Position numbers and translations under genes: made by a program
Assembly (NCBI GenBank): GCA_009835325.1
Contig: VXWP01000117.1
Span: 33,111-97,110 of the forward strand
DNA: 64,000 nucleotides
Direction of reading: 5' to 3'
Origin: Gemmatimonadota bacterium
Lineage (GTDB): Bacteria > JAAXHH01
In this document: piece after piece, positions 1 to 64,000 of the stretch
How positions within the stretch are numbered: the stretch's first letter is position 1
How the letters are laid out: each line of letters starts with the position of its first letter
The notes under the pieces: model-generated
What the model saw: only the letters and a program-made list of their open reading frames with translations
The model's database searches: none
Told to the model about the DNA's origin: nothing

Positions 1-56
1 AGGTTTTTGGCCGTTGTTTTTCGGCCGTTGTTTTCCCACTGAAAAGGACCGTTTTC

Positions 57-1028
57 ATGCAGTATCTGCTCACCGGCGGATATGGTTGCATCGGTTCGTG
101 GATCGTGAAGAACCTGGTCGACGACGGACACGATGTCGCCATCTACGACCTGGTGGAACACACCGCCCGCATGGCGCTCATCATGGACGAGGATCAGATC
201 GCCCGGGTCCGGTTCATCGAGGGTGACATCGCCGACGGGACCCACTTCACCCGCGTGGTCGGAGAAACGGGAGCGTCCCGCATCATTCACCTGGCCGGAC
301 TGCAGGTGCCCGTGTGCCGGGCCGACCCCATCAAGGGCGCCACGGTCAACGTAATCGGCACCCTGAACGTCTTCGAGGCGGCGAAATCCCACGACGACAT
401 CGTGGAGCGCGTCGTCTACGCGAGTTCCGCGGCTGTCTACGGCATGGAGGACGACTACGATGCGGGTCCGGTCGGCAACGACGCGGTGCTGCGGCCCGTC
501 ACCCACTACGGCGTCTTCAAGCAGTGCAACGAGGCAAACGCGCGGGTATATTTCCTCGACCATGGCATTTCCAGCATCGGTCTTCGGCCATGGACCGTGT
601 ACGGGCCGGGCCGGGACTTCGGACTGACCTCCGACCCCACGAAGGCGGTCAAGGCCGCCCTGTTGAACCGTCCGTACGTGATCGGGTACGGCGGGCGTAA
701 CAACATGCAGTACGTGAACGACACGGCGCGAACCTTCATCCGCTGCGCCCAGGCCGCCAACGATGGCGCCGGGGCCTACAGCATCCGCGGCGACGTCGTG
801 ACCATCGACGAGGTCATCGCGTCCATCGAACGCGTCGTTCCGGGTTCGGAGGGACTCATTTCCCACCTGGATCTGAACCTGCCCATCGCGCCCGACCTCG
901 ATGACCGCGCCATCCAGGAGGACGTGGGCGAGATCCCCTACACGCCGCTGGACGAGGGGATCAGGGAGACCTGGGACGTATTCCGCCGCCATCACGAGGC
1001 CGGCACGCTGAGCACGGACGACCTGTAG
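57..1028 (+). CDS. NAD-dependent epimerase/dehydratase family protein
   Basis: N-terminal Rossmann GxxGxxG (GGYGCIGSWIV). Length and internal motifs (YASSAAVYG) are typical of SDR-type sugar epimerases. AAAAGGA lies upstream of the ATG. Confidence 0.85.
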   Translation: MQYLLTGGYGCIGSWIVKNLVDDGHDVAIYDLVEHTARMALIMDEDQIARVRFIEGDIADGTHFTRVVGETGASRIIHLAGLQVPVCRADPIKGATVNVIGTLNVFEAAKSHDDIVERVVYASSAAVYGMEDDYDAGPVGNDAVLRPVTHYGVFKQCNEANARVYFLDHGISSIGLRPWTVYGPGRDFGLTSDPTKAVKAALLNRPYVIGYGGRNNMQYVNDTARTFIRCAQAANDGAGAYSIRGDVVTIDEVIASIERVVPGSEGLISHLDLNLPIAPDLDDRAIQEDVGEIPYTPLDEGIRETWDVFRRHHEAGTLSTDDL

Positions 1029-1115
1029 GGACAACCGTCGTACTGCGGCTTCGCAGACCCGACGGACCGAAACCCATCGATCGGACCTGTATATCAAATT
1101 GCAGGCGGTGACCGA

Positions 1116-1910
1116 ATGATGCTGGAATGCCAGATACAGGCCATGCGGACGGACGGCTGGTGCGTCCTGGACAACATTATCCCCGAAGACAGGCTGGCCG
1201 AGACACGCGACCGGGTCATCGCCTCCACCAACCGCCACCGGAATCCCGACGCACCCGCGAACATCGGCCACGTGAGTGGTTTCCTCAAGTACGACCAGTC
1301 GCTGGCGCCCTGGCTCGCGGACCGGCGGTTACTCGACCTGGCCGGCGCGCTGCTCGGACGCCATTTCCGCATCTCCTTCACCACGGCTACGATCAACGAG
1401 CCCGGAAACGACCGCGGAGGCTGGCACGCGGACTGGCCCTTCAACCAGCGGAACGCGGGACATGTGCCCGCTCCGTACCCGGACGCGGTCATGCACCTCA
1501 CGACCATCTGGATGCTCTCCTCATTCACCGGCGAGAACGGAGGCACACTCATCGTCCCGGGCAGCCACCGCAGCGACAACAACCCCACCGGCAACAACGG
1601 GATACCTCCCGACGAACCCCATCCGAGCGAACTGAACGTGACCGGCGAGGCGGGAAGCGTCCTCGTCATGGACAGCCGGCTCTGGCATTCCACGGCCGCC
1701 AACTCCTCCCGGGATCCGCGCGTGGCCGTCGTCGTCCGCTACGCGCCCTGGTGGCTGAACCTGAACGTGCTGCGGCCCGGTTCGGAAGACCGCCGGATCC
1801 TGGTGGACGAGACCGGCGGAACGGAAAACCTGGTCCCCACCCTCCCCAGGGACGTCTTCGACAGCCTGCCCGGCGAGCTGAAACCTCTCGTATCTCACTG
1901 GGTGGGGTAG
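1116..1910 (+). CDS. phytanoyl-CoA dioxygenase (PhyH) family Fe(II)/2OG oxygenase
   Basis: 264 aa with an HxD...H-type iron-binding pattern (WHADWPF ... LWHS). Resembles PhyH-family hydroxylases. Confidence 0.6.
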   Translation: MMLECQIQAMRTDGWCVLDNIIPEDRLAETRDRVIASTNRHRNPDAPANIGHVSGFLKYDQSLAPWLADRRLLDLAGALLGRHFRISFTTATINEPGNDRGGWHADWPFNQRNAGHVPAPYPDAVMHLTTIWMLSSFTGENGGTLIVPGSHRSDNNPTGNNGIPPDEPHPSELNVTGEAGSVLVMDSRLWHSTAANSSRDPRVAVVVRYAPWWLNLNVLRPGSEDRRILVDETGGTENLVPTLPRDVFDSLPGELKPLVSHWVG

Positions 1911-1915
1911 GACGT

Positions 1916-1954
1916 CCGTATACCTCAGCCGTATACCTCAGCCGTGTACCTCAG
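1916..1954. repeat. 13-bp tandem repeat x3 (ccgtatacctcag / ccgtgtacctcag) just after the PhyH stop
   Basis: Read directly: ccgtatacctcag ccgtatacctcag ccgtgtacctcag. Confidence 0.8.
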
Positions 1955-2060
1955 CAAGACATTCCCTGGGTCCCTGTAACATTATACCTCTCGCATTAGT
2001 CTAATGTTTAAGAATCGCAGCAAACCATTTCGATTCTAAACATCTCGATTGGAGGAGGTT

Positions 2061-3035
2061 ATGAGCCGGACTGGAGTTGTCGCGGTATTATGTGCGTGCG
2101 TTTGGATTTCAAGCGCGTGCAACACCCGGGAGTTCGGATTCGAGCGCGACGGGCAGATGAACGGTATTAAGCGTGATGGGCAGGACTATACCGAGACCTT
2201 TCGGCAGAATTACGAGGTCAACCCCGGGGGTACACTGACGGTCGATGCCGAATTGGGGGCAATTCACATTAAAAGCTCAATCCTAAATGAAGTAGATGTC
2301 CTGGTGAGAAAGCGATATCGGGCAACCGATGCAGGCCAGATTCGAAAAGCATTCAGTAATGTCGAAGTCGGAATTGAACAGACGGATAACGATGTACGAA
2401 TCGATGTCGACCGAATCGACGACAACGCAGAGAATTGGTTTTGGCAGGAAAAAACCCGCGTGGAAATCGAAGTAACGGTTCCCGTGGAATTCAATCTGGA
2501 CCTCAGTACGATTAGTGACAGTATCGAGACTGGAAACATCAAAGGAGACGTGACGGCCGAAACGCTTTCCGGGATCGTTTCGACCGGTCCAACCGAAGGT
2601 AATTTGAGCATAGAAACGACCAGCGGGCATATCAGAGCCGGTCGCGTAGTAGGCAGGGTACATACCAAAACACTGAGTGGGAGCATCGAAATTGGACCGG
2701 TGAATGGTAACGCGACACTCTCTTCAACCTCTGGCAGAATCGAAACAGATATCGTAAAGGGAGATCTGAACGCCGAATCCTTAAGTGGGCACATCAAGAT
2801 CGGACCCGTGAATCGTGACGCGACGCTCTCTTCCACCTCAGGCAGAATTGAATCTGATACCGTTAAGGGAGATCTGAACGCTGAGACCTTAAGTGGTAAC
2901 ATCAGGATTGGACCTGTGAATGGTGACGCGACGGTCTCTTCGACCTCGGGGAATATAAAAACTGGCCATGTGGGGGGAAAATTGGAAACCTCGACCCTCA
3001 GCGGCAAAATCGAAAGTAGTTTCCATACACGGTAA
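2061..3035 (+). CDS. secreted DUF4097-like beta-solenoid repeat protein (putative adhesin family), paralog A
   Basis: GGAGGAGG SD 2 nt upstream of ATG 2061 (the track ORF starts at an upstream TTG). Signal peptide present. ~20-aa repeats (SGxIxIGPVNGxATLSSTSGRIE) typical of DUF4097/YvlB-LiaG-like proteins. Markedly lower GC than its neighbours. Confidence 0.8.
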   Translation: MSRTGVVAVLCACVWISSACNTREFGFERDGQMNGIKRDGQDYTETFRQNYEVNPGGTLTVDAELGAIHIKSSILNEVDVLVRKRYRATDAGQIRKAFSNVEVGIEQTDNDVRIDVDRIDDNAENWFWQEKTRVEIEVTVPVEFNLDLSTISDSIETGNIKGDVTAETLSGIVSTGPTEGNLSIETTSGHIRAGRVVGRVHTKTLSGSIEIGPVNGNATLSSTSGRIETDIVKGDLNAESLSGHIKIGPVNRDATLSSTSGRIESDTVKGDLNAETLSGNIRIGPVNGDATVSSTSGNIKTGHVGGKLETSTLSGKIESSFHTR

Positions 3036-3162
3036 CGCCGTGCCCGGCACGGTCGAAGGAAACCTCCAGCGGCGACGCAACTATTTCATCATTGCCGGAG
3101 TCTTAGTCGCAGAACCGAAAGCTCGATGAACTTTAACCTAACCACACCAGGAATAGGGTCCC

Positions 3163-3936
3163 ATGAATGCGTTTTGGAAACTGTCGGTCGCTTGCGTATG
3201 TATAGTGGTGAATTTGAATGCAGCCGCGCAGGATACACAGGAAACCGAGATGATGCGAACTAACCAGGGATTCGTGGAGAGCATCACGGCGGCGTACACC
3301 GTCGATCCCGGCGGCGAGCTGATTATCGATGCCGACTTCGGATCGGTTCGGATCGAGACCGCGACCACCGACAAGGTGGAAATCCTCGTGGAAAAGCAGC
3401 GGAAGGAAGGCACTGAAGACGAGGCCCGCCGCGCCTTCGAAGATGTGGAGGTAACCACGGAACAGCGGGGCAACGACGTGCACGTCCGTGTCGACCATTC
3501 GCGATGGTTGGGACGCAACGGCATGTCCATCGAGATGAAGGTCCAGGTGCCATATACCTACAATCTGGATATCGAGACTGCAGGAGGCAGCATAATAATC
3601 GCGGACCTGGACGGCGAGATCGGGGCGAAGACGGCGGGCGGAAGCATCCGGATCGGCGCCACGCAGGGGGACGTGAACGCCCGGACCCTGGGTGGAAGCA
3701 TCCGCATCGGCCCGACCGAAGGGGGCGTGTCCGCGAAGACCCTGGGCGGCAGTATAGATATAGGTGACGCTAAGGGTGACGTGTCTGCCCAGACGATGGG
3801 CGGGAGCATCCGCGTCGGACGCACCGAAGGTGACCTGACCGCCTACACCATGGGCGGAAACATCACCGTGGAATCCGCTACGGGCAAAGTGTCGGCCAAG
3901 ACCCTGGGCGGCAAAGTCAGGGTCGGTTCCACGTAA
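3163..3936 (+). CDS. secreted DUF4097-like beta-solenoid repeat protein, paralog B
   Basis: Signal peptide present. The N-terminal domain is homologous to paralogs A and C (YxVDPGGxLxIDADFGSIRIE). Repeated TxGGSIRIG units. Confidence 0.8.
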   Translation: MNAFWKLSVACVCIVVNLNAAAQDTQETEMMRTNQGFVESITAAYTVDPGGELIIDADFGSVRIETATTDKVEILVEKQRKEGTEDEARRAFEDVEVTTEQRGNDVHVRVDHSRWLGRNGMSIEMKVQVPYTYNLDIETAGGSIIIADLDGEIGAKTAGGSIRIGATQGDVNARTLGGSIRIGPTEGGVSAKTLGGSIDIGDAKGDVSAQTMGGSIRVGRTEGDLTAYTMGGNITVESATGKVSAKTLGGKVRVGST

Positions 3937-3986
3937 CAAGCCGCTGTCAACGGCAATACCGTTTGTTTTGACAATTGGGAGGAATG

Positions 3987-5321
3987 ATGCGTCTATTATT
4001 AAACCTGGTTGGTGTCGGTCTGCTCGTTGCCTCGGCATACGCATGCAGCGCACAGGAGGTCACGTTTATGCGCGACGGTATGGGTCACGTAGAAAGAACC
4101 CACCAGAAATACGCGGTGGATGGGGCCGGCACGTTGACCGTAGAGACCGACTTCGGATCGATCCGTGTCGAAAGCTGGTCCAACGACGAAGTGGACGTCG
4201 AGGTGGAAAAACGTCGGACGGGTATCAGCGAAGCCAGCGCCCGCGACGCCTTCGATGAAGTATCGGTGGATATTTCCCAACGGGAGAACGACGTCGACAT
4301 CCGGATAGAGCGCGATCGGAAATACGGGAACGAAGGAATATCGGTGGATGTACAGGTCAAGGTGCCGGAAACGTACAGCCTGGACCTCAAGACCTCGGGC
4401 GGCGACATCGATGTCGGAGACCTGCGGGGTGACGTGCTTGCCCGCACCTCGGGCGGCGATATCAACGTTGGCAACGTTACGGACGCCGTGATCCGGGTTC
4501 ACACGTCAGGTGGAGATGTGACCGTAAAGGGAGGTGCAAGGGAGACGAAGGTGTCCACCTCCGGCGGGGATATCGAGATTCGTGACGCACGGGGCGCGGT
4601 GGATGCGACCACCTCGGGCGGTGACGTCACGATCGGCGACGCGGCCGGCGAAGTGTCGGCCAAGACCTCGGGCGGCGACATCAAGATCGGCCGTACGGAC
4701 GGTGAAGTGACGGTGAGAACTTCCGGTGGCGATATCAAAATAGATCAAGCCGGGGGAAACACCGATGCGACTACCTCGGGCGGAGACATCAGGATAGGCC
4801 ATACCACGGGAGAAGTGAAAGCGAAGACTTCCGGCGGCGACATCACGATCGAGCGAGCCGATGGCGAGGTGGACGTGCATACCTCGGGTGGCGACGTCAC
4901 CATCGACAGCGCCGAAGGAAGATTGAAGGCGGGCACCTCGGGCGGCGATATCTCGATCGGCAATGCGACGGGCGGGGGCGTGACGGCGAAGACCTCGGGC
5001 GGCGACATCGAAGCCGGTTTAACGGCGACGGTAAGCGCGCTGGAGGAAGACTGGCTGTTGCAATCGTCCGGTGGGGAGTTGACCATCCGCATTCCCGAGG
5101 ATCTTCAAGCCTCGCTCGAAGCGGAGATCCAGATCGGTAGTTCCTGGTTCGGACGTGACAAGGAATATCGTATCGATTCGGATTTCAACCTGGACGAGCA
5201 GGACGATGGCGGTCGTAACGGTAAAACCGTAAGGGCCACCGGCGATATCAATGGCGGCGGACATCTCATCAGGCTCAAGACAAGCGATGGCGATATAAGG
5301 ATTCAGAAAGTGTCGTCCTGA
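3987..5321 (+). CDS. secreted DUF4097-like beta-solenoid repeat protein, paralog C (expanded repeat array)
   Basis: GGGAGG lies 5 nt before ATG 3987. Signal peptide present. About 15 consecutive TSGGDIxIG(x)A units, followed by a C-terminal domain. Confidence 0.8.
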   Translation: MRLLLNLVGVGLLVASAYACSAQEVTFMRDGMGHVERTHQKYAVDGAGTLTVETDFGSIRVESWSNDEVDVEVEKRRTGISEASARDAFDEVSVDISQRENDVDIRIERDRKYGNEGISVDVQVKVPETYSLDLKTSGGDIDVGDLRGDVLARTSGGDINVGNVTDAVIRVHTSGGDVTVKGGARETKVSTSGGDIEIRDARGAVDATTSGGDVTIGDAAGEVSAKTSGGDIKIGRTDGEVTVRTSGGDIKIDQAGGNTDATTSGGDIRIGHTTGEVKAKTSGGDITIERADGEVDVHTSGGDVTIDSAEGRLKAGTSGGDISIGNATGGGVTAKTSGGDIEAGLTATVSALEEDWLLQSSGGELTIRIPEDLQASLEAEIQIGSSWFGRDKEYRIDSDFNLDEQDDGGRNGKTVRATGDINGGGHLIRLKTSDGDIRIQKVSS

Positions 5322-5366
5322 GCCCTTGACGGGTGCGGACCTGACTTCTCGGTTCAGGCCGCGCCA

Positions 5367-6326
5367 TCAGGCCGCGCCCAGATACCCCGCGAGTTGCTCG
5401 GGCATGATGTTCCCGCCGCTGAGCAGCGCCACGACCTTTTTGCCCTCCAGAGATACGATGCCGTTCAGCAGGGCGGCGACGCCGACCGCGCCTCCCGGCT
5501 CGACTACAAGTTTCGTCGTCCCGATCAGGTACTTCACCGCGTCGATCGCCTGTTCATCCGATACCAGGACCATCTCGTCCACGTAGGCCATTACGTGCTC
5601 GAAGGTAAGGTCCCCGGGGCGGGGCGCCACGAGTGAATCGCATACCGTGTCCGGTTCCGGCACCTCGCAGATCTCCTTCTTCATAAAAGACCGGTAAACC
5701 GCCTGCGACCCTTCGGGTTGTACCCCGATCACCTTCACCGCGGGGTTCAACGTTTTCACGGCCGTGGCAACGCCGCCGATCAGGCCCCCGCTGCTCACGG
5801 GGACGATCACGGCGTCAAGATCCGAAGCCTGTTCCATGATCTCGGCGCCGATGCTGCCATGGCCCCGAACGACGTTCGCGTCTTCCCAGGTGTTGATCGC
5901 GGTGATGCCCCGTTCCCTGCCCAGCCGGTCCAGCGTGTCCCACCTTGCCTGGTTGCGGTTTTCGCACAGCACCGCTTCGGCGCCGTAGTCCATCGTGCGC
6001 CGCACCTTGTAGGACGAGGTCTTTTCCATCATCACGATCGCCGTCGGAATCCCGAGCAGCGTGCCCATGTAGGCGAACGCCGTCGCGAAATTACCGGAGG
6101 ATGAGATCGCGGCGCCCTTCCTCTTCTGGTCCGCGGTAAGGCGGTTCAGGATGGTATAGGCCGCGCGCGTCTTGTAAGACCCCGTCACCTGCAGGTTTTC
6201 CGCCTTCATCCAGACGTCCGCGCCGGTCTGATCGGAAATCGTACCTGAATGCAGGACGGGCGTATATACGACCTCCGGCGGAAGTTCCTTTCTCGCCTGT
6301 TCGATTTCTTCCAGGTTGATCAGCAT
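5367..6326 (-). CDS. PLP-dependent threonine/serine dehydratase (catabolic-type, no regulatory domain)
   Basis: PLP-lysine motif TGSYKTRA and glycine-rich SSGNFATAFAYMG. The start was moved to internal ATG 6326 (MLINLEEIEQ), which has a GGAAGGG upstream. 319 aa. Confidence 0.8.
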   Translation of the reverse strand: MLINLEEIEQARKELPPEVVYTPVLHSGTISDQTGADVWMKAENLQVTGSYKTRAAYTILNRLTADQKRKGAAISSSGNFATAFAYMGTLLGIPTAIVMMEKTSSYKVRRTMDYGAEAVLCENRNQARWDTLDRLGRERGITAINTWEDANVVRGHGSIGAEIMEQASDLDAVIVPVSSGGLIGGVATAVKTLNPAVKVIGVQPEGSQAVYRSFMKKEICEVPEPDTVCDSLVAPRPGDLTFEHVMAYVDEMVLVSDEQAIDAVKYLIGTTKLVVEPGGAVGVAALLNGIVSLEGKKVVALLSGGNIMPEQLAGYLGAA

Positions 6327-6363
6327 CGCTATACCCTTCCGATCACCGATTTCATGCCTGATA

Positions 6364-6403
6364 TGGCGCACGCGCGATGTGGCGCACGCGCGATGTGGCG
6401 CGC
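6364..6403. repeat. 16-bp tandem repeat (tggcgcacgcgcgatg x2 plus a partial copy) in the divergent intergenic region
   Basis: Read directly from the sequence. Confidence 0.8.
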
Positions 6404-6604
6404 TGGCAAAGCCCGGTACCGTACGGTCGCCCGGGCGTGGTTAGATGATGGCATCAGCGTGATAAAAGTGCAAGGGCAAACTGGCGCGGCCGATACGACA
6501 AACTTGGCAGCCCTGGTATTACCTATCTTCCCGTTGCAAGCAACCGTGGGGACGCGCATATTCCGGTATGGGGTTACTTCCGGCTTTGGATGGAGGCACT
6601 ATCG

Positions 6605-7528
6605 ATGAACCGCATCATTTCACTTCTGCCCAGTAGTACCGAGATCATCTGCGCCTTAGGCTGCGCCGAGCGCCTCGTTGGCCGTTCTCACGAATGCGAC
6701 TATCCTCCCGATGTCGCCCGGCTGCCCATTTGTACCTCTCCGAAATTCGATCCGGACGGCACCTCGTACCAGATCGACCAGCGGGTCAAAGCCATCCTGC
6801 AGGAAGCAACCTCGGTATATCGGTTAGACGCCGATCAGCTCGATGAGCTGGCTCCGGATCTGCTGGTGACGCAATCCCATTGCGAAGTCTGCGCCGTCAG
6901 TCTCCGGGATGTCCAGGAAGCGGCCTTCCAACTGGTACGTTCCAGGCCGAAGATCCTGTCATTGCAACCGAATACGCTGGACGAAGTGTGGCACGACATA
7001 GAAAAGGTGGGCTCCGCACTGGGCAAGGAGGACGAAAGTAGCGTTCTGGTAGATCAGCTGAACGAACGGTTGCGCACGATAGCCGACCGCGCCCGGAGAA
7101 CGGAAAACACCCCGCGAGTGGCCTGCATCGAGTGGTTCGATCCACTGATGGCCGCGGGAAACTGGATTCCCGAACTGGTGGAAATCGCCGGTGGCCATAA
7201 CATCTATACCTCGAATGGGGAACATTCACCGTACCTCGCGTGGGAAGACATGGTCGAAACCCAGCCCGACATCATCATCCTGATGCCCTGCGGTTTCGAT
7301 ATGCACCGTTCGCGAATCGAGTCGCCTTCGCTCACACGTCAATCGCCATGGCAAAACCTGCATGCCGTACAGAAGGGGCAGGTATTCTTTACCGACGGCA
7401 ACCAGTTCTTTAACCGTCCCGGACCGCGCCTGGTTGAATCGGCAGAGATTCTGGCAGAGATTATCCACCCAGGCGTCTTCGGCTCGAAACACGAGCACAC
7501 CGGGTGGGAACGATGGAGGGTGTCCTAG
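6605..7528 (+). CDS. BtuF-like periplasmic-binding-protein fold (cobalamin/siderophore-type ABC substrate-binding protein), orphan
   Basis: Resembles BtuF/FhuD class III binding proteins (ISLLPSSTEIICALG...). GGAGG lies 8 nt before ATG 6605. There is no obvious signal peptide and no adjacent permease or ATPase. Confidence 0.7.
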   Translation: MNRIISLLPSSTEIICALGCAERLVGRSHECDYPPDVARLPICTSPKFDPDGTSYQIDQRVKAILQEATSVYRLDADQLDELAPDLLVTQSHCEVCAVSLRDVQEAAFQLVRSRPKILSLQPNTLDEVWHDIEKVGSALGKEDESSVLVDQLNERLRTIADRARRTENTPRVACIEWFDPLMAAGNWIPELVEIAGGHNIYTSNGEHSPYLAWEDMVETQPDIIILMPCGFDMHRSRIESPSLTRQSPWQNLHAVQKGQVFFTDGNQFFNRPGPRLVESAEILAEIIHPGVFGSKHEHTGWERWRVS

Positions 7529-7561
7529 CACACCGGATGCTGAACTGGACAAATCGGAAGT

Positions 7562-7583
7562 GGGCGGCTATATTCCGCCCGCC
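7562..7583 (+). terminator. GC hairpin (GGGCGG-ctatattc-CGCCCGCC) downstream of the BtuF-like gene
   Basis: Inverted repeat read directly. No U-tract, so the terminator function is uncertain. Confidence 0.3.
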
Positions 7584-7585
7584 TC

Positions 7586-7623
7586 GATATCTGGCGTATC
7601 ACTTGATATCTGGCGTATCACTT
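7586..7623. repeat. 19-bp perfect tandem repeat x2 (gatatctggcgtatcactt)
   Basis: Read directly. Confidence 0.85.
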
Positions 7624-7721
7624 GAAGAAGCGACGGATGTAAGTTGTAGAATATAAGACTGTGCCCATCGTAAGTGACGTGACTGCTGATTGTAACCTGT
7701 TGTCCGATGCTGGAGGAATTA

Positions 7722-10286
7722 ATGCCAATATTCCCACCCGTCCGCAAAACCGGCGGCACTTGTTTCATCTTGGCCTGTCTGCTGTTCCTCCCAGGCATCA
7801 CGGGGGCGCAATCGCCCCAGGATCGGACCGCGACCGAAACGGACATGACGGAATCCGTAGTGGCCATGACGGGGGAAATCGAAAGGACATCGAATCCTCG
7901 ACCGTTCAGCGTTCCTCTTCCCGTATCCAAGTCGCCCTTCGACTATAGGACCCTGGATCCCGAGGACTATATGCTGGAGGCCAGACGGGTTAATGCTGCC
8001 ATCCAGGTGGACGGCCATCTGGACGAAGCCGAATGGCAGCAGGCGGATGTCGCCAAAGATTTCTTCCAGCTCGAGCCGGTTGAGGGCGCACCGGCCACTT
8101 ATCCCACCGAAGTCCGTGTAATGTACGACGACAAGAACCTGTACGTGGGATTCGTCTGCTTCGACCCGAATCCGGAGCAGATCATGGCGCCGGACATGCA
8201 ACGCGATACGAGAATGAGCTGGTCGAACGACATGGTCACGGTCGTCATCGCATCGCTCGACCACTACCGCGAAGCCTTCGAATTCCAGACCAATCCCAAC
8301 GGCGCCCGGTCCGACTCCTTCGTCAGCGCCGAAGGCAATAACTCCGACCGTGACTGGAACGGGCTGTGGAACGCGGCCAGCCAGATCTATGATTACGGAT
8401 GGTCGGCCGAGTACGTGATCCCCTTCCATACCCTCAGGTTTCCGCGACGCCGCGATCAGACGTGGGGCATTAACTTCGGACGCCGCATTCAGCGCACCCG
8501 GGAGGAATCGTTCTGGGTTCCACTGAGCCTGAGGGACGGTGACCAGGCGCTCTATCGCTTCGGCAAGGGCGGCCGGCTGACGGCCCTGTCCGACATCACG
8601 CCGGGCGGGCGGGTGCAGGCGACGCCCTTCACCGTACTCGGCGGCCAGTCTTCCCGGTTCACTGAATCCGCCCCGTCGCCCGTCCAGCCCATCGCGGCGA
8701 CGGCCCTCGACAACGACATGCAGCGGAAACTGGGCGGCGACCTGAAGGTCAGCGTTACTTCCGGGATGACGCTGAACGCCACGGTCAACCCCGATTTCGC
8801 CCAGGTGGAAGCGGACGATGAGGTCGTGAACCTTTCCCGCTTCGAATTCCAGTTCACCGAAAAGCGGCCCTTCTTCCTGGAACGCAGCGATATCTTCACC
8901 TTGAACGAGCGGCCGCAGCGCCGCGGACCTCAGCGCAACTTTGGCGACCTGACGCCCCAGCTCTTCTTCAGCCGGCGCGTTGGCCGGCAGTTGCCGGACG
9001 GACAGACCGTTCCCATCGACCTCGGGATGCGCCTTACCGGCAAGTTCGGTCACACGACCGTAGGGTTCCTGAACGTCCAGACCCGGGAGACCCGGTACGA
9101 CGACGACGGAGAGGAGAAGACGGAACCGCTGACCAACTGGCAGGCTTTGCGAGTACGGCAAGACTTTGGATCACGGTCCAGCGTGGGCATGCTGGCCACC
9201 TTCAAGGAACCGAATCCCCGGTTCGACGACCGTGTCGGAATGGCCCTGCCACGGTACGCGGAATCGGACTACAACAGGGTGTTGGGGTTCGACCTGAACC
9301 TGGCCTCACAGGCGACCAATCACCGGGGACAGATCACCTTCGCCAAGAGCTGGACGGATACGGTGAGCACCAGCAACCAGGACTGGACCTTCCGGGTTAT
9401 CGAACGGTGGCAGAATCGTTGGCTGATGTACGGCGTTTCCTTCCTGGATATCGGGGAGGACTTCATCAGCCAGACCGGGCTGGTACGGGACGAAGGCCTG
9501 CAAAGGGTCGGGGGTGGACTTACGGCCAACACTTTTCTGCGCCGGTTCGGCATACGTCGCATCAGCGGGGGCTTTCGGAGTAATTACGTGACCCGGAAGG
9601 ACACGGGCTTCTCCGATGCCGATTCCTGGTCCTTCCAGCCCAACGTGTTCCTGGAACTGGAGCGGGGTCTGTGGATTTCCGCCTCGTACGACATGCGATT
9701 CGATACACTGAGCAAAACGACGCGTATCGCCGGTGTGCATTTCCCCGAGGGATCCTATTCCTACAACCAGGCAAACATGTTCCTCTTTACCGACAGCGGC
9801 CGGAAAGTCTCCTTACAGGGCAATGTCCGGTTCGGTCGATTCTACGGTGCCGATCTGCTCAGTATTTCGAGCGAACTGTCCCTAAAGCCGAATCCCCGTT
9901 TCGCACTGGAACCGGGCATCACCCGCAGCCAGGTCGACCGGGGCAATCGAGAGGGGCTGGAGGACGACGAATACGATCATCGTACCCAGCTCATACCGAG
10001 CGTCCGGATGAGTTACGCATTCACGCCGAACCTTTCGTTCTCCTCCTTCATCCAGTTCAACGCGGACCGGCAACGGGAGATCGACGACTTCCACACGAAT
10101 ACGGTAACGATGAATCTCCTTCTCGCCTACCGGTCGCCCTTCGGCCACTCGTTCTTCCTGGCCTTCAACCAGTTCCGTGACGACGACCTCGATACCGACG
10201 GAAGCTTCGGGGTCTACGAACGGACGCCGCTAAGGCTGCGGGACCAGCAGATCGTGGCCAAGGTCTCCTACCTGTTCAACCTGTAG
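7722..10286 (+). CDS. large secreted protein with an N-terminal CBM9-like/DOMON-like domain and a DUF5916-like C-terminal region
   Basis: GGAGG lies 5 nt before ATG 7722. Signal peptide (FILACLLFLPGITGAQS). The N-terminal region (AIQVDGHLDEAEWQQA...) resembles carbohydrate-binding family-9-like domains. The domain assignment is made from memory. Confidence 0.6.
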   Translation: MPIFPPVRKTGGTCFILACLLFLPGITGAQSPQDRTATETDMTESVVAMTGEIERTSNPRPFSVPLPVSKSPFDYRTLDPEDYMLEARRVNAAIQVDGHLDEAEWQQADVAKDFFQLEPVEGAPATYPTEVRVMYDDKNLYVGFVCFDPNPEQIMAPDMQRDTRMSWSNDMVTVVIASLDHYREAFEFQTNPNGARSDSFVSAEGNNSDRDWNGLWNAASQIYDYGWSAEYVIPFHTLRFPRRRDQTWGINFGRRIQRTREESFWVPLSLRDGDQALYRFGKGGRLTALSDITPGGRVQATPFTVLGGQSSRFTESAPSPVQPIAATALDNDMQRKLGGDLKVSVTSGMTLNATVNPDFAQVEADDEVVNLSRFEFQFTEKRPFFLERSDIFTLNERPQRRGPQRNFGDLTPQLFFSRRVGRQLPDGQTVPIDLGMRLTGKFGHTTVGFLNVQTRETRYDDDGEEKTEPLTNWQALRVRQDFGSRSSVGMLATFKEPNPRFDDRVGMALPRYAESDYNRVLGFDLNLASQATNHRGQITFAKSWTDTVSTSNQDWTFRVIERWQNRWLMYGVSFLDIGEDFISQTGLVRDEGLQRVGGGLTANTFLRRFGIRRISGGFRSNYVTRKDTGFSDADSWSFQPNVFLELERGLWISASYDMRFDTLSKTTRIAGVHFPEGSYSYNQANMFLFTDSGRKVSLQGNVRFGRFYGADLLSISSELSLKPNPRFALEPGITRSQVDRGNREGLEDDEYDHRTQLIPSVRMSYAFTPNLSFSSFIQFNADRQREIDDFHTNTVTMNLLLAYRSPFGHSFFLAFNQFRDDDLDTDGSFGVYERTPLRLRDQQIVAKVSYLFNL

Positions 10287-10386
10287 GCCGACTCCATCCG
10301 TACGGACACCGGCAATTATCCCTTAGCAACTAACAGTCAGGTTCAGGGAACTATATCCTTGCCGTTTATGACCTGCCTTCTTATTA

Positions 10387-11316
10387 ATGAAGACAACCCG
10401 GAATGAACGGTTTATTATGAATTTACAGAGACAAATTACCGTGGCTTTCGCGCTTTCGATCTGCCTGCTCCTCGCCGCGCACGGCGAAGCGGCGGCACAG
10501 GATCGGAGGGATTCCGGCTGGTACGTCTCAGGCGGACTCGGTGGTAATTTCGCATACGGCCTGGACCAGTCGGGCTCGAACACGGAGTCCACGTGTTATC
10601 CCACCAGCGCCTGCTTCGATATGATTCTGCGGGACATTCCCGGCTACCGGTGGCGTTACGACCCGTCCGCCGACCGGGGTATCGGTTTCGATGCGGCCGT
10701 CGGTCGGGTGTTCGACCGCACCCGTATCGAGGTCGCGTACGCGCATCGGAAAAACAAGGTCGATCAGGGCCCGCCCCTGGAGATAACTTACCTCGACGGC
10801 AGCTCGGCGGGCGCCAGTTCCTTCCTCGGTCTGGGACTTGTTCAGGCTACCAGCATGAATTTCTTTGAAGACCTCGTGACGAGAACTGTGACCCTGAATG
10901 CCTACTACGATCTTCCCTTCGGTCCGAGCAGGATCACGCCTTACGTGGGGGTGGGAACCGGCATTGCGTTCGTAGAACTGACCAGGATCTTCTTTTCAAT
11001 CGAATACAGCGATCCATCCGGAGAGGGAACGATCTACGATCCCCCGCTGTCCTTCTACAACAGCAAGCAGGATACCAGGTTATCCGATACGGTATTCGCG
11101 GGGCATGTGTACGCGGGCGCCGACTACGGCTTGAACGACCGTGCCGCAGTCGGCCTTAAAGCGGCCTATTCGAGGGTGGACGACGTCGAACACATCGGGA
11201 CGTACGAGTACCATCCCCACTTCGATACGGATCCTTCGCTTACAAACAAAAACACGTTCAGTGCCACGAACCACTGGTCCCTGACACTGAACGTGCGTTT
11301 CCTGTTTGGAAATTGA
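10387..11316 (+). CDS. outer-membrane beta-barrel protein (porin/OmpA-like fold), hypothetical
   Basis: Signal peptide ending AAAQ. Alternating amphipathic beta-strand pattern, rich in Tyr and Gly. An alternative in-frame ATG lies at 10417. Confidence 0.55.
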   Translation: MKTTRNERFIMNLQRQITVAFALSICLLLAAHGEAAAQDRRDSGWYVSGGLGGNFAYGLDQSGSNTESTCYPTSACFDMILRDIPGYRWRYDPSADRGIGFDAAVGRVFDRTRIEVAYAHRKNKVDQGPPLEITYLDGSSAGASSFLGLGLVQATSMNFFEDLVTRTVTLNAYYDLPFGPSRITPYVGVGTGIAFVELTRIFFSIEYSDPSGEGTIYDPPLSFYNSKQDTRLSDTVFAGHVYAGADYGLNDRAAVGLKAAYSRVDDVEHIGTYEYHPHFDTDPSLTNKNTFSATNHWSLTLNVRFLFGN

Positions 11317-11322
11317 CCCTTC

Positions 11323-12693
11323 TTATCCCGTGGAATCGACGAAGACCTGGTGCGCGCTGCGGTCCTTGCCGGCATCCTGCGCATGCTGGTATGACCGGTG
11401 CTCGGACGGCTTGCCGAGCGAGGTAAGGGCCAGCATTTTCTCCGCGGTCTTCGTGGCCACGTAGGGCCGCCGGATGTCCGTAGGGTTCGCCTGGATGTGC
11501 TGCTTCCACGCGCCCAAGTCCGTCTTGGCCTGGATCAGTCCCTTGATCATCCCCATGTCGTTCAACATGGCCACGTCGTCGGCAGGTCCGAGCATGATGG
11601 CGCCGGTGATCGTGGAACCGTCCCAGATCAGCTTCCGGTAGACCGGACGATTGGCGTTTATGACCTCGGTGACGTCGCCGTCGCCGGACCAGTCGCCGAA
11701 ACTGGCGCACTGCAGGCCGCACACGTCCAGGATGTTCATCAGCAGGCTGCCGGGATACTCCACGTCCTGGCCGGCCATGTTCGCGCCCGCGATCCGGCCG
11801 TGGTCGACGGCGGTGGGCTGAATGGCGTGCACCGCCTGGCTTCCGGTGGACAGGTCCGGTCCTTCGGCCACGTCACCCGCCGCATACACGTTGGCCACGT
11901 TGGACTGGCACCGGTTGTTGACCAGGACGCCCTGATTGGTCTCGATGCCCGATCCATCGAGAAAGCCGATATTGGCCTTGATCCCCGTGGCGACGATGAC
12001 CACGTCCGCCCGGGTGGACGAGCCATCGGAAAGCTCCAGGGTCTTCACGCCGTCGTGGCCGTGATCGATGGCCTGCACGCTCACGCCTGTGTGGACTTCG
12101 ACGCCCTGGGACTCGAGCCAGGAACCCACCAGGGAAGCGCCCTGGGCGTCCAGCATGCGAGGCAGCACCTGGTCTTCCAGTTCGATCACCTTCAGACGGG
12201 CGCCGCGCTTGTGCATCGCGTTGAGGATGATGAATCCGATGAACCCGGCCCCGATGAAGGCCACCTCGGCATCGCTTCCCAGGGCTGCCACGGTCTTTTC
12301 CGCGTCGGCCACGGTCCAGAGATTATGGACGCCGTCGCCGTCCGCGCCGGGTATGTTCAGCTTCTGAGCGGATGATCCCGTAGCGATCAGCAGGTTGTCG
12401 AAGGGCACCATGGATCCGTCGCTGAGCGTGAGCATGCTCGCGTGGGGATTCACCTCGGAGACGCTGACCCCGAAGCGGGTCTTCACCCCCAGCCTGCCGA
12501 AATAGTCGTCGTCCCCGGTATTAACCTGATCGACCGGGATGTTCCCCGAGATATAGTAGGGCAGGGCCATGCGGGAGTAGGCCGGTTCGTCGGAGATCAG
12601 GGTGATGGACGCGTCCGCGTCGTAACCGCGGATCGTTTCGATGGCATTCATCCCGCCCGGTCCGCCGCCTATAATCACGTGTTCTGTCGCCAT
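11323..12693 (-). CDS. FAD/NAD(P)-dependent pyridine-nucleotide-disulfide-family oxidoreductase (AorC-like electron-transfer subunit)
   Basis: Dinucleotide-binding motifs: an N-terminal GGGPGG and a second GAGFIG. Lies immediately downstream of two AOR genes on the same strand. Confidence 0.8.
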   Translation of the reverse strand: MATEHVIIGGGPGGMNAIETIRGYDADASITLISDEPAYSRMALPYYISGNIPVDQVNTGDDDYFGRLGVKTRFGVSVSEVNPHASMLTLSDGSMVPFDNLLIATGSSAQKLNIPGADGDGVHNLWTVADAEKTVAALGSDAEVAFIGAGFIGFIILNAMHKRGARLKVIELEDQVLPRMLDAQGASLVGSWLESQGVEVHTGVSVQAIDHGHDGVKTLELSDGSSTRADVVIVATGIKANIGFLDGSGIETNQGVLVNNRCQSNVANVYAAGDVAEGPDLSTGSQAVHAIQPTAVDHGRIAGANMAGQDVEYPGSLLMNILDVCGLQCASFGDWSGDGDVTEVINANRPVYRKLIWDGSTITGAIMLGPADDVAMLNDMGMIKGLIQAKTDLGAWKQHIQANPTDIRRPYVATKTAEKMLALTSLGKPSEHRSYQHAQDAGKDRSAHQVFVDSTG

Positions 12694-12774
12694 AATCCGC
12701 TCCTTCTAAAGAAAGTACCTGAAAACAAAGTACAGATCATCCGTGGTTTGGTGGTCATCCGTGTTCGGGTTTCG

Positions 12775-14604
12775 TCACGCGAGCCCCAGTTCCATCAGTT
12801 TTTCCCTGGTGGGCTGTCCGTCCGCCGTCCAGCCCCGGGCCGCGTAGTAGTCCGGCAGCATGGCGTCGAGATCGACGGTCACCCCCGCCGAAGGCCCTTC
12901 CTTGTGGGCTTCTTCCATCAGTCTTTTCGGCAACGTGTCATCGGCCGCGGTGAGACCGGCCTTCAGGTTCCACAGCCGTTCGATGTTCCAGATCCGTTCG
13001 CCGATATGCACGAAGTCGTCCATGGTGTATTCCACGCCGGTGGCCGCGGACAGCACGGGGATCAGGTCGTCCAGGGGCGCGCCCGCCGTGGTGAACATGC
13101 AGATGCCCGTGGCGTCATGTGCCGTGGTCCGGTTCTGCTCCTCGGCCACCCAGACCGACTTCCCGTCGGTACCGTGGGGATCGTACTCGCCGCTGGTTTC
13201 GATGCCGGGCGTCCAGGCCCTCAGGTGACAGGCACCGCGGTTGCAGGTGGCATAGGCCACGCCCATGCCCTGGAATCCCCGGGGATCATAGGCCGGGAAC
13301 TCCTGCCCCTTGACGCCCATGAAGTACTCCGGATGCTCGAACTTGTCGGTCATCCGCTTGGAGCCTTCGGCCAGTTCGTCGCCGAAGCCTTCCCGGAATC
13401 CCGTGGCTTCCGTCATGGCGACCAGGGCCTTGCCGTCTCCGAACCGTAGCGCCATGCCCGTCTGCTCATCGCTCAGCAGGCCCCGCTCGTACATTTCCAT
13501 GGCCGTGGCCAGCGTGGCGCCCATGGAAATGGGGTCCATGCCCAGGTCGTTGCACAGGTAGTTGGCCATGACGATGGCGTCCATGTCGTCCACGCCGCAG
13601 TCGGCCCCCAGCGACCAGAGGTTTTCGTACTCCGGTCCCTCGCCGGCGACCTTCCAGTTGCGGGGATGCATGTTGACCATGTACTTGTCGGCGTTGGGGG
13701 ACACCTGGGTCACGCGGCCGCAGGCGATGTTGCAGGCGAAGCAGGCCTTGTTGGCGATCAGCCAGTTATCCTTGATGCTCTCCCCGTTGATCGCCTCGGT
13801 GCCTTCGAACTGGCCGGCCGTGAAATTGCGCGTCGGCAGGCCGCCGAAGGTGTTGACCAGGTCGACCGTGGGCGCCGTGCCCAATTCCGTAAGTCCCTGC
13901 CGACCGGGACTCTCCGCCAGATGTTCGTGGTAGGACCAGATGGCGGACATGTAATCCCGGGGCCGTGCGACCCGCACGCCCTGGTTGCCCCGGACGGCGA
14001 TCGCCTTCAGGTTCTTGGAACCCATGACGGCACCGACGCCGGAACGGCCGGCCGCCCGGTGCTTGTCGTTGACGATGCACGCGAACCGCACCAGGTTCTC
14101 GCCTGCCGGTCCGATGCCGGCCACCCGTAACTCGGGCATGCCGGTCTCTTCTCGGATGGCGTCCTCGGTCTCCGAGACCACCTTGCCCCACACGCCGGCG
14201 GCGTCGCGGATCTCGACGCGGTCATCGTCGACGAGGAGGTAGCACGGACGGTCCGCACGGCCTTCCACGATCACCATGTCGTAGCCGGCGAACTTGAGCT
14301 CCGGGCCCCAGTGTCCGCCCGAATTGGACGTGGTGATTGCGCCGGTGAGCGGTCCCTTGGTGACCACCATGTAGCGGGCGCCGCAGGAGGCGTTGGTGCC
14401 CGTAAGCGGTCCGGTGGCCATGATCAGCTTGTTGTCGGGACCGAGGGCGTCGACCGAGGGATCCATCTCCTCGTAGAGGTACCGGGCGGCCAGTCCGCGG
14501 CCGCCGATGTATTCCTCGGCCCAGTCCAGTCTCAGGGGCTCTTTGGTCGCCTTGCCCCGCGACAGGTCCACCCGCAGGATATGGCCGGCCCACCCGTGTG
14601 TCAT
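12775..14604 (-). CDS. tungsten-containing aldehyde:ferredoxin oxidoreductase catalytic subunit (AOR family), copy 2
   Basis: 609 aa, full-length AOR family (N-terminal MTHGWAGHILRVDL..., conserved AOR domains). About 70% identical in the N-terminal region to the upstream copy. Confidence 0.9.
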   Translation of the reverse strand: MTHGWAGHILRVDLSRGKATKEPLRLDWAEEYIGGRGLAARYLYEEMDPSVDALGPDNKLIMATGPLTGTNASCGARYMVVTKGPLTGAITTSNSGGHWGPELKFAGYDMVIVEGRADRPCYLLVDDDRVEIRDAAGVWGKVVSETEDAIREETGMPELRVAGIGPAGENLVRFACIVNDKHRAAGRSGVGAVMGSKNLKAIAVRGNQGVRVARPRDYMSAIWSYHEHLAESPGRQGLTELGTAPTVDLVNTFGGLPTRNFTAGQFEGTEAINGESIKDNWLIANKACFACNIACGRVTQVSPNADKYMVNMHPRNWKVAGEGPEYENLWSLGADCGVDDMDAIVMANYLCNDLGMDPISMGATLATAMEMYERGLLSDEQTGMALRFGDGKALVAMTEATGFREGFGDELAEGSKRMTDKFEHPEYFMGVKGQEFPAYDPRGFQGMGVAYATCNRGACHLRAWTPGIETSGEYDPHGTDGKSVWVAEEQNRTTAHDATGICMFTTAGAPLDDLIPVLSAATGVEYTMDDFVHIGERIWNIERLWNLKAGLTAADDTLPKRLMEEAHKEGPSAGVTVDLDAMLPDYYAARGWTADGQPTREKLMELGLA

Positions 14605-14714
14605 GAAGAAACTCCATTCCTCGGCTCAGGCCGGGTGATGCGGGGCCGCGCCCCGGTCACCTGACCCGGGAGCACGCCCTGCGGATCACCCTGGTTCAAA
14701 AGCCGGATCGGGCG

Positions 14715-16562
14715 CTACGCCAGTCCCAGCGACGCCAGTTTCTCCTGAGTGGGTTCGCCTTCCGCGTTCCAGCCGCGGATTTCGTAGTATTCCGGCAGCA
14801 TCTCGCCGAGTCGGTTCACTTCGCCCTTGGTCGGCCCGTCGGGGATCGGCTCTTCGAGCAGCCGCTTCGGCAGCGTGTCGTCCTTGCCCGTGAAGCCCGC
14901 CCGCTGGTTCCACATGCGCTCGATGTTCCAGACGCGCTCCCCGACCTCAAGCAGTTCGGGCACCGTGTAGGAGATGCCGGTCACCGCCTCGAGCTGGGGC
15001 TGTATCTCATCCAGGCCCACGCCGAAGGTGAGGAACAGGCAGAGGCCCGACGCGTCCACCGTGCAAGTGGCGTCCTGGAAGATCTTGGTGATCTCCGCCT
15101 TGCCTTCCGTCACGGCCGGATCCATCTTCTCCGGGATCCCCAGGATCTCGGGGGCGACCGTGTAGCTCTTCAGGTGGCAGGCGCCCCGGTTCGAGGTCGC
15201 GTAGCCCAGGCCCATGCCCTGGATCGCCCGGGCGTCGTAGGCCGGGAATTCCTGGCCGCGCACGCCCATGAAGAACTCGGGCCGGTTGAACTTGGCGGTC
15301 ATGCGCTTGGAGCCCTCGGCCAGTTCATCGCCGAAGCCTTCGCGGTAGGCCGCCTTTTCCGTCATGGCGACGAGCGCATCACCGCTCCCGAAGTTCAGCG
15401 GCATGCCGGTCTGCTCATCGCTCACGGCGCCGCTTTCGTACAGCTCCATGGCCGCGGCCAGCGTCGCCCCGAAGGAGATCGGGTCCATGCCCAGTTCGTT
15501 GCACATGGCGTTCGCCTTGATGAGCGCGTCCAGGTCGTTGATGCCGCAGTCGGCGCCCATGGCCCAGGCGTTCTCGTACTCCGGTCCTTCCACCGCGATC
15601 TTCCAGTTGTGGGGCCGGGTGGTCACGGTGAACTTGTCCTGCGCCTCGCCCGGCAGCTGAGACACCCTGCCGCAGGCGATCGTGCAGCCGAAGCAGGCCT
15701 TGTTGGCCACCAGCCGCGTATCGGCCAGGGTCTCCCCGCTGATGTTGTCCGCGCCTTCGAGCTGCGAGACCTGGTGGTTGTTCGTCGGCAGTGCGCCGCT
15801 CTCGTTGATGATGTTGACCAGCACCGCGGTGCCGTATGCGGCCAGACCCTCACCCGTTACCGGATGCTCGACCAGCTTGCTCTTCATCTCCCACATGGCC
15901 GACATGAACTTCTGCGGGTCGGCGATGGGCACGCCCCCGGTACCGCGTACGGCAATGGCTTTGAGGTTCTTTGAACCCATGACCGCGCCGACGCCGGATC
16001 GTCCGGCGGCCCGGTGCCGGTCATTGACTATGGCGGCGAAACGCACGAGGTTCTCGCCCGCCGGACCAATACAGGTAACGACTGTATCGTGCTGCCCCGA
16101 CTCCTCCCGGACGATATCATCCGTCTCCCAAACCGTCTTGCCCCACAGGTGCTCGGCGGAGCAGATCCGGACATCGTTGTCGCAGATGGAGATGTAGGAC
16201 GGAACCGGCGCCCGGCCTTCCACGATCAGCATGTCGTACCCGGCGAACTTCAGTTCCGGTCCCCAGTGGCCGCCCGAGTTGGACGTGGTGATGGCGTTGG
16301 TCAGCGCCCCCTTGGTGACCACCATGTAGCGTGAACTCGTCGAGGCGTTCGTGCCGGTCATGGGACCGGTCGCGAAAATCATCTTGTTGTCCGGGCCCAG
16401 CGCGTCCGCCGCCGGGTCCATTTCTTCATAGAGGTACCTGGCCGCGAGGCCGCGCCCGCCCACGAAGGACTTGGCCCAGTCCATGTTGAGGGGCTCTTTG
16501 GAGATCCGACCGGTGGTCAGATCGATGCGCAGGATCGTGCCTGTCCATCCGCCGTTGCTCAT
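14715..16562 (-). CDS. tungsten-containing aldehyde:ferredoxin oxidoreductase catalytic subunit (AOR family), copy 1
   Basis: True start is the internal ATG at 16562 (MSNGGWTGTILRIDL). The 726-aa track ORF is read-through. The start overlaps the ferredoxin stop as ATGA. Confidence 0.9.
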   Translation of the reverse strand: MSNGGWTGTILRIDLTTGRISKEPLNMDWAKSFVGGRGLAARYLYEEMDPAADALGPDNKMIFATGPMTGTNASTSSRYMVVTKGALTNAITTSNSGGHWGPELKFAGYDMLIVEGRAPVPSYISICDNDVRICSAEHLWGKTVWETDDIVREESGQHDTVVTCIGPAGENLVRFAAIVNDRHRAAGRSGVGAVMGSKNLKAIAVRGTGGVPIADPQKFMSAMWEMKSKLVEHPVTGEGLAAYGTAVLVNIINESGALPTNNHQVSQLEGADNISGETLADTRLVANKACFGCTIACGRVSQLPGEAQDKFTVTTRPHNWKIAVEGPEYENAWAMGADCGINDLDALIKANAMCNELGMDPISFGATLAAAMELYESGAVSDEQTGMPLNFGSGDALVAMTEKAAYREGFGDELAEGSKRMTAKFNRPEFFMGVRGQEFPAYDARAIQGMGLGYATSNRGACHLKSYTVAPEILGIPEKMDPAVTEGKAEITKIFQDATCTVDASGLCLFLTFGVGLDEIQPQLEAVTGISYTVPELLEVGERVWNIERMWNQRAGFTGKDDTLPKRLLEEPIPDGPTKGEVNRLGEMLPEYYEIRGWNAEGEPTQEKLASLGLA

Positions 16563-17050
16563 GCCGCGTTCCCTCCCTCGATGGATGTCAGGTAGGACTC
16601 GTTTACCTTCTCGGCCCATCCGCCCAGCCAGTCGGCCGACTCGCTCTCGGTGTATTCGATGGCGCCTGTCGGGCAGGCGACCGCGCAGGCCGGATTGCCG
16701 TCGCACAGATCGCACTTGAAGGCCTTCTGCGTGTCGGGATTGTAGAACACCGTGCCGAAGGGACAGGCGATGGTGCACAACCCGCAACCTACGCAGTTGG
16801 CATCGCCCACGACCTTGGCGCCGGTATCCGCGTCGATGCTGATGGCGTTCACGGGGCAAGCCGTCATGCACCAGGCTTCGTCGCACTGGAAACACGTGTA
16901 CGGCGCGTAACTGGCCTGCTCATCGAAAATGTTCACGCGGATCAGCGACCGGGATGGTTGAAACATGCCGGTCTGCACCCAGGAACATGCCAGTTCGCAC
17001 TGCATGCACCCGGTGCATTTTTCAGGGATTATGCGTAGAGATTTAGCCAT
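16559..17050 (-). CDS. ferredoxin-like electron-transfer subunit with four [4Fe-4S]-binding Cys motifs (AorA-like)
   Basis: Four CxxCxx(xx)CxxxC(P) motifs. The start was moved to ATG 17050 (MAKSLRIIPEKCTGC), which has AAGGGAG 6 nt upstream. Confidence 0.85.
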   Translation of the reverse strand: MAKSLRIIPEKCTGCMQCELACSWVQTGMFQPSRSLIRVNIFDEQASYAPYTCFQCDEAWCMTACPVNAISIDADTGAKVVGDANCVGCGLCTIACPFGTVFYNPDTQKAFKCDLCDGNPACAVACPTGAIEYTESESADWLGGWAEKVNESYLTSIEGGNAA

Positions 17051-17318
17051 ACCGACTCCCTTCTGTAACGATGAGCTGGGTTTGGAGGCGTTTCTTTCTG
17101 TAGACTTGAACAACGGTAAAAACAGCGTATATGACAGGCCACTCACGTCCGGTTTCAAGGGCCGTCATCGCGAAGGACAACGATGTATTACGTAAGGTGA
17201 TTACCTAATACTGCTTGGGGTTATTTATCAGTATAACAACTTAAAACAGAATGGCAACAGTTAAATCTGCGGTTCTGCGGGAAAGAGTCACGACGGATCG
17301 GGCTTAGGTACGGATGAT

Positions 17319-17400
17319 AGGGCCTGGCCGCGACCGACCGGGCCTGGCCACGGCTGACCTGGCCTGGCCGGCTTGCCTGTGCATCGACCCGGCCTGTTTG
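17319..17400. repeat. phased GGCCTGGCC repeats (three copies exactly 20 bp apart plus a degenerate fourth) between the GYD gene and the AOR operon
   Basis: gggcctggccgcgaccgacc / gggcctggccacggctgacc / tggcctggccggcttgcc ... cggcctg. Read directly. Confidence 0.7.
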
Positions 17401-17401
17401 C

Positions 17402-17722
17402 TTACGCTCCGGGCAACCGGTAGGTCACGCTCTTTCCCACCGCTTCGTCGATCGTCTCGGGTGAGATCAGCACCGTCGTGGATACTTCGAGCGCCCCCGC
17501 CGCGGCCACGTTGAGGGCAATCGCGGTCGCGGTCGCTTCATCGGGGATTTCGGCGATCAGTATGAGATCGTCGTCTCCCATGGCGTAATAGAATCCTTCC
17601 AGGCTGCCGCCCATCCCTTCGATCGTCTGCGAAAGGGCCGCGCGCCGGCCAGTACCACCCTCCCTGATCAGTCCCTGCAGGCCCGCTTGCGTGTACTTGG
17701 TTCGGTACATGTACTTCGCCAT
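17402..17722 (-). CDS. GYD domain-containing protein
   Basis: A ~105-aa protein MAKYMYRTKYTQAG...GFYYAMGDDDLILIAE matching the GYD family. GGAGG SD before ATG 17722. The 174-aa track ORF is an N-terminal over-extension. Confidence 0.75.
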   Translation of the reverse strand: MAKYMYRTKYTQAGLQGLIREGGTGRRAALSQTIEGMGGSLEGFYYAMGDDDLILIAEIPDEATATAIALNVAAAGALEVSTTVLISPETIDEAVGKSVTYRLPGA

Positions 17723-18055
17723 GTCACTTCCTCCCACGGAAGTTGTCGTATGGTCCGTGCCACACCTCCCCGCAGCACGGACTCCGGATGGTGCTAAAGA
17801 CCGATTGTACCTGTTAACAAGGCATGATCGCGCGGTGACTGTCAAGGCTATTTTTAGTATCCGCGGGCCGGTTGAAACCCCCGGTTTTCGCTGGTGACCC
17901 ACTTGGACAAGCACCGTGTGCGGCACGCTTGCGGCTTCGATGCATTCTTTCCTATATTAAGCATACCAGATCGACGGATACCCGATCGACAACGGTTTCC
18001 GCTTTGCCCGGGTGTCAACACCGGGATATACGACTTAATAATCAGGCCAGCCGCC

Positions 18056-18916
18056 ATGACCGCAACAACTACCCGCCGGACCGGGGAGATGCACGATGCC
18101 AATCGCCGATCCTGGGACTACAACGAGATGCACGATGCCAATCGCCGATCCTGGGACTACAACGCCGGGTCCTGGGCCGAAATGCGGGACCGGGACGGTC
18201 TGTGGCGCCTCTGCCCGGAGGAACCCGAACTGGGATTTTCGGGCGGTGCGTACGAGTTGATCGGATCCCTTGCCGGAAGCATGGAAGGAAAAGAAGTCGC
18301 CGTCATCGGCAGCGGGGACAATTACGCCGTTTTCGCCCTCTCTGGCATGAAGGCAAAGGTCACTTCCATCGACATCTCCGAGCGCCAGTTGGAGATCGCT
18401 TCCGCACGGGCGGATCAGCTGGGTCTGGCGATCGACTTCGTACGGGCGGACGCGACGGATCTCCACGCGATGGCGGACCGTTCGTTCGACCTGGTCTGCT
18501 CGACCAACGGGTTCTTCGTCTGGATCGCGGATCTCCGCGCAGTTTACGAGGAGGTCTTTCGCATACTGAATCCGGGCGGGTACTACGTCTTCTACGATGT
18601 GCATCCGTTCCAGAGACCGTGGGCAGATCGGACCATGCCCATCGAAATCGAAAAGCCCTACTGGCAAACCGGACCGTTTCGGGACGAGAAAGAGGGCACG
18701 TTCGAATTCAACTGGACGATGGCCGACTTGCTGAATCCGGGGGCCGATGCCGGCCTGGTCCTCCGGCGTATCCTGGAACGTCCCGCGGAGGATTCGAATA
18801 CCTGGGAGGGGGCCTCCTATCGTCCGGGCAAAGACAAGCAGCTGGTGGACTGGAAGGTGAATCCCCGTGCGGCCCTGCCGTTCTGGCTTTCGGCGGCCTG
18901 GCAAAGGCCTGGATGA
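18056..18916 (+). CDS. class I SAM-dependent methyltransferase (paralog 1)
   Basis: SAM motif I VIGSGDNYAVFAL and post-I acidic residue. Paralogous to the gene at 20426..21247. Start uncertain (ATG 18056, 18089 or 18128). Confidence 0.8.
   Translation: MTATTTRRTGEMHDANRRSWDYNEMHDANRRSWDYNAGSWAEMRDRDGLWRLCPEEPELGFSGGAYELIGSLAGSMEGKEVAVIGSGDNYAVFALSGMKAKVTSIDISERQLEIASARADQLGLAIDFVRADATDLHAMADRSFDLVCSTNGFFVWIADLRAVYEEVFRILNPGGYYVFYDVHPFQRPWADRTMPIEIEKPYWQTGPFRDEKEGTFEFNWTMADLLNPGADAGLVLRRILERPAEDSNTWEGASYRPGKDKQLVDWKVNPRAALPFWLSAAWQRPG
18086..18163 (+). repeat. perfect 39-bp tandem duplication inside the methyltransferase 5' coding region (in-frame EMHDANRRSWDYN x2)
   Basis: gagatgcacgatgccaatcgccgatcctgggactacaac occurs twice consecutively. 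Confidence 0.9.
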
Positions 18917-18997
18917 CGCCGGAGGCCTGTCCGCAACACTGCCGGAGGCCACTCCGCGCGAAGTGGCGTTCTTTGATCCGCAATTTCCGGTTCGGCC

Positions 18998-19597
18998 ATG
19001 GACGTAAACACCGTCGCAACCTACCGAGGCAAGCCCGTTGGCCGCAGGATTCACGTCACCGGGAACAGTTGTTCCGGGAAATCCACCCTGGCGAACCAGC
19101 TGGCATCCGCGCTCGACGTCCCCCTGGTCGAATTGGACGCGCTTAACTGGCAGACCGGATGGGTCGGCCTGGCGGATACGGATCCCGGGGAACTTGACCG
19201 GCGTCTCGACGGCGCGACGGCCGGGGAAGAATGGGTCGTCTCCGGCTCCTACATGGCTTTCTCCCAGCGGGTATTCTGGCCGCGCGTGGAGACGGTCGTC
19301 TGGTTGGACCTGCCCGTGCACCGGCTGCTCTGGCGCGTGCTGGTCCGGTCGTGGAAGCGCTGGCGTTCGAAAGAGTTGCTCTGGGGCACCAATTACGAGC
19401 GATTCTGGCCCCAACTCAAAGTGTGGAACCGGGAGGACTCGCTGATCTGGTGGATCGTTACCCAGCAGGGCCGGAAACGCCGGCGCATGCAGGCCTGCAT
19501 CCAGGATCCCGCATGGCGGCACATCGCCTTTATACGACTCGGATCCAATGCGGAAATCGAAGCGTTCCTGCGTGTCGTGAATGGTATGCAACCGTAG
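18998..19597 (+). CDS. P-loop NTPase, adenylate-kinase-like / topology-modulation (FlaR-like) family
   Basis: Walker A GNSCSGKST near the N-terminus. Trp-rich C-terminal segment as in small AAA/kinase-like proteins. Confidence 0.65.
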   Translation: MDVNTVATYRGKPVGRRIHVTGNSCSGKSTLANQLASALDVPLVELDALNWQTGWVGLADTDPGELDRRLDGATAGEEWVVSGSYMAFSQRVFWPRVETVVWLDLPVHRLLWRVLVRSWKRWRSKELLWGTNYERFWPQLKVWNREDSLIWWIVTQQGRKRRRMQACIQDPAWRHIAFIRLGSNAEIEAFLRVVNGMQP

Positions 19598-19621
19598 CTT
19601 AATCGACTCGTCGATTTTAGG
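19598..19621 (+). terminator. hairpin AATCGAC-tc-GTCGATT followed by TTTT immediately after the stop codon
   Basis: Perfect 7-bp inverted repeat plus T-run, inside an AT-rich spacer. Confidence 0.35.
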
Positions 19622-19705
19622 CTGATTCAAAATCGAAACTTGATTTAGCCTGAGTTGATTAAGCCTGAAACGTGCAGTTGATCGTCCTCGGAGAGGAGTG
19701 TTAAA

Positions 19706-20371
19706 TTGCGTCGTGGCGGTCAACCGGGGTCGAAACCCCTTGTCTATCGCTTCGTGTGCCACGCGGGCGGTCCGGTCGGCCGGGTCCACCTGGCCCGCCT
19801 GGTTCGCCTCGTCGGCGCCGTATGCGTGCTCTGCGCGGTCTACGCGGCGTTTATTCCCATGGCCGTCCTTTCCGTACCCGCCATTGCCGCACAGGAAGAA
19901 ACAGAGGATAACACCGTGTTCTGGTCGACCACACTGAAGATGATCCGTGCGAAGTTCCCAGGGGTCGCGCAGCTTTCCACCGACAGCCTGCAGACCTGGC
20001 TGGATGAATCCGGGCAGGCGCAGATGGGGCGTCCGCTGCTTCTGGACGTGCGGGAGAAGGAGGAATACGAGGTCAGCCACTTGAAAGAAGCCGTACTTGC
20101 CGCTTCTGAGAAGGAGGCGCTTGAGGTGCTTGAAGGCGTTCCTTCGGATCAGCCCGTCGTGCTCTACTGTTCCGTGGGCTACCGGTCGTCGGAGATGGCC
20201 GGCTTCCTGCAGAAGAGGGGATTCGATAGGGTCTACAACCTGGAAGGATCGATATTCGCTTGGGCCAATGAGGGGAAGCCCGTGTACCGCGGTGATGAGC
20301 GCGTGCGGGTTGTCCATCCCTATGACCGGGTGTGGGGCAAGCTGCTGAAGAAGGTGCTCAGGTCCTGGTGA
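19706..20371 (+). CDS. rhodanese-domain sulfurtransferase with N-terminal signal/anchor
   Basis: Active-site Cys loop LYCSVGYRS. Hydrophobic N-terminal segment. Probable TTG start at 19706 preceded by GAGAGGAG. Confidence 0.7.
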   Translation: MRRGGQPGSKPLVYRFVCHAGGPVGRVHLARLVRLVGAVCVLCAVYAAFIPMAVLSVPAIAAQEETEDNTVFWSTTLKMIRAKFPGVAQLSTDSLQTWLDESGQAQMGRPLLLDVREKEEYEVSHLKEAVLAASEKEALEVLEGVPSDQPVVLYCSVGYRSSEMAGFLQKRGFDRVYNLEGSIFAWANEGKPVYRGDERVRVVHPYDRVWGKLLKKVLRSW

Positions 20372-20425
20372 GCCGTCCGGCCGTTGCTGCCACCCAATCC
20401 TCTCGGTCTCATAGCCCGCTCTATC

Positions 20426-21247
20426 TCAAGGTGAACACGGTTTCTTCCGCCCCACCAGGAGCAGGTTCGCCGGCAGTTTCTCCAACGGCGCATCGCGCTC
20501 CCAGTCCTGACGCCCGTCTCCGTATTCCTTCATGGCCGTGAGTTCGCATCCGCCATCCAGCATGGCGCGGACCATGTCCGATACCGTCCAGTGGAATTCG
20601 TAACTCGGGAGCGATCCCTGATAACCTGAAAGATCCTCGGACCGGTCGTAGGTAAGGGGACCGTGGTCGAAGTAGTGGTATTCCTGCGTCATCGGACCAG
20701 CCGAATGTTTCCAGATCCGGCGGAAGGGATGGTACTCGTTGACCATGAAGAGGCCGCCGGGTTTGAGTATCCGAATGGCTTCTCCATAGTAACGATTCAG
20801 GTCGGACACCCACACGGCGACGTGGCCGCCCGTATACACGATGTCGAACCCACCGCCAGACGGTTCGGCCGGATCGCCCGGTTCGTCCGGGACGCGTGGA
20901 CCGCTCGGGTCGCCAAGGCCTCCCAGCTCGGTCACGTCCGCCCGGTGAAAGACGATCGTTAGACCGAGTTCTTCCGCTCTACCGGCGGCGATATCCAACT
21001 GGGCCTGCGAGATATCCACGGAGGTGACCCGGGCTCCGGCGGCGGCCAGGGCGAAGGCGACCAGGTTGTCTCCACTGCCCAGCACGCAAGCTGACCGGCC
21101 GGACACGTCGCCGAGGTATTTCAACTCGACGTCGTCCAGGGCGATGCGGATATTGCCCGGGATGTTCCGCCAGTCCACCCTGGCGTCTATTCCCGCCTGC
21201 CACTGGGCGGAAACGGCGTCCCAGCCCCGGCGATTCGCCTCGTGCAT
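20426..21247 (-). CDS. class I SAM-dependent methyltransferase (paralog 2)
   Basis: Start set at internal ATG 21247 (MHEANRRGWD...), collinear with paralog 1. The 573-aa track ORF is read-through overlapping the next gene in another frame. Confidence 0.8.
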   Translation of the reverse strand: MHEANRRGWDAVSAQWQAGIDARVDWRNIPGNIRIALDDVELKYLGDVSGRSACVLGSGDNLVAFALAAAGARVTSVDISQAQLDIAAGRAEELGLTIVFHRADVTELGGLGDPSGPRVPDEPGDPAEPSGGGFDIVYTGGHVAVWVSDLNRYYGEAIRILKPGGLFMVNEYHPFRRIWKHSAGPMTQEYHYFDHGPLTYDRSEDLSGYQGSLPSYEFHWTVSDMVRAMLDGGCELTAMKEYGDGRQDWERDAPLEKLPANLLLVGRKKPCSP

Positions 21248-21291
21248 GGGATTCCGGCTCAAATCCTCTGGTCCTCTTTTCTCTGGTCCTT

Positions 21292-22074
21292 TCAGATCCT
21301 TCGGGCGACCCAGACCTGTTCGTTGCCATGCTTGAATGGACCACGCTGGAAGTCCCCGTAAATCGCCTCGATTTCGTAGCCGCACAGTTCGAGAAGATAC
21401 TGCATTTCGAATCGATAGACGTAGCGTAGATACAATGGGGTGGTGGTCTTCGCAATCACCCGGCCCTCGTCGTCCACTTCTTCGAAGAACCGGTGTTCCT
21501 CCAGCGTCTGATCCAGGGGATCGTACCGTCGCGTATCCGATACCAGGACGCGGCGTCCCGTCTCGGGATGGGTGAACGAACCCAGGTGATTGAGGGTGCC
21601 CCTGGGCGGTTTCATGTAGGCCGCGATCAACTCGATGCTGGGGTCGAACACGTTGAAAACCAGCCGTCCCCGGTCCGTCAGATGCTCGCGGATCCGAGTC
21701 AGGGCCCGGCGCTGGTCCTCGCCGCTCATCATGTGAAGGAACGCGCGGTACGGCATGATGGCCAGCGGAAAGCGCCGCTCCAGGCTGAACGTCCTCATAT
21801 CGCCTTCGACGATTTCCATGCGTCGTTTCGTTTCGTCCGGCAGCGCGTCCATCTTGCGGCGCGCCACCTCCAGCATCGCGGGAGCCCGGTCCAGGCCCAC
21901 GATGGACACGCCCGACTCGGCGATCGGGATCATGATCCGGCCCGTTCCGCAACCGATCTCCAGCACGGGGCCTTCCGCCCCGGCGGCTTCCTCGACGTAG
22001 AATGCCTCGTCGCCTTCGAGTCCCGTCGAAAAGCTGTCGTATAATCCGGCGTCTTTCCTGTCGTATTCCGACAT
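21292..22074 (-). CDS. class I SAM-dependent methyltransferase (distinct family)
   Basis: Motif I LEIGCGTGR with acidic post-I residues. 260 aa. Confidence 0.8.
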   Translation of the reverse strand: MSEYDRKDAGLYDSFSTGLEGDEAFYVEEAAGAEGPVLEIGCGTGRIMIPIAESGVSIVGLDRAPAMLEVARRKMDALPDETKRRMEIVEGDMRTFSLERRFPLAIMPYRAFLHMMSGEDQRRALTRIREHLTDRGRLVFNVFDPSIELIAAYMKPPRGTLNHLGSFTHPETGRRVLVSDTRRYDPLDQTLEEHRFFEEVDDEGRVIAKTTTPLYLRYVYRFEMQYLLELCGYEIEAIYGDFQRGPFKHGNEQVWVARRI

Positions 22075-22339
22075 ACCATACGCTCCTCATCCAAAAACAG
22101 CCTGATACCGGACCGTAATCCACGGACCGACTCCGATTCCTTTCCATACATGCAACCTGATCCTCGACTATTATACATATGTAAGGATGCAGATGCAGGA
22201 TGTTTCAATATTTCCGTGCTTTCCGATTTAATCTCCACTTGGTACATTCCAACACGGCAACCAGCCTGGAAATGAAAAGCAATGCACTGACGTCGCCAAA
22301 CGTCGCACGGTATCGATCCACGCAAATATTGAGGGAACC

Positions 22340-23302
22340 ATGCCAGACCGATTACGTATCGTCATACCCGGGGACGACCCACCCCAGATGCAGGGATCGC
22401 CCCACCTGGAACGACTGGAAGCCTATGGAGAGGTCGTCCTGCACACCGATCGGCCGGAAACGGCGGAAGAGAAGATCGAACGGGCCAGCGGCGCCGCGGT
22501 AATGATCAACTCCCGGGGGCTTGTGACGTGGCCCGGGGACGTCCTCCGCGCGCTGCCCGATCTCCGCATGATCGCGACCTGTTCGATCGGCGTCGACTGT
22601 TTCGATCTGGAAGCGGCGCGGGAATGCGGCATCGTCATCTCCAACCAGCCCGGTCGTACGGCGCCGGTCGTCGCGGAGCACGCCTTCGGCCTGATGTTCG
22701 CCCTCGCGAAAAGGGCGGCGTTCTTCACAGGCGCCATGAAAGCCGGCCAGTGGCCTCGGCTGGACGCGTACTATCTCAAGGGGAAGACCCTCGGCGTGAT
22801 CGGAACTGGTCCCATCGGATCGGAGATGGCGAGACTGGCGGGAAGCGTGGGCATGGAGGTGATCGCCTGGACGTACAACCCGTCGGATGAAAGGGCCCGG
22901 AAGATCGGGGTGACCTACGTGGAGCTCGACGAATTGCTGGAGAAATCGGACGTGGTGTCGCTGCACGTCATGCTGACGGAGTACAGCCGGTACATGATCA
23001 ATCGGGATTCGCTGGCAAGCATGAAACCGGGCGCGTTGCTGATCAACTGCGGCCGGGGGGGCCTGGTGGATACGGACGCGCTGGTGGCAGCGCTTCGATC
23101 GGGTCACCTGGGCGGCGCGGCTCTGGACGTCTTCGAGGAGGAGCCGTTACCCGCGGGCCATCCGCTGCTCGAGATGGAACAGGTCGTCCTTACCCCTCAC
23201 TGCGCGGACATGACCCCGGAGGGCGTCGAACTGCTCAACGAGGGGGCGGTGAACAACGTCATCGCCTTTTTGGAGGGCCGGCCGCAAAACGTCGTGAAAT
23301 GA
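22340..23302 (+). CDS. D-isomer-specific 2-hydroxyacid dehydrogenase (glycerate/hydroxypyruvate reductase-like)
   Basis: NAD-binding GVIGTGPIGSEMARLA. Catalytic Arg/Glu/His region (HCADMTPEG). Confidence 0.85.
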   Translation: MPDRLRIVIPGDDPPQMQGSPHLERLEAYGEVVLHTDRPETAEEKIERASGAAVMINSRGLVTWPGDVLRALPDLRMIATCSIGVDCFDLEAARECGIVISNQPGRTAPVVAEHAFGLMFALAKRAAFFTGAMKAGQWPRLDAYYLKGKTLGVIGTGPIGSEMARLAGSVGMEVIAWTYNPSDERARKIGVTYVELDELLEKSDVVSLHVMLTEYSRYMINRDSLASMKPGALLINCGRGGLVDTDALVAALRSGHLGGAALDVFEEEPLPAGHPLLEMEQVVLTPHCADMTPEGVELLNEGAVNNVIAFLEGRPQNVVK

Positions 23303-23389
23303 TAGCGCAAACCGCGTGGTGAAACAGACCGCGTGGCGGGTCTTAACGAGGGTGGCGAGCTGATCGAGGGTGGCGAGCTTCGTCGAGAC

Positions 23390-23791
23390 TCACTCCGGTG
23401 CGCGGTGCCGCGCCTCCCTGCCCTTGTCCGGCGTCGGATCCTCGACCAGGCCGTACATCTGCCGGCCTTCGTGGTCTTCGGGAAGGTATTCGGTAATCGG
23501 AAGGCCCTCGGGGGTCACGAACAGCAGGCAGTGGCAGTACTTCCAGATCTTCATCTCATCGCAGGCGCAGACCCACTCGCGGCTTCGTTCCAGTTCGGCC
23601 TTCTTGTCGGGATAGAAATTGCACGGGCACAGGGGCCGGCCCAGTTCGTCCACGTGGGCGGCGAGACCCTTGACCACGGAATCGGTCACTTCCGCGTTCG
23701 GATGAGGCGAGGTACCCGTCTTTTCCCAGTACTTGTCACAGTACTTTTGCATGCGCTGCATGCTCTTCTCCGACGGTTGCTGCTCGTTCAT
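23390..23791 (-). CDS. ferredoxin:thioredoxin reductase catalytic-subunit-like protein (stand-alone)
   Basis: CPC-x17-CAC-x8-CHC cysteine pattern characteristic of FTR catalytic chains. AAGGAG SD. Confidence 0.65.
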   Translation of the reverse strand: MNEQQPSEKSMQRMQKYCDKYWEKTGTSPHPNAEVTDSVVKGLAAHVDELGRPLCPCNFYPDKKAELERSREWVCACDEMKIWKYCHCLLFVTPEGLPITEYLPEDHEGRQMYGLVEDPTPDKGREARHRAPE

Positions 23792-24172
23792 GGGCTACTC
23801 CTTAACTGGGTACCACTGCCGGACAGACCTGTCTGGTTTACTATCACGGTTTCCTGATATCAATTTACCCGGTATCGTCCTCCGTGTCAACCGGCCAGTG
23901 CCTGGGTCCGGGGATGGCAGACGGGCCTGTGGCCGGGGAAGGCAGCCGGACGAGAATCGCGCCCCGCAAGGCGAAAACATCGACCGATTGCGCGTAGCCA
24001 TCAGGGCGACGACATGCCCGGATTTCGGGTCCTCGGTCCGGCGGTCAAAAAAACGATTCGCACTGCCGATTTATATTGACTTTGATTGCTGCGCGGTATA
24101 TCGTTCAAGACTGTTGTCGAGAGTCCGGTCATTTGGTGAAGAACGCATCAGAGAAAGACAGAACGAGTCCAT

Positions 24173-24841
24173 ATGCCACAGATTTTCTCCCCCGCCGCGA
24201 ACACGTGGCTCAAGGCGAGCATCGTCGGCGGGGCGCTTCTCCTGGCAACCACATTCGGCGTCATTTTCTACCTCGGTTCGACTTCCTATGTTACCCGGCA
24301 GCATCAGGTAAGACCCCAGCCCGTTCCTTTCAGCCACAGGCACCACGTCAATCAACTCGGCATCGACTGCCGGTACTGCCACGCATCGGTGGAAACGAGC
24401 GCCTTCGCGGGCCTGCCGGCGACCAAGACGTGCATGAGCTGCCACTCCCAGGTGTGGACCGACGCGCCTATGCTCGAACCGGTGCGGACCAGTTACGCGA
24501 CCGGGGAGTCGCTCGAATGGACCCGGGTGCACGATCTGCCGGACTACGTGTATTTCGATCATAGTATTCATATCAACAAAGGCATCGGCTGCGAGTCCTG
24601 CCACGGCGCCGTCAACGAGATGGCCCTGATGTGGCAGGAGGAATCGTTGCAGATGATGTGGTGCCTCGAGTGCCACCGCGGCCCCGAGGACTTCATCCGG
24701 GAACGGGCGGACGTGTACAAGTTCGAATCGCAGCCAGACTACTCGGCGCCCATGGACCAGAGCGCCCTCGGCGCGCAACTGATCCGGGGCTACCGGGTCA
24801 ACAAGGATCAGCTGGAAGACTGTTCCATCTGTCACCGGTAG
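24173..24841 (+). CDS. actA: Alternative Complex III subunit ActA (pentaheme cytochrome c)
   Basis: N-terminal TM anchor plus five CxxCH motifs (CRYCH, CMSCH, CESCH, CLECH, CSICH). First gene of the act cluster. Confidence 0.8.
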   Translation: MPQIFSPAANTWLKASIVGGALLLATTFGVIFYLGSTSYVTRQHQVRPQPVPFSHRHHVNQLGIDCRYCHASVETSAFAGLPATKTCMSCHSQVWTDAPMLEPVRTSYATGESLEWTRVHDLPDYVYFDHSIHINKGIGCESCHGAVNEMALMWQEESLQMMWCLECHRGPEDFIRERADVYKFESQPDYSAPMDQSALGAQLIRGYRVNKDQLEDCSICHR

Positions 24842-24865
24842 CAGGAACAGCCACGACATCAGATC

Positions 24866-27886
<3,021 letters not shown>

Positions 27887-27899
27887 GAGGAGTAGTTCC

Positions 27900-29294
27900 T
27901 TGTCGCAACAGGAACAGGCAGTCGACATAGAAAAGGTCGACAAGTACACGGGCGATGGTTTCGTAGCGCCCGAGTACGACAATACCACCGTCACGCAGAA
28001 GATATCCAACATCGTCCTGCGGGCGGATACGCCGTGGGGCTGGTACCTGGCCGTGGCGGTCCTGCTGCCCATCGTCGGCCTGCTGGGCGTCTCCATCACC
28101 TGGCTGGTGCTGATCGGTACGGGCGTCTGGGGCCTGAACGTGCCGGTCGGCTGGGGATTCGCCATCATCAACTTCGTCTGGTGGATCGGGATCGGACACG
28201 CCGGGACGCTCATCTCCGCCATCCTGCACCTCATGCGGCAGGACTGGCGCAACTCGATCAACCGGTTCGCCGAAGCCATGACGATCTTCGCCGTGATGTG
28301 CGCCGGCATGTTTCCGCTGCTCCACGTGGGCCGTCCCTGGCTGGCCTACTGGCTGCTTCCGCTGCCCAACACCATGTCGCTGTGGCCGCAGTGGCGCTCG
28401 CCGCTGGTCTGGGACGTCTTCGCCGTATCCACCTACTTCACCGTTTCCCTGATCTTCTGGTACATGGGCATGATCCCGGATCTCGGCACCCTGCGGGACC
28501 GGGCGAAGCATCCCGTCGTCGCGCGGATCTACGGCATATTCGCCATGGGCTGGCGCGGCGCGTCCTCCCACTGGGCCCGTTACGAGAAGGCCTACCTGAT
28601 CCTGGCCGGCCTGTCCACGCCCCTGGTCCTGTCCGTGCACTCCATCGTTTCGCTCGACTTCGCCGTCTCGCTGATCCCGGGCTGGCATACCACCGTGTTC
28701 CCGCCCTACTTCGTGGCCGGCGCCATCTACGCCGGATTCGCCATGGTGCTGACGCTGACCATCCCCGTGCGGCACTGGTTCGGCCTGCAGGGACTGATCA
28801 CGACGCGCCACCTGGAGAACATGGGCAAGGTGACCCTGGCGACGGGCTTCATCGTCGTATACGGATACGCCATGGAGGCCTTCATATCGTGGTACAGCGC
28901 GAGCCCGTACGAAGGGTTCATGATGTGGAACCGCATGACCGGCCAGTACGCGCCGGTTTACTGGGCGCTGATCTTCTGCAACGCCGTCAGCATCCAGATC
29001 CTCTGGTGGAAGCGCGCCCGCCGCAGCCCCCTCGTGCTGTTCATCGTCTCCCTGATCGTCGGCGTCGGCATGTGGCTGGAACGGTTCGTCATCGTCGTGA
29101 CCAGCCTGGCCAACGACTACATGCCTTCGTCGTGGGACTACTACGCGGGCACGATCTGGGACTGGAGCCTGTACATCGGCACCATCGGTTCCTTCCTGTT
29201 CATGATGTGCCTGTTCATCCGGTTCCTGCCCATGATCCCCATGTCCGAAATGAAGATGATCATACCGAAGCACCGGAATAAGAAGGACGCCTGA
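27900..29294 (+). CDS. actC: Alternative Complex III subunit ActC (NrfD/PsrC-like polytopic membrane subunit)
   Basis: Multi-TM NrfD-like protein immediately after actB. Confidence 0.85.
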
Positions 29295-29295
29295 G

Positions 29296-29844
29296 ATGAA
29301 TCACGGACCCGCCCGGCCCGAACTGCGCGGCCTCGTTGCCGAGTTTGAAAACGAGGAAGCCATCGTGGAAGCCACGCAGAAGACCGTGGACGCCGGGTAC
29401 CATCATATCGAGACCTACACGCCCTACCCCCTCGACGAGTTGCTGGACATCCAGCACCTCCACAAGAATAAAGTGGCGCTGGTGATCCTGATCGGCGGGC
29501 TGACCGGATGCGCCGTGGGTTTCTTCATGCAGTGGTTCGCCTCCGTGGTTCACTACCCGATCAACGTGGGCGGCCGGCCCCTGAACAGCTGGCCGGCCTT
29601 CATCCCGGTCATGTTCGAGTGCACGGTCCTGTTCGCTTCCTTTGCCGCGCTGATCGGCATGATGGTCATGAACAAGCTGCCCCGGCCGAACCATCCGCTT
29701 TTCGATATCGAGCGGTTCCGGTACGCCACGCAGGACCGGTTCTTCCTGTGCATCGAGGCGGAAGACCCGTACTTCGAAAAGGACGCGACCCGGCAGTTTC
29801 TGGAAGAGTTGAACCCGCACGAGGTGAACGAAGTTGAAGCGTAG
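29296..29844 (+). CDS. actD: Alternative Complex III subunit ActD (DUF3341-like)
   Basis: Position and size in the cluster. Two TM segments. Confidence 0.7.
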   Translation: MNHGPARPELRGLVAEFENEEAIVEATQKTVDAGYHHIETYTPYPLDELLDIQHLHKNKVALVILIGGLTGCAVGFFMQWFASVVHYPINVGGRPLNSWPAFIPVMFECTVLFASFAALIGMMVMNKLPRPNHPLFDIERFRYATQDRFFLCIEAEDPYFEKDATRQFLEELNPHEVNEVEA

Positions 29845-30436
29845 CCCCATGGCCCTCCTATACGCCGGTTTCCTGTGCGTCCTGTGCCTGGCCGCCGCGT
29901 CGGCCTGCCGGCAGGACATGCACGACCAGCCGCGCGCCGAGCCCTTCGAGGAGAGCGACTTCTTCGGTGACCGCCGGTCGGTGCGTCCCGCGGTGGAAGG
30001 GACCATTGCCCGGGGCCACCTGAGGCTGGACGAGCATTTCTATACGGGGAAGATCGACGGTGCGCTGGCGACGACGTTCCCCAGCACGGTTACCATTGAA
30101 ATGCTGAAGCGGGGGCAGGAACGGTACGACATCTACTGCGCACCGTGCCACAGCAAGACGGGCGACGGACTCGGCATGATCGTGCAGCGCGGCATGAAGC
30201 AGCCGGAGTCCTTTCACAGCCAGCGGCTCCTCGATGTGGAAGTGGGGCATTACTTCGACGTGGTGACCAACGGCTTCGGCAACATGTACAGTTACGAGGA
30301 ACGCATCGATCCGGCCGACCGATGGGCCATCGCTGCCTATATCCGGGCGCTGCAGATGAGCCAGGGCGCCAACCTGGCCGAACTGCCGGAATCCGATCAG
30401 CAAAGAATTCAACAAATCGTGGAAGTGGAAGAATGA
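29834..30436 (+). CDS. actE: Alternative Complex III subunit ActE (monoheme cytochrome c, lipoprotein-like signal)
   Basis: Single CAPCHS heme motif. Signal peptide with a Cys near the cleavage region. The stop overlaps the actF start (ATGA). Confidence 0.75.
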   Translation: MKRSPMALLYAGFLCVLCLAAASACRQDMHDQPRAEPFEESDFFGDRRSVRPAVEGTIARGHLRLDEHFYTGKIDGALATTFPSTVTIEMLKRGQERYDIYCAPCHSKTGDGLGMIVQRGMKQPESFHSQRLLDVEVGHYFDVVTNGFGNMYSYEERIDPADRWAIAAYIRALQMSQGANLAELPESDQQRIQQIVEVEE

Positions 30437-31644
30437 CAGCGATCTCCAGCAATCTTCTGGCACAGCTTAGCAGCATTCAGACCCGGGCTTTGACCGTCGG
30501 CGTCATCCTGGTGCTGGGCGGATTGCTTTACGCCTTCGCCACGGGCGCGATGTCCGGTTTCTACCAGGCCTACCTGGTGGGCTACATGATCTGCGCGGGC
30601 ATTGCCCTGGTATGCATGGCCTTCACCATGCTGCACCACCTCATCGGCGGCCGCTGGGGATTCGTCATCCAGCGCCTGCTCGAAGCCGGCATGAGCACAC
30701 TGCCCGTACTGCTCGTCCTCTTCATACCCATCGTGATGGGCATGCACGACCTGTACCACTGGACGCACGCGGAAGTGGTGGCCGTCGACCCGATTCTGCA
30801 GCACAAGGAATCCTATCTCAACGTGCCCTTCTTCATCGCCCGGACCGTCTTCTACTTCGCCATCTGGATCGCCGCCTCGTTCCTGCTGATCAGGTGGTCC
30901 ACGTCCCAGGATGCGTCGGGAGATCCCGGGCTGACGGACAAGATGCGCAACGTATGCGGACCCGGCGTCGTGGTGTTCGCCCTGACCATGACCTTCGCGT
31001 CCTTCGACTGGATCATGTCCACCGACCCGCACTGGTTCTCGACGCTCTACGGGGTCATGATGATCGTGAACGCCGGCGGTGCGACCCTTTCGTTTATCAT
31101 CATCATGATGACCTGGCTCCGGAAACACGAGCCCATCTCAAAACTCGCCGACGCGGACCGGTTCCACGACTGGGGCAAGCTCCTGCTGGCCTTTACGCTG
31201 CTCTGGTTCTACATGATGCTGTCCCAGTTTCTGATCATCTGGGCGGCGAACCTGCCGGAAGAGAACCCCTGGTACGTGCATCGCGTCCACGGCGGCTGGG
31301 AAGTCCTGTCCGTCGTCCTGGTCCTCTGCCGGTTCGTCATCGCCTTCTTCCTGCTCCTGTCCATACCACGGAAGCGGGACCCGAGGAGGCTGGTACGCGT
31401 GGCCTGGTTCATCCTGGTCATGCACCTGGTCGACATCTTCTGGCACGTGGCGCCGAATTTCCGCCTCGACGGGTTCAGTGTCAGCGTAATGGACGTGATG
31501 GTTCCGGTCGGACTGTTCGGCATCTGGTTTTTCTTTGTCCTGAACCGGCTGAAGCGGTTCCCGTTGATCCCGCAGAAGGATCCCCGGTTCGAGGAACTCG
31601 TGGCTTCGGTCTCGAAGGCACCGGTCTCGAAGGCAAAGGCCTAG
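30433..31644 (+). CDS. actF: Alternative Complex III subunit ActF (second NrfD-like membrane subunit)
   Basis: True start is ATG 30433 (MTAISSNLLAQ...). The track ORF is over-extended. Polytopic membrane protein. Confidence 0.8.
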   Translation: MTAISSNLLAQLSSIQTRALTVGVILVLGGLLYAFATGAMSGFYQAYLVGYMICAGIALVCMAFTMLHHLIGGRWGFVIQRLLEAGMSTLPVLLVLFIPIVMGMHDLYHWTHAEVVAVDPILQHKESYLNVPFFIARTVFYFAIWIAASFLLIRWSTSQDASGDPGLTDKMRNVCGPGVVVFALTMTFASFDWIMSTDPHWFSTLYGVMMIVNAGGATLSFIIIMMTWLRKHEPISKLADADRFHDWGKLLLAFTLLWFYMMLSQFLIIWAANLPEENPWYVHRVHGGWEVLSVVLVLCRFVIAFFLLLSIPRKRDPRRLVRVAWFILVMHLVDIFWHVAPNFRLDGFSVSVMDVMVPVGLFGIWFFFVLNRLKRFPLIPQKDPRFEELVASVSKAPVSKAKA

Positions 31645-31668
31645 GAACGTGTATTATAAGAGGACGGC

Positions 31669-32109
31669 ATGAATCACGGCGAAAACCATAACACCGTTGA
31701 CCAGGCCTCGGTAGAACGGGGACACGAAGTATTCGAGACCAACGTGCCCCTGGTCATCAAGTTCGGCATCGGGCTGACGGCACTGGCCATCATCTCCATG
31801 GTACTGATGTGGCTGATGTTCGTGGTGATCGAAGACTACAACGCGATGACGTTCGACGCGCCGGCGCCTCTGATCGAAGCGGACGCGCTACCGCCCGAAC
31901 CGCGGCTCCAGGTCATCCCCGAGGAAGACCTGATTGCCCTCCAGGAGGCGGAAGCGAAGAAGCTGAATAATTACGGGTGGGTGATCCGCACGGCGGAAAT
32001 CGTCCAGATTCCCATCGAGCGGGCCATGCACCTGATCGCGACCGACGACCGGTACAGGCTGCCCTCGGCGGTGGATGCGGGGGTAGAACAGACCGGGGAA
32101 GGACCGTAG
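31669..32109 (+). CDS. small single-TM protein, possible ACIII subunit ActG
   Basis: AGAGGA SD. One TM helix. Lies between actF and sco1. The assignment rests on position only. Confidence 0.4.
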   Translation: MNHGENHNTVDQASVERGHEVFETNVPLVIKFGIGLTALAIISMVLMWLMFVVIEDYNAMTFDAPAPLIEADALPPEPRLQVIPEEDLIALQEAEAKKLNNYGWVIRTAEIVQIPIERAMHLIATDDRYRLPSAVDAGVEQTGEGP

Positions 32110-32110
32110 G

Positions 32111-33025
32111 ATGATGGCAAGCAAACCATACAGATACGCCGCAGTTGCCGCGGGGCTCATCGCGATCGCGGTCCTGATCGCGGCTCCCGGCGGCATGCAT
32201 GGACAGGAAGGCGAGCGCGGTCCGGCGGTCATGAAGGATATCGGCACGGGACCCGGCCTGGACGCGAGCGCCACGCCCGAGATCCTGAAACACGTGGGCA
32301 TCGAACAGAGAATCGGCGTCTCCCTGCCCCTGGATCTCGAGTTCAACGATGAGTCGGGCGCGCCGGTAAGCCTGGGCAGCTACTTCGGCGACAAGCCGGT
32401 CATCCTGACGCTGGTCTACTACGATTGCCCCATGCTGTGCACGGAGGTGCTCAACGGGCTCAACCGCAGCCTGGCCCCCCTGAAATACAGTATCGGGGAG
32501 GAATTCAAGGTCGTGACCGTCAGCTTCGACCCCCGGGAATCCCCGACGCTCGCGTCGCAGAAGAAGGCGGTCTACACGCAACGCTACGGGCGGCCCGGTA
32601 CCGGGGAAGGCTGGCATTTCCTCACGGGCGAAGCGCCGGCAATCGACGCGCTGACCGAATCCGTCGGCTTCAATTACGTCTACGACGAAACGGAAGGGCA
32701 GTTCGTCCACGGCAGCGCCATCATGATCATCAGTCCGAAGGGCACGGTATCGCACTACTTCTTCGGGATCGAGTACCCGTCGGAGGACATCCGGCTGGCC
32801 ATCATCGAATCTTCCGAAGAAAAACTGGGCAACGTGTTCGACCAGATCATGCTGTACTGTTTCAACTACGATCCCGAGCAGGGCCGGTACGGCGTAGCCA
32901 TCATGAACGCGATGCGCCTCGCGGGGCTGGTCACGCTGCTGGCCATGGGTTCCTTCATGGTCGTCATGTTCAAGCGGGACCGCCGGCGGCGGCGGGAACG
33001 GATCGAACGCGGAGAAGATGCGTAA
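32111..33025 (+). CDS. SCO1/SenC family copper chaperone (thioredoxin fold)
   Basis: CPMLCT CxxxC motif. Signal/TM N-terminus. Lies directly upstream of coxB. Confidence 0.85.
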   Translation: MMASKPYRYAAVAAGLIAIAVLIAAPGGMHGQEGERGPAVMKDIGTGPGLDASATPEILKHVGIEQRIGVSLPLDLEFNDESGAPVSLGSYFGDKPVILTLVYYDCPMLCTEVLNGLNRSLAPLKYSIGEEFKVVTVSFDPRESPTLASQKKAVYTQRYGRPGTGEGWHFLTGEAPAIDALTESVGFNYVYDETEGQFVHGSAIMIISPKGTVSHYFFGIEYPSEDIRLAIIESSEEKLGNVFDQIMLYCFNYDPEQGRYGVAIMNAMRLAGLVTLLAMGSFMVVMFKRDRRRRRERIERGEDA

Positions 33026-33049
33026 CCGACATAACCGTAAAGTGAGCGT

Positions 33050-33997
33050 ATGAACAACCAATTCCAACTGCATCCCGAGATCGCATCAACCTTTGCCTTC
33101 GACGTCGATCTGCTGTATTTTTTCGTAGTGGCCGTCAGCATATTCTTCATGGCCCTGATCTGCGTGCTGATCTTTCTTTTCGCCATGAAGTACCGGCGCC
33201 GCACCGAGGACCAGCAGGCGGAAACGCAGACCCACGGCCACCTGGGCCTCGAAATCACGTGGTCCGCCATTCCGCTCGTCCTCATGCTGATCATGTTCGC
33301 CTGGGGCGTCTGGCTCTTCTTCCGGGTGTACCAGATCCCGGACGGCGCCATGGAGTACTACGTGGTCGGCAAGCAGTGGATGTGGCACGTACAGCATCCC
33401 ACGGGCCAGCGGGAAATCAACGAAATGCACGTGCCGATCAACACGCCGGTGAAGCTGACCATGGCGTCCGAGGACGTCATACACAGCTTCTTCATCCCGG
33501 CGTTCCGGGTGAAGAACGACGTGATCCCCGGACGGTACACTTCGTTGACCTTCGAGGCGACCAAGCCCGGCAAGTACCACCTTTTCTGCGCCGAATACTG
33601 CGGCACCGAACACTCTTTGATGATCGGAAGCGTTTACGCCATGGAACCGGAAGACTACCAGGACTGGCTGGGCGGCGGCGTGTCCGACGAGACGCCCGAG
33701 GAGGCCGGGGCGCGGCTCTTCTCGCAGCTCAACTGCGATACGTGCCACAGCGACCAGGCCGCGGCCCGCGGGCCGTCCCTGAACGGCAAATTCGGCACGG
33801 AGGAAGTCCTTGCCAGCGGTGAACGCATCCTGATCGACGAAGCCTATATCCGGGAATCCATCGTCAATCCCAGGATCCGGATGGTGGCAGGCTATCCGTC
33901 GATCATGCCGACCTACCAGGGTCAGATTACGGAGACCAACATCTTCAATCTGATTTCCTATATCAAATCGCTGCCGAGTACGGAGGGCGCCCAATGA
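33050..33997 (+). CDS. coxB: cytochrome c oxidase subunit II with C-terminal cytochrome c domain (caa3-type)
   Basis: CuA motif H...[13 protein letters not shown]-terminal CDTCHS heme-c motif. Two N-terminal TM helices. Confidence 0.9.
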
Positions 33998-35667
33998 GCA
34001 CGATAGCCCAGCAGGGGGCTGCCGAACACCGGATGCCCCGCGACCACTTCCTGAACGCGGCCTACACGATCAAGTCCTGGCTGCTGACGATGGACCACAA
34101 GCGCGTGGGACTGCTTTACCTCATCTCGATCACCTTCTTCTTCCTGATCGGGGGGACCTTCGCCAGCCTGATCCGCCTGGAACTGGCAACGCCCGAAGCG
34201 GACCTGATGGAAGCGGACCAGTACAACGTGGCCTTCTCCATGCACGGCATTGTGATGATCTTCTTCTTCCTGATCCCGTCGATCCCCGCCGTATTCGGGA
34301 ATTTCATCATGCCGCTCATGATCGGGGCGAAGGACGTGGCCTTCCCGAAACTGAACCTGATGAGCTGGTATCTCTTCATCTTCGGCGGCACCTTCGGCGT
34401 GCTGACGACCCTGCTGGGCGGCGTGGATACCGGATGGACCTTCTACACGCCCTTCAGCAGCACCTATTCCAACAGCAACGTGATCCTGGCGGGCATGGCG
34501 GCCTTCATCGCCGGATTCTCCTCCATCCTGACCGGGCTGAACTTCATGGTGACCATCCACAAGATGCGGGCGCCGGGCATTACCTGGTTCAAGATGCCCC
34601 TCTTCGTCTGGGGCATGTACGCCACGAGCCTCATCATGGTACTCGGCACGCCGGTCATTGCCATCACGCTGGCCCTGATGATGGTCGAGCGCGGGCTGCA
34701 CATCGGCATCTTCGATCCCGCCCTGGGCGGCGACCCGGTCCTGTTCCAGCACCTGTTCTGGTTCTACTCCCATCCGGCCGTGTACATCATGATCCTGCCC
34801 GGCATGGGGGTCATTTCCGAGGTCATCGCCGCCTTCAGCCGCAAGCGGATCTTCGGCTACGAATTCATCGCCATGTCCAGCGTTTCGATCGCGGTCCTCG
34901 GCTTCTTCGTCTGGGGCCACCACCTCTTCGTGAGCGGGCAGTCGATCTACGCCGGCATGGTCTTCTCCTTCATCACCATGCTCGTGGCGGTGCCCTCGGC
35001 GATCAAGGTATTCAACTGGATGGCGACCATCTACAGGGGATCGGTGTCCTACGACGCGCCCATGCTCTACGCCCTGGGCTTCATCGGCCTCTTTTCCGTG
35101 GGCGGTCTCACCGGGGTGTTCCTGGCCATAATGGGGCTGGACATCCACATGCACGACACGTATTTCGTGGTGGCCCATTTCCACTACGTCATGGTGGGCG
35201 GCGCGGTGACGGCCTTCATGGCGGCGCTGCACTTCTGGTGGCCCAAGATCTCCGGCCGCATGTATCCGGAAGGCTGGTCGCGCCTGGCCGCCTTCCTGAT
35301 CTTCGCCGGGTTCAACCTGACCTTCTTCCCGCAGTTCATCGTCGGGTACCTCGGCATGCCACGGCGGTATCACGTCTATCCGGAAGAATGGCAACTGCTC
35401 AACATCATGTCGTCCGCCGGCGCCACCATCCTGGCTGCGGCCTTCATCGTCCCGGCGATTTACCTGGCCTGGTCGCTGAAGAACGGCAAGATCTCCGGAC
35501 CCAACCCCTGGCGGGCCACGGGACTGGAGTGGATCCTGTCGTCGCCGCCGCCGGAACACAACTTCCCGACCACGCCGATCGTGGAGGAGGAGCCGTACGA
35601 CTACGGCGAGGTGATCGAGAACCCGGTGCACGAGGAAGAGCACGAGAAAGAACGCGAACACGCGTAG
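33994..35667 (+). CDS. coxA: cytochrome c oxidase subunit I
   Basis: Highly conserved heme-copper oxidase subunit I sequence ([17 protein letters not shown]..., HHMF-type region). Confidence 0.95.
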
Positions 35668-35680
35668 AAGGAGCACGATC

Positions 35681-36376
35681 TTGTCAGTCAGTACTGAAGC
35701 GGCCGCACACGGCCACGATGAACACGCCGCGCATCCGGAATACATGCGTCATCAGTTCGACGACATGGACCAGCAGAACGATGCCGCGAGCCTGGGGATG
35801 TGGCTGTTCCTGCTGACGGAAGTCATGTTCTTCGGCGGGTTCTTTCTGGGATATTCGATCTACCGGAGCGAGTACTACGATTCCTTCGTTATCGGAAGCC
35901 AGAATCTCGACGTCTTCTTGGGCGGCCTGAACACCGTCGCCCTGATCACCAGCAGCGTCACCATGGCCTTCGCCGTCCGGGCGGCCCAGCTCGGCAAGAA
36001 GAACCACATCCTGATCTTCCTGGTGCTGACCCTGGTACTCGGCCTCGTGTTCATGGTGAACAAGTACATCGAGTACTCCCACAAGCTGCACGACGGCCTG
36101 ATTCCCGGATACAATTTCCTGTGGACCGCTGCGGGCGACGGGCAGACCATCCAGTTGTTTTACGGCTTCTACTTCTGCATGACCGGGACGCACGGCCTGC
36201 ACGTCCTCATCGGACTCGTGCTCATCGTCTGGCTGCTGATCCGCGTCTGGCAGGACAAGTTCACCACCGAGTACTACGCGCCGATCGAGAACTTCGGCCT
36301 GTACTGGCACTTCGTCGACCTGGTCTGGATCTTCCTCTTCCCGCTGCTGTACCTCATCGGCGGACTGGCCGTATAG
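35681..36376 (+). CDS. coxC: cytochrome c oxidase subunit III
   Basis: Conserved subunit III sequence and TM pattern. Confidence 0.9.
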
Positions 36377-36386
36377 GGATCATACC

Positions 36387-36761
36387 ATGACTGAACACGC
36401 AGAACACGGACATCAAGCCGAAGGTGGCCATCAAGCCGAAGGCGGACACGGGGACCACCACGGCCCCCACATCGCGACCACGGCCAACTACCTGACCATC
36501 TTCACGGCGCTGCTGGTCCTCACCGCCGTGACCGTGTGGGCGGCCACCATGGAATTGGGCTTTCTCAACACGCCTGTGGCCATGTTCATCGCCAGCGTAA
36601 AGGCCATCCTGGTGATCCTGTACTTCATGCACCTGAAGTTCAGCCCCGGCCAGACCAAGCTCGCCGCCGCCGCAGCCATCTTCTGGCTGCTCATTCTCCT
36701 CATCATCACCTTCTTCGACTACATAGGCCGCACCTGGCAGGACAATCCCGCGGGCTGGTAA
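36387..36761 (+). CDS. cytochrome c oxidase subunit IV (bacterial caa3-type small subunit) with His-rich N-terminus
   Basis: Three TM helices. Position after coxC. N-terminal HGHQAEGGHQAEGGHGDHHGPH. Confidence 0.7.
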   Translation: MTEHAEHGHQAEGGHQAEGGHGDHHGPHIATTANYLTIFTALLVLTAVTVWAATMELGFLNTPVAMFIASVKAILVILYFMHLKFSPGQTKLAAAAAIFWLLILLIITFFDYIGRTWQDNPAGW

Positions 36762-37114
36762 CGGGCTGGATTTTGTCCTCAGCTAAGCCGTCGGCCGTAC
36801 CGCTTGGATGGCGAATCGTCCAAACCTCCGGTTGACGTTCTGCCCTTCGACGAACCGCCTTCCAAAGTCAAATGGCCGCTACTGCCGAAGCATCGGTTGT
36901 GGCGCGGGTGCGGTTTTCTCTTCTGTCGGCGACGGATCAAGTTCCCCCTTTTTAAAAAAACCACGATATAGCCCTTTCAATTCTGACTATCCCCTTTAGG
37001 ACATCGGACGTGTATTGTGCCACGCGGAATCTGCATCATGGCCGGTACCCGTTCCAGTACCATTCGTGTACGCCGTACACCAATCGGTTCATTCAGTTGC
37101 ATAAGGAGGGGGTC

Positions 37115-37438
37115 ATGTTGAAAGGTATTTCGGATACGAACACGGAAGAACAGATATTGCGCTCAATAGATGTTCTTAAAGAAGTTGTACTATCTTCGAG
37201 AACGGACACCAAACAGCGGTTCGAACGTGTTGAAGCCGACATCACGGCATTCCGATCGGACGTCAATCAGCGGTTCGAAGGCGTCGAGTCCGACATCCAA
37301 GACATCCGTAAGGAATTGTCGGAGTTCCGAACGGACGTCAATCAGCGGTTTGAACGCGTTGAAGCCGACTTCAAGGAAGTTCGAAACGACATCAAGGAGA
37401 TCAAGGAGTCGCTGCGAGAGATGAACAGGCGCGGTTGA
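37115..37438 (+). CDS. small coiled-coil repeat protein (three R[ST]DV[NK]QRFE[RG]VE[AS]D units), unknown function
   Basis: AAGGAGGG SD 4 nt before ATG 37115. Lies in an AT-rich island. The 142-aa track ORF is over-extended upstream. Confidence 0.5.
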   Translation: MLKGISDTNTEEQILRSIDVLKEVVLSSRTDTKQRFERVEADITAFRSDVNQRFEGVESDIQDIRKELSEFRTDVNQRFERVEADFKEVRNDIKEIKESLREMNRRG

Positions 37439-37509
37439 TTGACACGGAGGGGAGGTTTTGCAGGCGAGATCATCAAACCTGCGCACAGTTCGCACAATAG
37501 GAGTACGTC

Positions 37510-37701
37510 ATGTGGGAAAACCCAGTCACATACGCAGTACTATTAGGCGCGATGGGTAGTCTTGTCAGCATTGGGGTATGGATCGGCAGAGTAAATTCGT
37601 TCAAAGCTTCAGTTGAAAACACGCTTGCGGAGATCAAAGAATCCATCAAAGGCATTCAGGATTCCATCGAGAAGATCCTGCTCCGACTACCGCCGGATTG
37701 A
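37510..37701 (+). CDS. small protein with an N-terminal TM helix and C-terminal coiled coil, unknown function
   Basis: AGGAG SD 6 nt before the ATG. Same AT-rich island. Confidence 0.45.
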   Translation: MWENPVTYAVLLGAMGSLVSIGVWIGRVNSFKASVENTLAEIKESIKGIQDSIEKILLRLPPD

Positions 37702-37750
37702 AGCGGAATTGCACGGGTAATGTGAATCGTAAACAGCTTGCGAGCCGGAG

Positions 37751-39052
37751 CTAGATATACCTTACCCATCCTTTGGGACGGCGGGCTTTGAATCGGCGGA
37801 ACCACAGGCACACCGGATAGAGCAGGATCAGCACCCCCAGGGCGGCCAGGTAGGCGGCGCCCAGACCCTGTTGCATGAACATGCCCAGAGCCAGCCCGCT
37901 GAAGATCAGGATGTGCATATGAATCAGGTAGAAGAAGAAGGCGGTCTGGCCGAACACCAGCAGGGGATTCCGGTTTCGGATCGGATTTTTCAAATTGCGC
38001 TGGTACCGGAAGAAACCGGACAGGATCAGGGCCATCAGACCCAGCTCCAGCAGTGCGAAGGTCAGGCTTGGCGGGTATTTACTGACATAGAGCCACTGCA
38101 CCAGGGAAAAGTCCTCACGCAGGAGCAGCATGTTGCCATATCCGTTCCAGGCGCGGAACAGCACGAACAGTCCCAGTGCCAGAAGCCCCGCGATGACCAG
38201 CAGGCGCTCAATCGGCATCGGGGACCGTGGCGCGCCGGCGGACGCTCCGATGGTCGACCCACTTGAAACATCGGACGACGGCGTCGGTGCGATCGATTGC
38301 TGTACCAGGTAACGCCCCAGCAACCAGCCCAGGATCATCATCCCCAGCCAGGGCACGAAGGGATACTGCACCCACAGGGGTATGGGGCCGATCTTGACGA
38401 GCAGCCCCGGATGAAAAAACGGGTTGAAAACGCTCATCCAGCCCAGGTTGCGGACCTGGGCAGCCGCCTCGTTCATCGCTTCCTGATCGAATTCCCCGTC
38501 CGGCATCGGCATCTTCGTCACCTCGCGAATCATGTCGGCCGAAATGCCGCCCAGGTGCATGATGCCCCAGAACACGGCTTCGTGACGGAACAGGATCGAA
38601 AGGGCGGCGATCAGCAGCGTGCGGGTGGACAGGCGCCGCAGGGGGATCATGCAGATCAGGCCCATGGCGATGGCGAACAGGACCTGGAGACTGAACGGAG
38701 ACCACCACAGCAGTTCGAAGGCAAGGATGACGAGCGCCCGCTTGAACAGGTGCCGATCCAGGTCGCGGTCACGCGCGCCGGCAAGACGGCGCCGCTCGAA
38801 ACTCAGCGCCAGCGCGGTCCCGGCCAGGAAGACGAAGGTCGGCGCGCACAGGTGGGTGATCCAGCGTGTGAAGAACTGGGCGGCGGGGAGCGCGGTTCCC
38901 GCCTCATGGGCGTACCACGAATCGTCGGCGAGCCGGCCACCGTTAAACGCCAGGCTGGCGTGGTCGATGGCCATCAGGACCATGACGAGGCCGCGCATCC
39001 AGTCGATCGCCGCCATGCGGTTGGCGTCTGTGATCGGCCGCGTTCCAGCCAT
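37751..39052 (-). CDS. polytopic membrane acyltransferase-3-like protein (HGSNAT/DUF1624-like)
   Basis: About 10 TM segments. N-terminal motif MAAIDWMRGLVMVLMAIDHA is typical of this family. Confidence 0.6.
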   Translation of the reverse strand: MAGTRPITDANRMAAIDWMRGLVMVLMAIDHASLAFNGGRLADDSWYAHEAGTALPAAQFFTRWITHLCAPTFVFLAGTALALSFERRRLAGARDRDLDRHLFKRALVILAFELLWWSPFSLQVLFAIAMGLICMIPLRRLSTRTLLIAALSILFRHEAVFWGIMHLGGISADMIREVTKMPMPDGEFDQEAMNEAAAQVRNLGWMSVFNPFFHPGLLVKIGPIPLWVQYPFVPWLGMMILGWLLGRYLVQQSIAPTPSSDVSSGSTIGASAGAPRSPMPIERLLVIAGLLALGLFVLFRAWNGYGNMLLLREDFSLVQWLYVSKYPPSLTFALLELGLMALILSGFFRYQRNLKNPIRNRNPLLVFGQTAFFFYLIHMHILIFSGLALGMFMQQGLGAAYLAALGVLILLYPVCLWFRRFKARRPKGWVRYI

Positions 39053-39106
39053 CCCCGCATCTTGGACTGTTCGGTTGTTCGAGATTTCCTGACTCCCAGA
39101 TCGATT

Positions 39107-39119
39107 TTAGTGTAAATTA
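39107..39119. promoter_or_regulatory. inverted repeat GTGTAA-a-TTACAC immediately upstream of the hdc start
   Basis: Perfect 6-bp arms with a 1-bp spacer, 7 nt before ATG 39126 in the divergent promoter region. Confidence 0.3.
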
Positions 39120-39125
39120 CACGTT

Positions 39126-40271
39126 ATGACCACGAGACCTGCATACCCTGACCCGGTTGCCGATACAGCCGTGCTCGACGAGTGTAGCACGGCAAGGCTG
39201 GATGCGCTCTACGAGCGACTGACCTCCCTCAGGAAGGTATCCATCGGCTATCCGTGCAATCACCGGTTCGATTTCGCCCCGCTCTACCGCTTCATGGAGT
39301 TTGCCGTCAACAATCTGGGCGATCCGTTTTCGGGCAGCAACTTCCGCATGAACACCCACGACTTCGAACGCGAGGTGATCATGACCTTTGCCCGCCTGAC
39401 GGGGATCGACAGCGAAGACTGCTGGGGTTACGTAACTAACGGCGGGACGGAGGGGAACATGTACGGCCTCTATCTCGCCCGGGAAATCCATCCGGACGGC
39501 ATCGTCTATTTCTCCGAGGATACGCATTACAGCGTCAGCAAGATACTCAGGCTGCAACATACGCGCAATATTATGATTCGAAGCGGTCATACCGGTGAAA
39601 TGGACTACCGGGACCTGGAGGAGAGCATCCGGATCCACCGCGATGTGCCGCCCATCGTGTTCGCCAATGCCGGTACGACGATGACGGGCGCCATCGACCG
39701 GCTGGACCGCATACGGGAGGTCCTTGAAAGACAATGCACGCCGAACGCGTACATTCATGTCGACGCGGCCTTTTCGGGCATGATCCTGCCCTTCGTGGAC
39801 GATCCGCCGCCCTGGCACTTCGGCGATGGCGCCGACAGCATTTCCATTTCGGGACACAAGATGATCGGATCTCCCCTGCCGTGCGGCGTGGCCATGGTAC
39901 GGAAGACGCACATGGAACGTATTTCCCGTTCGGTCGAATATGTGGGCGCGCTCGATACCACCATAAGCGGATCCAGAAACGCGATTACACCCCTGATGCT
40001 CTGGTATGCCCTGCGCCTGCACGGCGACGACGGGTTTCGAGACCTGGTCGGCGAGTCCGTGCGAAAAGCGGCCTATGCGGAGAAGGCGCTGAACGAGATC
40101 GGCGTGAAGGCCTGGCGTAATCCCTACTCGGTCACGGTCGTCTTTCCCCGGCCGCCGAAAGCTATCATGGACAAATGGGTGCTAGCCGGTTCCGGCGACA
40201 TAGCGCACCTCATTGCCTTGCCAGGCGTTACCTGGGAAACGCTTGAGGAATTCATTGACGATATGCAGTGA
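39126..40271 (+). CDS. hdc: pyridoxal-phosphate-dependent histidine decarboxylase (Gram-negative HdcA type)
   Basis: Strong collinear similarity to enterobacterial/Vibrio PLP-HDC (CWGYVTNGGTEGNMYGLYLAREIHPDGIVYFSEDTHYSVSKI; PLP-Lys motif SISGHKMIGSP). ~380 aa. Confidence 0.85.
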   Translation: MTTRPAYPDPVADTAVLDECSTARLDALYERLTSLRKVSIGYPCNHRFDFAPLYRFMEFAVNNLGDPFSGSNFRMNTHDFEREVIMTFARLTGIDSEDCWGYVTNGGTEGNMYGLYLAREIHPDGIVYFSEDTHYSVSKILRLQHTRNIMIRSGHTGEMDYRDLEESIRIHRDVPPIVFANAGTTMTGAIDRLDRIREVLERQCTPNAYIHVDAAFSGMILPFVDDPPPWHFGDGADSISISGHKMIGSPLPCGVAMVRKTHMERISRSVEYVGALDTTISGSRNAITPLMLWYALRLHGDDGFRDLVGESVRKAAYAEKALNEIGVKAWRNPYSVTVVFPRPPKAIMDKWVLAGSGDIAHLIALPGVTWETLEEFIDDMQ

Positions 40272-40693
40272 GCAACCGAGAAATCCACATGAATGAAATC
40301 ATCATCCCGGTAAAAGAACCTCCCGGCACCCTGGCGGCCGTCTCCGAATCGCTCGCCCGTGCCCAGATCAACATCGAATTCATAGAGGCCCGCGTGGTGG
40401 GGGAGGGCGGCATCATCGTATTGCGCGTGGACCGCTATGACGCCGCGCTCCGGATACTGAGGGATGCGGGGTACCGCGCGGTTACCGAGGATGCCCTTGT
40501 GCTCGACCTGGAAAACCGGCCCGGTGCGCTGGCGGAGGTGGCAAGGCGCCTGGCGGACGCCAGGATCGGAATCCGCAGCCTTCGGATCGTCGAACGGGCC
40601 GGTGAACGAAGCCTGGTGGCGCTGGTCGCGGATGATCCGGACGCCGCCCGGCAATTACTCGCCGCGGAGCTTGTGGGTGGGGGCGGGACTTGA
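40268..40693 (+). CDS. ACT domain-containing protein (two ACT-like halves)
   Basis: The GTG at 40268 overlaps the hdc stop (GTGA). An alternative ATG lies at 40289. The beta-alpha-beta-beta-alpha-beta pattern is repeated twice. Confidence 0.65.
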   Translation: MSNREIHMNEIIIPVKEPPGTLAAVSESLARAQINIEFIEARVVGEGGIIVLRVDRYDAALRILRDAGYRAVTEDALVLDLENRPGALAEVARRLADARIGIRSLRIVERAGERSLVALVADDPDAARQLLAAELVGGGGT

Positions 40694-40700
40694 ATAAAGC

Positions 40701-42050
40701 CTACAGCAGGGACATGTAGGTTTTCAGTTCGTAGTCGGTGACCTGGGACCGGTAGCGTTCCCATTCTTCCTGCTTGTTCTCGATCAGCTTGTCGAAGACC
40801 TCTTCTCCGAGACAATTCACCAGCAACTCGCTTCCTTCCGCCAGTTTGATCGCCTCGTTCAGGTCTTTGGGCAGGGGCTGTATGCCCAGCTTCCGGCGTT
40901 CCTCATGGGACATGCTGGACAGGTCGACCTCCGCCGGTGGGCCGAGTTCGTACCCGTTCTCAATGCCCGCCAGGCCCGCGGAGAGGATGACGGCAAAGGC
41001 CAGGTAGGGGTTGCAGGATGGATCGGGGGCGCGGTATTCCACGCGCATGGCTTCATGTTTCGAGGGGTTGTAGGTAGGCAGCCGGATCATGTCCGCCCGG
41101 TTGTGCAACGCCCACGATACGAAAAGCGGCGCCTCGTAGCCGGCGATGAGCCGCTTGTACGAGTTGACCCACTGATTGGTGACCAGCATGGTCTCGGGAG
41201 CGTGGCGCATCAGCCCGGCGACAAAAGACCGGCCCGTATCCGACAGGTGGTATTCCATGCCTTCGTCGAAAAAGGCGTTTTGGTCGCCGCGGAAGAGCGA
41301 AAGGTGTATGTGCATCCCGCTTCCGTTGTGGCCGGCGTGGGGCTTGGGCATGAAGGTGGCGTACACGTTGTGCCGGAGGGCCACTTCCTTCACCACGAGG
41401 CGGTAGGCCATCGTATAGTCCGCCATGGTCATGGCGTCGGTGTACCGCAGGGAGATCTCGCTCTGGCTGGGACCGCCCTCGTGGTGGCTGAACTCGACGC
41501 CGATACCGATCTCTTCGAGGGCCATCACGGTGTCGCGCCGCAGGTCCGTCGCCCAGTCCAGGGGCGTCAAGTCGAAGTAACCGCCCTGGTCGAGGGGCTG
41601 GGGCGGGCCTTCGCTGGACTTCAGGTAGTAGTATTCCAGTTCGGGCTGGACGTAGAAGGTGAACCCGTGCTCGGCCGCGCGATGGAGGCTCCTTCTCAGG
41701 ATCTGGCGGGGGTCGCCCTCGTAGGGCCTGGCGCCGTCGGGTTCGAGGATATCGCAGAACATGCTGCCCACGGCGCTCTTCCGGGCGTCAGGCCGCCACG
41801 GCAGGATCTGGAACGTGCTGGGATCCGGCATGGCGATCATGTCCTCCTCGCTGTGCCGGATGAATCCCTCGATGGAAGAGCCGTCGAAGACTTCGCCGTC
41901 CTCCAGGGCGTCTTCCAGTTCCTCCACGGTGATGGAAAAACTCTTCAGAAAACCCAGAATGTCCGTAAACCACAACTGGATGATCTTGACGTTGTGTTCC
42001 TGGGCTGTATGGAGGACGTAATCCTTCGCCGCATCCGATGTGTCGTTCAT
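40701..42050 (-). CDS. glnA: glutamine synthetase, type I-alpha (449 aa)
   Basis: Full-length GS signature regions (NVKIIQLWFTDILG..., MPKPHAGHNGSGMHIHLSL, NPYLAFAV). GlnA versus a gamma-glutamyl-amine ligase cannot be distinguished from sequence alone. Confidence 0.85.
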   Translation of the reverse strand: MNDTSDAAKDYVLHTAQEHNVKIIQLWFTDILGFLKSFSITVEELEDALEDGEVFDGSSIEGFIRHSEEDMIAMPDPSTFQILPWRPDARKSAVGSMFCDILEPDGARPYEGDPRQILRRSLHRAAEHGFTFYVQPELEYYYLKSSEGPPQPLDQGGYFDLTPLDWATDLRRDTVMALEEIGIGVEFSHHEGGPSQSEISLRYTDAMTMADYTMAYRLVVKEVALRHNVYATFMPKPHAGHNGSGMHIHLSLFRGDQNAFFDEGMEYHLSDTGRSFVAGLMRHAPETMLVTNQWVNSYKRLIAGYEAPLFVSWALHNRADMIRLPTYNPSKHEAMRVEYRAPDPSCNPYLAFAVILSAGLAGIENGYELGPPAEVDLSSMSHEERRKLGIQPLPKDLNEAIKLAEGSELLVNCLGEEVFDKLIENKQEEWERYRSQVTDYELKTYMSLL

Positions 42051-42078
42051 GCCTTACCTGCAGGGGGTTCCACCATGG

Positions 42079-42189
42079 CTACTTGGACGGCTTTACCTTG
42101 CGCTTCCTCTTCATGTCGCGGATCGCGGCCTTGCGCCTCTGTTCCTTGCGGAACCGCTGTCTCCGGAGTTCCTTCTGGCGTTCGCGCAT
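42079..42189 (-). CDS. unannotated 36-aa highly basic small ORF (MRERQKELRRQRFRKEQRRKAAIRDMKRKRKVKPSK) 28 nt upstream of glnA
   Basis: Translated by hand. AGGAG lies 5 nt before the ATG. Below the ORF-track size cutoff. Confidence 0.3.
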   Translation of the reverse strand: MRERQKELRRQRFRKEQRRKAAIRDMKRKRKVKPSK

Positions 42190-42417
42190 ACCTGCTCCTG
42201 GTGCGTGTCCGGCACCTGGACCGGACGGTTGTTTTAGGCTCCCGAAGACCCGGATCGAGCTGTTCTTCGGCGAGCCCTGACTGCTCGGATTCGATCAGAT
42301 TGTCATTGATTGCAGCTTCAAGGACGATTATACAATCTAATCCGGGCAGCCTGTCCGGGCAATCAGTTTCTCGGTCGTTCAACACCCCGGTATTCCGTCT
42401 TCCGACTGGAGTCTTGC

Positions 42418-43404
42418 GTGAACCAGGTACGTCTACTGTCTAGATCGGATATGGCTTCCGTCCTCACCATGCCGGATGTCATCGAAGCCGTGGAAGAGGG
42501 GTTTCGGTCCGCGGGCGAGAAAGACGACGTCCCCGTCCGCCTGCCCGTCCACGTAGCGGACCGGCCCTCCGTCGCGCTTTTCATGCCGGCCTACCTTGCC
42601 GGATCGCATACGCTGGGCGCCAAGGTCGTTTCCGCGTTCCACGACAATCCTGCCAGGGGCCTTCCGATGATCACGGGATTCTACGTGCTGTGCGACGCGG
42701 AGACCGGGCGGCTCATCGCCCTGATGGACGCCACTTTCCTCACCGGAATACGTACGGCGGCCGCGTCCGCGGTGGCCACGAAGTACCTGGCGCGCAAGGA
42801 TGCCAGGGTACTGGGCATCATCGGGACGGGCGTCCAGGGCCGGTTCCACGTGGACGCGATCCTGGCGGTCCGCCCCATCGAACGGATCGTCGTGTACAAC
42901 CGGACGCCCGAGCGGGGACACGCACTCGCCGATGACCTTTCGTCCCGGGGGATATCCTGCCGCGTGGCGGAAACCGCTGCCGAATGCGCGGCCGAAGCGG
43001 ACGTGCTCGCGGTCTGCACGTCCAGCAAGTCGCCCCTCTTCGACGGCGGCCTGGTTCGTCCCGGCAGCCACGTGAACGCCGTTGGCGTCTACACCGCCGA
43101 CTCGCAGGAACTGGACGCCGGGTTGATCCGGCGGGCCCGCGTGTTCGTCGATACCTACGAAGGCGCGCTCGAGGAAGCGGGCGACATCATCGTCCCCCTG
43201 CGGGCGGGCGAAATCTCCAGGGATCACATCCGCGCCGAACTGACCGAACTGGTGACCGGCAGGAAGGAAGGACGGACCGGTGACGGGGAGATCACCGTTT
43301 TCAAATCCGTGGGTTACGCCATGGAAGACGCGGTCACCGCGCGCCTGGCCTATGAACGGGCAGCGGATTCGGGGGTAGGCGCTACATTCGACCTGGAAGC
43401 ATGA
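42418..43404 (+). CDS. ornithine cyclodeaminase / mu-crystallin family protein
   Basis: Rossmann GIIGTGVQG and typical OCD-family N-terminus. Start placed at GTG 42418 (GGAG 8 nt upstream). ATG 42451 is an alternative. Confidence 0.8.
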   Translation: MNQVRLLSRSDMASVLTMPDVIEAVEEGFRSAGEKDDVPVRLPVHVADRPSVALFMPAYLAGSHTLGAKVVSAFHDNPARGLPMITGFYVLCDAETGRLIALMDATFLTGIRTAAASAVATKYLARKDARVLGIIGTGVQGRFHVDAILAVRPIERIVVYNRTPERGHALADDLSSRGISCRVAETAAECAAEADVLAVCTSSKSPLFDGGLVRPGSHVNAVGVYTADSQELDAGLIRRARVFVDTYEGALEEAGDIIVPLRAGEISRDHIRAELTELVTGRKEGRTGDGEITVFKSVGYAMEDAVTARLAYERAADSGVGATFDLEA

Positions 43405-44444
43405 AGCGCGTTTTGATCATCCGATCGGGCGCGGTCGGGGACCTGATTCTTACGCTCCCCGTGCTCTCCGCGTTGAAGAAGCGTTATAGCGGCCTGTCCA
43501 TCGGCATAATGGGCGATCCGGTCCGGCTGTCGCTGTTGAAGCACTGCGGGTTCGTGGACGACGTGCTATCGGTGGACGACCGGAAATTCACCCCTCTGTT
43601 CGCGCCGGGCGGACCGGGCACACCGGGCGGCGCACTCCCGGGCTCCGTGCCGCGGAAGCTGCCCGATCATTTGATTCGGCACCTGCGATCCTACGACTTA
43701 ATACTCTCCTATCTGCCCGATCCCGACGGTGTGTTCGTGGAGAATCTCCGAAGGATTGCGTCCGGCCCGGTGCTCACAGGACAGTCCCGGCCTCCCGACG
43801 GCCGTAGAATCCACATGACCCGCGTGTTGATGGATGCACTGAAACCCCTGGGTATCGAGACTGCAGTCGATCCACCCCGGGTCGTAGTTCCGTCAAGCGA
43901 CGCCCCGGACGACTTGGGAGAACCGGAAACGGAACAAGGGCTGGTCGCCATCCACCCTGGTAGCGGTGGCGCGGACAAATGCTGGCAGGCGGAAAACTAC
44001 GGGGCACTGATCGACCTGTTGACCGAATCGGGCTTCAGGCCGATGATCACCTTCGGGCCGGCGGATCACCGGATCCGTCGTCGCCTGCTGCCCTGGATCG
44101 AATCCCGCGATGTCCTGGTTATCGAGGACCGGTCCCTGGTGGAAGTGGCCGCCCTGTATGCCCGTTGCCGGACCATGATCGGCAACGATTCGGGCATGAC
44201 CCACCTGGCCGCGGCCGCGGGCACGCCGGCCATCGCGCTGTTCGGACCGACGGACCCGGCCGTCTGGGGTCCCCGGGGGAAGGACGTGTGCATACTGTGG
44301 GGTACCGATGTGTTCGAAGGAGACGTGGACGGTATAAGATGGAAGCCACCGTTCCGCCCGCGAAGCCTGGACGACATCGAAGCGACGACCCCGTTTCGAA
44401 CCCTGTCGGGTTTCTGTGCAGCCGCCGGCGCGGAACGCAATTAG
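43401..44444 (+). CDS. glycosyltransferase family 9 (heptosyltransferase-like)
   Basis: N-terminal MKRVLIIRSGAVGDLILTLPVL and C-terminal GNDSGMTHLAAAAGTPAIALFGPT, both typical of GT9. Start overlaps the OCD stop. Confidence 0.8.
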   Translation: MKRVLIIRSGAVGDLILTLPVLSALKKRYSGLSIGIMGDPVRLSLLKHCGFVDDVLSVDDRKFTPLFAPGGPGTPGGALPGSVPRKLPDHLIRHLRSYDLILSYLPDPDGVFVENLRRIASGPVLTGQSRPPDGRRIHMTRVLMDALKPLGIETAVDPPRVVVPSSDAPDDLGEPETEQGLVAIHPGSGGADKCWQAENYGALIDLLTESGFRPMITFGPADHRIRRRLLPWIESRDVLVIEDRSLVEVAALYARCRTMIGNDSGMTHLAAAAGTPAIALFGPTDPAVWGPRGKDVCILWGTDVFEGDVDGIRWKPPFRPRSLDDIEATTPFRTLSGFCAAAGAERN

Positions 44445-44516
44445 ATTCAAGAGTCAGGGGTGGTTTCATGTAAATAAGTTGAGGTTACCTCAGAACCGAT
44501 GAAATGTTGAAGGCAC

Positions 44517-44837
44517 TTGACACGACTTCAAGGGCGTACTATGTTCGCCGACATGCGACCGGATTGGTTGAAGCTAAAGTGTTGGACCGCGGTTTTTGCT
44601 GTCGCCCTCTTCGTGCTCTCGGCGACGCCCCATGACCACGACCACGACGAAGAATGCGTAAACGGCACCTGTGTTCCCTGTCATGTCCAGGGACTGCCAA
44701 CCATCGATTCCATCGATCGCTCCGGGGCACACGACTTTCCCGATGTGCCGGTATACCGTATATCCGGCGCGTACGCCCAGGTGCATCCCCTTGATGCGGC
44801 GACCCGAGGACACGATTCTCGGGCCCCACCTGCCTGA
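44517..44837 (+). CDS. small secreted His/Asp-rich protein with a CxxCH-like motif (HDHDHDEECVNGTCVPCH), hypothetical
   Basis: The ORF has a hydrophobic N-terminal segment. The start is uncertain (an ATG at 44541 gives MFADM...). Lies upstream of the ABC ATPase. Confidence 0.35.
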   Translation: MTRLQGRTMFADMRPDWLKLKCWTAVFAVALFVLSATPHDHDHDEECVNGTCVPCHVQGLPTIDSIDRSGAHDFPDVPVYRISGAYAQVHPLDAATRGHDSRAPPA

Positions 44838-45019
44838 ATACCCCTTCCTTTCCCTTTTTCACATAATTCGTCCAGTTCCTGATGCCAGTTCGCTGGTTTT
44901 GCGCCATCAAATACGTCCCGTGCATCGGTGACTTTGTCTTCCTGGAAACAGTGATCCGAAGTCGCGCCAGCGGCGTGGCAAGGGATCGAATATACTTCAT
45001 GCAACCGGAGGGAAAATCT

Positions 45020-45826
45020 ATGGAATCCGGTCCGGAATCCCGGATGAAGAACACAAGCGATGTACAGACTGCCGAGGAGCCTGAAACCCCGGCCGATTCG
45101 GCAGGCTCCGCGATGTCGCCCGTGCTGGAAGCCCGGTCGCTGTCCAAGCGTTATGACGAAGTAGAAGCTGTTGTCGGCCTCGATCTCCGTGTCGGCCCGT
45201 CGGAGATCTACTGCCTCCTGGGTCCGAACGGCGCCGGCAAGACGACGACGATCCATCTTTTCCTGGGGTTTCTGGAGCCGACGTCCGGAAGCGCTCACGT
45301 GATGGGTCTGGACGTCGCCGAGGAACCGCTGAAATCCAAAACACACCTCGCCTACGTTCCCGAACAGGTCATGCTCTATCGCAACCTGAGCGGCCTGGAA
45401 AACCTGGCCTATTTCGCCGCTCTGGGCGGGAAGGAATCCCTTTCGGCGGATCGCCTCACCGAGATCCTTGGCGAGGCGGGACTCCAGGCGGATGCGGTAC
45501 ATTCCCGCGTATCCTCGTATTCCAAGGGTATGAGGCAGAAAGTCGGCATTGCGATCGCCATCGCCAAGGAGGCCGACGCCCTGCTCCTCGACGAACCGAC
45601 GTCCGGGCTCGACCCCGAGGCTTCGAACGAGTTCTCCGAACTGCTGGAGCAGCTCAAGGACCGGGGCGTAGCGGTGCTCATGGCGACCCACGACCTCTTT
45701 CGCGCGAAGGAAACCGGAACGCGGGTCGGAATCATGCGGCACGGCCGCCTCGTTGCGGAGATGACCACCGACGAAATCGGCCACGCGGATCTCGAACGTA
45801 TCTACCTCGAACACATGCACGATTAG
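45020..45826 (+). CDS. ABC transporter ATP-binding protein
   Basis: Walker A GPNGAGKTT, ABC signature and Walker B LLLDEPTSGLD. GGAGG lies 8 nt before ATG 45020. Confidence 0.85.
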   Translation: MESGPESRMKNTSDVQTAEEPETPADSAGSAMSPVLEARSLSKRYDEVEAVVGLDLRVGPSEIYCLLGPNGAGKTTTIHLFLGFLEPTSGSAHVMGLDVAEEPLKSKTHLAYVPEQVMLYRNLSGLENLAYFAALGGKESLSADRLTEILGEAGLQADAVHSRVSSYSKGMRQKVGIAIAIAKEADALLLDEPTSGLDPEASNEFSELLEQLKDRGVAVLMATHDLFRAKETGTRVGIMRHGRLVAEMTTDEIGHADLERIYLEHMHD

Positions 45827-45835
45827 GAGCCAACT

Positions 45836-47245
45836 ATGATCAGGCATATCGTCCGAAAGGAATTCATGGACGTAGTGCGGGACGGGCGCTTCCGCTGGTG
45901 CGCCGCCCTGGTAGGCGCCCTGCTCCTGGTTTCGCTGGGAACGGGATGGGTCCAGGCGCGAAATGCGCAGAAGGAACTCGCCGCCGCACAGGCAACCGCC
46001 CGCGATCACTGGGAATCACAGGGCGAGAAGAACCCCCACTCCGCGGCCCACTATGGTGTATACGCGTTCAAACCCCGGCTGGCGCTGTCCTTCGTCGATG
46101 AAGGGGTGGATTCCTATACGGGAACTTCCGTGTTTCTGGAGGCTCACAGGCAGAACGACTTCCTGCTGCGCCCCGCACAGGACGCGACGCCCGCGCAGCG
46201 CATTGGCGCGTTAACGGCGGCGCAGGTCCTTCAGCACCTGGTACCGCTTCTTATCATCCTGCTGACCTTTGGGGCGCTCGCCGGCGAGCGGGAGCGGGGC
46301 ACCCTGCGGCAACTCCTCGCTACGGGCGTTGGACGCCTCGAACTCGCCATGGGCAAGGCCCTTGGCGCGACGGCCGCCCTGGCGCTGCTCCTGGTACCCG
46401 CGGCAGTTGTGGGCGCGGCCGCCATCGTCGTGGGCAGCCCAGGACCGGCGACTTCCCCGCTGGTACGCGGCGCCGTGCTTGCCGGGATTTACCTGGCCTA
46501 TTTCGCCACGTTCATTGGTTTGTCCCTCGCCGTCTCGGCCCGGGCCCCTTCGGCACGGGCCGCGCTGGTCGTCCTGCTGGCCATCTGGGTGGTGAACGGA
46601 CTCGTGGCGCCACGCGTCGCGGTGGATCTCTCGAAATGGCTGTACCCGACGCCTTCCGCGATCGAGTTCGCCCACACCCTTGAACAGGAGATGGCCAACG
46701 GCGTGGAGGGCGTTGACCGTCCCGACCGGGCCGCCGTGACGCAGAACCTGCTAGCCCAGTACGGGGTGGAGCGGACCGAAGACCTCCCGATCAACGCGAT
46801 CGGTGTCTTCCTGCAGGAAAGCGAGGTATTCGGCGACCAGATCTTCGACCGTAATTACGGTGCATTATGGGAGACCTTCGAGCGCCAGGGATACGTACAC
46901 GAAGCGCTCGCGGTGACGGCGCCGCTGCTGGCGGTTCGGACGCTTTCCATGGGCCTGGCCGGGACCGATGTCGAACAGCACCGCCACTTCGCCGGCGCCG
47001 CGGAGCAATACCGGAGGGATCTGGTGGAGCGCTTGAACGGCGAGTTGACCGAAAACTCCCGAACCGGTGAGGTCTACCTCGCCTCCGCCGATCTCTGGTC
47101 GCAGATGCCGCCCTTCCGGTACGACGCGCCGGAAGTGTCGTGGGTCCTGAAGAACCGGGCCCTTTCGCTCCTGATGCTCGGACTGTGGCTGGCCGGTGCG
47201 TTTGTGGTCGCCACATACGCCGTTCGCCGCGCGGAGGTGGCCTGA
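45836..47245 (+). CDS. ABC-2 family transporter permease (DUF3526-like)
   Basis: Polytopic membrane protein directly after the ATPase. Confidence 0.65.
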   Translation: MIRHIVRKEFMDVVRDGRFRWCAALVGALLLVSLGTGWVQARNAQKELAAAQATARDHWESQGEKNPHSAAHYGVYAFKPRLALSFVDEGVDSYTGTSVFLEAHRQNDFLLRPAQDATPAQRIGALTAAQVLQHLVPLLIILLTFGALAGERERGTLRQLLATGVGRLELAMGKALGATAALALLLVPAAVVGAAAIVVGSPGPATSPLVRGAVLAGIYLAYFATFIGLSLAVSARAPSARAALVVLLAIWVVNGLVAPRVAVDLSKWLYPTPSAIEFAHTLEQEMANGVEGVDRPDRAAVTQNLLAQYGVERTEDLPINAIGVFLQESEVFGDQIFDRNYGALWETFERQGYVHEALAVTAPLLAVRTLSMGLAGTDVEQHRHFAGAAEQYRRDLVERLNGELTENSRTGEVYLASADLWSQMPPFRYDAPEVSWVLKNRALSLLMLGLWLAGAFVVATYAVRRAEVA

Positions 47246-47247
47246 TC

Positions 47248-48696
47248 ATGCAGACCAGGAACATAAAGACCATCCTGCTCAACGAGTGGCGGCTTCTAGC
47301 GGCCGACCGCACCTTGCGGATCGTCCTGCCCCTTTTCATCGTCCTCTTTGCCTACGCGCTGGCCAACGGCATGGCCTGGGTCCGATTCCAGGAACACACG
47401 GTCCAGGTCGTACGGGAGGGGAATGTCCAACGGACTGAGGGGTTGGAACGCGAACTGGCCGCCATCCAGAACGGAGCCCAGCCGTCCTCCCCCTTCCGCG
47501 ACCCTCGCAACGCCAACGTGATGGGTGGCCGCAGGGGCGCCCGGGCCGTCGCGCTGGATCCCGGTCCCCTGACCGCACTGGCGGTGGGACAAAGCGACCT
47601 GCTGCCGTACTACTACGATGTCAGCATCTATACCAACGAAACCACGTTCCTGCAGAACGGCGAGGTGGAGAACCCGCTCAACCTCATGGTGGGAAGATTC
47701 GACCTGGCCTTCGTCGCGATCTACCTGCTGCCCTTGCTCGTGCTGGCTATGGGTTTCAACGTGCTATCGGGGGAACGCGAACAGGGCACCCTGGCCCTTA
47801 CACTTTCCCAGCCCGTATCGGCGCGCCGGTTCGTAACTGCGAAACTCGCCTTCCGCGCCATGCTGGTCCTGGCCGCGGCCATCGGGGTGTCGTTGATCGG
47901 AATACTGATCTCGGGAGGTTTCGGGTCTACGGGGCCGCTCGGCAGGGTGCTTCTGTGGTGCGCGGCGCTGACGGTGTACGCACTGTTCTGGTTCGCACTC
48001 ACCGCCTGGGTAAACAGCCTCGGCCGGTCATCCTCCTGGAACGCCACAGTGCTGGTGGGGGCCTGGCTTGTACTGGTGGTGGTGCTGCCGGCCGCCATCA
48101 ACATCGCCGCGGGCCTGCTCCATCCGCTCCCGTCGCGGGTGGAGATGATTACTGCCCAGCGCGAAGCCTCAAACGACGCGGTGAACCGACGCAGCGAACT
48201 GCTTGCCCGTTACCTCGAAGACCATCCCGAACTGACCGGTGGAGACGCGACCGATGAACCCAACCGGGCGGCGCTCGCCTGGGCCGCGACAGACGCGGTG
48301 AACCAGCGCCTGGAAGAGGTGTCTGAGCGACATAGGATAGGACGTGACGAGCAGAATGAACTGATCCGCCGCTACAGGTTCTTCTCCCCCGCGCTCCTGG
48401 TCCAGGAGCTGCTGATCGACGCGGCGGGTACGGGTGATGCGCGGTTTTCCCGGTTTCAGTCGCAGGTGCGAGATTTCGCCGGTCAATGGCAGTCGTTCTT
48501 CGTGCCCGCGATCCTGGCCGGGGAGAAGATGTCGGCGGATGTGCTACCCACGTTGCCGGGTTTCAATTTCGTAGACGAGTCCTTAGGCGACGTGGGCCAG
48601 CGCGCGACGGTACCGCTATCGGTACTGATCATACTGGTCGGGCTGGTAGGTACGGGCGCCTGGGTCGGACTCGGCAAGGTCCGGGGCGCCGGTTGA
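47248..48696 (+). CDS. ABC-2 family transporter permease, second subunit
   Basis: True start is ATG 47248 with a GGAGG SD, 2 nt after the previous stop. Polytopic. Confidence 0.65.
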   Translation: MQTRNIKTILLNEWRLLAADRTLRIVLPLFIVLFAYALANGMAWVRFQEHTVQVVREGNVQRTEGLERELAAIQNGAQPSSPFRDPRNANVMGGRRGARAVALDPGPLTALAVGQSDLLPYYYDVSIYTNETTFLQNGEVENPLNLMVGRFDLAFVAIYLLPLLVLAMGFNVLSGEREQGTLALTLSQPVSARRFVTAKLAFRAMLVLAAAIGVSLIGILISGGFGSTGPLGRVLLWCAALTVYALFWFALTAWVNSLGRSSSWNATVLVGAWLVLVVVLPAAINIAAGLLHPLPSRVEMITAQREASNDAVNRRSELLARYLEDHPELTGGDATDEPNRAALAWAATDAVNQRLEEVSERHRIGRDEQNELIRRYRFFSPALLVQELLIDAAGTGDARFSRFQSQVRDFAGQWQSFFVPAILAGEKMSADVLPTLPGFNFVDESLGDVGQRATVPLSVLIILVGLVGTGAWVGLGKVRGAG

Positions 48697-48736
48697 GCTG
48701 GCCCCGGATTTATCCCATAGGAGATTCAGATAAGAA

Positions 48737-49123
48737 ATGAACTATCAGATAAGTAGAGGAACCGTAGACAACATCGGCGTGTTCGTCTCGTCTGCATGTG
48801 CGATCCACTGCCTGGCCTTGCCGTTGGTGGTGACGTTCCTGCCGCTAGTGGGTCTCGGATTCCTGGCCGGTGAACCCGCCGAGTACGCCATAATCGGCGC
48901 GGTACTGCTCGCAGCCGGGAGCGTGGTCGCAGGCGTAAGGTTTCACAGGAGCTGGAGGGCGTTTCTTACCCTCGTACTGGCCGTGGGGATAATCGTTACG
49001 GGTTTCACGGCGGCCGAAGGGAACTTCGAGGTAGTCCTCCATGTAACCGGGGGCATATTGCTCGCGACGACCCATCTCCTGAACCGGCACCTGTGCAGGA
49101 CCTGTCCCGCGGCCGGCTGCTGA
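48737..49123 (+). CDS. small 4-TM membrane protein, MerC-like (SSACAIHC motif), putative metal-ion transport
   Basis: The Cys pair sits in the first TM helix. Family assignment is tentative. Confidence 0.4.
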   Translation: MNYQISRGTVDNIGVFVSSACAIHCLALPLVVTFLPLVGLGFLAGEPAEYAIIGAVLLAAGSVVAGVRFHRSWRAFLTLVLAVGIIVTGFTAAEGNFEVVLHVTGGILLATTHLLNRHLCRTCPAAGC

Positions 49124-49125
49124 TA

Positions 49126-50193
49126 TCAACCCGCGTCCGGCCTGAACGACCAGGCAGCTTTCCCCGTCCTGTCCACGGTAAGGCGGCACGCGGGGCCAAA
49201 GGTGTGGGTCGTGGTGACCGAGACCGGCTGCGTCTCCATGGAGAATTCGGTGATGCCGTAACCGTCGCCGAAGAGCCCGGATGCCGCGGACCCGGTGCGG
49301 TCGGCGGGAGCCCCGGCGGGAACCGCGCCGACCGCGAGAGGGTCGGCGCCTGGCCCGGCAAAACCGCCGCCCCGGGTTGACCATTCCACCACGATGTCGA
49401 GGTCTGGCCCGCGGAAGGATGCGCGTTTCTCTATCCCGGAAGGCTTCGCACCCGCGTCATCGTCCGTCTTGCCCGCCGCGATGCAGACCGCCGACCCCGG
49501 CTTCGTTCCCACGCCATCGTCCGCACTCCGTTCCACCGGGCTGGCCATCTTCGTTGCCACGTATCCGTACACCCCCAGTTCAGCCTCGAGCAGGTCCGCC
49601 TCGTCGGGCGGAAGCGTCACGGTCACCGACGTGATGTCCCGGAACAGCCGGCCAGGCAGGTCGTCGCCGATGGCGGAACGGTAACGGGTCAGGAACCCGC
49701 TTCTGGCAATACCGGCCGTCTCCGCGCCAGGCTTTTCCGGAGGAAGGTCCGGCGCCCAGCGTTCCAGGAACCCGGGATCGTATTCCATCACCCAGGAAAT
49801 CAACCGGGCGTCGTCCTTTCGGGGTATATCGACCGTCCAGAACCAGGGGATGTCCTGGTCCCGGTACCTTCTCTTCCGCTTGAACCGCGTGATATCCCGT
49901 TTCAACGCCCTTTCCAGGCGGCCGGCGAGATCCTCTGATCCGCCCTCCTGCTCTATGCCGAAAGCGATGGCGTCGCGGGGCGCCCAGGAGGTACGGCCCG
50001 GATCCATGAACTCGAAATAGGTCTCGCGGCCATAGTAGTAGCGGCCGGTCCACGACATGTCCGTGGCCTGGTCATGGGTCGTCCGCTCTTCGGAACAGGC
50101 GAAGTGCTCGTTCAGAAACCCGGACGCGCCGATGGAACGATAAGTCTCAGCGTCCAGGAAGATGAGCAGGTGGTTCAGATAGACAGGTTGCAT
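49126..50193 (-). CDS. hypothetical protein (355 aa), co-operonic with the sulfatase
   Basis: Long ORF with a 3-bp gap to the upstream sulfatase on the same strand. No recognisable motifs. Confidence 0.6.
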   Translation of the reverse strand: MQPVYLNHLLIFLDAETYRSIGASGFLNEHFACSEERTTHDQATDMSWTGRYYYGRETYFEFMDPGRTSWAPRDAIAFGIEQEGGSEDLAGRLERALKRDITRFKRKRRYRDQDIPWFWTVDIPRKDDARLISWVMEYDPGFLERWAPDLPPEKPGAETAGIARSGFLTRYRSAIGDDLPGRLFRDITSVTVTLPPDEADLLEAELGVYGYVATKMASPVERSADDGVGTKPGSAVCIAAGKTDDDAGAKPSGIEKRASFRGPDLDIVVEWSTRGGGFAGPGADPLAVGAVPAGAPADRTGSAASGLFGDGYGITEFSMETQPVSVTTTHTFGPACRLTVDRTGKAAWSFRPDAG

Positions 50194-50196
50194 GGC

Positions 50197-51522
50197 TCAG
50201 ACGGGATACTGGGGGTCATCGGCCGCCGACAGATCGGCGGGGCTGTTCAATACGCCCCCGGGATCCGGGGGAACGACCTCGTGATCGACCAGGGGATCGC
50301 CCGTGGAAACCATCCAGCGGTCCAACCGGGCGCGCATGTCGCGCAACACGTCCGCGGATTCGGGCCGGTCGGCCAGGTTGTTGGTCTCGTTTGGATCAAA
50401 CACGGTGTCGTAGAGTCTCTCACGGGGCACAACCCGATCGCGCCAACCCTGCTCGATCAGGGTCGTTTTCGTGATCGATGCGTCGCAGTTCGTCATGACG
50501 GGAAGTTCGCGGTCTCCGTATCGCCGGATGTACTTCCAGCGTTGCGTCCGCACGGCCCTCTGGGGCTCGTAGGCCGCGTGGTAGTTCACCTCGGCGAAGA
50601 CTTCTTCCCGGATCTCCGTGGCTTCACCTCGGACGAGCGGGTCCATTGACACGCCCTGCAGCCAGTCCGGCCAGGCCGACCGCTCGATCCCGACCAACGC
50701 GCAGATAGTAGGGAACAGGTCAATCTGGCTAACCATGCCATATATGACTTTGCCGCCGCTGTATCCCGCGGGACCGCGAAGGATGAGCATGACGCCCATG
50801 CCGTGGTCGGTGAGGTGGCATTTCATCATGGGGAAGGCGATGCCGTGATCGGTGGTGCAGACGACCAGGGTGTCGTCCCTCAACCTGCCCCTGTCGATGG
50901 CCTCCAACACCCGCCCCATCTTTCGATCGAGCGTGCGTGCGGCATCGATAAACAGGCCCATGTCCCGGCGAAGCTCCGGCGTATCGGGGAACGGTGCCGG
51001 CGGGCGCACGAAACGGGGATCGGCCGGCGGTTCCCCATCGGGTTGCGGTGCGAAGCCCGCGCCTCTGCGATGGGTTTCCCCGAACCCCACGTCCAGGAAG
51101 AACGGGCGGTCGTGGGGTTCGGACAGGAAGGCGGCGGCGAGTTCTTCAGCAGGGGCTTTCTCGTCACCGGTCTCCCGCGGCAGGATGCGTGACCACCCGG
51201 CGTCATCCAGATCCTTCACCACGTGCTGGAATCCGGCCATCACCGTGTCGAATCCCGCCTTGCGCAGCGTGTGCATGATGAGCCGCTCGGGATGGTGGAT
51301 CGACCATCCCCGGTTGACCAGGCCGAACATGCCGCAGCTGTGGGCCCACTGTCCGGTGAGCAGGGCCGCCCGGCTCGGGGAACAGGTCGGGTTCGCGCAG
51401 TAGGCCGACCTGAAAAGGACCCCGTCCTCCGCCAGTCGTTGCAGGGCGGGTGTGGGTATGGCGTGGCCGTAGGGTTGTATGTACCGGCCCGTATCGTGGG
51501 AATGGAGGTATACGATATTCAC
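50197..51522 (-). CDS. sulfatase (formylglycine-dependent arylsulfatase family)
   Basis: CSPSR (C-x-P-x-R) formylglycine motif near the N-terminus (CANPTCSPSRAALLTGQ). No obvious signal peptide. Confidence 0.85.
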   Translation of the reverse strand: MNIVYLHSHDTGRYIQPYGHAIPTPALQRLAEDGVLFRSAYCANPTCSPSRAALLTGQWAHSCGMFGLVNRGWSIHHPERLIMHTLRKAGFDTVMAGFQHVVKDLDDAGWSRILPRETGDEKAPAEELAAAFLSEPHDRPFFLDVGFGETHRRGAGFAPQPDGEPPADPRFVRPPAPFPDTPELRRDMGLFIDAARTLDRKMGRVLEAIDRGRLRDDTLVVCTTDHGIAFPMMKCHLTDHGMGVMLILRGPAGYSGGKVIYGMVSQIDLFPTICALVGIERSAWPDWLQGVSMDPLVRGEATEIREEVFAEVNYHAAYEPQRAVRTQRWKYIRRYGDRELPVMTNCDASITKTTLIEQGWRDRVVPRERLYDTVFDPNETNNLADRPESADVLRDMRARLDRWMVSTGDPLVDHEVVPPDPGGVLNSPADLSAADDPQYPV

Positions 51523-51559
51523 AGACTGACGATCCCTGGGTATGGTTTTCTACCTGTTG

Positions 51560-53329
51560 CTACATGCGCCTCGGCACCTCAATGCCGAGCAGGTCCAGCA
51601 CCCGCTCCAGCACGCGCAGCGTGACCCCCGACAGGGCGAGCCAGGAGGCCCGGCGGTCCGCATCTTCCTCGTTCAGGATGTGGTGGGTATGGTAGAACCG
51701 GTTATAGGCCGTGGCCAGCTGGAAGGCATACTCGCACAGGTGGTTCGGCGCCCGGGTTTCGAAGGCCAGGTCGACCACCTCGGGCAATTCGGACAACTTG
51801 AGGTCCAGGTCGCGTTCCGACTCGCTTCGGGGCGCCATGATCCCACCCGGCTGGAGGCCGCGTTCGCCGGCCCGCCTTAGCACCGACTTGATCCGGACGG
51901 CTGCGTAGAGGATGTAGGGACCCGTTCGGCCCTCGAAGGATGAAAAACGGTCCAGGTCGAAGACATAGTCCTTCGTCCGGTGGTTCATCAGGTCGGCATA
52001 CTTCAGGGCGGCTACGCCCACGATGCGGGCGATGTGCTCCTTCTCGTCCTCGTCGTATTCGCGGACCGATTCGATGGTTTCAATGCGCGCCATGGCGTGA
52101 TCGGTCACCAGCCCGATCAGGTCCTTCAGTTTCATGATCCCGCCTTCGCGGGTCTTGAAGGGCTTCCCGTCCTTACCGTTCATGGTCCCGAAGCCGTTGT
52201 GTTCCAACCGCGTCGTCTCCGGCGCTACGCCCGTCTTGTAGGAAGCCTTGAATACCTGTATGAAATGCTGCCGCTGCCGATTGTCGACCACGTATAGGAT
52301 GCAGTCGGGCTGGAATTGCTCCACGCGCTGGTTTATGGTCGCCAGATCGGTCGTGCCGTACAGCACAGCGCCGTCGGTCTTCTCCAGCATCAGCGGCGGG
52401 ATCGATTCCTTGTCCTCCGAGTCGTCGACCTCTACGACCAGTGCGCCCCGGCTTTCCGTGGCGTATCCCTCCGCCTTCAATCGTTCAATCAGACCAAGAA
52501 GCCGGTCCTGGGTATCGCTCTCTCCAAGCCACAAGTCGAAATGGATGTTCAACAGTTCGTAGCTCTGCCGGAGGTCGTCGACGGACACGTCACGGAAATG
52601 TTGCCACAGCGCGCGGTAACCCGGCCGTCCGGCCTGCAGGTCCACCGTGGCCTGACGCGCGGCCTCGGCGAATTCCTGGTCGCTTTTTTCTCTTTCGCTG
52701 GCCTGGGGATACAACTCCTCCAGGTCACTTATGGTCACGGGGGGCTCATCGGGATACGGCCCCGAGAAACCGGCGTCGAAATAGGGCAGGCCGGGCTGGC
52801 GGTCCCGGAGGCCCTCGATGATGAGACCCATCTGCAGACCCCAGTCGCCCAGGTGCACGTCGCCGATCACATCGTGGCCCAGGAAGCGGCAGATCCGCAC
52901 GATGCTCTCGCCGATGATGGCGGCCCGGAGATGGCCGACGTGGAGCGGTTTGGCCACGTTTGGGCCCCCGTAGTCTACGAGGATCCGGCCGGGCGTCCCG
53001 GTGATTTCGCAGCCCAGCCTGTCGTCCTCGTACACTTCCTGGACGTGGGCGGCGATGTAGTCATCCTGCAGCACGATGTTGATGAAGCCCGGTCCGGCGA
53101 GCGAAAGATCTTCGAACACGGCCGGCGCCGAGATGGAATCGACCACGTTCTGTGCAATCTGACGTGGGTTGGCCCGGTACTGTTTGGCCGCCGCAAGCGC
53201 CCCGTTGCACTGGAACTGGCACAGGTCCGGCCGGTCCGATACCCGCACTTCGCCATAGCTTCGATCATAGCCGGCCGATTCGAAGGCGTCGGCAAACAGG
53301 CCGGTCAGTTTATCCGCCAGGGTTCCCAC
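51560..53329 (-). CDS. argS: arginine--tRNA ligase
   Basis: HIGH-class motif PLHVGHLR and a conserved ArgRS N-terminal domain. 589 aa. Confidence 0.95.
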   Translation of the reverse strand: MGTLADKLTGLFADAFESAGYDRSYGEVRVSDRPDLCQFQCNGALAAAKQYRANPRQIAQNVVDSISAPAVFEDLSLAGPGFINIVLQDDYIAAHVQEVYEDDRLGCEITGTPGRILVDYGGPNVAKPLHVGHLRAAIIGESIVRICRFLGHDVIGDVHLGDWGLQMGLIIEGLRDRQPGLPYFDAGFSGPYPDEPPVTISDLEELYPQASEREKSDQEFAEAARQATVDLQAGRPGYRALWQHFRDVSVDDLRQSYELLNIHFDLWLGESDTQDRLLGLIERLKAEGYATESRGALVVEVDDSEDKESIPPLMLEKTDGAVLYGTTDLATINQRVEQFQPDCILYVVDNRQRQHFIQVFKASYKTGVAPETTRLEHNGFGTMNGKDGKPFKTREGGIMKLKDLIGLVTDHAMARIETIESVREYDEDEKEHIARIVGVAALKYADLMNHRTKDYVFDLDRFSSFEGRTGPYILYAAVRIKSVLRRAGERGLQPGGIMAPRSESERDLDLKLSELPEVVDLAFETRAPNHLCEYAFQLATAYNRFYHTHHILNEEDADRRASWLALSGVTLRVLERVLDLLGIEVPRRM

Positions 53330-53339
53330 GAAGATCCTT

Positions 53340-53768
53340 TCAGGCTGGACTGCCGTATATGGTGACCACCAGACGCCGCGCGCCGCCGCGGTCCCGGTGT
53401 TCGCAGAGATAGATGCCCTGCCAGACCCCCAGGTTCAGCCGGCCGGCGGTGACGGGAATGGACACGCTGCTGCCCATCATCGAGGCCTTGATGTGCGCCG
53501 GCATGTCGTCCGGTCCCTCCTCGTCATGACGGTAGTACGGCTGGTGCTCGGGGACCAGGACGTTCATGTGGCGCTCGAAGTCGCCCCGGACGTCGGGCGC
53601 CGCGTTCTCGTTGATGGTGAGGGAAGCGGAGGTGTGGCAGATGAAGACGTGGGCGATGCCGACATCGATATCCGCCAGCGCGGGGACCTGGCCGGTGATC
53701 TCATCCGTCACCAGGTGGAAGCCCCGGGGCCTGGGGGTCAAGGTAATCTGCTTCTGTATCCACCGCAT
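53340..53768 (-). CDS. yjbQ: YjbQ/UPF0047 family protein (secondary thiamine-phosphate synthase-like)
   Basis: 142 aa. Start at internal ATG 53768. Conserved YjbQ core (VFICHTSASLTINENAAPDVRGD). Its start overlaps the peptidase stop (TGATG). Confidence 0.8.
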   Translation of the reverse strand: MRWIQKQITLTPRPRGFHLVTDEITGQVPALADIDVGIAHVFICHTSASLTINENAAPDVRGDFERHMNVLVPEHQPYYRHDEEGPDDMPAHIKASMMGSSVSIPVTAGRLNLGVWQGIYLCEHRDRGGARRLVVTIYGSPA

Positions 53769-55711
53769 CAGAGTACGTACCGCTTCAGGAACCGTTCCAC
53801 GTCGTCGTAGAAGGAAACGATGGTTTCGACTTTGCGCCAGCCGTGCCCCTCGCCTTCGTACAACCGGTAGATGTGGGGCACCTTGTTCCGCTTGAGGACC
53901 TCGACGATCGATTCGGCCTGGTCCGGGGGGACCACCTTGTCCTCGCTGCCCTGGAATATGGCGACCGGATCGCGGATTCTGTCCGCGTGGAAGAGGGGCG
54001 ACCAGGCCTGGTACCGGTCGCTGTGCTCGGGCAGCGTCCCCACCATCAGGTCCAGGTATTTCGCCTCGAACTTGTGGGTATCCGTGGCCAGGCCGAAGAG
54101 ATTGGTCACGCCGTAGAGACACAGGCCGGCCCGGAAGACTCCGGGGTGATGGACCAGGGCGTTCAGTACGGTAAAACCTCCCGCGCTGCCGCCCTTGATG
54201 ACGATGCGGTCCGGATCGGCGAGTTCACGATCCACGAGGGCAAGGGCGCCGCTGACGGCGTCTTCTGTGTCGTACTCGCCCCAGTGCTCGCGCAGGGCGG
54301 TCATGTAACTGCGCCCGTAACCCGTACTTCCGCGGTAGTTGACATACAGGCAGGCATAGCCCCGGTTGGTGAAGAAAGGGATCTCGGCGGAATAGTCCGT
54401 CCGATGCTGGCCGGTCGGTCCCCCGTGGATGCTGACAATGGCCGGCGGCTTTCCGGACCCGGAGAACCGGCTGCTGGCCGGTGGATAGTAGAGTCCGTGC
54501 ACCTCGCCCCCGCCCGGGTTCTTCCAGGTAATCGATTCGGGAACGGAGAGGTCGGCTGCGGGGATCATCTCCGACTGGCTGCGGCGATGCACCGTATGGC
54601 GATGCACCGTTGATTCGCTTTCCTCCAGGGTAACCACGCGCTCCGGAACGGTGGACGAAGAGGCGATACAGGCCACGGCATCCCGCGCCGGGGAGATGGC
54701 AATCTGCATCATCCAGGTGTACCGGGGTGTTTCGACCTTCGTCTTCCGGCCGGTCGACACGGAGACCTTCCAAAGCGACGCGAAGCCCTTTTCGTTTGTG
54801 CGGAAGTAGAGGGTATCGCCGTCCGGCCCCCAGCCGTAGACCCGTACGCCCTGTACCCAGGCTGGGTCGGCCAGGGTGGCGCCCCCGGCCACGACGCGCT
54901 GCTCGCCCGTATCCAGGTTCAGCGCGACCAGGTTTTCCCACTCTCCTTCCGTGACGATGTAGGAAAGCCACCTGCCGTCGGGGGAAAAGGCGGGCTGGAA
55001 TACCGGCGTATCCGTATCTCCCGCGATCAACTGCTCGTCTTCCAGCGCACGGCGGCCGGAATCGATCCGGGCGGTCTTCAACCGCGTGCCGTCCCAGGGC
55101 ATCTGCGGCTGGTCCCACTCGATCCAGGCGATCCGCTCGCCGTCGGGATGCCAGGCCGGCTGCATGTAGAAATCAGCGCCGCGCACCAGGTTCACCGGCC
55201 ATCCGCTGCCCTCGCCGTCGACCAAAGCGATGACGTCTACCGATTCGCAGGTGTGGACGTACAGCACCCACTTTCCATCCGGTGACACGGTGGGCGAAGC
55301 GGCCGCGCCAAAGGCGGGCGTGATCGGCCGGGCCGTTCCCGGAGCGAGGGACTGGCGGTACAGCCTGCCGTCCTTTTCGGCGAACACGACCCAGTCATCG
55401 GCCACGGTGAAATCGCCGCCCCCGTAGCCCACGCCGCCCCGGACCGGATGGCCGTCCGTCAGGTCGTATGGCGCGTCGGTGCCGTTGCGGCAAACGAGCA
55501 CACCGGTATCCGATCGCTGTTCCAGCCATACCAGGCCGGTGCCGTCGCCGTTCCACTGCACGTCGTAGAGCGGTGTCCGGGCACCCATCGTCTTCGCCGT
55601 AATGGCGCTTTTCCAGTAACCATTCGCGACGGGTATGCGGTCCGTTGACACGGGTATGCGGTCCGCCGCCTGACCGGTCAGCACGGGTTTGTCCTTATCG
55701 CCAGGTTCCAT
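53768..55711 (-). CDS. S9 family serine peptidase (beta-propeller plus alpha/beta-hydrolase, prolyl-oligopeptidase/acylaminoacyl-peptidase-like)
   Basis: GGSAGG nucleophile elbow. C-terminal catalytic-triad region. N-terminal propeller repeats. Confidence 0.85.
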   Translation of the reverse strand: MEPGDKDKPVLTGQAADRIPVSTDRIPVANGYWKSAITAKTMGARTPLYDVQWNGDGTGLVWLEQRSDTGVLVCRNGTDAPYDLTDGHPVRGGVGYGGGDFTVADDWVVFAEKDGRLYRQSLAPGTARPITPAFGAAASPTVSPDGKWVLYVHTCESVDVIALVDGEGSGWPVNLVRGADFYMQPAWHPDGERIAWIEWDQPQMPWDGTRLKTARIDSGRRALEDEQLIAGDTDTPVFQPAFSPDGRWLSYIVTEGEWENLVALNLDTGEQRVVAGGATLADPAWVQGVRVYGWGPDGDTLYFRTNEKGFASLWKVSVSTGRKTKVETPRYTWMMQIAISPARDAVACIASSSTVPERVVTLEESESTVHRHTVHRRSQSEMIPAADLSVPESITWKNPGGGEVHGLYYPPASSRFSGSGKPPAIVSIHGGPTGQHRTDYSAEIPFFTNRGYACLYVNYRGSTGYGRSYMTALREHWGEYDTEDAVSGALALVDRELADPDRIVIKGGSAGGFTVLNALVHHPGVFRAGLCLYGVTNLFGLATDTHKFEAKYLDLMVGTLPEHSDRYQAWSPLFHADRIRDPVAIFQGSEDKVVPPDQAESIVEVLKRNKVPHIYRLYEGEGHGWRKVETIVSFYDDVERFLKRYVL

Positions 55712-55854
55712 GTTTACCGCTTGTAATCACCGCGCTTAAATCCTTTCTTGAATATACCCGCAGGCGGTTCGTAAGCAACCGTTTATGCATCGTCCGAAGG
55801 CATGTCCGAATCATCACCGCCCGGCTGGCCCGGGAACCGGTTACGGTGCTGTTC

Positions 55855-57600
55855 ATGCGTCTCTCAAAGTTCTTCTATCAAACGCTGCGCGAGGCACAGG
55901 GCGAAGCGGAAACGCCCAGCCACCAGCTTCTCCTTCGCGCGGGTCTCGTCCGGCAGGTGGCTTCCGGCATCTTCGCCTACCTGCCCCTCGGCCTGCGGGT
56001 CAAACGACGCATCGAAGAGATCGTCCGCGAAGAGATGGACGCCATCGGCGGCCAGGAGGTGGCGCTGCCCGTGGTGCAGCCGGCGGACCTCTGGCGGGAG
56101 AGCGGCCGGTGGCAGCAGATCGGGAGCGACATGGCCCGGCTTAAGGACCGGAACGGCCGCGATCTGTGCCTGGCAATGACCCACGAAGAAGTGGTGACGT
56201 CCCTGATACGCGACGTGATCAGAAGCTATCGTCAAATGCCCTGCCTGATGTACCAGATCCAGACCAAGTTCAGAGATGAGCCGCGGCCGCGAGCCGGGCT
56301 GATCCGCATGCGCGAGTTCACGATGAAGGACGGATACTCTTTTCACGTGGATGCCGGAAGTCTGGACGACTGGTACGAGAAGGTCTTCGAGGCTTATACC
56401 AACATATTCCGGCGCTGCGGACTCGACGCGGTGGCGGTGCGCAGCGACCCGGGGATGATGGGCGGGTCGGACGCCCACGAGTTCATCGAACCGGCGCCGT
56501 CCGGCGAAGACACGATCCTGTCCTGCGATGCCTGCGGATACCGTGCAAACAGACAGGTTGCACTATTCGGGAAAGACCGCCCGACCGCCGAGGAACGGCT
56601 GCCCCTCGAGGACATCCACACGCCGGGCACCGCTACGATCGACGATCTTGCCAGGTACCTGGACATCCCTGCGACGAAGACCGCCAAGGCTGTGTTCATG
56701 GTCGCCACTGTCCCGGACGATCGGGACGGCGGCGAAGGCGGGGCGGCGGACCGGTTCGTGTTTGCCGTGCTCCGGGGCGACATGGAACTCAGCGATACCA
56801 AGCTGGCCAATGCAGTCGGAGCGCTCCAGCTGCGGCCGGCCACGCCGGAGGAGATACGCGCCGTCGGCGCGGAGCCCGGCTTCGGGTCGCCGCTCGGCAT
56901 AGACCGGTCCCGATCGCTCCTCGTCGTCGACGATCTGATCCCGGCCTGCTTCAACCTGATCGCGGGCGCCAACCGGATAGACTATCACGTGCGCAATGTG
57001 AATTACGGACGGGACTACGAAGCCGATATCGTCGCGGACATCTCCGCGGCCGGCGACGGAGACGCCTGCCCCGCCTGCGGCGCCGGCCTCCGGGCCGACC
57101 AGGGTATCGAAGTCGGAAACATCTTCAAGCTCGGGGATAAGTACAGCAAGGCCATGAACGCTGGCTACCTGGACCGGGCGAATGTCTCCCGGCCCGTCGT
57201 CATGGGTTGCTACGGGATCGGTATCGACCGCCTCATGGCGTCGATCGTGGAGCGCCACCACGACGACAACGGCATCTGCTGGCCCGCAGCCACGGCACCA
57301 TTCCAGGTGGTCGTCATCGACCTGTCCGGCGGCGATTCCCGCCTATCTGACGCGGCGGAATCGGTTTACGAAACCCTGGTCTCGGCGGGACTCGAAGTGC
57401 TCTTCGACGACCGTGACGATCGAGCCGGAGTGAAGTTCAACGACGCAGACCTCATGGGCATTCCGGTGAGGCTGACCGTGGGCAGGCGCGGGGTAGAAAA
57501 AGGCGTTGTGGAACTCAAGATACGGCGGTCGGGCGAGATGAAGGATGTGCCGCTGGGGGACGGGCTGGTGCAAGCGGTGAAGGCGTCAATCGGGACGTAG
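55855..57600 (+). CDS. proS: proline--tRNA ligase (bacterial type with editing domain)
   Basis: Conserved ProRS N-terminus (MRLSKFFYQTLRE...). Class II motifs. Start at internal ATG 55855. Confidence 0.9.
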   Translation: MRLSKFFYQTLREAQGEAETPSHQLLLRAGLVRQVASGIFAYLPLGLRVKRRIEEIVREEMDAIGGQEVALPVVQPADLWRESGRWQQIGSDMARLKDRNGRDLCLAMTHEEVVTSLIRDVIRSYRQMPCLMYQIQTKFRDEPRPRAGLIRMREFTMKDGYSFHVDAGSLDDWYEKVFEAYTNIFRRCGLDAVAVRSDPGMMGGSDAHEFIEPAPSGEDTILSCDACGYRANRQVALFGKDRPTAEERLPLEDIHTPGTATIDDLARYLDIPATKTAKAVFMVATVPDDRDGGEGGAADRFVFAVLRGDMELSDTKLANAVGALQLRPATPEEIRAVGAEPGFGSPLGIDRSRSLLVVDDLIPACFNLIAGANRIDYHVRNVNYGRDYEADIVADISAAGDGDACPACGAGLRADQGIEVGNIFKLGDKYSKAMNAGYLDRANVSRPVVMGCYGIGIDRLMASIVERHHDDNGICWPAATAPFQVVVIDLSGGDSRLSDAAESVYETLVSAGLEVLFDDRDDRAGVKFNDADLMGIPVRLTVGRRGVEKGVVELKIRRSGEMKDVPLGDGLVQAVKASIGT

Positions 57601-57622
57601 ACTCTTGTCCTTTGCGGTATCG

Positions 57623-58486
57623 TCAGAAGATTTCCACCCCGGCTTCCGCCGCGATGCGCCGGACGTTCGCGACGGCCGTCGGGATTTTGTCCTCGGGCAA
57701 ATGCTCCACCAGCATGTAGCCTTCCGGCTGAACCTCCTCCCAACGCCGAACGGCCGTGACCAGGTCGAGCACCCCGGCGCCGGGCACTTCCTCGTTCATG
57801 TGGAGGACGAAGCCGGGTTCCACGCTGAGGTCCTTGATGTGGCAGACTGTCGAGATCGGTCCCATGACGTCGAAGATGTGGTTTAAACGTTCCGTGCTGT
57901 GGTAAGCCTGGTCCAGGGACTGGAAGTGGTTCACGAAATCCATGACCACGCGCAGTCGATCGGACCCGACGGCTTCGATCACCTGCCGGTTGATCTCGGG
58001 CGACCCCATGATCGTAAGCACGTGGGTCTCGATCACGATGGTCATCCCCTCCTCCTCCGCCTTGCCCGCGACCCGCGACAGGGTGTCGATCAGCACGTCG
58101 AGCCGACCCGGTTCGTGGTTCTCGGGCGTAGGGTCATAGGACCCCGCCGGGTTCAGGCTGCCGGTCCGGATTAATACGTTGTGAGCCCTGAGTGCCCGGC
58201 CTGCTTCGATGCCGCGGTAAATGGTCTGTAAAACCCGGTCACGCACCGATCCGTCCGGGTCGAACAGGCACTCGCGGTAGCCGATGCCGAACTGGGCCAG
58301 CTCCAGACCCAGCTCATCATAGAGCGCGTTGACCCGGTTGCAGTCCGCCGGCGTCAGCTCGTCCAGTACCTCACCGGGACCGTGGTAGCAGACCGAGGTG
58401 ACGCCCTGGTCCAGGCCCTTCTTCAATACCTCAGCCGTGACGGCCCGGGGATCCCCCGGCGCGAAACCCACGACGCCCAGTCGCAT
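57623..58486 (-). CDS. sugar phosphate isomerase/epimerase (xylose-isomerase-like TIM barrel) family protein
   Basis: Characteristic metal-binding Glu/Asp/His pattern (IETH..., MDFVNH...). 287 aa. Confidence 0.75.
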   Translation of the reverse strand: MRLGVVGFAPGDPRAVTAEVLKKGLDQGVTSVCYHGPGEVLDELTPADCNRVNALYDELGLELAQFGIGYRECLFDPDGSVRDRVLQTIYRGIEAGRALRAHNVLIRTGSLNPAGSYDPTPENHEPGRLDVLIDTLSRVAGKAEEEGMTIVIETHVLTIMGSPEINRQVIEAVGSDRLRVVMDFVNHFQSLDQAYHSTERLNHIFDVMGPISTVCHIKDLSVEPGFVLHMNEEVPGAGVLDLVTAVRRWEEVQPEGYMLVEHLPEDKIPTAVANVRRIAAEAGVEIF

Positions 58487-58573
58487 GTAACCGTCCTTTA
58501 CGTACCCGCTTGATCCGATCCGGACCGCGCGCTACGCGATGCCGCGCGCCTCGTTCTTCCGCCCGGCGTCCTT

Positions 58574-59080
58574 TCAGTTCCCGATGACCACCAGCACGTC
58601 GTTCTTGTCTACCGTGTCCCCTTCGCCGATCCGGATATCCTTGACCGTGCCGCCCGCATGAGCCCGTAGTTCGTTCTCCATCTTCATGGCTTCGATGACG
58701 ACCACACCGTGGCCGGTCTCCACCGTATCGCCCACCGCAACGGAAATCGACACGACGCGGCCGGGCATGGGCGCCTTGATCTGTTCGCCCCCGGCGCGTC
58801 GCCGGGTCTTGACCTGGCCGCGCAACCGGGCCAGTTGTTCGTCTTCCACGGTGACCAAGGACGATACGCCGTTGACCCTGACCTCCCGTTGCTCGCCCCA
58901 GGTCGCCGCGACCGCCGTATAGGACCTCCCTTCGATGAGCAGGGAATAGAACTGATCCCCCTGAATCGAGGCCATGTCGATTTCCACCGGGCGACCGTCG
59001 ATTTGCAGCGCGACCCGGCCTTCCCGGTCATCCAGGCTGACGGTGTATGTCGTACCCTGAATGGTGACTAGATAGCTCAA
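58574..59080 (-). CDS. biotin carboxyl carrier protein (biotinyl domain, AMKM motif)
   Basis: C-terminal EAMKMENEL biotinylation motif. Confidence 0.8.
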   Translation of the reverse strand: MSYLVTIQGTTYTVSLDDREGRVALQIDGRPVEIDMASIQGDQFYSLLIEGRSYTAVAATWGEQREVRVNGVSSLVTVEDEQLARLRGQVKTRRRAGGEQIKAPMPGRVVSISVAVGDTVETGHGVVVIEAMKMENELRAHAGGTVKDIRIGEGDTVDKNDVLVVIGN

Positions 59081-59158
59081 CGTGCACCCTTTCGCCGTCT
59101 TATGCGGCGGGCAATCCGCACGGCAACCTGCACCGGTCAGCCCGCGGCGGGAAGGCCG

Positions 59159-60673
59159 TCATCTGCCCCTGCGCATGGCGTCGCGCCTCCCGGTCAGCTT
59201 CCACGGACTCTCTCCGGACCCGTCGGATCCATCCCCGCCGACCCCGGCCGGCACTGCCCGTCTCGCTTCCCGGTGCTTCATGATGGCGGCGAAGGCGGCG
59301 GCGATATGACGCTCATCGGTCCCGGCGTCTTCGTCAGGCCCCATGGTCTCGACGAAAGCGGTGGAATAGTCGCCGGAAATGAACCGGGGGTCGGAAAGGG
59401 TCCGGAGGTGGAACGGAATCGTGGTCTTGATCCCGCCGATATCGTATTCTCCGAGCGCTCTTTTCATGCGGGCGATCGCTTCTTCCCGCTTCTCGGCCCA
59501 TACGATGAGCTTGGCGATCATGGGATCGTAATAGATCGGCACCTCGTAACCCACGCAGAAACCGCTGTCCAGCCGGACACCGGGGCCGCCCGGCTCGCTC
59601 AGGCGCGTAACCACGCCGACCGAGGGCATGAACTGCGCATTGGGATCTTCGGCGGAGATGCGGCACTCCAGGGCCGCGCCGTGCAGGCGCACGTCTTCCT
59701 GCCTGAAGGGCAGGGGCATGCCGGCGGCGATTTCGATCTGTCGCCGGACCAGGTCCTGCCCCGTTCTCAGTTCGGTGACCGGGTGCTCGACCTGAAGGCG
59801 GGTGTTCATCTCGAGGAAATAGAACTGCCGGTCCTGGTCGACGATAAACTCCACGGTACCGGCGTTGGTGTACTGGACGGCTTCGGCGGCCCGTACGGCC
59901 GCTTCTCCCATGGCGTTCCGCAGCGTATCGTCGAGAATGCAGGAGGGCGATTCTTCGATGAGCTTCTGGTGGCGGCGCTGGATCGAACACTCCCGCTCGC
60001 CAAGATGCACCGCGTGCCCGTGCCGGTCGGCGAGGACCTGGAATTCCACGTGGCGGGGTTCCACCAGGTATTTCTCCAGGTAGACCGTGGCGTCGCCGAA
60101 GGCGGACTGGGCCTCGGACCGCGCGGTCCGGAGCGCGCCGGCCAGGTCGTCCGGGGATTCCACGACGCGCATGCCCTTGCCGCCGCCGCCCATGGCCGCC
60201 TTCACGAGGACCGGGTAGCCGATGGATTCCGCCGCGCCGAGGGCTTCCTCGTCACTGCCGATCCCTTCTTCGGTCCCCGGTACGACGGGCACCCCGGCCC
60301 GGCCCATGGTCTTTCGCGCCGCCGTCTTGCTCCCCATGGTCCGCATGGCCTCGCCGGAAGGGCCGATGAACGTGATGCCGGCCTCCGCGCAGCGATCGGC
60401 GAACTCCCCGTTTTCGGAAAGGAACCCGTATCCCGGATGGACCGCGTCGGCCCCGGCCTTCTTTGCAGTCTCGATGATCCGGTCCACGCGGAGGTAACTG
60501 TCCGAGGAAGGCGCGTCGCCGATGCAGAAGGCCTCGTCGGCGAACTGGACGTGCAGGGCGGTGCGGTCCGCCTCGGAGAAGACGGCCGTCGATTCGATGC
60601 CCATTTCCCGGCACGTGCGGATCACCCGGACGGCGATCTCTCCGCGGTTGGCGATCAGTATTTTTCGGATCAT
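59159..60673 (-). CDS. biotin carboxylase subunit of an acyl-CoA carboxylase (ATP-grasp)
   Basis: Conserved BC N-terminus (MIRKILIANRGEIAVRVIR). ATP-grasp motifs. About 50 aa of low-complexity C-terminal tail. Confidence 0.9.
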   Translation of the reverse strand: MIRKILIANRGEIAVRVIRTCREMGIESTAVFSEADRTALHVQFADEAFCIGDAPSSDSYLRVDRIIETAKKAGADAVHPGYGFLSENGEFADRCAEAGITFIGPSGEAMRTMGSKTAARKTMGRAGVPVVPGTEEGIGSDEEALGAAESIGYPVLVKAAMGGGGKGMRVVESPDDLAGALRTARSEAQSAFGDATVYLEKYLVEPRHVEFQVLADRHGHAVHLGERECSIQRRHQKLIEESPSCILDDTLRNAMGEAAVRAAEAVQYTNAGTVEFIVDQDRQFYFLEMNTRLQVEHPVTELRTGQDLVRRQIEIAAGMPLPFRQEDVRLHGAALECRISAEDPNAQFMPSVGVVTRLSEPGGPGVRLDSGFCVGYEVPIYYDPMIAKLIVWAEKREEAIARMKRALGEYDIGGIKTTIPFHLRTLSDPRFISGDYSTAFVETMGPDEDAGTDERHIAAAFAAIMKHREARRAVPAGVGGDGSDGSGESPWKLTGRRDAMRRGR

Positions 60674-60681
60674 GTACCCTC

Positions 60682-62232
60682 TTACAGCGGGATGTTCCCG
60701 TGTTTCTTGGGAGGATTCGCGTCTCGCTTGTTCTTCAGCATCTCCAGCGCGGAAATGATACGTGGACGGGTCTCCTGGGGCTGGATTACTTCATCGATAT
60801 ACCCGATCTTCGCCGCGACATAGGGATTGTCGAACTTCTCCCGGAACTCGGCGGTCAGTTCCTCGCGCAGGGCGTCGGGATCATCCGCTTCGGCCAGTTC
60901 CCTGCGATAAAGCACATTCACCGAGGCTTCCGGACCCATGACCGCGAACTGCCCGGACGGCCAGGCGTAATTGATGTCGGCCCGTATCTGCTTGCTGTTC
61001 ATCACGCAGTAGGCGCCGCCGTAGGCCTTGCGCGTGACCACGGTCAGCCGGGGCACCGTGCTTTCACAGAACGCGTAGAGCAGCTTGGCGCCTTCCTTGA
61101 TGATGCCGCCGTGCTCCTGGCTTACGCCGGGCAAGAACCCGGGCACGTCCTCGAAGACCACCAGGGGGATGTTGAAGGCGTCGCAGAAGCGCACGAACCG
61201 CGCGCCCTTCACGGACGCGTCGATGTCCAGCACGCCGGCGAGCGAAGCGGGCTGGTTGGCGACGATGCCGGCGGTCCGGCCGTTGAAACGGGCGAACCCC
61301 ACGACGATATTGTCGGCGAACTCGCCATGCACTTCGAAGAAGTCGCCATGGTCCACCACCCGGTGGATCACGTCCTTGATGTCGTAGGGTTTGTTGGCGT
61401 CGTCCGGCACGATGCGGGCAAGTTCCTCGTCCATCCGGTCGGGGTCGTCCGTGGACGCGACCCGCAGTGGATCTTCCATGTTGTTCGAGGGCAGGAACGC
61501 CAGGAGCTCCTTCACCATGGAAAGGCACGAGGGTTCGTCCGGCGCGGAAAAATGGGCCACGCCGGTCACGGAGTTATGGACGTGCGCGCCGCCCAGTTCG
61601 TCGAAAGTCACCTCTTCGTGGGTCACCGCGCGGATCACGTCCGGTCCGGTGATGAACATGTAGCTGGTATCCTCGACCATGAAGACGAAGTCGGTCATGG
61701 CCGGAGAGTAGACCGCACCGCCCGCACAGGGCCCCATGATCACCGAAATCTGCGGGATCACGCCGGAAGCCTGGACATTGCGCAGGAAGATGTCGGCGTA
61801 GCCCGCGAGGCTGACCACCCCTTCCTGGATGCGCGCGCCGCCGGAGTCCTTCAGGCTGATGACCGGCGCGCCGTTCTTCATGGCAAGGTCCATGACCTTG
61901 CAGATCTTCTCGCCGTAGGCCTGGCCCAGCGAACCGCCGAATACGGTGAAGTCTTCGGACACGACGTAGACGCTGCGGCCGTCGATGGTGCCGTAGCCCG
62001 TGATCACTCCGTCGCCGAGCACTTCCGTGCCTTCCATGCCGAAATCCCGACAGTCGTGGGTCACGAAGGCGCCGATCTCCTCGAAACTGCCCTCGTCCAG
62101 GAGAAAGGCCACCCGCTCCCTGGCGGTCCACTTCCCGGCTTCGTGCTGGCGGTCGATACGGCGCTGCCCGCCTCCTTCGGCCGCCTGTTTTCGCAGCGCG
62201 TCCAGGTGTTTCATCTTCTCGGACATGGACAT
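60682..62232 (-). CDS. acyl-CoA carboxylase carboxyltransferase (beta) subunit (PccB/AccD5-like)
   Basis: 516-aa carboxyltransferase with both N and C CoA-binding halves. Substrate (acetyl versus propionyl versus other) is not determinable from sequence. Confidence 0.9.
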
Positions 62233-62292
62233 GGGATACGGTTCTCCCGGCGGGACCGGAACGATCGGATCGAGACGGTCACGCCCGCCTGA

Positions 62293-63186
62293 CTATACTA
62301 CTTCGAAATCCAGGGCCTCCAGGCCGGTCCGCAACCGGTCTTCCCCTTCCGCGGACAGCCGGGCGGTGGGCGGGCGCGGCGGCCCCACGGGTACTCCGCG
62401 CCATTCGAGCATCTTCTTGATCCCGGCCAGGACGCCCACCGAAATCAAAAGCGCGATGACCCGGTTGGCCTGTACCTGCAGTGACATGGCTTCCTGTATC
62501 CGTCCGTTTCGGAAGGCGTCGTACATGCCCAGGAACATCCGGGGCATGATGTTGTACGTGGAACCGATGGCTCCGTCGCTGCCCATCACGAACCCCGCAA
62601 CGCACATCTCGTCCGGCCCCGTGATGGCGTTCAGCCTGCCCCCGGACAGGTCTACGAGCTGCTGAAACACGAAGAAGTTCGGGTCCGTGAACTTGATGCC
62701 CGCGAAATTGGGTACCGAATCCATGGCCTCCAGGAACTGCCCGGGCGAGACCTGCCCGTCCACGTCGCGCGCGAGCCAGTAGACGTAGAACGGGACCTTC
62801 GAAGCGCCTCCGATGGCGGCATAGTGTCGTACGGCGGCCGCCAGGTCGTTGGGTCGGTCCGCGGGGGCGACGGAAGCCACGGCGTCCGCACCCAGCGCGC
62901 CGGCCTCCGACGCGAGGACGACGGCGTCCTCCGTGGTCGTGCCGCCCACGTGAAAGACCACCGGGACCTGGCCCGCGACGTCACGGGTTACGGTCTCGCA
63001 CATCCGCCGCCGCTCCGCGACGGACATCTGCCGGCCCTCACCCGTGCCTCCGGTGATGAAGAATCCGTTACTGCCGGCGTCCACCAGGTGACGCACCAGG
63101 GGCGCCACCCGGCCGGACGACAGCTCGAGTTCTTCATCGAAGGGCGTGCAGAGTGCCGGCCAGATGCCTTGGACCAGTTTGGACAT
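62293..63186 (-). CDS. dihydrodipicolinate synthase/N-acetylneuraminate lyase family class I aldolase
   Basis: GGTGEG region and Schiff-base lysine context (FAGIKF). 297 aa. Confidence 0.8.
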   Translation of the reverse strand: MSKLVQGIWPALCTPFDEELELSSGRVAPLVRHLVDAGSNGFFITGGTGEGRQMSVAERRRMCETVTRDVAGQVPVVFHVGGTTTEDAVVLASEAGALGADAVASVAPADRPNDLAAAVRHYAAIGGASKVPFYVYWLARDVDGQVSPGQFLEAMDSVPNFAGIKFTDPNFFVFQQLVDLSGGRLNAITGPDEMCVAGFVMGSDGAIGSTYNIMPRMFLGMYDAFRNGRIQEAMSLQVQANRVIALLISVGVLAGIKKMLEWRGVPVGPPRPPTARLSAEGEDRLRTGLEALDFEVV

Positions 63187-63209
63187 GATTCCGGTAATCG
63201 TCGTCGGCG

Positions 63210-63986
63210 TCAGAAACGGTAGTTAATACCCAGCTGAACGAAACCGTCCTGCCGGAGATCGTAGTACAGATCGTCGCGGTCGATGTTGGTGATCGCGACC
63301 GCCCCCAGGTCCAGGGAAACAGCATCCGACAGCCGGCGCGCCAGTTCAATACCGTAGATGCGCTGACGCTTGTCGAGATCGTGCAGCACACTCACCGTCG
63401 CCTCCGTACCCTGGACATCGTTAAGCATGAGCCGAAGGGCGGCGAAGAGGTCGTTTTCATAGAAATTGGTCGCGCGTCGGCCGCGTCCGTCACGGTCCCA
63501 TTCGGCGAAAAGAGTAAGGTCGGCGTCCGTATTCCACAAGGAAAAAAACGTGTACTCACCGCCCAGCACGAAGGCGTTGAAGGTCTCTTCCACGCCCGCC
63601 AGGTTGCGCGCTCCGGACCGCCTGATCGCTTCCAGCTTGAGCAGAAGAGACCCGGTGGTCCACTGGGCATCCAGGCCGAACTGGCGGATTTGATTGTATA
63701 TGGGATAAAGTACGGGTACGGGCAGAACGGACGAGCCGGGCAGGTTGGACGGAACGCCCGGTTCGCCGCAGTCAAAACACAGTCCGAAGGAAGGCTCCCT
63801 GGCCGTGCCGTCGAATACGCTGGCCCCGAAGTCCAGCAGGCCCACGGTATGGCTGTAGCGGGCGGCGAAATCCGGATGCCACTTCCCGGACGAACTTTCG
63901 TATTCCACCAGGTCATTGTCGACGACCACCGAAGCGCGCAGCCGCCCGTCGCTGCCGGGGAACGTGCGTTTCCGGTGCCAGGACAT
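63210..63986 (-). CDS. putative outer-membrane beta-barrel protein (C-terminal ...NYRF); N-terminus may lie beyond the window
   Basis: Alternating aromatic/hydrophilic beta-strand pattern and a terminal Phe. The reading frame stays open to the window edge. Confidence 0.45.
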   Translation of the reverse strand: MSWHRKRTFPGSDGRLRASVVVDNDLVEYESSSGKWHPDFAARYSHTVGLLDFGASVFDGTAREPSFGLCFDCGEPGVPSNLPGSSVLPVPVLYPIYNQIRQFGLDAQWTTGSLLLKLEAIRRSGARNLAGVEETFNAFVLGGEYTFFSLWNTDADLTLFAEWDRDGRGRRATNFYENDLFAALRLMLNDVQGTEATVSVLHDLDKRQRIYGIELARRLSDAVSLDLGAVAITNIDRDDLYYDLRQDGFVQLGINYRF

Positions 63987-64000
63987 GCCCAGCAGTTCCA

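What the first reader, a model, noticed from the sequence alone, without database searches (positions are those of the whole stretch)
2061..5321. Tandem triplet of secreted DUF4097-like beta-solenoid proteins with near-identical internal DNA repeats
Three consecutive co-oriented genes encode paralogous signal-peptide proteins. Each has a conserved N-terminal domain followed by arrays of ~20-aa beta-solenoid rungs (TSGGDIxIG... / SGxIxIGPVNG...). Within genes A and C the rung units repeat at the DNA level with about 60/120-bp periodicity and very high identity (for example 2757-2880 versus 2877-2990, and throughout 4380-5000). This suggests recent unit expansion and potential for slipped-strand or recombinational length variation of a surface or envelope protein. 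Copy number goes from roughly 6 to 15 rungs across the three paralogs. The GC-driven antisense ORFs in the track here are artefacts of the repeats.
Basis: partly seen in the sequence, partly recalled or inferred. Interest (0 to 1): 0.6.

Follow-up and report, generated by a model that had tools for sequence, protein, structure and literature searches.

The report
Three exported Toastrack (DUF4097) beta-helix paralogs
Three neighbouring genes of a sponge-associated bacterium encode exported rod-shaped repeat proteins of the known DUF4097 "Toastrack" family; the number of repeats changes between related bacteria, but the repeats in this genome are old, so the finding is real and fairly ordinary.

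Summary
The three co-oriented genes are real: A 2061-3035 (324 aa), B 3163-3936 (257 aa) and C 3984-5321 (445 aa). Each has an N-terminal signal sequence, a roughly 100-aa beta-rich cap and an array of 18-aa rungs (about 10, 7 and 14). C passes Pfam PF13349. A and B miss Pfam but match C by BLASTP (2e-38, 1e-60). AlphaFold models of A and C significantly match only solved Toastrack "putative adhesin" structures, plus one Legionella Dot/Icm chain.

The DNA claim is overstated. The period is 54/108 nt, not 60/120. Unit identity is at most 85% in A and 74% in B and C. The longest exact repeat is 23 nt.

The idea of length variation holds across the clade. The PhyH-to-PALP slot holds 2-5 paralogs in related sponge-symbiont MAGs. 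C orthologs differ by whole rungs, A orthologs by double rungs (six to fifteen rungs). One relative carries the same A array at 99% identity. Sequences at least 90% identical to the window's alleles show no length change.

NCBI already names these proteins DUF4097. No Psp/Lia partner lies nearby. The likely role, an envelope scaffold or adhesin, is inferred. This is a new member of a known kind, of low to moderate interest.

The parts
1992..2060 (+). Conserved upstream region of gene A. It includes the element CGCATTAGTCTAATGTTTAAGAATCGCAG (1992-2020) and the Shine-Dalgarno GGAGGAGG (2051-2058), which ends 2 nt before the ATG.
   Evidence: The region is alignable by eye in all A-bearing relatives. 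It is retained as a remnant in L009, where A is absent. The consensus promoter scan found nothing above shuffles, so a promoter role is inferred only.
2061..3035 (+). Gene A, 324 aa, a capless Toastrack paralog of a lineage-specific subfamily. Signal or lipoprotein-like peptide aa 1-20 (2061-2120). N-terminal cap to aa 145 (to 2495). Ten 18-aa rungs (2496-3032). No C-terminal cap.
   Evidence: ORF. Start at 2061 is supported by the SD and by the 324-aa orthologs P0121 and P0270; the NCBI call in the source assembly starts at 2157. BLASTP to C 2e-38. NCBIfam LiaG 56.5 bits, below threshold. AF2 pLDDT 85.6 and Foldseek hits to 3PET, 3LYC, 4QRK and 4OPW. dN/dS 0.24-0.46. GC3 0.54.
2676..2947 (+). 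108-nt (double-rung, 36-aa) tandem array inside gene A: 2.5 copies at 83% matches.
   Evidence: TRF. Unit pairs A5/A7 85%, A6/A8 83%, A4/A6/A8 74-83%. The same array is 99% identical in L019, 91% in L010, and has 4.4 copies at 87% in L015.
3163..3936 (+). Gene B, 257 aa, a capless Toastrack paralog. Signal peptide aa 1-22 (AAA|QD). N-terminal cap to about aa 136. Seven rungs (3571-3933).
   Evidence: ORF. BLASTP to C 1e-60. LiaG NCBIfam 5.9e-05. B is 257 aa in most related loci, with 254-275-aa calls in the more distant ones; identity to the window's B is 55-96% across the loci. dN/dS 0.11-0.37. NCBI names the 228-aa call MXW06444.1 'DUF4097 domain-containing protein'.
3984..5321 (+). Gene C, 445 aa, a full-length Toastrack protein. 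Signal or lipoprotein-like peptide aa 1-23. N-terminal cap to aa 134 (to 4385). Twelve TSGGD[IV] rungs (4386-5030). C-terminal cap with two degenerate rungs (5031-5318).
   Evidence: PF13349 1.8e-22, 80.4 bits against cut-off 22.9. AF2 pLDDT 90.7, pTM 0.86. Foldseek hits to 4QRK, 3PET and 4OPW. Orthologs at 83-94% identity are 444/445 aa; 426, 408 and 390 aa at lower identity. NCBI MXW06445.1 'DUF4097 domain-containing protein'.
4386..5030 (+). 54-nt rung array of gene C (units 46-74% identical). It contains the longest exact repeats in the region: 20-23 nt of AAGACCTCGGGCGGCGACATC at 4388/4661/4989, and a second at 4444/4933.
   Evidence: Ortholog indels fall between TSGGD motifs in the middle of this array.

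Best explanation
The region holds three old paralogs (30-41% aa identity) of the Toastrack / DUF4097 family. Each is made with an N-terminal export signal; A and C have a lipobox-like Cys, and B has a signal-peptidase-I type site. Each folds into an N-terminal intertwined beta cap followed by a single-stranded beta-helix of 18-residue rungs. C also has a C-terminal cap; A and B end on a bare rung.

The genes sit in a conserved slot between a PhyH-family dioxygenase gene and a convergent PALP gene. The genome belongs to a sponge-associated MAG clade labelled Gemmatimonadetes or Ca. Latescibacterota. In relatives this slot holds 2-5 such paralogs (types A, B, C, D, E, and an A::E fusion).

Rung arrays change length by unequal recombination or replication slippage between rungs. 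The change is in whole rungs in C and in double rungs in A. This is a clade-scale process: in this window the arrays are diverged, under purifying selection, and stable among close relatives.

Shown: gene structure, family and fold membership, export-type N-termini, paralog-cluster dynamics, and quantised rung indels.

Inferred: the proteins are rigid rods in the periplasm or tethered to a membrane (about 4.8 A per rung by the general geometry of beta-helices), whose two flat sheets serve as protein-binding scaffolds or adhesin-like surfaces in the cell envelope. Rung number would set rod length and binding area. The binding partner is unknown.
For: Gene structure and family:
- ORFs and paralogy.
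- Pfam PF13349 for C; sub-threshold LiaG/LiaX/LiaF_C matches for all three.
- AF2 models with pLDDT 90.7 and 85.6 showing regular two-strand rungs.
- In Foldseek, significant PDB hits are limited to the Toastrack structures 3PET, 4QRK, 3LYC, 4OPW, 3JX8, 3LJY and 4YGU, plus one Legionella Dot/Icm chain. There is a clean gap to the next hits (E 2e-3, then 0.03 for C and 0.2 for A). 4QRK and 4OPW are the reference Toastrack structures in PMC11237479.

Export:
- Hydrophobic N-termini and lipobox pattern.
- N-terminal peptides conserved in orthologs.
- Low pLDDT for residues 1-20 or 1-31.

Source and synteny:
-.

Rung indels:
- C alignment with 18-, 36- and 54-aa gaps.
- A-type rung counts of 6 (L012; L006/L002 fusion) and 8/10/12 capless, and 11/13/15 capped.
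- P0146/P0152 at 97.9% identity with one 36-aa indel; P0123/P0126/P0135 in 36-aa steps.
- Variants are present in complete long chromosomes OZ220749, OZ241838 and OX638340.
- Arrays at 99%, 91% and 87% identity in relatives, against 83% here.

Selection and stability:
- Purifying selection, dN/dS 0.11-0.46.
- No length variants within the 90% clusters.
Against: - Function is not shown. There are no catalytic motifs, no partner gene, and no expression data.
- Export is judged from simple sequence rules only; no SignalP or LipoP was available. The Cys of C is not invariant (P0002 and P0034 lack it).
- Ravi et al. argue that Toastrack domains are typically intracellular. LiaG, however, is described as extracellular, and the solved structures were deposited as 'putative adhesin'.
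- Pfam does not detect A or B directly.
- Foldseek TM-scores are low (0.15-0.67) because rung numbers differ, and handedness was not checked.
- Most relatives are MAGs, so some length variants could be assembly errors.
- Clustering at 90% identity may exclude length variants by coverage.
Confidence: 0.75

Rival explanations
1. One reading: a contingency locus. Near-identical tandem DNA units let slipped-strand mispairing or RecA recombination change rung number quickly within a population, giving length-variable surface proteins.
For: - Whole-unit indels separate orthologs, one pair at 97.9% identity.
- One relative has a 108-nt x 2.5 array at 99% identity.
- Exact repeats of 20-23 nt exist in C.
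Against: - The window's units are only 46-85% identical, and the longest exact repeat of 23 nt is not unusual for this window.
- The units in A are as close to orthologous units in other genomes as to each other.
- All full-length members of the 90% clusters of A, B and C keep the same length.
- C is 444/445 aa in all orthologs from 83% to 94% identity, and B is 257 aa in most related loci.
- The units are in frame, so there is no on/off switching.
Confidence: 0.1
2. Envelope-stress signalling module of the Psp/Lia type. The Toastrack proteins would act like LiaG, YvlB or LiaX: sensing membrane or cell-wall damage, and recruiting PspA-like effectors or controlling a two-component system.
For: - The best NCBIfam matches are LiaG, LiaX and LiaF_C.
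- The literature links Toastrack to PspC, LiaF and two-component systems.
Against: - All NCBIfam scores are far below cut-off: 22-68 bits against 285 for LiaG, and 32 against 350 for LiaX.
- No PspA, PspC, LiaI/LiaF-TM, histidine kinase, response regulator, PadR or HAAS gene lies within about 10 kb on either side, in the window or in the syntenic loci.
- There is no transmembrane anchor domain or SHOCT fusion.
- The paralogs are signal-peptide proteins in a predicted diderm.
Confidence: 0.15
3. Symbiosis-related surface adhesins or variable surface coat. The fast-evolving, lineage-specific A type in particular would mediate contact with the sponge host, matrix or phages, and would be under diversifying pressure.
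For: - The clade comes from sponge metagenomes.
- A-type homologs are confined to this clade: E drops from 1e-84 to 1e-35.
- A varies from 6 to 15 rungs, is lost in L009, L011 and L016, and is fused in L002/L006.
- A has 4-9 times higher dN than B or C in the same genome pair.
- The solved homologs were deposited as 'putative adhesin'.
Against: - dN/dS stays below 0.5, so there is no gene-wide signal of positive selection.
- The higher dS of A may simply reflect weak codon bias (GC3 0.54).
- The 'adhesin' labels are structural-genomics guesses.
- Outer-surface exposure is untested.
Confidence: 0.25
4. The rung-number differences among relatives are assembly artefacts of repeats in short-read MAGs.
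For: - Many relatives are short-read MAGs.
- L008 carries a run of N inside gene A.
Against: - Different A lengths (485, 326 and 522 aa) occur in complete single-contig chromosomes of 3.8-4.0 Mb.
- Indels are always exact multiples of 18 or 36 aa with the reading frame intact.
- Repeat identity is too low to collapse at usual k-mer sizes.
Confidence: 0.03

Closest known systems
Toastrack domain family (Pfam PF13349 DUF4097, unified with DUF2154 and DUF2807 by Ravi et al. 2024, PMC11237479). Solved examples: 4QRK, 4OPW, 3PET, 3LJY, 3LYC, 3JX8, 4YGU.
   Same: - C matches the Pfam model above its cut-off.
- The predicted fold is the same: an N-terminal intertwined beta region plus a single-stranded beta-helix.
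- NCBI already names these proteins 'DUF4097 domain-containing protein'.
   Different: - A and B escape the Pfam model.
- A belongs to a clade-restricted subfamily with alternating rung types and a 36-aa unit.
- A and B lack the C-terminal cap.
- The arrays are longer (up to 14-15 rungs) than in the 170-250-aa crystal constructs.
LiaG, YvlB and LiaX of Firmicutes (envelope-stress Toastrack proteins)
   Same: The Toastrack domain is homologous, and these are the best NCBIfam matches. The LiaG domain is described as extracellular, and the LiaX C-terminal beta domain regulates LiaFSR.
   Different: - Scores are far below the equivalog cut-offs.
- There is no N-terminal TM anchor or alpha-helical sensing domain.
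- No lia, psp or yvl operon partners lie nearby.
- The host is a diderm sponge symbiont.
Neighbouring Toastrack-type lipoprotein paralogs of Parabacteroides distasonis (3LYC = YP_001304412.1, 3LJY = YP_001304413.1, 3JX8 = YP_001304415.1)
   Same: Several paralogs of the same fold come from one genome. The near-consecutive accession numbers suggest adjacent genes, that is, a tandem paralog cluster like this one. This adjacency is inferred from accession numbers and was not checked.
   Different: - The phylum is different.
- The proteins are short (about 240 aa).
- No rung-number variation is documented.
- Sequence identity to A and C is only 12-16%.
Repeat-number-variable beta-solenoid and tandem-repeat surface proteins in general (for example ice-nucleation proteins and the Alp/Rib family; from general knowledge)
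   Same: The repeat units are in frame and are gained or lost as whole structural units. Some relatives carry nearly identical units.
   Different: In this window the units are diverged (at most 85%). Variation is seen between species-level lineages, not shown within a population.

Membership tests
Toastrack / DUF4097 (PF13349) | Sequence match to the family profile above the curated cut-off | tested here: met
   C scores 80.4 bits against a cut-off of 22.9, E 1.8e-22. A and B have no Pfam hit themselves. They are homologous to C by BLASTP (2e-38, 1e-60), and longer A-type orthologs carry precomputed PF13349 hits.
Toastrack / DUF4097 (PF13349) | Single-stranded beta-helix of short rungs forming two extended sheets | tested here: met
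   AF2 models of C (pLDDT 90.7) and A (85.6) show regular strand pairs every 18 residues. Foldseek probability is about 1.0 to 4QRK, 3PET, 4OPW, 3LYC and 3JX8. Right-handedness was not examined.
Toastrack / DUF4097 (PF13349) | Distinct N-terminal multi-stranded region intertwined with the helix (seven strands in PMC11237479) | tested here: inconclusive
   The models show 8 strands and one helix before the first rung in C (residues 25-128), and a similar layout in A. The topology was not compared strand by strand.
Psp/Lia-associated Toastrack systems (LiaG, LiaF, YvlB, LiaX, VraT) | Equivalog-level sequence match | tested here: not met
   LiaG NF049997 scores 56.5, 22.4 and 67.6 bits against a cut-off of 285. 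LiaX NF038025 scores 32 against 350. LiaF_C scores 20.9 against 57.
Psp/Lia-associated Toastrack systems (LiaG, LiaF, YvlB, LiaX, VraT) | Fusion to, or operon with, PspC, LiaI-LiaF-TM, PspA, a two-component system, or HAAS/PadR | tested here: not met
   Called genes within about 10 kb are BshC, PIG-L, GT4, rhodanese, DUF6785, epimerase, PhyH, PALP, Peripla_BP_2, DUF5916, an OMP beta-barrel, Pyr_redox_2 and AFOR x2. The same holds in three syntenic loci. The rest of the window was not scanned with Pfam.
Contingency locus / repeat-mediated length-variable surface protein | Tandem units of very high DNA identity (roughly 95% or more) | tested here: not met
   TRF gives 83% for A, 73% for B and 74-79% for C. 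The best unit pair is 85%, and the longest exact repeat is 23 nt. The feature is met in a relative (L019, 99%).
Contingency locus / repeat-mediated length-variable surface protein | Copy-number polymorphism within a strain or population | not testable with these tools
   No reads are available. As a proxy, members of the 90% clusters of A, B and C all keep the same rung number. The closest variant pair found is at 97.9% identity, in another A lineage.
Bacterial lipoprotein | Lipobox [LVI][ASTVI][GAS]C after a signal-peptide h-region | tested here: inconclusive
   A (WISSA-C20) and C (SAYA-C21) fit the permissive PROSITE pattern but not the classical L at position -3. ISSAC is conserved in most A orthologs. 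The Cys of C is missing in P0002 and P0034. B has no lipobox.

The most novel reading that the evidence does not exclude
The A-type gene is a sponge-symbiont-specific Toastrack subfamily. Its rod length would be tuned in quantised two-rung (36-aa, roughly 1 nm) steps, from 6 to 15 rungs. The arrays would be kept homogeneous by gene conversion in some lineages (99% identity) and left to decay in others (83% here). Together with gain, loss and fusion of the paralogs in the PhyH-PALP slot, this would form a rapidly diversifying envelope or surface 'length-variable rod' system involved in host, matrix or phage interactions. The capless A and B might stack on other Toastrack units.
Probability: 0.2. 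Interest if true: 0.45.

Novelty: new member of a known kind. Interest (0 to 1): 0.25.

Why it matters
The Toastrack/DUF4097 family is very large: 6,567 homologs of C at E <= 1e-5 among the 8,000 candidates scored. Even so, it has no defined biochemical function. This locus adds three things.

- It is a clear example of signal-peptide-bearing, apparently stand-alone Toastrack proteins with no Psp/Lia partner. That qualifies the published view that the domain is mainly intracellular.
- It is a natural series of rung-number variants (6-15 rungs, in steps of one or two rungs). Such a series could be used to study how beta-helix length evolves and what it does.
- It corrects two truncated gene calls in the public assembly.

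It does not reveal a new kind of system.

Tried and rejected
- A single-sequence phmmer search of C against PDB sequences gave only chance-level hits (gamma-tubulin complex, E 0.08). Fold search was needed instead.
- Pfam on A and B gave only sub-threshold noise (DUF5357, Bactofilin).
- The sigma-70 promoter and intrinsic-terminator scan of 1800-5500 found no more sites than shuffles (2 vs 1.9, and 2 vs 3.2). Operon structure is therefore unresolved. A weak hairpin at 3949-3963 between B and C was not pursued.
- tblastn of A, B and C against the whole window found no further paralogs outside 2000-5400.
- A literature search for the Legionella Dot/Icm chain hit failed on term syntax and was dropped.
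- I considered horizontal acquisition as the cause of A's low GC. I did not adopt it, because low GC (0.46-0.53) is shared by A orthologs in all relatives at the same syntenic position. It remains unexplained.
- I considered A to be a decaying pseudogene and rejected this: dN/dS is 0.24-0.46, the frame is intact, and the model is confident.


Full report
**What is there**

The + strand carries three ORFs at the stated place: A 2061-3035 (324 aa), B 3163-3936 (257 aa) and C 3984-5321 (445 aa).
- A is preceded by GGAGGAGG, ending 2 nt before its ATG.
- The exact C protein is encoded on NCBI contig VXOL01000013.1 of assembly GCA_009840045.1, a 373-kb MAG contig.
- That assembly calls A and B from internal ATGs (window 2157 and 3250). 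This removes their hydrophobic N-termini.
- The longer starts are supported three ways: the conserved SD, orthologs called at 324 and 257 aa, and conservation of the N-terminal peptides.

**Checking the repeats**

The rung is 18 aa / 54 nt. Gene A has two alternating rung types, which gives a 36-aa / 108-nt super-unit.
- Rung counts are about 10 (A), 7 (B), and 12 canonical plus two degenerate rungs inside a C-terminal cap (C).
- The periodic signal is far above chance. Identity at the repeat offset is 60-85%, against 29 +/- 7% (maximum 52%) for random positions elsewhere in the window.
- The DNA units are not near-identical. TRF reports 83% matches for A (2676-2947), 73% for B and 74-79% for C.
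- The best unit pairs are A5/A7 at 85% and A6/A8 at 83%. No pair in B or C exceeds 74%.
- The longest exact direct repeat is 23 nt, which is unremarkable for this window.

**Family and fold**

C matches Pfam PF13349 (Toastrack DUF4097) at 80.4 bits against a cut-off of 22.9.
- A and B have no Pfam hit, but they are clear paralogs of C (BLASTP 2e-38 and 1e-60; 30% and 41% identity) and of each other (8e-47).
- All three give sub-threshold NCBIfam LiaG matches.
- AlphaFold2 with alignments gave confident models: C with pLDDT 90.7 and pTM 0.86, A with 85.6 and 0.79. Both show a beta-rich N-terminal region with one helix, then strand pairs every 18 residues.
- For both models, the significant Foldseek hits in the PDB are exactly the structural-genomics 'putative adhesin' structures: 3PET, 4QRK, 3LYC, 4OPW, 3JX8, 3LJY and 4YGU. 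One Legionella Dot/Icm chain also appears. A gap follows to non-significant hits.
- 4QRK and 4OPW are the reference structures of the Toastrack domain as defined by Ravi et al. (PMC11237479).
- NCBI already names C, B and an A-cluster member 'DUF4097 domain-containing protein'.

**Export**

Each protein begins with a strongly hydrophobic 12-mer (Kyte-Doolittle mean 2.6-2.7), and has none later in the sequence.
- A (WISSAC) and C (SAYAC) fit the PROSITE lipobox pattern; B reads AAA|QD.
- The AF2 models give these N-termini low confidence.
- No dedicated signal-peptide predictor was available, so export is a well-founded inference rather than a result.

**Context and relatives**

The genes lie between a PhyH-family gene and a convergent PALP gene. 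No PspA, PspC, LiaF-TM, kinase or regulator gene lies within about 10 kb.
- A genome scan found the same slot in 13 species-level genomes. All are sponge-associated MAGs labelled Gemmatimonadetes or Ca. Latescibacterota, and more came from metagenomes.
- The slot is dynamic:
  - A-B-C in the window, L003, L007, L008, L010 and L015.
  - B-C only in L009, L011 and L016.
  - A-D-B-C in L012 and L013.
  - A-D-E-B in L017, with the C region cut off by the contig end.
  - An A::E fusion of 651 aa in L002 and L006.
- B is 257 aa in most of these loci (254-275-aa calls in the more distant ones).
- C orthologs are 444/445 aa at 83-94% identity. They are 426, 408 or 390 aa at lower identity, with clean 18-, 36- and 54-aa gaps between TSGGD motifs.
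- A is the most variable paralog: 36 ortholog clusters of 253-522 aa. Rung numbers move in steps of two: capless forms with 6 (L012 and the L006/L002 fusion), 8, 10 or 12 rungs, and forms that retain a C-type C-terminal cap with 11, 13 or 15.
- P0146 and P0152 are 97.9% identical apart from one 36-aa indel. P0135, P0126 and P0123 form a 450/486/522 series.
- Length variants occur in complete 3.8-4.0-Mb chromosomes, so they are not assembly artefacts.

**Age of the arrays**

The same 108-nt x 2.5 array of A is 99% self-identical in L019, 91% in L010 and 83% in the window. L015 has 4.4 copies at 87%.
- In the window, A's units are as similar to orthologous units in other genomes (83-89%) as to each other (83-85%).
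- All full-length members of the 90%-identity clusters of the window's A, B and C keep the same length.
- Expansion, contraction and probably gene conversion therefore operate in the clade, but the window's alleles are old and stable.

**Selection**

Nei-Gojobori estimates against several relatives give dN/dS of 0.24-0.46 for A, 0.11-0.37 for B and 0.14-0.24 for C, so all three are functional genes.
- A evolves faster in both dN and dS. Against L003, its dS is 0.65, compared with 0.13-0.20 for PhyH, B and C.
- A has GC3 of 0.54 against 0.68-0.86 for its neighbours. This property is shared by all A orthologs (GC 0.46-0.53). It is unexplained.

**Mechanism**

Shown: these are exported-type Toastrack beta-helices in a paralog cluster whose rung arrays change by whole structural units.

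Inferred: they are rigid envelope rods whose two flat sheets bind other proteins. Ravi et al. propose this general role for Toastrack, although mostly for intracellular versions. LiaG's domain is described as extracellular, and LiaX's beta domain as a regulator of LiaFSR.

With no Psp/Lia partner nearby and scores far below the equivalog cut-offs, I do not file these as LiaG, YvlB or LiaX. An adhesin or host-interaction role, especially for A, is the main alternative.

**Verdict**

This is a new member of a known and already annotated family. The comparative pattern of quantised rung gain and loss is tidy but not surprising. Interest is low to moderate.

Noticed in passing
window 1916-1955: A 13-nt tandem repeat, CCGTATACCTCAG x 3.1 (96% matches), lies just after the PhyH stop codon and upstream of gene A. 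Copy number differs in relatives: 3 here, 2 in L003 and about 1 in L006.
   Followed up: partly
window 1992-2020 and 2051-2058: A strongly conserved non-coding element (CGCATTAGTCTAATGTTTAAGAATCGCAG) and the SD lie upstream of A in all A-bearing relatives. A remnant survives in L009, where gene A is absent. It may be a promoter or operator, but the sigma-70 scan did not flag it.
   Followed up: partly
window 2061-3035: Gene A has atypical composition: GC 0.51 and GC3 0.54, against GC3 of 0.68-0.86 in neighbouring genes. The low GC is conserved in all orthologs (0.46-0.53). Its dS is 3-5 times that of flanking genes in the same genome pair. The cause is unknown.
   Followed up: partly
window 2061-2156 and 3163-3249: The public assembly's gene calls for A (292 aa, start 2157) and B (228 aa, start 3250) begin at internal ATGs and drop the signal peptides. 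The conserved SD and full-length orthologs support the longer forms.
   Followed up: yes
L002 8001-9956 and L006 3005-4960: In two relatives, a six-rung A has lost its stop codon and is fused in frame to an E-type Toastrack paralog lacking its own signal peptide, giving a 651-aa protein. L002 also has fragmented D- and E-like ORFs downstream that look like pseudogenes.
   Followed up: partly
L007 3584-5041 and L015 3950-5518: Long A orthologs (485 and 522 aa) keep a C-terminal cap homologous to that of C. The window's A, ending in ...HTR*, therefore looks like a truncated derivative of a capped ancestor.
   Followed up: partly
window 5354-5378: A 13-nt repeat, TCAGGCCGCGCCA x 1.9, lies in the 45-nt gap between the convergent C and PALP genes and overlaps the PALP 3' end.
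   Followed up: no
models of A and C (window 2061-3035 and 3984-5321): Both models also match chain AM of the Legionella Dot/Icm type IV secretion system reconstruction (7muc; probability 0.98-0.99, E about 2e-3). This suggests a Toastrack-like fold in a periplasmic machine component. The identity of that chain was not checked.
   Followed up: no
window 12775-16895 (- strand); L001 1-3226: Two adjacent aldehyde:ferredoxin oxidoreductase (AFOR) genes lie downstream. A bacillithiol-synthesis-like trio (BshC, PIG-L deacetylase, GT4) lies just upstream of the window start in the source contig.
   Followed up: no
P0121 vs window 2061-3035: The 99%-identical A ortholog differs at two residues, both inside the repeated rungs (D to E in IETDIV, S to T in NAESLSG). 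The second change makes the rung match the next repeat copy (NAETLSG), which hints at gene conversion between units.
   Followed up: no

Follow-up and report, generated by a model that had tools for sequence, protein, structure and literature searches.

The AorABC-type aldehyde oxidoreductases are three-part enzymes that have attracted study both as oxygen-tolerant tungsten biocatalysts able to reduce acids and as a model of an enzymatic nanowire. The bacterial enzymes are described as typical of aerobic or denitrifying mesophiles and as unusually oxygen-tolerant (PMC6365974). In the enzyme of Aromatoleum aromaticum EbN1, deletion of the C-terminal extension of AorA abolishes the filaments (PMC10413684), and AOR_Mt, which lacks this extension, is predicted to form none. 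Similarly, (WorSL)3 of Acetomicrobium mobile forms an Fe-S nanowire via a C-terminal helix (PMC12318220). A nanowire bearing different catalytic heads was proposed as an engineering goal in the AorABC structure paper. The locus described here, from a sponge-associated bacterium, encodes the known three-part enzyme with two anciently diverged catalytic subunits beside a single AorA and a single AorC, a layout that we did not find in the literature.

The locus lies in a window of 64 kb, meaning the whole stretch of DNA that was analysed, and comprises the following features:

17402..17722, minus strand: gene for a GYD-domain protein (106 aa; Pfam PF08734, GYD, E=2.5e-23)
17230..17257, minus strand: sigma-70-like promoter candidate of the aor operon (TTGCCA, 16 nt, TATACT, with TG before the -10 element)
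17051..17229, minus strand: putative 5' leader, ~180 nt long; two hairpins are conserved, and a helix may cover the ribosome-binding site
16559..17050, minus strand: aorA, polyferredoxin of 163 aa, 4 x [4Fe-4S], extended at the C-terminus
14715..16562, minus strand: aorB1 (AOR-1), 615-aa catalytic W-pterin subunit with a canonical pocket (AFOR_N + AFOR_C)
14605..14714, minus strand: spacer between aorB1 and aorB2, containing a GC-rich stem-loop and the ribosome-binding site of B2
12775..14604, minus strand: aorB2 (AOR-2), catalytic W-pterin subunit of a variant pocket type (609 aa; AFOR_N + AFOR_C)
11323..12693, minus strand: aorC, FAD-containing NAD-binding subunit (456 aa; Pyr_redox_2 E=5e-50)
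11259..11276, minus strand: hairpin weakly resembling a terminator, 47 nt beyond the stop codon of aorC (consensus scan only)

The original prediction had read an AorABC-type module on the minus strand in the order GYD gene, ferredoxin, AOR-1, AOR-2 and FAD/NAD oxidoreductase, with the TGA stop of the ferredoxin and the ATG of AOR-1 overlapping as ATGA. Order, overlap and module type were all confirmed. In the 29 related loci with both genes whole, the AorA match likewise ends at the coordinate where the AOR-1 match starts. Gaps of 110 nt and 81 nt separate AOR-1 from AOR-2 and AOR-2 from the FAD gene, respectively.

All three subunit types match the A. aromaticum structure 8C0Z best or near-best. 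The ferredoxin contains 16 Cys in four CxxCxxCxxxC-type motifs, and its best solved relative is A. aromaticum AorA (8c0z_C, 1.3e-54), ahead of WorS (6.4e-31) and HycB3 (9.5e-17). Its C-terminal extension is similar in length to that of A. aromaticum AorA; the segment 'ADWLG-GWAEKVNESY...' aligns with the filament-forming helix region, and 'DW.G..WA.K.N' is conserved in related operons. For the FAD protein the best solved relative is AorC (8c0z_E, 1.7e-77; next family 2.9e-38). The residues R41, M42, R179 and Q294 of AorC_Aa, with roles taken from PMC10413684, are conserved in the alignment. The C-terminal tail of the window AorC is about 32-40 residues longer than in A. aromaticum, and this tail is conserved across related operons.

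For the catalytic subunit B1, the bit scores are 746 against WorL (9mqx_D) and 731 against AorB (8c0z_A); matches of the two AORs to AorB range from 1e-196, the value for B2, to 1e-219. In AorB_Aa numbering, R75, N92, G94, R181, A182, C295, C298, C302, E331, D361, Y443, H464, D504 and C509 are conserved in B1 and B2 alike. These are the residues that the cryo-EM paper gives as ligands of W-bis-MPT, Mg and FS0 or as catalytic (PMC10413684). The check for W-pterin ligands, proposed in the original prediction for both copies, thus shows that every W-pterin, Mg, [4Fe-4S] and catalytic residue is kept; with both copies also under purifying selection, neither is a pseudo-paralog. Given these residues and the subunit matches to 8C0Z, the locus is assigned, from sequence comparison, to the AorABC-type, NAD-linked "type N" WOR enzymes. 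The metal in the cofactor of B1 and B2, W or Mo, is presumed to be tungsten.

The two copies differ around the substrate. B1 has the pocket triad Y/F/F found in AorB_Aa, while B2 has W464/F504/A507, a 3-residue deletion and an 'EQNRTT' motif, all common to the whole B2 clade; expressed as substitutions, the changes are Y468W, F514A and the 3-residue loop deletion. At the reported contacts of AorB_Aa with the AorC C-terminus, P287 falls in a gap, as both B copies are without that 7-residue insertion, and V290 aligns to V in B1 and to I in B2. Because the insertion is absent from both copies and the AorC tail differs, the nucleation contacts of A. aromaticum are not directly transferable.

The aorA-aorB1-aorB2-aorC layout is kept in ~35 related loci from sponges, ocean, lake and groundwater. 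All four aor genes are under strong purifying selection (dN/dS 0.03-0.10), which acts on both AOR copies (0.04-0.08 for B2). B2 has been cleanly deleted twice, in L016 and L030, so it is dispensable.

How the two copies came to be neighbours was reconsidered. An N-terminal identity of about 70% had been noted in the original prediction, and it stands (69.5% over residues 1-60). Identity is 71.8% across the N-terminal domain, 54.7% across the C-terminal domain and 62% overall. The original prediction took the N-terminal figure as consistent with a tandem duplication. The adjacency of the two paralogs on the same strand and the 72% identity of their N-terminal domains would agree with a recent duplication of aorB in place, followed by divergence, but the wider comparison makes it very improbable. 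Each copy has closer relatives in other phyla than next door. For B1 these are proteins from Methylomirabilota, Binatia and Deltaproteobacteria (72-75% identical); for B2, leaving aside its own lineage, they are proteins from Planctomycetes (70-72%). The B1 and B2 clades separate with NJ bootstrap values of 99 and 100/100, and the window pair was sister in 0/100 replicates. The B2 pocket signature, moreover, belongs to the entire B2 clade. The copies thus lie in two old, separately widespread AorB subclades, and the ancestor of the lineage would have taken B2 up into an aorABC operon of the B1 type. The window AorA is 72-75% identical to AorA from B1-type operons and 67-69% identical to AorA from B2-type operons.

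Elsewhere, B2-type proteins are adjacent to AorA and/or AorC in 23 of the 29 contexts examined, mostly as aorA-B2-C-D, which indicates that they normally partner AorA/AorC. In the Planctomycete-rich B2 clade, B2 is normally the sole B in aorA-B-C-D operons. B2-type genes also stand alone in four loci (L034, L036, L041 and L061). A second type of double-B operon (L081, L084 and L125) consists of aorA, a B1-like gene, a B gene of a third clade with pocket F/F/A, and aorC; the predicted design of a canonical plus a variant head recurs there in an independent lineage.

Upstream of aorA, the promoter candidate matches 10 of 12 consensus positions and both of its hexamers are invariant in nine aligned relatives; in operons of more distant relatives, visual inspection places comparable TTGACA/-10 pairs 100-190 nt ahead of aorA. 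The leader has conserved blocks in an alignment of nine relatives, with 24 pairs predicted by RNAalifold and a compensatory change in just one of them. It has no Rfam match and no Moco/Tuco riboswitch was detected. Between the B genes, the spacer folds at -56 kcal/mol, with a z of only -1.6 against shuffles, and varies from 30 to 137 nt across relatives. No internal promoter or terminator is supported here; the sole promoter-like match (14604-14576, 9/12 positions) lies within the start of B2. Terminator-like sites are no more frequent in the region than in shuffles. That the GYD gene is part of the module, as had been suggested, is not supported. A gap of 351 nt, with the promoter-like site inside it, separates the gene from aorA downstream; it has its own transcription context, and it adjoins aorA only in close sponge-associated relatives (not in L025, L027, L031 or L042). 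The gene (dN/dS ~0.06) is probably a clade-specific upstream neighbour outside the operon.

As had been observed, no moaD/aorD-like gene is adjacent: tblastn detected no ThiS/MoaD-like gene in the window, and the window holds no cofactor-maturation or tungstate-uptake genes. By tblastn with four AorD-like proteins, AorD-like genes follow aorC in L031, L035 and L037-L040 and are absent from L001-L030 and L045-L053. The usual adjacent MoaD-like aorD may have been lost or moved elsewhere. The aerobic caa3 oxidase reported earlier is also present (33050-36376; CoxI, CoxIII and a CoxII fused to a cytochrome c domain), preceded by alternative complex III. Its presence had been taken to make oxygen handling a question, a view that the oxygen tolerance described for bacterial AorABC-type enzymes does not support (PMC6365974).

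Taken together, these results are best explained overall, and with reasonable probability, by a single AorA/AorC nanowire shared between two catalytic heads of different type. One promoter would drive aorA-aorB1-aorB2-aorC. AorA, a four-cluster polyferredoxin, would polymerise through its C-terminal extension into an electron-conducting filament, as in Aromatoleum, and AorC would hand electrons to NAD+ from its FAD. B1 and B2 would each pair with the single AorA, and the resulting AB1 and AB2 protomers would stack on AorC, so that two presumably different substrate ranges converge on a single iron-sulfur wire and a single NAD+ site. Against this two-head model, translational coupling to aorA involves only B1, a single aorA accompanies two aorB genes while the known complex has 1:1 A:B, and B2 is dispensable, with stand-alone B2-type genes in other genomes. 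The untransferable nucleation contacts and the lack of cofactor-maturation and tungstate-uptake genes in the window also count against it.

Some of these facts could be read to mean that B2 is merely co-located, an independent ferredoxin-dependent AOR like the monomeric or homodimeric AORs, with only B1 forming AorAB1C. That B2-type genes can stand alone, that the aorA overlap involves B1 alone and that B2 can be removed without disturbing A, B1 and C would fit such an arrangement, but we consider it unlikely: B2 sits between aorB1 and aorC in all ~35 loci, the B2-type contexts elsewhere are mostly linked to A or C, and the independent double-B operon has its variant head at the same internal position. 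Somewhat less likely still is that B1 and B2 never share a complex but form Aor(AB1)nC and Aor(AB2)nC, each with one B type, as isoenzymes made perhaps in differing ratios or under different conditions. The ribosome-binding site and stem-loop upstream of B2 could set a different expression level, and nothing in the sequence forces mixing, but an internal promoter or terminator is unsupported, and in A. aromaticum the AB protomers join via AorA-AorA contacts that would be indifferent to which B is attached.

We suggest, more tentatively and short of even confidence, that a single AorA nanowire naturally carries two electrically connected tungsten heads on the same filament, and that such a design arose independently on at least two occasions, once from B1 and a Planctomycete-type B2 (this window) and once from a B1-like head and a third-clade B (L081, L084 and L125). 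In that case two substrate classes would share one NAD+ exit, and oxidation of an aldehyde at one head could supply the electrons with which the other reduces an acid. Because the operon naturally pairs two heads with one wire and one NAD subunit, it offers a direct test of whether filaments can be heterotypic, and it supplies AorB variant pairs in which substrate range can be set against the pocket differences (Y468W, F514A and the loop deletion). In addition, a large and uncharacterised subclade of AorB, the B2 type, mainly in Planctomycetes, is defined by the locus. Among aerobic, sponge-associated bacteria of Latescibacterota-like affinity, tungsten-type AORs prove to be a conserved trait, one that goes unmentioned in the one metabolic reconstruction consulted.

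Compared with known systems, the window most resembles the A. aromaticum EbN1 AorABC (AOR_Aa; 8C0Z; PMC6365974, PMC10413684), which likewise has aorA, aorB and aorC in the same order, a four-cluster AorA with a C-terminal extension, identical W-pterin, Mg, FS0 and catalytic AorB residues, the same AorC FAD/NAD residues and a host capable of aerobic respiration. It has one catalytic subunit type per complex, whereas the window has two intact aorB genes of different subclades (B1 57% and B2 53% identical to AorB_Aa), no aorD/aorE, a longer AorC C-terminus and B copies without the 7-residue P287 insertion. The closest relatives of the subunits are found in single-B aorA-aorB-aorC-ThiS operons, those of the B1 clade (Methylomirabilota, Binatia and others) for B1 and those of the B2 clade (Planctomycetes) for B2. 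As in the window, aorA and aorB overlap there at stop and start and the AorC tail is long, but these operons contain one aorB and an adjacent MoaD/ThiS-like gene, in contrast to one B per clade and no ThiS in the window.

PadH and PadI of the NADH-dependent phenylglyoxylate dehydrogenase are the best NCBIfam matches for the FAD protein and the ferredoxin (NF045765, NF045766), and that identity was rejected on score (269 bits against a cut-off of 475 for the FAD protein; 100 against 700 for the ferredoxin). PadI has 443 aa, its alignment to the window ferredoxin is limited to its N-terminal ferredoxin part, and no 2-oxoacid oxidoreductase (POR/KOR-type) genes lie in the aor neighbourhood. Pyrococcus furiosus AOR (1AOR; 685 bits to B1 and 620 to B2) has the same catalytic fold and the pocket aromatics of B1, but is a ferredoxin-dependent, extremely oxygen-sensitive homodimer without AorA/AorC. 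In the A. mobile WorABCSL (9MQX; PMC12318220), WorL is the top solved match of B1 and WorS is an AorA homologue, but the electron exit there is the bifurcating BfuABC, while the FAD subunit of the window is AorC-like; among the genes flanking the AORs, an AorC-type flavoprotein and unrelated genes, no Bfu (WorABC) genes were found. Finally, the HDCR filament uses two polyferredoxins (HycB3 and HycB4) and unrelated enzymes (hydrogenase and formate dehydrogenase), but as a functional analogy it is the known precedent for two different catalytic modules on a polyferredoxin nanowire (PMC10413684).

Five minus-strand genes occupy 11323-17722, in the order originally predicted: GYD, the ferredoxin, AOR-1, AOR-2 and the flavoprotein. 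The AOR family was correctly recognised and the feature is real.

17402-17722, minus strand: GYD-domain protein, 106 aa (Pfam GYD, 2.5e-23)
17051-17229, minus strand: conserved 5′ leader of aorA, about 180 nt, with two hairpins; a helix may also cover the ribosome-binding site
16559-17050, minus strand: ferredoxin (aorA), 163 aa, multiple 4Fe-4S dicluster domains (Pfam)
14715-16562, minus strand: AOR-1 (aorB1), 615 aa, AFOR_N and AFOR_C (Pfam)
12775-14604, minus strand: AOR-2 (aorB2), 609 aa, AFOR_N and AFOR_C (Pfam)
11323-12693, minus strand: pyridine-nucleotide-disulfide-type flavoprotein (aorC), 456 aa, Pyr_redox_2 (Pfam)

The ferredoxin contains four cluster motifs with 16 cysteines. The stop codon of its gene (TGA) and the start of AOR-1 (ATG) overlap in the expected ATGA, and in the 29 related loci where neither gene is truncated, the end coordinate of the AorA match is also the start coordinate of the AOR-1 match. 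The spacers between B1 and B2 (110 nt) and between B2 and the flavoprotein (81 nt) each hold a ribosome-binding site. A stem-loop between B1 and B2 was rejected, as it was no more stable than shuffled sequences (z −1.6) and the spacer is variable.

A promoter-like site lies between GYD and aorA at 17257-17230 (TTGCCA-16 nt-TATACT, with TG before the −10 element), and both hexamers are invariant in nine aligned relatives. More distant aor operons have promoter-like sites, identified by eye, 100-190 nt upstream of aorA, with unrelated leader sequences. A riboswitch in the aorA leader was rejected: no Rfam family was matched at gathering threshold across the whole window, and nothing meaningful appeared at E≤10 in 16900-17450. 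The RNAalifold hairpins showed a single compensatory pair, the leaders of relatives being too similar for covariation. GYD adjoins aor only in the close sponge-associated group and is absent upstream of aorA in the related loci L025, L027, L031 and L042. Because of the promoter-like site and this limited adjacency, GYD was rejected as a module component; its placement as the upstream gene of the module was an over-reading, and it is best regarded as a neighbouring gene with function unassigned. The stretch from the GYD stop codon to the aor promoter holds, at 17320-17370, a GC-rich 20-nt repeat (2.5 copies, GGGCCTGGCCGCGACCGACC); this segment is variable, since a similar GC-rich stretch aligned there in only one of the nine relatives (L009).

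All subunits were compared against all solved structures. The best match of the ferredoxin was AorA of Aromatoleum aromaticum (8c0z_C, 1.3e-54), followed by WorS of Acetomicrobium mobile (6.4e-31), and that of the flavoprotein was AorC (8c0z_E, 1.7e-77), with NADH oxidases far behind at 2.9e-38. AOR-1 and AOR-2 matched AorB (8c0z_A) and WorL (9mqx_D, from the WorABCSL structure 9MQX) at 1e-196 to 1e-223. The AorABC identity therefore holds, the flanking ferredoxin and FAD genes not belonging to unrelated families. The top NCBIfam matches of ferredoxin and flavoprotein, PadI and PadH, were rejected because their scores fell far under the cut-offs and the gene context is unsuited.

In AorB, the pterin is bound by R75, G94, R181, D361, D504, I508, C509 and V510, Mg by N92 and A182, and the FS0 cluster by C295, C298, C302 and C509, with E331, H464 and Y443 as catalytic residues (PMC10413684). 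In a three-way alignment, R75, N92, G94, R181, A182, the four cysteines, E331, D361, Y443, H464 and D504 are identical in both window copies, and the I508 and V510 positions show conservative hydrophobic changes only. All W-pterin ligands are thus kept, and neither copy is a pseudo-paralog. In the structure-match alignment, AorC residues R41, M42, R179 and Q294 are likewise kept in the flavoprotein.

The two AOR copies had been taken for a tandem duplication, and their phylogeny contradicts this. Their identity is 62% over the full length, 72% for the N-terminal domain and 55% for the C-terminal one, and each copy has closer homologues elsewhere. AOR-1 homologues (72-75% identical) come from Methylomirabilota, Binatia and Deltaproteobacteria/Thermodesulfobacteriota; those of AOR-2 are many (69-72% identical) and, where named, mostly from Planctomycetes (Gemmataceae, Gemmatales, Planctomycetaceae). 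In a neighbour-joining tree the copies fall into different clades (with bootstrap support of 99 and 100 for the B1 and B2 clades, respectively), and the window pair were sisters in 0/100 replicates, which makes it most improbable that a recent duplication of aorB produced B1 and B2. A library of 50%-identity representatives, in which one protein (P0241) stands for the whole bacterial AorB group, was used for outgroups only.

The clades also differ in the substrate pocket. Benzoate is held in the A. aromaticum AorB by Y468, F511 and F514 (PMC10413684), and the corresponding triads are:

Positions 468/511/514, B1 clade and A. aromaticum AorB: Y/F/F
Positions 468/511/514, B2 clade: W/F/small or aliphatic (A in the window)

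Two further features are common to the entire B2 clade: three residues are deleted after 'HLRAWTP', and there is an 'EQNRTT' motif. On the basis of these pocket residues, it is plausible that B1 and B2 differ in substrate range. The B2 type is an uncharacterised AorB subclade defined by this locus.

The gene order of ferredoxin, AOR-1, AOR-2 and flavoprotein is shared by ∼25 genome and 10 metagenome loci, among them loci of more distant relatives from ocean, lake and groundwater (L025, L027, L028, L049-L053). An identical flavoprotein occurs on VXOL01000013.1 (GCA_009840045.1), and several metagenome samples have contigs that encode it as well. The labels of related genomes are Gemmatimonadetes, Candidatus Latescibacterota or just 'bacterium'. 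Complete chromosomes of 3.7-3.9 Mb are among these genomes, and OZ220749.1 and OZ241838.1 are examples of complete chromosomes with the operon. Since some close relatives are represented by complete MAG chromosomes like those published with sponge genome notes, we infer a sponge origin for the host lineage. Against relatives at three distances, dN/dS was 0.03-0.10 for all four aor genes, so both AOR copies are maintained by selection. AOR-2 is missing from two genomes, and these are two independent deletions: one junction keeps the B2-C spacer (L016), the other the B1-B2 spacer (L030). On one metagenome contig (L087, 2388-6061), both AORs of an A-B1-B2-C operon give split tblastn matches indicating frame shifts, which are either sequencing errors or decaying copies. 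A horizontal-transfer island was rejected, there being no obvious compositional anomaly (aor GC3 of 0.75-0.87, within the range of other genes).

In other phyla, B1-type genes belong to operons of aorA, aorB, aorC and a ThiS (MoaD-like) gene (L037/L038, L039, L044, L078, L080), and B2-type genes are mostly found in the canonical single-B layout. The window AorA is closer to that of B1-type operons (72-75% identity) than of B2-type operons (67-69%), AorC being less decisive (52-58% versus 52-53%). A close outgroup, L042, whose B1 is 78% identical, carries aorA-aorB1-aorC but lacks both B2 and ThiS. The simplest history is that a B1-type operon lost its adjacent aorD and then gained a B2-type gene between aorB1 and aorC. 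Some Planctomycete-type aorA-B2-C-D operons carry a 541-aa ORF with no Pfam domain between aorB and aorC (L035, 10149-11774), and L056 and L065 have a gap of ∼2 kb at the same place. L044, from a 5.4-Mb genome, has multiple W-enzyme modules, each with its own ferredoxin; a second pair of ferredoxin (217 aa) and AOR-family protein (674 aa) lies at 2081-4806, 3 kb upstream of its canonical aorABCD.

A second double-AorB operon was found in another lineage:

L081 149-6489, L084 and L125 5609-11844: independent double-AorB operon, in the order aorA, B1-like AOR, third-clade AOR, ThiS gene or small ORF, aorC, ThiS

Its B1-like AOR is 67-68% identical to B1 and has the Y/F/F pocket. The third-clade AOR, of the clade represented by P0241, has F/F/A and 'GADH' replacing 'GACH'; one or two ThiS genes are present. 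A canonical head and a variant-pocket head with one wire and one NAD subunit thus arose at least twice, and the 'two-headed' AorABC operon is conserved and recurrent.

The absence of an adjacent moaD/aorD-like gene was borne out, as tblastn detected no ThiS/MoaD-like gene within the window; no Moco-biosynthesis or tungstate-transport families were among the window genes scanned. The window encodes a respiratory supercluster:

24173-36376, plus strand: alternative complex III, then SCO1/SenC, then caa3-type oxidase

Alternative complex III (24173-31644) comprises a multihaem cytochrome c, a 1006-aa Fe-S subunit, NrfD-like and ActD proteins and a cytochrome c, and the oxidase (33050-36376) a CoxII with fused cytochrome c, CoxI and CoxIII. 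Oxygen handling had been posed as a puzzle, which over-reads the situation: the bacterial AorABC branch was described from aerobic or denitrifying mesophiles, and the A. aromaticum enzyme lost no activity in cell extracts exposed to air for 24 h (PMC6365974), so a tungsten AOR is compatible with this oxidase.

Upstream of the GYD/aor region are genes for a P-loop (kinase-like) protein (18998-19597, plus strand) and a rhodanese-domain protein (19706-20371, plus strand). Rhodanese or ThiF-rhodanese genes also occur near the aor operons of L037 and L044; speculatively, there may be a link to the sulfur transfer involved in making the pterin cofactor. At 18086-18164 (plus strand), a 39-nt unit is perfectly duplicated in tandem (2.0 copies, 100% match). 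The result is a repeated 'EMHDANRRSWDYN' at the 5′ terminus of the long reading frame in a SAM-methyltransferase gene divergent from GYD; the database call of this gene begins 3′ of the repeat, which may reflect either a very recent duplication in frame or an error of assembly. Elsewhere in the window are a ferredoxin-thioredoxin-reductase catalytic-chain-like protein (23390-23794, minus strand; PF02943) and a MerC-family mercury transport protein (48734-49123, plus strand). GC falls to 0.54-0.55, versus ∼0.62 for the window, at 2001-4000 and at 36001-38000, the latter including 36376-37751, where there is no long ORF. Neither a tRNA nor an Rfam family turned up in the window as a whole.

Judging from sequence, AorA probably makes 1:1 protomers with either B1 or B2, which feed one AorC. 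The AB1 and AB2 protomers would assemble on AorC through the C-terminal extension of AorA, and electrons released when either tungsten site oxidises an aldehyde would pass to FS0, the AorA clusters, FAD and NAD+; reverse flow would give acid reduction. The weakest links of this arrangement are the gene ratio, one aorA to two aorB, and the repeated loss of B2; that B1 and B2 instead form separate homotypic complexes we consider quite unlikely. It is also unlikely that B2 works alone, without AorA and AorC. Stand-alone B2-type genes do exist, in 6 of 29 contexts (L034, L036, L041, L061, L071, L072), but AorA and/or AorC is adjacent in the other 23, making B2-type proteins normal partners of both. 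A search for a residue signature of AorA binding gave 24 columns fixed in operon-encoded B2-type proteins and changed in stand-alone ones; these track phylogeny rather than context, and B2 copies of double operons side with either group there.

The AOR/WOR papers searched, an incomplete coverage of the literature, gave no account of two aorB genes per operon, and within the same limits no paper on AOR in sponge Latescibacterota was found; in one genome-resolved study of these bacteria, 'aldehyde', 'tungst-' and 'molybd-' are absent from the main text. The chemistry of a two-headed AorABC operon is unsurprising; the value of the operon is as a natural system in which heterotypic enzymatic nanowires could be put to a concrete test. 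In A. aromaticum, filaments are abolished on removing the C-terminal extension of AorA (PMC10413684). Moorella AorA is without this extension, whereas the window AorA has one ('ADWLG-GWAEKVNESY...'), conserved among related operons.

Follow-up and report, generated by a model that had tools for sequence, protein, structure and literature searches.

The XhlA protein is a lysis-associated membrane protein of the PBSX prophage, consisting of one chain with the coiled coil first and the TM helix last, and other short coiled-coil proteins are the DUF1640/CCDC90-like proteins and the small bitopic proteins of the PspB/FtsB type. Small single-TM proteins are also often accessory subunits or assembly factors of oxidases. 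At the level of RNA, the SD is sequestered in the 5' leader of rpoS, in RNA thermometers and in type I toxin mRNAs that fold back on themselves, such as hok.

The locus described here lies in a 64-kb stretch of DNA (the whole of which is referred to as the window) and comprises two short genes, g1 and g2, located between the operon of a caa3 cytochrome oxidase and an acyltransferase gene. Its products share with XhlA the general features of a small protein with a coiled coil and one TM helix, but these two elements are split over two proteins and g2 has the TM-first order. With the DUF1640/CCDC90/PspB/FtsB proteins they have in common a short length and either a TM helix followed by a heptad helix or a TEEQ-containing N-terminus followed by a coiled coil; homology could not be detected (g1 and a DUF1640 protein gave an hhalign probability of 5.7%, which is not significant), and the likeness is an architectural analogy. 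As in rpoS- and hok-type leaders, a distal segment upstream of g1 is predicted to pair with the SD and start codon, although in contrast to these SD-sequestering comparators no Rfam family was matched, no melting was predicted in silico at 10-65 C, and the regulated product would be a soluble coiled coil and not a hydrophobic toxin as in type I toxin mRNAs (hok). We consider the chances even that what survives here is the core of an old accessory slot, situated between the caa3 operon and the acyltransferase gene in a narrow sponge- and coral-associated clade, and not a recent acquisition.

Genomic setting and base composition

The region 36900-37750 has a GC content of 50.2% as compared to a mean of 62.0% for the window (z = -3.6, 851-bp windows) and forms its deepest GC trough, with the global minimum of 0.492 beginning at 36914; just one other trough below 0.53 was found in the window, at approximately 1750-3450. 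The first-pass annotation had described a trough of about 50% GC between flanks of roughly 65%, of which the trough was recovered while the flanks proved to be less uniform (58-65%). Codon usage was likewise atypical for this genome, with GC3 values of 0.60 for g1 and 0.53 for g2 versus 0.82-0.91 for coxIV, cox1 and the acyltransferase gene. The low GC of g1 and g2 was common to all seven of the related loci measured and presumably derives from a foreign or accessory ancestry together with a K/E/I/N-rich composition, maintained clade-wide.

The neighbouring genes were those named in the first-pass annotation, i.e., caa3 subunit IV on one side and an Acyl_transf_3 acyltransferase on the other (Table 1). 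The spacer between coxIV and g1 measures 353 bp, and only 49 bp separate the end of g2 from the convergent acyltransferase gene. Within the spacer a decayed HNH endonuclease gene has left its 3' end, recognized by its similarity to residues 159-183 of a 188-aa HNH protein that is intact in a related locus, L005 (tblastn, 64% identity, E 8e-5), and that itself matches PF01844 at E 4e-11; weaker HNH remnants were detected by tblastn in L012, L002, and L011. Neither an integrase nor a tRNA gene was found at the borders in the window. Just one inverted repeat flanks the genes (37046-65 / 37700-19, 70% complementary); it is situated within the leader and was discarded as a probable chance occurrence, and the scan for sigma-70 promoters and terminators gave none above shuffle expectation and no site within the leader.

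Table 1. Features of the g1-g2 locus, in window coordinates.
Feature	Position	Strand	Description
caa3 subunit IV (coxIV)	36387-36761		TIGR02229, E 1e-25
HNH endonuclease 3'-end remnant	36828-36902	+	PVDVLPFDEPPSKVKWPLLPKHRLW; in coxIV-g1 spacer
Conserved leader block	36964-36997	+	core CGATA-N9-CAATNCNGACTA
Leader segments	36972-36980; 36984-36988; 36990-36996		CCCTTTCAA; TGACT; TCCCCTT; complementary to g1 SD, AUG and codons 2-4
Inverted repeat GTGTAC-gcc-GTACAC	37066-37080	+	34 nt before g1 ATG; local stem inside leader
g1 translation initiation region	37103-37125	+	SD AAGGAGGGGG 37103-37112; ATG 37115-37117; codons 2-4 TTGAAAGG 37118-37125
g1	37115-37438	+	107 aa, soluble, three repeat units
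g1 repeat units	37199-37243; 37253-37297; 37328-37372		RTDTKQRFERVEADI (aa 29); RSDVNQRFEGVESDI (aa 47); RTDVNQRFERVEADF (aa 72); 18/25-residue
EIKES 15-mer	37396-37410	+	GGAGATCAAGGAGTC; g1 3' end; repeated in g2 at 37629-37643
g2 SD	37499-37503	+	AGGAG; 6 nt before ATG; conserved in relatives
g2	37510-37701	+	63 aa, bitopic membrane protein, ends RLPPD
g2 TM helix	37531-37587		residues 8-26; followed by about four heptads
Acyl_transf_3 acyltransferase	37751-39052	-

The g1 gene

Both small genes are real and each is preceded by an SD, as had been proposed. The three tandem units claimed for g1 were also found, with the qualification that the regular expression given for them is a little too narrow to fit units 1 and 3. 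At the DNA level the three copies are 61-73% identical and spaced by 54 and 75 nt; Tandem Repeats Finder misses them because of this irregular spacing. The 25 homologues of g1 range from 60 to 156 aa and differ in repeat number, whereas the N-terminus (MLKGISDTNTEEQILRSIDVLKEVVLS) is invariant. No TM helix is present, the hydrophobic residues are spaced by 3-4 with 4-4 stutters (period 3.55), and AlphaFold2 modelled a helix over residues 8-106 (pLDDT 92), from which g1 is predicted to be a single continuous alpha-helix forming a coiled-coil rod. g1 is a cytoplasmic helix of approximately 100 residues, the length of which differs from relative to relative as 18/25-residue repeats are gained or lost. 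The gene is rare, being present in just 7 of 185,579 species-representative genomes.

The leader upstream of g1

The conserved leader block has its sole match in the window at this position and is matched exactly in nine loci. Its three segments (Table 1) are complementary to the g1 translation initiation region, and this long-range pairing was seen in RNAalifold, in the MFE structure obtained for the window (-56.5 kcal/mol, z -2.46) and in the per-locus MFE structures. In the helix formed by the leader and the g1 start 92.9% of cells were paired, as compared to 24-51% in slid controls, and three compensatory pairs were found; the support from covariation is modest, with 7 of 500 shuffles scoring as high as the real alignment, and the loci are close relatives of one another. 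Duplex energies for seven loci were -21 to -26 kcal/mol (z -3 to -4.4). Among these closely related loci the pairing is strong in eight and weak or absent in seven. The core of the block is kept even in L014 and L022 (z -0.6) and in L004, L021, and L023 (z +1, 70-nt insertion), where the complementarity is weak or absent, so that the block could chiefly serve as a promoter or operator. In silico the probability that the g1 SD is unpaired was 0.17-0.33 over 10-65 C and 0.63 with the block removed, and the closed state is predicted to lower SD accessibility from 0.63 to 0.23. Since the SD stays paired over the whole temperature range, an RNA thermometer was rejected. The G-U pairs in the helix favour RNA of the + strand. 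Rfam gave no match, either for the region (E<=5) or, with gathering thresholds applied, for the window as a whole.

On these predictions the block is a candidate anti-SD element, which may hold a promoter or operator as well, and which may lie outside the g1 mRNA depending on the transcription start. We rate it slightly better than even that the pairing is real and regulatory. Synthesis of g1 would then be gated post-transcriptionally by a block about 130 nt upstream that pairs with the SD, the AUG and codons 2-4, and translation would depend on an opening of the helix, be it through 5' processing, through an sRNA or a protein, or by use of another start site. As a testable SD-masking leader it is one of three leads arising from this locus, the length changes of the g1 coiled coil by repeat gain and loss being another.

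The inverted repeat that had been pointed out upstream of g1 is present, and the MFE structure of the window contains it as an internal hairpin, but relatives do not conserve it: L001, L002, and L011 have GTGAATGCCGTCGAC at the homologous positions, L009 and L012 have GTGTATGCCATCGAC, and neither sequence is self-complementary.

The g2 gene and its relationship to g1

The description of g2 as a 63-aa gene with one N-terminal TM helix and a coiled coil was confirmed. The Kyte-Doolittle 19-residue maximum of 1.74 falls on residues 8-26 and is followed by the 3-4 hydrophobic spacing of the heptads, a helix which the positive-inside rule would place in the cytoplasm. The exact sequence is deposited as MXW06475.1, which comes from a Gemmatimonadetes MAG and is labelled a hypothetical protein. 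With 18 of its 21 close homologues being exactly 63 aa long (identity 70-94%) and dN/dS values of 0.08-0.17 at dS 0.3-1.1, g2 is a functional gene under purifying selection that encodes a single-pass membrane protein. A masked SD was ruled out for this gene, as the SD is left open in the predicted fold of 37400-37545, a region that is unstructured (z +0.47); g2 would be translated freely from its own unmasked SD.

The EIKES 15-mer near the 3' end of g1 is repeated in g2 and constitutes the junction of natural in-frame g1::g2 fusions in relatives (proteins P0004 and P0008, and a single 149-aa ORF in L010), where natural deletions have fused the two genes at this shared heptad segment. The first-pass annotation had regarded the pair as a two-gene module; as an obligate one it is contradicted by relatives in which each gene is intact without the other, namely g2 without g1 in L015 (g1 pseudogene) and L006-8, and g1 without g2 in L004, L012, and L023. 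This solo persistence weakens the case for an obligate g1-g2 complex. Similarity between the g1 coiled coil and the stalk of the g2 family (see below) is weak, with an hhalign probability of 12%, which is not significant, and scores of 10-15 bits for the family-stalk HMM against g1, shuffles reaching at most 7.4. If the two products interact, the coiled-coil rod of g1 would dock on the cytoplasmic helix of membrane-anchored g2, and it is possible, though doubtful, that together they form a membrane-tethered rod of variable length.

Conservation and turnover of the slot in relatives

The comparison comprised 20 related loci from sponge and coral MAGs labelled Gemmatimonadetes or Latescibacterota, and a scan of JGI metagenomes added one locus. 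g1 and/or g2 or their remnants were present in 20/20 loci, and in every locus that reaches the flanks they lie between coxIV and the acyltransferase gene, the same slot being filled in L001-L005, L009-L015, L022, and L023. The flanking proteins are 80-99% identical across loci (flank dS 0.1-0.65). As the slot is filled in all relatives examined, at the same place and with the same low GC in the seven loci measured, an acquisition, if there was one, predates the clade and is not a recent insertion; the first-pass annotation had itself named this very finding in related genomes as one that would refute its island. A recent genomic island was also rejected on account of the missing border integrase or tRNA in the window.

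The slot has a changing content. In relatives it holds genes for an HNH endonuclease, a retropepsin-like protease, CreD and toxin-antitoxin proteins (DUF433/PIN); an intact protease gene is found in L004, where it is translationally coupled to g1, and in L006, where it comes after g2, and L005 and L015 retain a remnant or pseudogene of it. Unrelated genes (HNH, collagen-trypsin, exo/endonuclease-phosphatase) intervene before the pair in L005, L006, and L015. A literature search found no report of a retropepsin-like protease paired with toxin-antitoxin genes in bacteria. g1 or g2 has itself been lost, fused or frameshifted in L004, L006, L010, L012, L013, L015, and L023, and this repeated decay of both genes implies that any function is dispensable. 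An accessory character of the genes, in keeping with the first-pass annotation, is supported by the gene flux in the slot and by the IS elements, integrases and toxin-antitoxin genes beside members of the g2 family in unrelated bacteria. The company of HNH, retropepsin-like protease, toxin-antitoxin and IS genes points to an accessory role of the conflict or stress type rather than to respiration. Under the old-slot reading the apparent micro-island becomes a long-lived accessory slot, in which genes of the mobile type turn over and two tiny genes persist under selection in a lineage associated with hosts.

Known families and alternative explanations

The first-pass annotation had made no confident family match by eye, and searches of Pfam, NCBIfam, PHROG, and PADLOC gave only inconsistent coiled-coil matches, with no Pfam match for g2. 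g1 exceeded the cut-off of the KxDL family (PF10241; 30.7 versus 27.2 bits), yet only 3/26 members of the g1 family match and the hit was dismissed as a coiled-coil artefact. The resemblance to phage XhlA/holin cassettes was not sustained. XhlA (PF10779) matched the g1 repeats with 18.8 bits (E 0.0018; cut-off 34.7) and was matched by 4/26 g1-family members (E<1e-3), other members matching different coiled-coil families; the PHROG holin and hemolysin matches (E 0.014-0.3; best holin E 0.014 for g1 and 0.31 for g2) are at noise level, and phrog_9415, which matches the g1 repeat region at E 3e-9, is of unknown function. Weak matches of this kind are what speaks for a phage-derived lysis or XhlA/holin-like cassette, against which stand the different topology, the lack of relatives of g1 or g2 in IMG/VR (2.9 million contigs), the lack of a fold match for the wider g2 family in BFVD, and the finding of no endolysin, XhlB/amidase or other phage genes in the window or related loci; such an origin is already largely refuted and scarcely probable. 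In most loci the pair follows cox2-cox1-cox3-coxIV directly and in the same orientation, and this location and the small bitopic nature of g2 could instead suit accessory subunits or assembly factors of the caa3 oxidase just upstream. This role was rejected as very unlikely, because the HNH remnant in the 353-bp spacer and the genes inserted in L005, L006, and L015 break the continuity with coxIV and g1 occurs in so few (7) species genomes; the divergent GC3 and the wider g2 family, which never adjoins cox genes in the neighbourhoods examined, weigh against it too. Hardest to credit is a DNA-level switch, in which an invertase would flip the g1 start (phase variation) between the inverted repeats at 36972-36996 and 37103-37125. 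Inverted complementarity does surround about 130 bp including the SD and ATG, and the g1 repeat variation is contingency-like, but the helix needs G-U pairs and is workable only in + strand RNA, the orientation is identical in 20/20 loci with no inverted reads or contigs seen, and the neighbourhood contains no invertase gene.

Two further explanations, both improbable in our view, concern the function of the pair itself. In a membrane toxin with its regulator, or an abortive-infection or defence cassette, a small effector, g2, would damage the membrane under the control of g1 as a coiled-coil regulator or sensor, and the fold-back leader would keep expression silent as in type I toxin mRNAs. 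Compatible with this are the slot genes of relatives (HNH, retropepsin-like protease, DUF433/PIN toxin-antitoxin), the IS, Fic and HigBA-like genes beside the wider g2 family, the SD-sequestering leader and the small, single-TM nature of g2; the masked gene, however, is the soluble g1 while the SD of g2 is open, strict co-dependence fails (g2 persists with a g1 pseudogene in L015, and g1 without g2 in L004, L012, and L023), and no antisense RNA was detected, Rfam being empty. A toxin-antitoxin or known anti-phage system was rejected since each gene occurs intact alone and no PADLOC family applies, with nothing for g2 and coiled-coil noise only for g1. Alternatively, a truncated g2 and a repeat-expanded g1 could be decaying, near-functionless leftovers of an old island, as might be expected from the longer family of which g2 is a truncated form, the other gene remnants in the slot, and the seven loci listed above with lost, fused or frameshifted copies. 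Decay is at odds with the constant 63 codons (18/21) and low dN/dS of g2, with the invariant N-terminus of g1 and a frame kept intact through its repeat changes, and with the conserved SDs and leader.

The wider family of g2

A profile search with g2 gave 62 matches, in which the longer proteins align over their own residues 1-63, and the profile reaches a wider family at E 1e-13 to 1e-4 over the same residues; in alignment A4 g2 halts at the RLPP domain boundary. As judged from these alignments, g2 corresponds to the N-terminal TM and stalk module, without the head, of a family that has no annotation and whose members measure about 150-190 aa (about 165 aa). Members such as P0111, P0131, P0144, and P0146 consist of W-x-NP, a TM helix, a coiled-coil stalk reaching to RLPP and a C-terminal five-helix domain. 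Common to g2 and the unnamed family are the W-x-NP start, the WIGxVN membrane exit, the EI[KR]xxI heptads and the RLPP end, while g2 ends with RLPPD and is without the head domain (approximately 100 aa, SPLxLTDLG...AYExG...ELRD). The family genes resemble g2 in having a GC content below that of their host and in being sited in accessory regions, rich in mobile elements, of other bacteria, where their neighbours include IS1595 and IS21 transposases, an integrase, and Fic/HTH, HigBA-like and PAAR-toxin genes; unlike g2, the genes for the full-length proteins stand alone, with no partner resembling g1.

No Pfam or NCBIfam model matched the full-length proteins, and the PDB sequence-profile search with the wider family gave coiled-coil noise only. 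The head domain was modelled with a block-mean pLDDT of 86 for residues 61-70 and of 92-97 from residue 71. An unannotated family of at least 80 members, with a confidently modelled C-terminal domain and no clear structural relative, is the third lead; none of the three leads alters current understanding, but they are useful for the annotation of small proteins in symbiont MAGs. It is an unlikely extension that g2 exposes an undescribed, widely scattered, mobilome-associated family of membrane-anchored stalk-and-head proteins, possibly conflict or defence sensors or effectors. A single symbiont clade would then have domesticated the anchor without its head, along with a coiled-coil partner of variable length, the translation of which would be gated by a new type of fold-back leader RNA. 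Variation in stalk repeats was seen in the wider family too (P0161, P0165, and P0168).

Composition and Layout of the Low-GC Segment

The segment at 36900-37750 of the window has a GC content of 50.2% against a window mean of 62.0% (z = -3.6 for 851-bp windows) and is the deepest trough of the 64 kb, the GC minimum (0.492) starting at 36914. The first-pass annotation had described an AT-rich stretch of about 50% GC with two short genes led by strong Shine-Dalgarno (SD) sequences between a cox operon and an acyltransferase gene, all of which was borne out: both genes, here termed g1 and g2, have homologs, and their flanks matched the expected families (see the table below). The codon-usage comparison agreed, with a third-position GC content of 0.60 in g1 and 0.53 in g2 compared with 0.82-0.91 in coxIV, cox1, and the acyltransferase gene. 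The inverted repeat reported upstream of g1 is present, but its hairpin is not kept in relatives.

Only one other region of the window falls below 0.53 GC (near 1750-3450). This trough of ~50% GC holds a 328-aa ORF and an adjoining paralog; the former contains many ~20-residue repeats (LSGxIxIGPVNGDATLSSTSGRIE) and has a hydrophobic, Cys-containing N-terminus that is possibly a lipoprotein signal.

Features of the low-GC segment and of the second GC trough, with positions in the window
Feature	Position	Size	Description
caa3 subunit IV gene (coxIV)			Neighbor of the small genes; TIGR02229, E 1e-25
HNH endonuclease remnant	36828-36902	25 residues	HNH C-terminus in the coxIV-g1 spacer; 64% identity, E 8e-5
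Leader block	36964-36997		Upstream of g1
Leader core	36964-36989	26 nt	CGATA-N9-CAATNCNGACTA
Leader insertion	36999-37008	7 nt	3' of the conserved block
Inverted repeat (hairpin)	37066-37080		GTGTAC-gcc-GTACAC
g1	37115-37438 (+)	107 aa	SD AAGGAGGGGG, ending 2 nt ahead of ATG
Shortened g1-g2 spacer	37455-37470		Without ~34 nt found in most relatives
g2	37510-37701 (+)	63 aa	SD AGGAG, ending 6 nt ahead of ATG
Acyl_transf_3 protein gene			Neighbor of the small genes; opposite strand
Repeat-containing ORF	2049-3035	328 aa	Second GC trough
Paralog of this ORF	3163-3936	257 aa	Second GC trough

History of the Slot in Related Loci

All 20 related loci compared carry g1 and/or g2, and wherever a locus includes the flanks the small genes lie in the same slot, between coxIV and the acyltransferase/PLP (pyridoxal phosphate)-decarboxylase genes. 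The low GC content of g1 and g2 was common to the seven loci measured (44-55% versus 58-62% for the loci). The same genes thus occur at the same place with similar GC content, the outcome that the first-pass annotation had named as refuting its island reading, and they are not a recent insertion. The flanking proteins are 80-99% identical with a flank dS of 0.1-0.65, and the loci therefore represent a shallow, roughly genus-level clade.

The slot is a site of gene flux. In locus L005, coxIV is separated from the small genes by a collagen-trypsin gene and an intact HNH endonuclease gene (188 aa), the latter at the place equivalent to the remnant in the window; the order then continues as g2, g1, protease remnant. 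Loci L004 and L023 lack g2 and have a retropepsin-like protease and/or CreD 3' of g1; in L006-L008 the protease, CreD, and a DUF433/PIN pair come after g2; L015 has an intact g2 and pseudogenes of g1 and the protease; L010 has an in-frame g1::g2 fusion; and L012 has g1 alone. The HNH remnant that the window still encodes is direct evidence for gene decay within the slot. Read most simply, the slot contains an old accessory cluster that was in place by the clade's ancestor at the latest and was then eroded differentially, g1 and g2 being most persistent.

In L004 (6001-6851) the gene of the retropepsin-like aspartic protease (~140 aa, PF13650, DTGA motif) overlaps the 3' end of g1 by 4 nt, and in L006 (6001-6622) it lies 13 nt 3' of g2. 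L005 (6356-6601) keeps a truncated remnant of it and L015 (8217-8357) a pseudogene, and the window has none. This protease may be the ancestral partner of the small genes.

The g1 Protein

The three tandem units noted earlier in g1 were found at residues 29 (RTDTKQRFERVEADI), 47 (RSDVNQRFEGVESDI), and 72 (RTDVNQRFERVEADF) and are recognizable at the DNA level too, as repeats at 54- and 75-nt spacing. The 25 homologs have an invariant N-terminus (GISDTNTEEQ...DVL..V) and, owing to differing numbers of repeat units, span 60-156 aa. No transmembrane (TM) segment is present in g1, for which AlphaFold2 predicted a single unbroken helix (residues 8-106, pLDDT 92); the hydrophobic spacing is 3-4 with one 4-4 stutter per repeat (period 3.55). 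This pattern matches a coiled-coil rod, which would lengthen with each added repeat.

Family scans of 26 g1-family members returned NPV_P10 (9/26), FlaC (9/26), XhlA (4/26), and KxDL (3/26), and membership in each was rejected as the matches switch coiled-coil family between members. Relations of g1 to DUF1640 and to the g2 family were not significant. The g1 family has a very narrow distribution: its 7 occurrences among 185,579 species-representative genomes are all in MAGs. Where a label names a lineage, it is Gemmatimonadetes or Candidatus Latescibacterota; one of these genomes carries a 'Plut' isolate label. Sponges and corals would be the sources, to judge from the isolate and sample labels.

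The g2 Protein and Its Wider Family

As originally read, g2 combines an N-terminal TM helix (hydrophobic residues 8-26, Kyte-Doolittle 1.74) with a coiled coil, seen as 3-4 hydrophobic spacing. It is identical to MXW06475.1/MYB62627.1 (hypothetical protein, Gemmatimonadetes MAGs) and has 21 relatives (70-94% identity), 18 of which are exactly 63 aa long. Purifying selection on g2 is clear from its low dN/dS (0.08-0.17 at a dS of 0.34-1.14, versus seven relatives). For cox3 and the PLP-dependent decarboxylase, dS is lower by a factor of two to three.

A search of 1.84 billion representative proteins with the g2-family profile gave 62 matches, mostly to proteins of 150-190 aa aligned across their first ~60 residues. 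These have a W-x-NP start, a TM helix with a WIGxVN exit, a heptad stalk with RLPP at its end, and a C-terminal domain with the motifs SPLxLTDLG, PYEIQEFC, AYExG, and ELRD. Because g2 ends precisely at RLPP-D it is a headless version, a single-pass membrane protein derived from this larger family. Counted at full length, the family comprises at least 80 proteins, none of them named and none matched by a Pfam or NCBIfam model. Their genes are solitary, with a GC content below that of their hosts, and are neighbored in several different bacteria by IS1595 and IS21 transposase, integrase, Fic/HTH, HigBA-like, and PAAR-toxin genes. The full-length proteins P0161, P0165, and P0168 (L024 5001-5801), from one lineage, differ solely in the number of 11-residue ELRQELSETTA stalk repeats; stalk-length variation is thus a family trait beyond g1 alone.

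In L006 a third small ORF immediately 5' of g2 (5775-6000), with a W-x-N-x-P start, a TM helix, and RLDDIDARLRTVEQDVAVIKGRL heptads, looks like a tandem paralog of the anchor module.

The Conserved Leader of g1

The leader core is conserved, unique in the window, and matched exactly in nine loci. Three segments of the leader block (CCCTTTCAA, TGACT, and TCCCCTT) are complementary to TTGAAAGG (g1 codons 2-4), to GTCA overlapping the ATG, and to the SD, respectively. The resulting helix closed the leader in RNAalifold, in the minimum free energy (MFE) structure of the window (-56.5 kcal/mol, z -2.46), and in MFE structures computed separately for seven relatives. In the alignment 92.9% of cells were paired, versus 24-51% with the partner slid by 1-3 columns; compensatory changes occur at three pairs, and G-U pairs point to an RNA of the + strand.

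In the window, L001-L003, L009, L010, and L013 the duplex between block and start region reached -21 to -26 kcal/mol (z -3 to -4.4), and in L005 it reached -19.6 kcal/mol; it was weaker in L012 (-17.4 kcal/mol, z -1.6), weak in L014/L022, and absent from the L004 group (70-nt insertion) and the L015 pseudogene. The helix did not open on in silico warming from 10 to 65 C. In silico removal of the block raised g1 SD accessibility from 0.23 to 0.63, and the g2 start region is unstructured. An SD-masking leader is plausible from these models, and we lean slightly towards its pairing with the SD and start gating g1 translation. As the core motif is kept even where pairing is lost, the block may act as a promoter or operator, either in addition to such gating or in its place.

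Putative Function and Alternatives

Two functional small genes in a decaying accessory slot are shown here, g1 encoding a length-variable helix. They form a lineage-restricted accessory pair, a finding ordinary in kind, which g2 ties to an undescribed wider family. By the positive-inside rule the g2 helix would lie in the cytoplasm; g1 could, rather tentatively, dock on it via similar C-terminal heptads to give a membrane-tethered rod. From the gene context, a role in respiration is less likely than an accessory one of conflict or stress type.

That context would also fit a toxin-with-regulator or defense cassette, which is nevertheless unlikely given that the masked gene is the soluble g1, that each gene is found alone, and that PADLOC gave no hit for g2 and just coiled-coil noise for g1. 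Equally unlikely are functionless remnants, a reading contradicted by the dN/dS and length conservation. For accessory proteins of the cytochrome oxidase the probability is very low, as the HNH remnant and other genes intervene and codon usage and distribution disagree. A phage lysis or XhlA/holin-like cassette, as the first-pass annotation had suggested, is slighter still, with few XhlA matches and no g1 relatives found in viral contigs; we consider a DNA invertible switch the least probable. Overall, the initial observation was confirmed and its interpretation partly supported.

Sequence Variation Within the Gene Pair

A 15-mer encoding EIKES is common to g1 and g2 (GGAGATCAAGGAGTC / GGAGATCAAAGAATC), and the natural in-frame fusions (L010 8001-8450, proteins P0004 and P0008) have arisen by deletion between its two copies. 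Their product is a g1 rod terminated by the C-terminal 29 residues of g2, without the TM helix.

The g1-g2 spacer varies from ~60 to ~110 nt across relatives, with the SD and start of g2 kept; the shortening in the window was seen against L001, L002, L009, and L013. The 7-nt leader insertion, shared with L013 and absent from the other relatives aligned, is apparently a tandem duplication around GGACAT/GGACGT. L013 (public MAG SB0665_bin_8) also has an N run (masked sequence or assembly gap) within the g1 repeats (~8187-8290) and a frameshift at the C-terminus of g2 (P0045, 82 aa), both of which may be repeat-caused assembly artifacts.

Follow-up and report, generated by a model that had tools for sequence, protein, structure and literature searches.

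The window, by which we mean the whole 64,000-nucleotide stretch of DNA analyzed here, carries a gene for a group II PLP decarboxylase (hdc), a small downstream gene for a tandem-ACT protein and, upstream, a divergently oriented gene for a polytopic membrane protein (Table 1). All three open reading frames described in an earlier note on this DNA are present, with the ACT frame ending at position 40693, as are the 73-bp divergent region between the acyltransferase gene and hdc (39053-39125) and the GTGTAAATTACAC palindrome that it contains.

Table 1. Positions of genes, motifs and junction features in the window
Feature	Position	Strand	Remarks
Decarboxylase (hdc)	39126..40271	+	group II PLP, 381 aa; Pfam PF00282, NF002748 and PDB 7erv match
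Tandem-ACT protein, stand-alone	40289..40693	+	134 aa; putative regulatory subunit
Acyltransferase-3/HGSNAT-like polytopic membrane protein	37751..39052	-	433 aa; Pfam match; outside conserved module
G41-Y-P-C44-N45	39246..39260	+	C44 at the YPX specificity position
N62-N-L-G-D-P67-F68 loop	39309..39329	+	common to plant serine decarboxylase
S242-G-H-K245	39849..39860	+	K245 assigned as PLP Schiff-base lysine; matches His308-Lys309 of CsAlaDC
Tyr272 (VEYVG, catalytic loop) to G282-S-R-N-A-I-T288	39939..39989	+	alignment/motif comparison
Premature TGA, window-specific (CGA in relatives)	40269..40271	+	protein alignment A1, DNA alignment A2
Ancestral ATGA junction, ACT start ATG over hdc stop of relatives	40289..40292	+	DNA and ACT alignments
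GTGTAAATTACAC palindrome	39110..39122	.	judged without support as an element

Family and catalytic residues of the decarboxylase

The 381-aa hdc product matched Pyridoxal_deC (PF00282) with 87.5 bits (cut-off 27), and its best solved relatives were the histidine decarboxylase (HDC) structures 7eru and 7erv from Photobacterium phosphoreum (7erv, E=3e-103, 47% identity), while the solved serine and alanine decarboxylases were matched with E-values of about 4e-91 to 4e-90 and the identity to the plant serine decarboxylase was 42%. An alignment to HDC that is nearly residue-for-residue, as it was described there, is an overstatement at an identity of just 47%, although an HDC is indeed the closest solved match. 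Relatives were numerous: 6013 of them reached E<=1e-20, and the species-level genome matches exceeded 580.

The PLP-binding and catalytic set, assigned by sequence motif against the residues listed for CsAlaDC/AtSerDC, comprises G107-T108, H134, T184/185, D213, A215, S242-G-H-K245, Y272 and S283, the last being the counterpart of the phosphate-binding Ser contributed by the neighboring subunit. The SGHK motif with the PLP lysine was found as described previously (residues 242-245), and K245, D213, H134, G107-T108, S283 and Y272 are all invariant in protein alignment A1. The canonical Gram-negative PLP-dependent HDCs (Photobacterium 7ERU/7ERV and the homologs from Klebsiella and Acinetobacter) have the same fold, fall into the same length class and agree with the window enzyme in these residues, S-x-H-K and the loop Tyr among them. 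As judged from its motifs, the catalytic machinery of the window decarboxylase is intact, and the hdc product is placed by its sequence matches in the HDC/serine-decarboxylase branch of the group II PLP decarboxylases.

The ACT protein and its pairing with the decarboxylase

The downstream gene product contains two ACT domains (Pfam: ACT twice, ACT_AHAS_ss and ACT_8), and its AlphaFold2 model (pLDDT 84.5) consists of two beta-alpha-beta-beta-alpha-beta units. The loop glycines G13 and G79 are invariant among ACT relatives (alignment A4), and the combination of tandem ACT folds with a Gly kept in both ligand loops is what would be expected of an ACT regulatory subunit. Foldseek matches of the model included 2f06, the aspartokinase beta subunit and the AHAS regulatory subunit. 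Bacteroides thetaiotaomicron BT0572 (PDB 2F06) was the best match in both structure and sequence; this stand-alone tandem-ACT protein is uncharacterised, has a similar size (144 aa) and shares 23% identity with the window ACT protein. IlvN/IlvH and LysC beta are likewise small tandem-ACT proteins that are encoded with, or overlapping, their catalytic gene, and they resemble the window ACT protein in Foldseek probability (1.00), in the ACT_AHAS_ss match and in the Gly of each beta1-alpha1 loop. The sequence similarity to these subunits is weak (E about 1e-4), and the TM-scores reach only 0.4-0.5 because the two ACT domains are oriented differently. Moreover, the partner of the window ACT protein is a PLP decarboxylase, unlike the partners of IlvN/IlvH or LysC beta.

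The strongest result of our analysis is the pairing of this protein with the decarboxylase. An ACT gene lies directly downstream of the decarboxylase gene in 82 of 87 related loci, which span about eight phyla (with representatives from Gemmatimonadota, Latescibacterota, Acidobacteriota, Verrucomicrobiota, Chloroflexota, Planctomycetota, Binatia and Alpha/Gammaproteobacteria) and have otherwise unrelated flanks; the pairing of hdc with an ACT gene, whose conservation the earlier note proposed to check, is thus conserved. Two of the five remaining loci end at contig borders, and since the other three (L043, L053 and L054) carry a decarboxylase gene without ACT, the partner is not strictly required. 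At the junction, the hdc stop of the relatives overlaps the conserved ACT start as ATGA, an overlap of 4 nt that was found in 49 of 79 loci, and the gap is no larger than 30 nt in 76 of the 79. hdc and ACT are thus a conserved, usually overlapping two-gene unit. In the window itself a CGA-to-TGA change at 40269-40271 has removed seven C-terminal residues from the decarboxylase and left a gap of 17 nt before the ACT ATG. The ACT start that is kept in all relatives is this ATG at 40289 (MNEIIIPV..., 134 aa), while the GTG at 40268, previously taken as the start, does overlap the hdc TGA but would add seven unconserved residues.

In addition, natural fusions of decarboxylase and ACT were found in at least 14 protein clusters, namely at least 12 among the top 120 matches plus a 17-member Waterburya cluster and a Picocystis protein, and the ACT parts of these fusions match the ACT profile built in this analysis. 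Adjacency to, or fusion with, a catalytic partner across lineages is a further property expected of an ACT regulatory subunit. A word-indexed search with the ACT protein, which samples the family poorly beyond the hdc loci, reached only 46 relatives. The link also held when traced from the ACT side, where a homolog of 45% identity was found behind a decarboxylase gene, and a tandem-ACT protein of 35% identity was found standing alone elsewhere. The latter protein would suit a reading in which the ACT protein has nothing to do with the decarboxylase and instead works as a free-standing amino-acid sensor or serves an enzyme such as the neighboring glutamine synthetase, as would the position of glnA, which in the window ends 7 nt from the ACT stop and which follows ACT in Methylobacter (L081). 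However, outside the close lineage glnA adjoins ACT at this one locus only, while ACT follows hdc in nearly all loci, mostly with overlapping codons, and many clusters are fusions of the two, and we consider such independence extremely unlikely.

In our preferred reading, to which we would assign a probability of roughly 65%, the locus encodes an ACT-regulated cytoplasmic decarboxylase, that is, a two-component enzyme. Its catalytic part would be a dimer belonging to the HDC/serine-decarboxylase family of group II PLP amino-acid decarboxylases, and the small tandem-ACT protein, co-translated with it, would act as the regulatory subunit: its Gly-containing loops would bind an amino-acid effector, and binding would tune decarboxylase activity. 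The gene arrangement would resemble that of acetohydroxyacid synthase IlvB-IlvN and of the aspartokinase alpha-beta pair, and it is from synteny, fusions and this analogy that we infer a physical complex of decarboxylase and ACT protein with allosteric control. To our knowledge, a dedicated ACT regulatory subunit has not been described for any group II PLP amino-acid decarboxylase, and our literature search found no publication joining the terms 'histidine decarboxylase' and 'ACT domain'.

Flanking genes and candidate regulatory elements

The upstream divergent gene scored above the Pfam cut-offs for both Acyl_transf_3 and HGSNAT_cat, in agreement with its earlier description as acyltransferase-3/HGSNAT-like. 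These matches, together with a divergent arrangement that is kept in the seven loci closest to the window, are what could be expected if the three genes formed a pathway in which the acyltransferase N-acylates histamine or another amine, possibly under control of the palindrome. However, the acyltransferase gene is missing from the other 80 of the 87 loci, which makes the adjacency lineage-specific, and at locus L012 a gene for a Mutator-family transposase intervenes between it and hdc. The GTGTAAATTACAC palindrome was rejected as an operator, since the window contains 25 perfect 6-N-6 palindromes, this one included, which places it at chance level, and it is not conserved: the two nearest relatives each have a copy with a single mismatch, and the others have no counterpart; the significance that had been attached to it found no support. 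Taken together, the pathway link between acyltransferase and hdc that the earlier note had suggested appears very improbable.

The absence of a siderophore or antiporter context was borne out, with no NRPS or APC-type antiporter among the hdc neighbors or among 20 of the large ORFs of the window (355-1006 aa). Across the 87 loci no histidine/histamine exchanger, hisRS or siderophore genes were conserved, and all-against-all clustering of their ORFs revealed no conserved third gene, with no other family occurring in more than 14 loci; the candidates considered for this position (a transporter, the acyltransferase, a GS-like protein and an oxidase) were accordingly discarded. Recurrent neighbors were lineage-specific housekeeping genes encoding or named lepA, lepB, accC, NIPSNAP, zinc-ribbon proteins and EamA. 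Between positions 36300 and 44600 no riboswitch or other RNA element was matched in Rfam at E<=1, and promoter and terminator scans around the operon gave background levels. From a self-contained module with housekeeping flanks and without an exchanger we infer, as its physiological role, the supply of an amine that would be used internally and would not serve acid resistance or siderophore synthesis. The GC content of hdc (58.9%) lies at the 12th percentile of the window (mean 62.0%, sd 3%), an unremarkable dip that does not argue for acquisition of the gene.

Substrate of the ACT-linked clade

The window enzyme scored 464 bits with NF002748, the NCBI HDC 'equivalog' model (cut-off 305), compared to 574 bits for a true HDC. 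However, the proven non-HDCs AtSerDC and CsAlaDC reached 462 and 455 bits, respectively, and because proven serine and alanine decarboxylases score like the window protein, this model has no power to discriminate between the substrates. Passing its cut-off, the HMM check proposed in the earlier note, hence does not separate an HDC from a serine or alanine decarboxylase.

The motifs of the active site differ from those of the proven HDCs. While the HDCs from Photobacterium, Klebsiella and Acinetobacter that we compared carry the signature GYPES / NNCGDW / GSRNGH, the window enzyme has GYPCN / NNLGDPF / GSRNAI, and A286-I287 replace a Gly-His pair that is common to HDC and serine decarboxylase. 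The GYPCN motif is invariant in protein alignment A1, and among the 87 related loci nearly all have GYP[C/T]N, with NNxGDPF and GSR[NS]A[IFL] in place of the HDC motifs. The YPX position is occupied by Tyr in serine decarboxylase and by Phe in alanine decarboxylase, and its role in specificity was established by mutagenesis (PMC11407765) in plant enzymes rather than in the ACT-linked clade. In proven HDCs this position is Glu, while the window enzyme has neither the Ser-specific Tyr nor the Ala-specific Phe but Cys44; clade members have C or T there, and the ACT fusions have C, V or S. In a neighbor-joining tree of 143 sequences, a simple distance tree without support values, the window clade joined the ACT fusions and lay apart from PpHDC/P0128.

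The plant enzymes AtSerDC (8JG7) and CsAlaDC (8JIK/8JIJ) share YPxN, NNLGDPF and several clade-discriminating residues with the window enzyme, in addition to the same HDC-model score. The plant serine-decarboxylase residue is present at 5 of 15 clade-discriminating sites in the ACT-linked clade, compared to 1 of 15 in canonical HDC. The similarity to the plant enzymes is nevertheless partial, as these have Tyr or Phe at the specificity residue where the window clade has Cys or Thr, and GSRNGH in place of GSRNA[IFL]. The window enzyme also differs from them in being bacterial and in having an ACT partner. A C-terminal zinc finger of three Cys and one His is reported for the plant enzymes (PMC11407765). 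The ACT partner likewise sets it apart from canonical HDC, which is found with a histidine/histamine antiporter, with or without hisRS, or in a siderophore NRPS cluster (PMC8465708), and no ACT gene was present within 5 kb at the Klebsiella and Acinetobacter HDC loci examined.

By sequence comparison, then, the specificity position of the window enzyme is taken by a residue that is small and neutral, and the three signature motifs of proven HDCs are missing; in the clade, the Glu, Ser and Trp of these HDCs are replaced by Cys/Thr, Asn and Pro. The previous HDC assignment holds at the family level, but histidine specificity is not supported, in view of the non-discriminating model, Cys44 and the separate clade. 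We would accordingly give histidine about three chances in ten as the substrate and another, probably neutral, amino acid about seven. Histidine keeps this share because the closest solved enzyme is an HDC (47% identity versus 42% for serine decarboxylase). A true HDC that makes histamine, with an ACT partner sensing histidine or a related amino acid, would also be in line with the NF002748 score, the full catalytic residue set and the HDC annotation of the homologs in their source databases. Such an enzyme appears rather doubtful, however, given that serine and alanine decarboxylases pass the same model equally, that the HDC signature is replaced and the clade is separate, and that the 87 loci are without the conserved exchanger, hisRS or siderophore genes of canonical clusters (PMC8465708).

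The ACT-linked clade, which extends over Verrucomicrobiota, Chloroflexota, Gemmatimonadota, Planctomycetota, Proteobacteria, cyanobacteria and one green alga, might instead represent a previously unrecognised family of allosterically controlled decarboxylases that act on a non-histidine substrate and form a housekeeping or signalling amine, a proposal for which we would stop slightly short of even odds. The module is abundant across many phyla, and all members of the clade receive the label histidine decarboxylase from a model that is blind to the difference between histidine and serine/alanine decarboxylases. The label has consequences for any study that relies on annotation alone to infer that environmental or host-associated bacteria produce histamine, a step that has been taken for sponge symbionts (PMC10570526). 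If the family does act on another substrate, thousands of 'histidine decarboxylase' annotations in databases, and the histamine inferences derived from them, would be wrong. Since cultured carriers of the module exist (Roseimicrobium gellanilyticum, Prosthecobacter fluviatilis and Verrucomicrobium spp.), both its substrate and its regulation are directly testable.

A possible substrate clue, an apparent fusion of IlvE to the decarboxylase in P0370, was set aside as a probable indel artefact, with a linker and tail that look out of frame; IlvE is adjacent in no other locus, and in P0370, too, an ACT ORF follows.

A decarboxylase gene paired with a tandem-ACT gene

The three open reading frames proposed in the earlier note were all present at the positions it gave (listed in the table), and the conservation of hdc, the decarboxylase gene, together with the ACT gene is a robust feature of the locus. 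In five homologs that were looked up (64-94% identity), the ACT gene was directly downstream in every case, with flanks that were unrelated outside the close lineage. Scanning one genome per species yielded at least 80 loci (55-96% identity), and tblastn placed an ACT gene immediately downstream of the decarboxylase gene in 82 of 87. The closest scanned loci (85-96%) belong to Gemmatimonadota and Latescibacterota MAGs, and others to Bryobacterales, many Verrucomicrobiota, Dehalococcoidia and other Chloroflexota, Pirellulales, Binatia, and Methylobacter and other Proteobacteria. Of the five exceptions, two fall at contig ends, leaving three genuine ones (loci L043, L053 and L054); in L043 (7107-8504, a Verrucomicrobiaceae MAG) a DUF1501 gene stands in the place of the ACT gene and overlaps the decarboxylase gene by 4 nt. 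Where a full-length ACT match was available (79 loci), the junction was a 4-nt ATGA overlap in 49 loci and a gap of at most 30 nt in 76. All-against-all clustering of all locus ORFs revealed no third family in more than 14 loci, ORFs overlapping hdc aside, and the recurrent neighbours were lineage-specific housekeeping genes. When the search was started from the ACT protein, a homolog with 45% identity was found behind a decarboxylase gene, and one with 35% identity stood alone. Many of the 57-60% identical loci (in L060-L087) lie in complete-chromosome MAGs, including Dehalococcoidia, Chloroflexota, Alphaproteobacteria and Binatia. The isolate names of the nearest relatives, SB0665_bin_8 and APA_bin_41, are presumably those of marine-sponge metagenome bins, and sponge symbionts may commonly carry the module.

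Features of the window, with positions and profile matches
Feature	Position	Strand	Matches or composition
Tandem aldehyde:ferredoxin oxidoreductase genes	12775-14604, 14715-16895	minus	AFOR_N + AFOR_C
Pyridine-nucleotide-disulphide oxidoreductase	11323-12693		
4Fe-4S dicluster-domain protein (1006 aa), then NrfD-family membrane protein	24866-29294		
Low-GC island	36900-37700		~50% GC (window 62%)
ORF, 142 aa	37010-37438		repeated coiled-coil segments (RxDVNQRFExVExDI...)
Hydrophobic ORF, 63 aa	37510-37701		
Polytopic protein, 433 aa	37751-39052	minus	Acyl_transf_3 40.5 bits, HGSNAT_cat 35.8 bits (both above cut-offs)
Decarboxylase (hdc), 381 aa	39126-40271	plus	Pyridoxal_deC 87.5 bits; NCBIfam NF002748 464 bits
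Small ORF	ends 40693	plus	two ACT domains

Natural fusions were also found. When representatives at 50% identity were searched exhaustively, decarboxylases 532, 557 and 593 aa long were recovered, each with a C-terminal part that matches a profile made from the ACT proteins of the loci. The 557-aa fusion represents a 17-member cluster from many contigs, including Waterburya (cyanobacterial) MAGs, the 593-aa cluster includes a protein of the green alga Picocystis salinarum, and at least 12 further fused clusters, some mutually just 45% identical and one from Opitutales, occur among the best 120 matches of a further search. Repeated fusion, together with the near-universal overlap of the separate genes, is standard evidence that the decarboxylase and ACT proteins work together. 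A 717-aa 'IlvE-decarboxylase fusion' called on a long-read contig (P0370, L093:6001-8525) is probably an indel artefact, since the linker and tail seem to be read in the wrong frame and its end is overlapped by an ACT ORF; genes for an amino-acid permease and an M20 peptidase follow ~2.3 kb downstream of it. P0132, P0144, P0178 and P0161 are longer family members (760-1030 aa) with large unannotated N-terminal extensions before the decarboxylase domain, and some of them show a GYPCR motif.

The AlphaFold2 model of the ACT protein (pLDDT 84.5) comprises two beta-alpha-beta-beta-alpha-beta units, and both ACT loop glycines are invariant. Its best structural matches were the uncharacterised BT0572 (2f06), YdjB, aspartokinase beta regulatory subunits and the regulatory subunit of acetohydroxyacid synthase, and sequence searches gave the same picture. 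The closest functional analogy is the separately encoded ACT regulatory subunit of IlvBN and LysC alpha-beta, and from this likeness to IlvN or LysC-beta type regulators, the conserved pairing and the fusions we infer a decarboxylase-ACT complex and allostery. A dimeric PLP decarboxylase would be co-translated with tandem-ACT subunits, which may modulate catalysis by binding an amino acid as effector; this could be the substrate or an end product of the pathway.

Substrate of the decarboxylase

By its sequence, the window enzyme belongs to the group II histidine decarboxylase (HDC)/serine decarboxylase family. Among solved structures it is closest to Photobacterium phosphoreum HDC (7eru/7erv, E about 1e-103) and next to the plant serine and alanine decarboxylases (8jg7, 8jik and 8jij, E about 4e-91 to 4e-90), with the rest far behind. 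Pairing by sequence motif with those reported for the plant enzymes indicated that the catalytic residues are all there (G107-T108, H134, D213, A215, S242-G-H-K245, Y272 and S283). However, we argue that the HDC label given in the earlier note is unsafe with regard to substrate because of model scores, the YPX residue, two further loops and tree placement. The HDC 'equivalog' NF002748 (cut-off 305) gave 464 bits for the window enzyme, 462 for Arabidopsis serine decarboxylase, 455 for tea alanine decarboxylase and 574 for true HDC; the function of both plant enzymes has been proven biochemically (PMC11407765). Mutagenesis of the plant enzymes demonstrated that the third residue of YPX sets specificity: Tyr selects serine and Phe selects alanine (PMC11407765). 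If this role is carried over to the window clade, its active site does not bear out histidine specificity: the position is Glu in proven HDCs, Cys in the window enzyme, Cys or Thr in its clade, and Cys, Val or Ser in the fusions. Likewise, one loop reads NNLGDPF, as in serine decarboxylase, in contrast to NNCGDW in HDC, while a second reads GSRNA[IFL] in the window clade compared to GSRNGH in both HDC and serine decarboxylase. At 15 discriminating sites, where canonical HDCs share one invariant residue and the ACT-linked clade has another that is conserved to at least 90%, the plant residue occurs in the ACT-linked clade at five and in HDC at one. Neighbor-joining of 143 members of the family, which gives a distance tree and no support values, places the window clade together with the fusions and separates it from both the canonical HDC clade and the plant clade. 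The GYPES signature is present in HDC homologs from a Klebsiella plasmid and from Acinetobacter baumannii, which have no ACT gene within 5 kb; canonical HDC clusters contain antiporters and hisRS (PMC8465708). The window enzyme differs from canonical HDC in three tested defining features and is also without the key feature of the plant serine/alanine decarboxylases. Because HDC is still the nearest solved enzyme (47% identity versus 42% to plant serine decarboxylase), histidine is a possible, if rather unlikely, substrate.

No paper combining 'histidine decarboxylase' with 'ACT domain' was found in the library searched, and among the matches listed for Verrucomicrobia and histamine none appeared, by title or abstract, to address the window clade.

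Gene junction and upstream region

The decarboxylase of close relatives has 388 aa, and in the protein alignment the window protein ends seven residues sooner; the DNA alignment has CAG-CGA in the related locus L001 versus CAG-TGA in the window. In L001, L003 and L007 the decarboxylase stop and ACT start overlap as ATGA, matching window 40289-40292, and the ACT N-terminus M-[NKR]-[EQ]-I-I-I-P-V is kept in 20 homologs with identity down to 35%. Since the relatives' junction and the conserved N-terminus lie there, these alignments place the true ACT start at ATG 40289, giving 134 aa. The overlap of the GTG at 40268, previously taken as the ACT start, with the hdc stop results from a nonsense change specific to the window. 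This change removes only the variable C-terminal tail, with 17 nt remaining before the ACT start, and function and coupling by reinitiation would be expected to persist.

The palindrome noticed upstream of hdc is indeed perfect, but the window contains 25 perfect 6-N-6 palindromes, this one included; the two nearest relatives each show it with one mismatch, and the other four compared lack it. Similarly, the GC dip of hdc exists (58.9% versus 62.0 ± 3% for the window), although it corresponds to the 12th percentile.

Neighbouring genes

The hdc-ACT operon has the cox operon upstream and glnA convergent on the ACT gene, and beyond glnA lie an ornithine-cyclodeaminase-family gene, a heptosyltransferase and an ABC transporter. 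The functional link to the acyltransferase suggested earlier was not upheld: this gene accompanies hdc in the seven closest loci only, as do glnA and the cyclodeaminase gene. In the closest relative (L012, 96% identical) a Mutator-family transposase gene (4622-5857) separates the acyltransferase gene from hdc. In the window's lineage glnA and the ACT gene are arranged tail to tail, with 7 nt between the end of glnA and the ACT stop (40693-40701), and in a Methylobacter MAG (L081:1174-3155) a type I glnA follows the ACT gene on the same strand; this proximity in two unrelated lineages may be coincidence. Neither NRPS nor APC-type exchanger was found among the neighbours and 20 large window ORFs (355-1006 aa), in agreement with the earlier note. 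The lack of an exchanger and the housekeeping neighbourhoods suggest that the amine would be made in the cytoplasm and used internally.

The low-GC island that separates the cox operon from the acyltransferase gene and harbours the 142-aa and 63-aa ORFs may be an insertion; the syntenic gap in L001 is without a called gene. Elsewhere in the window, the pyridine-nucleotide-disulphide oxidoreductase gene adjoins the two aldehyde:ferredoxin oxidoreductase genes, and the dicluster-NrfD gene pair, which precedes SCO1 and the cox operon, has a layout that we take to resemble alternative complex III.
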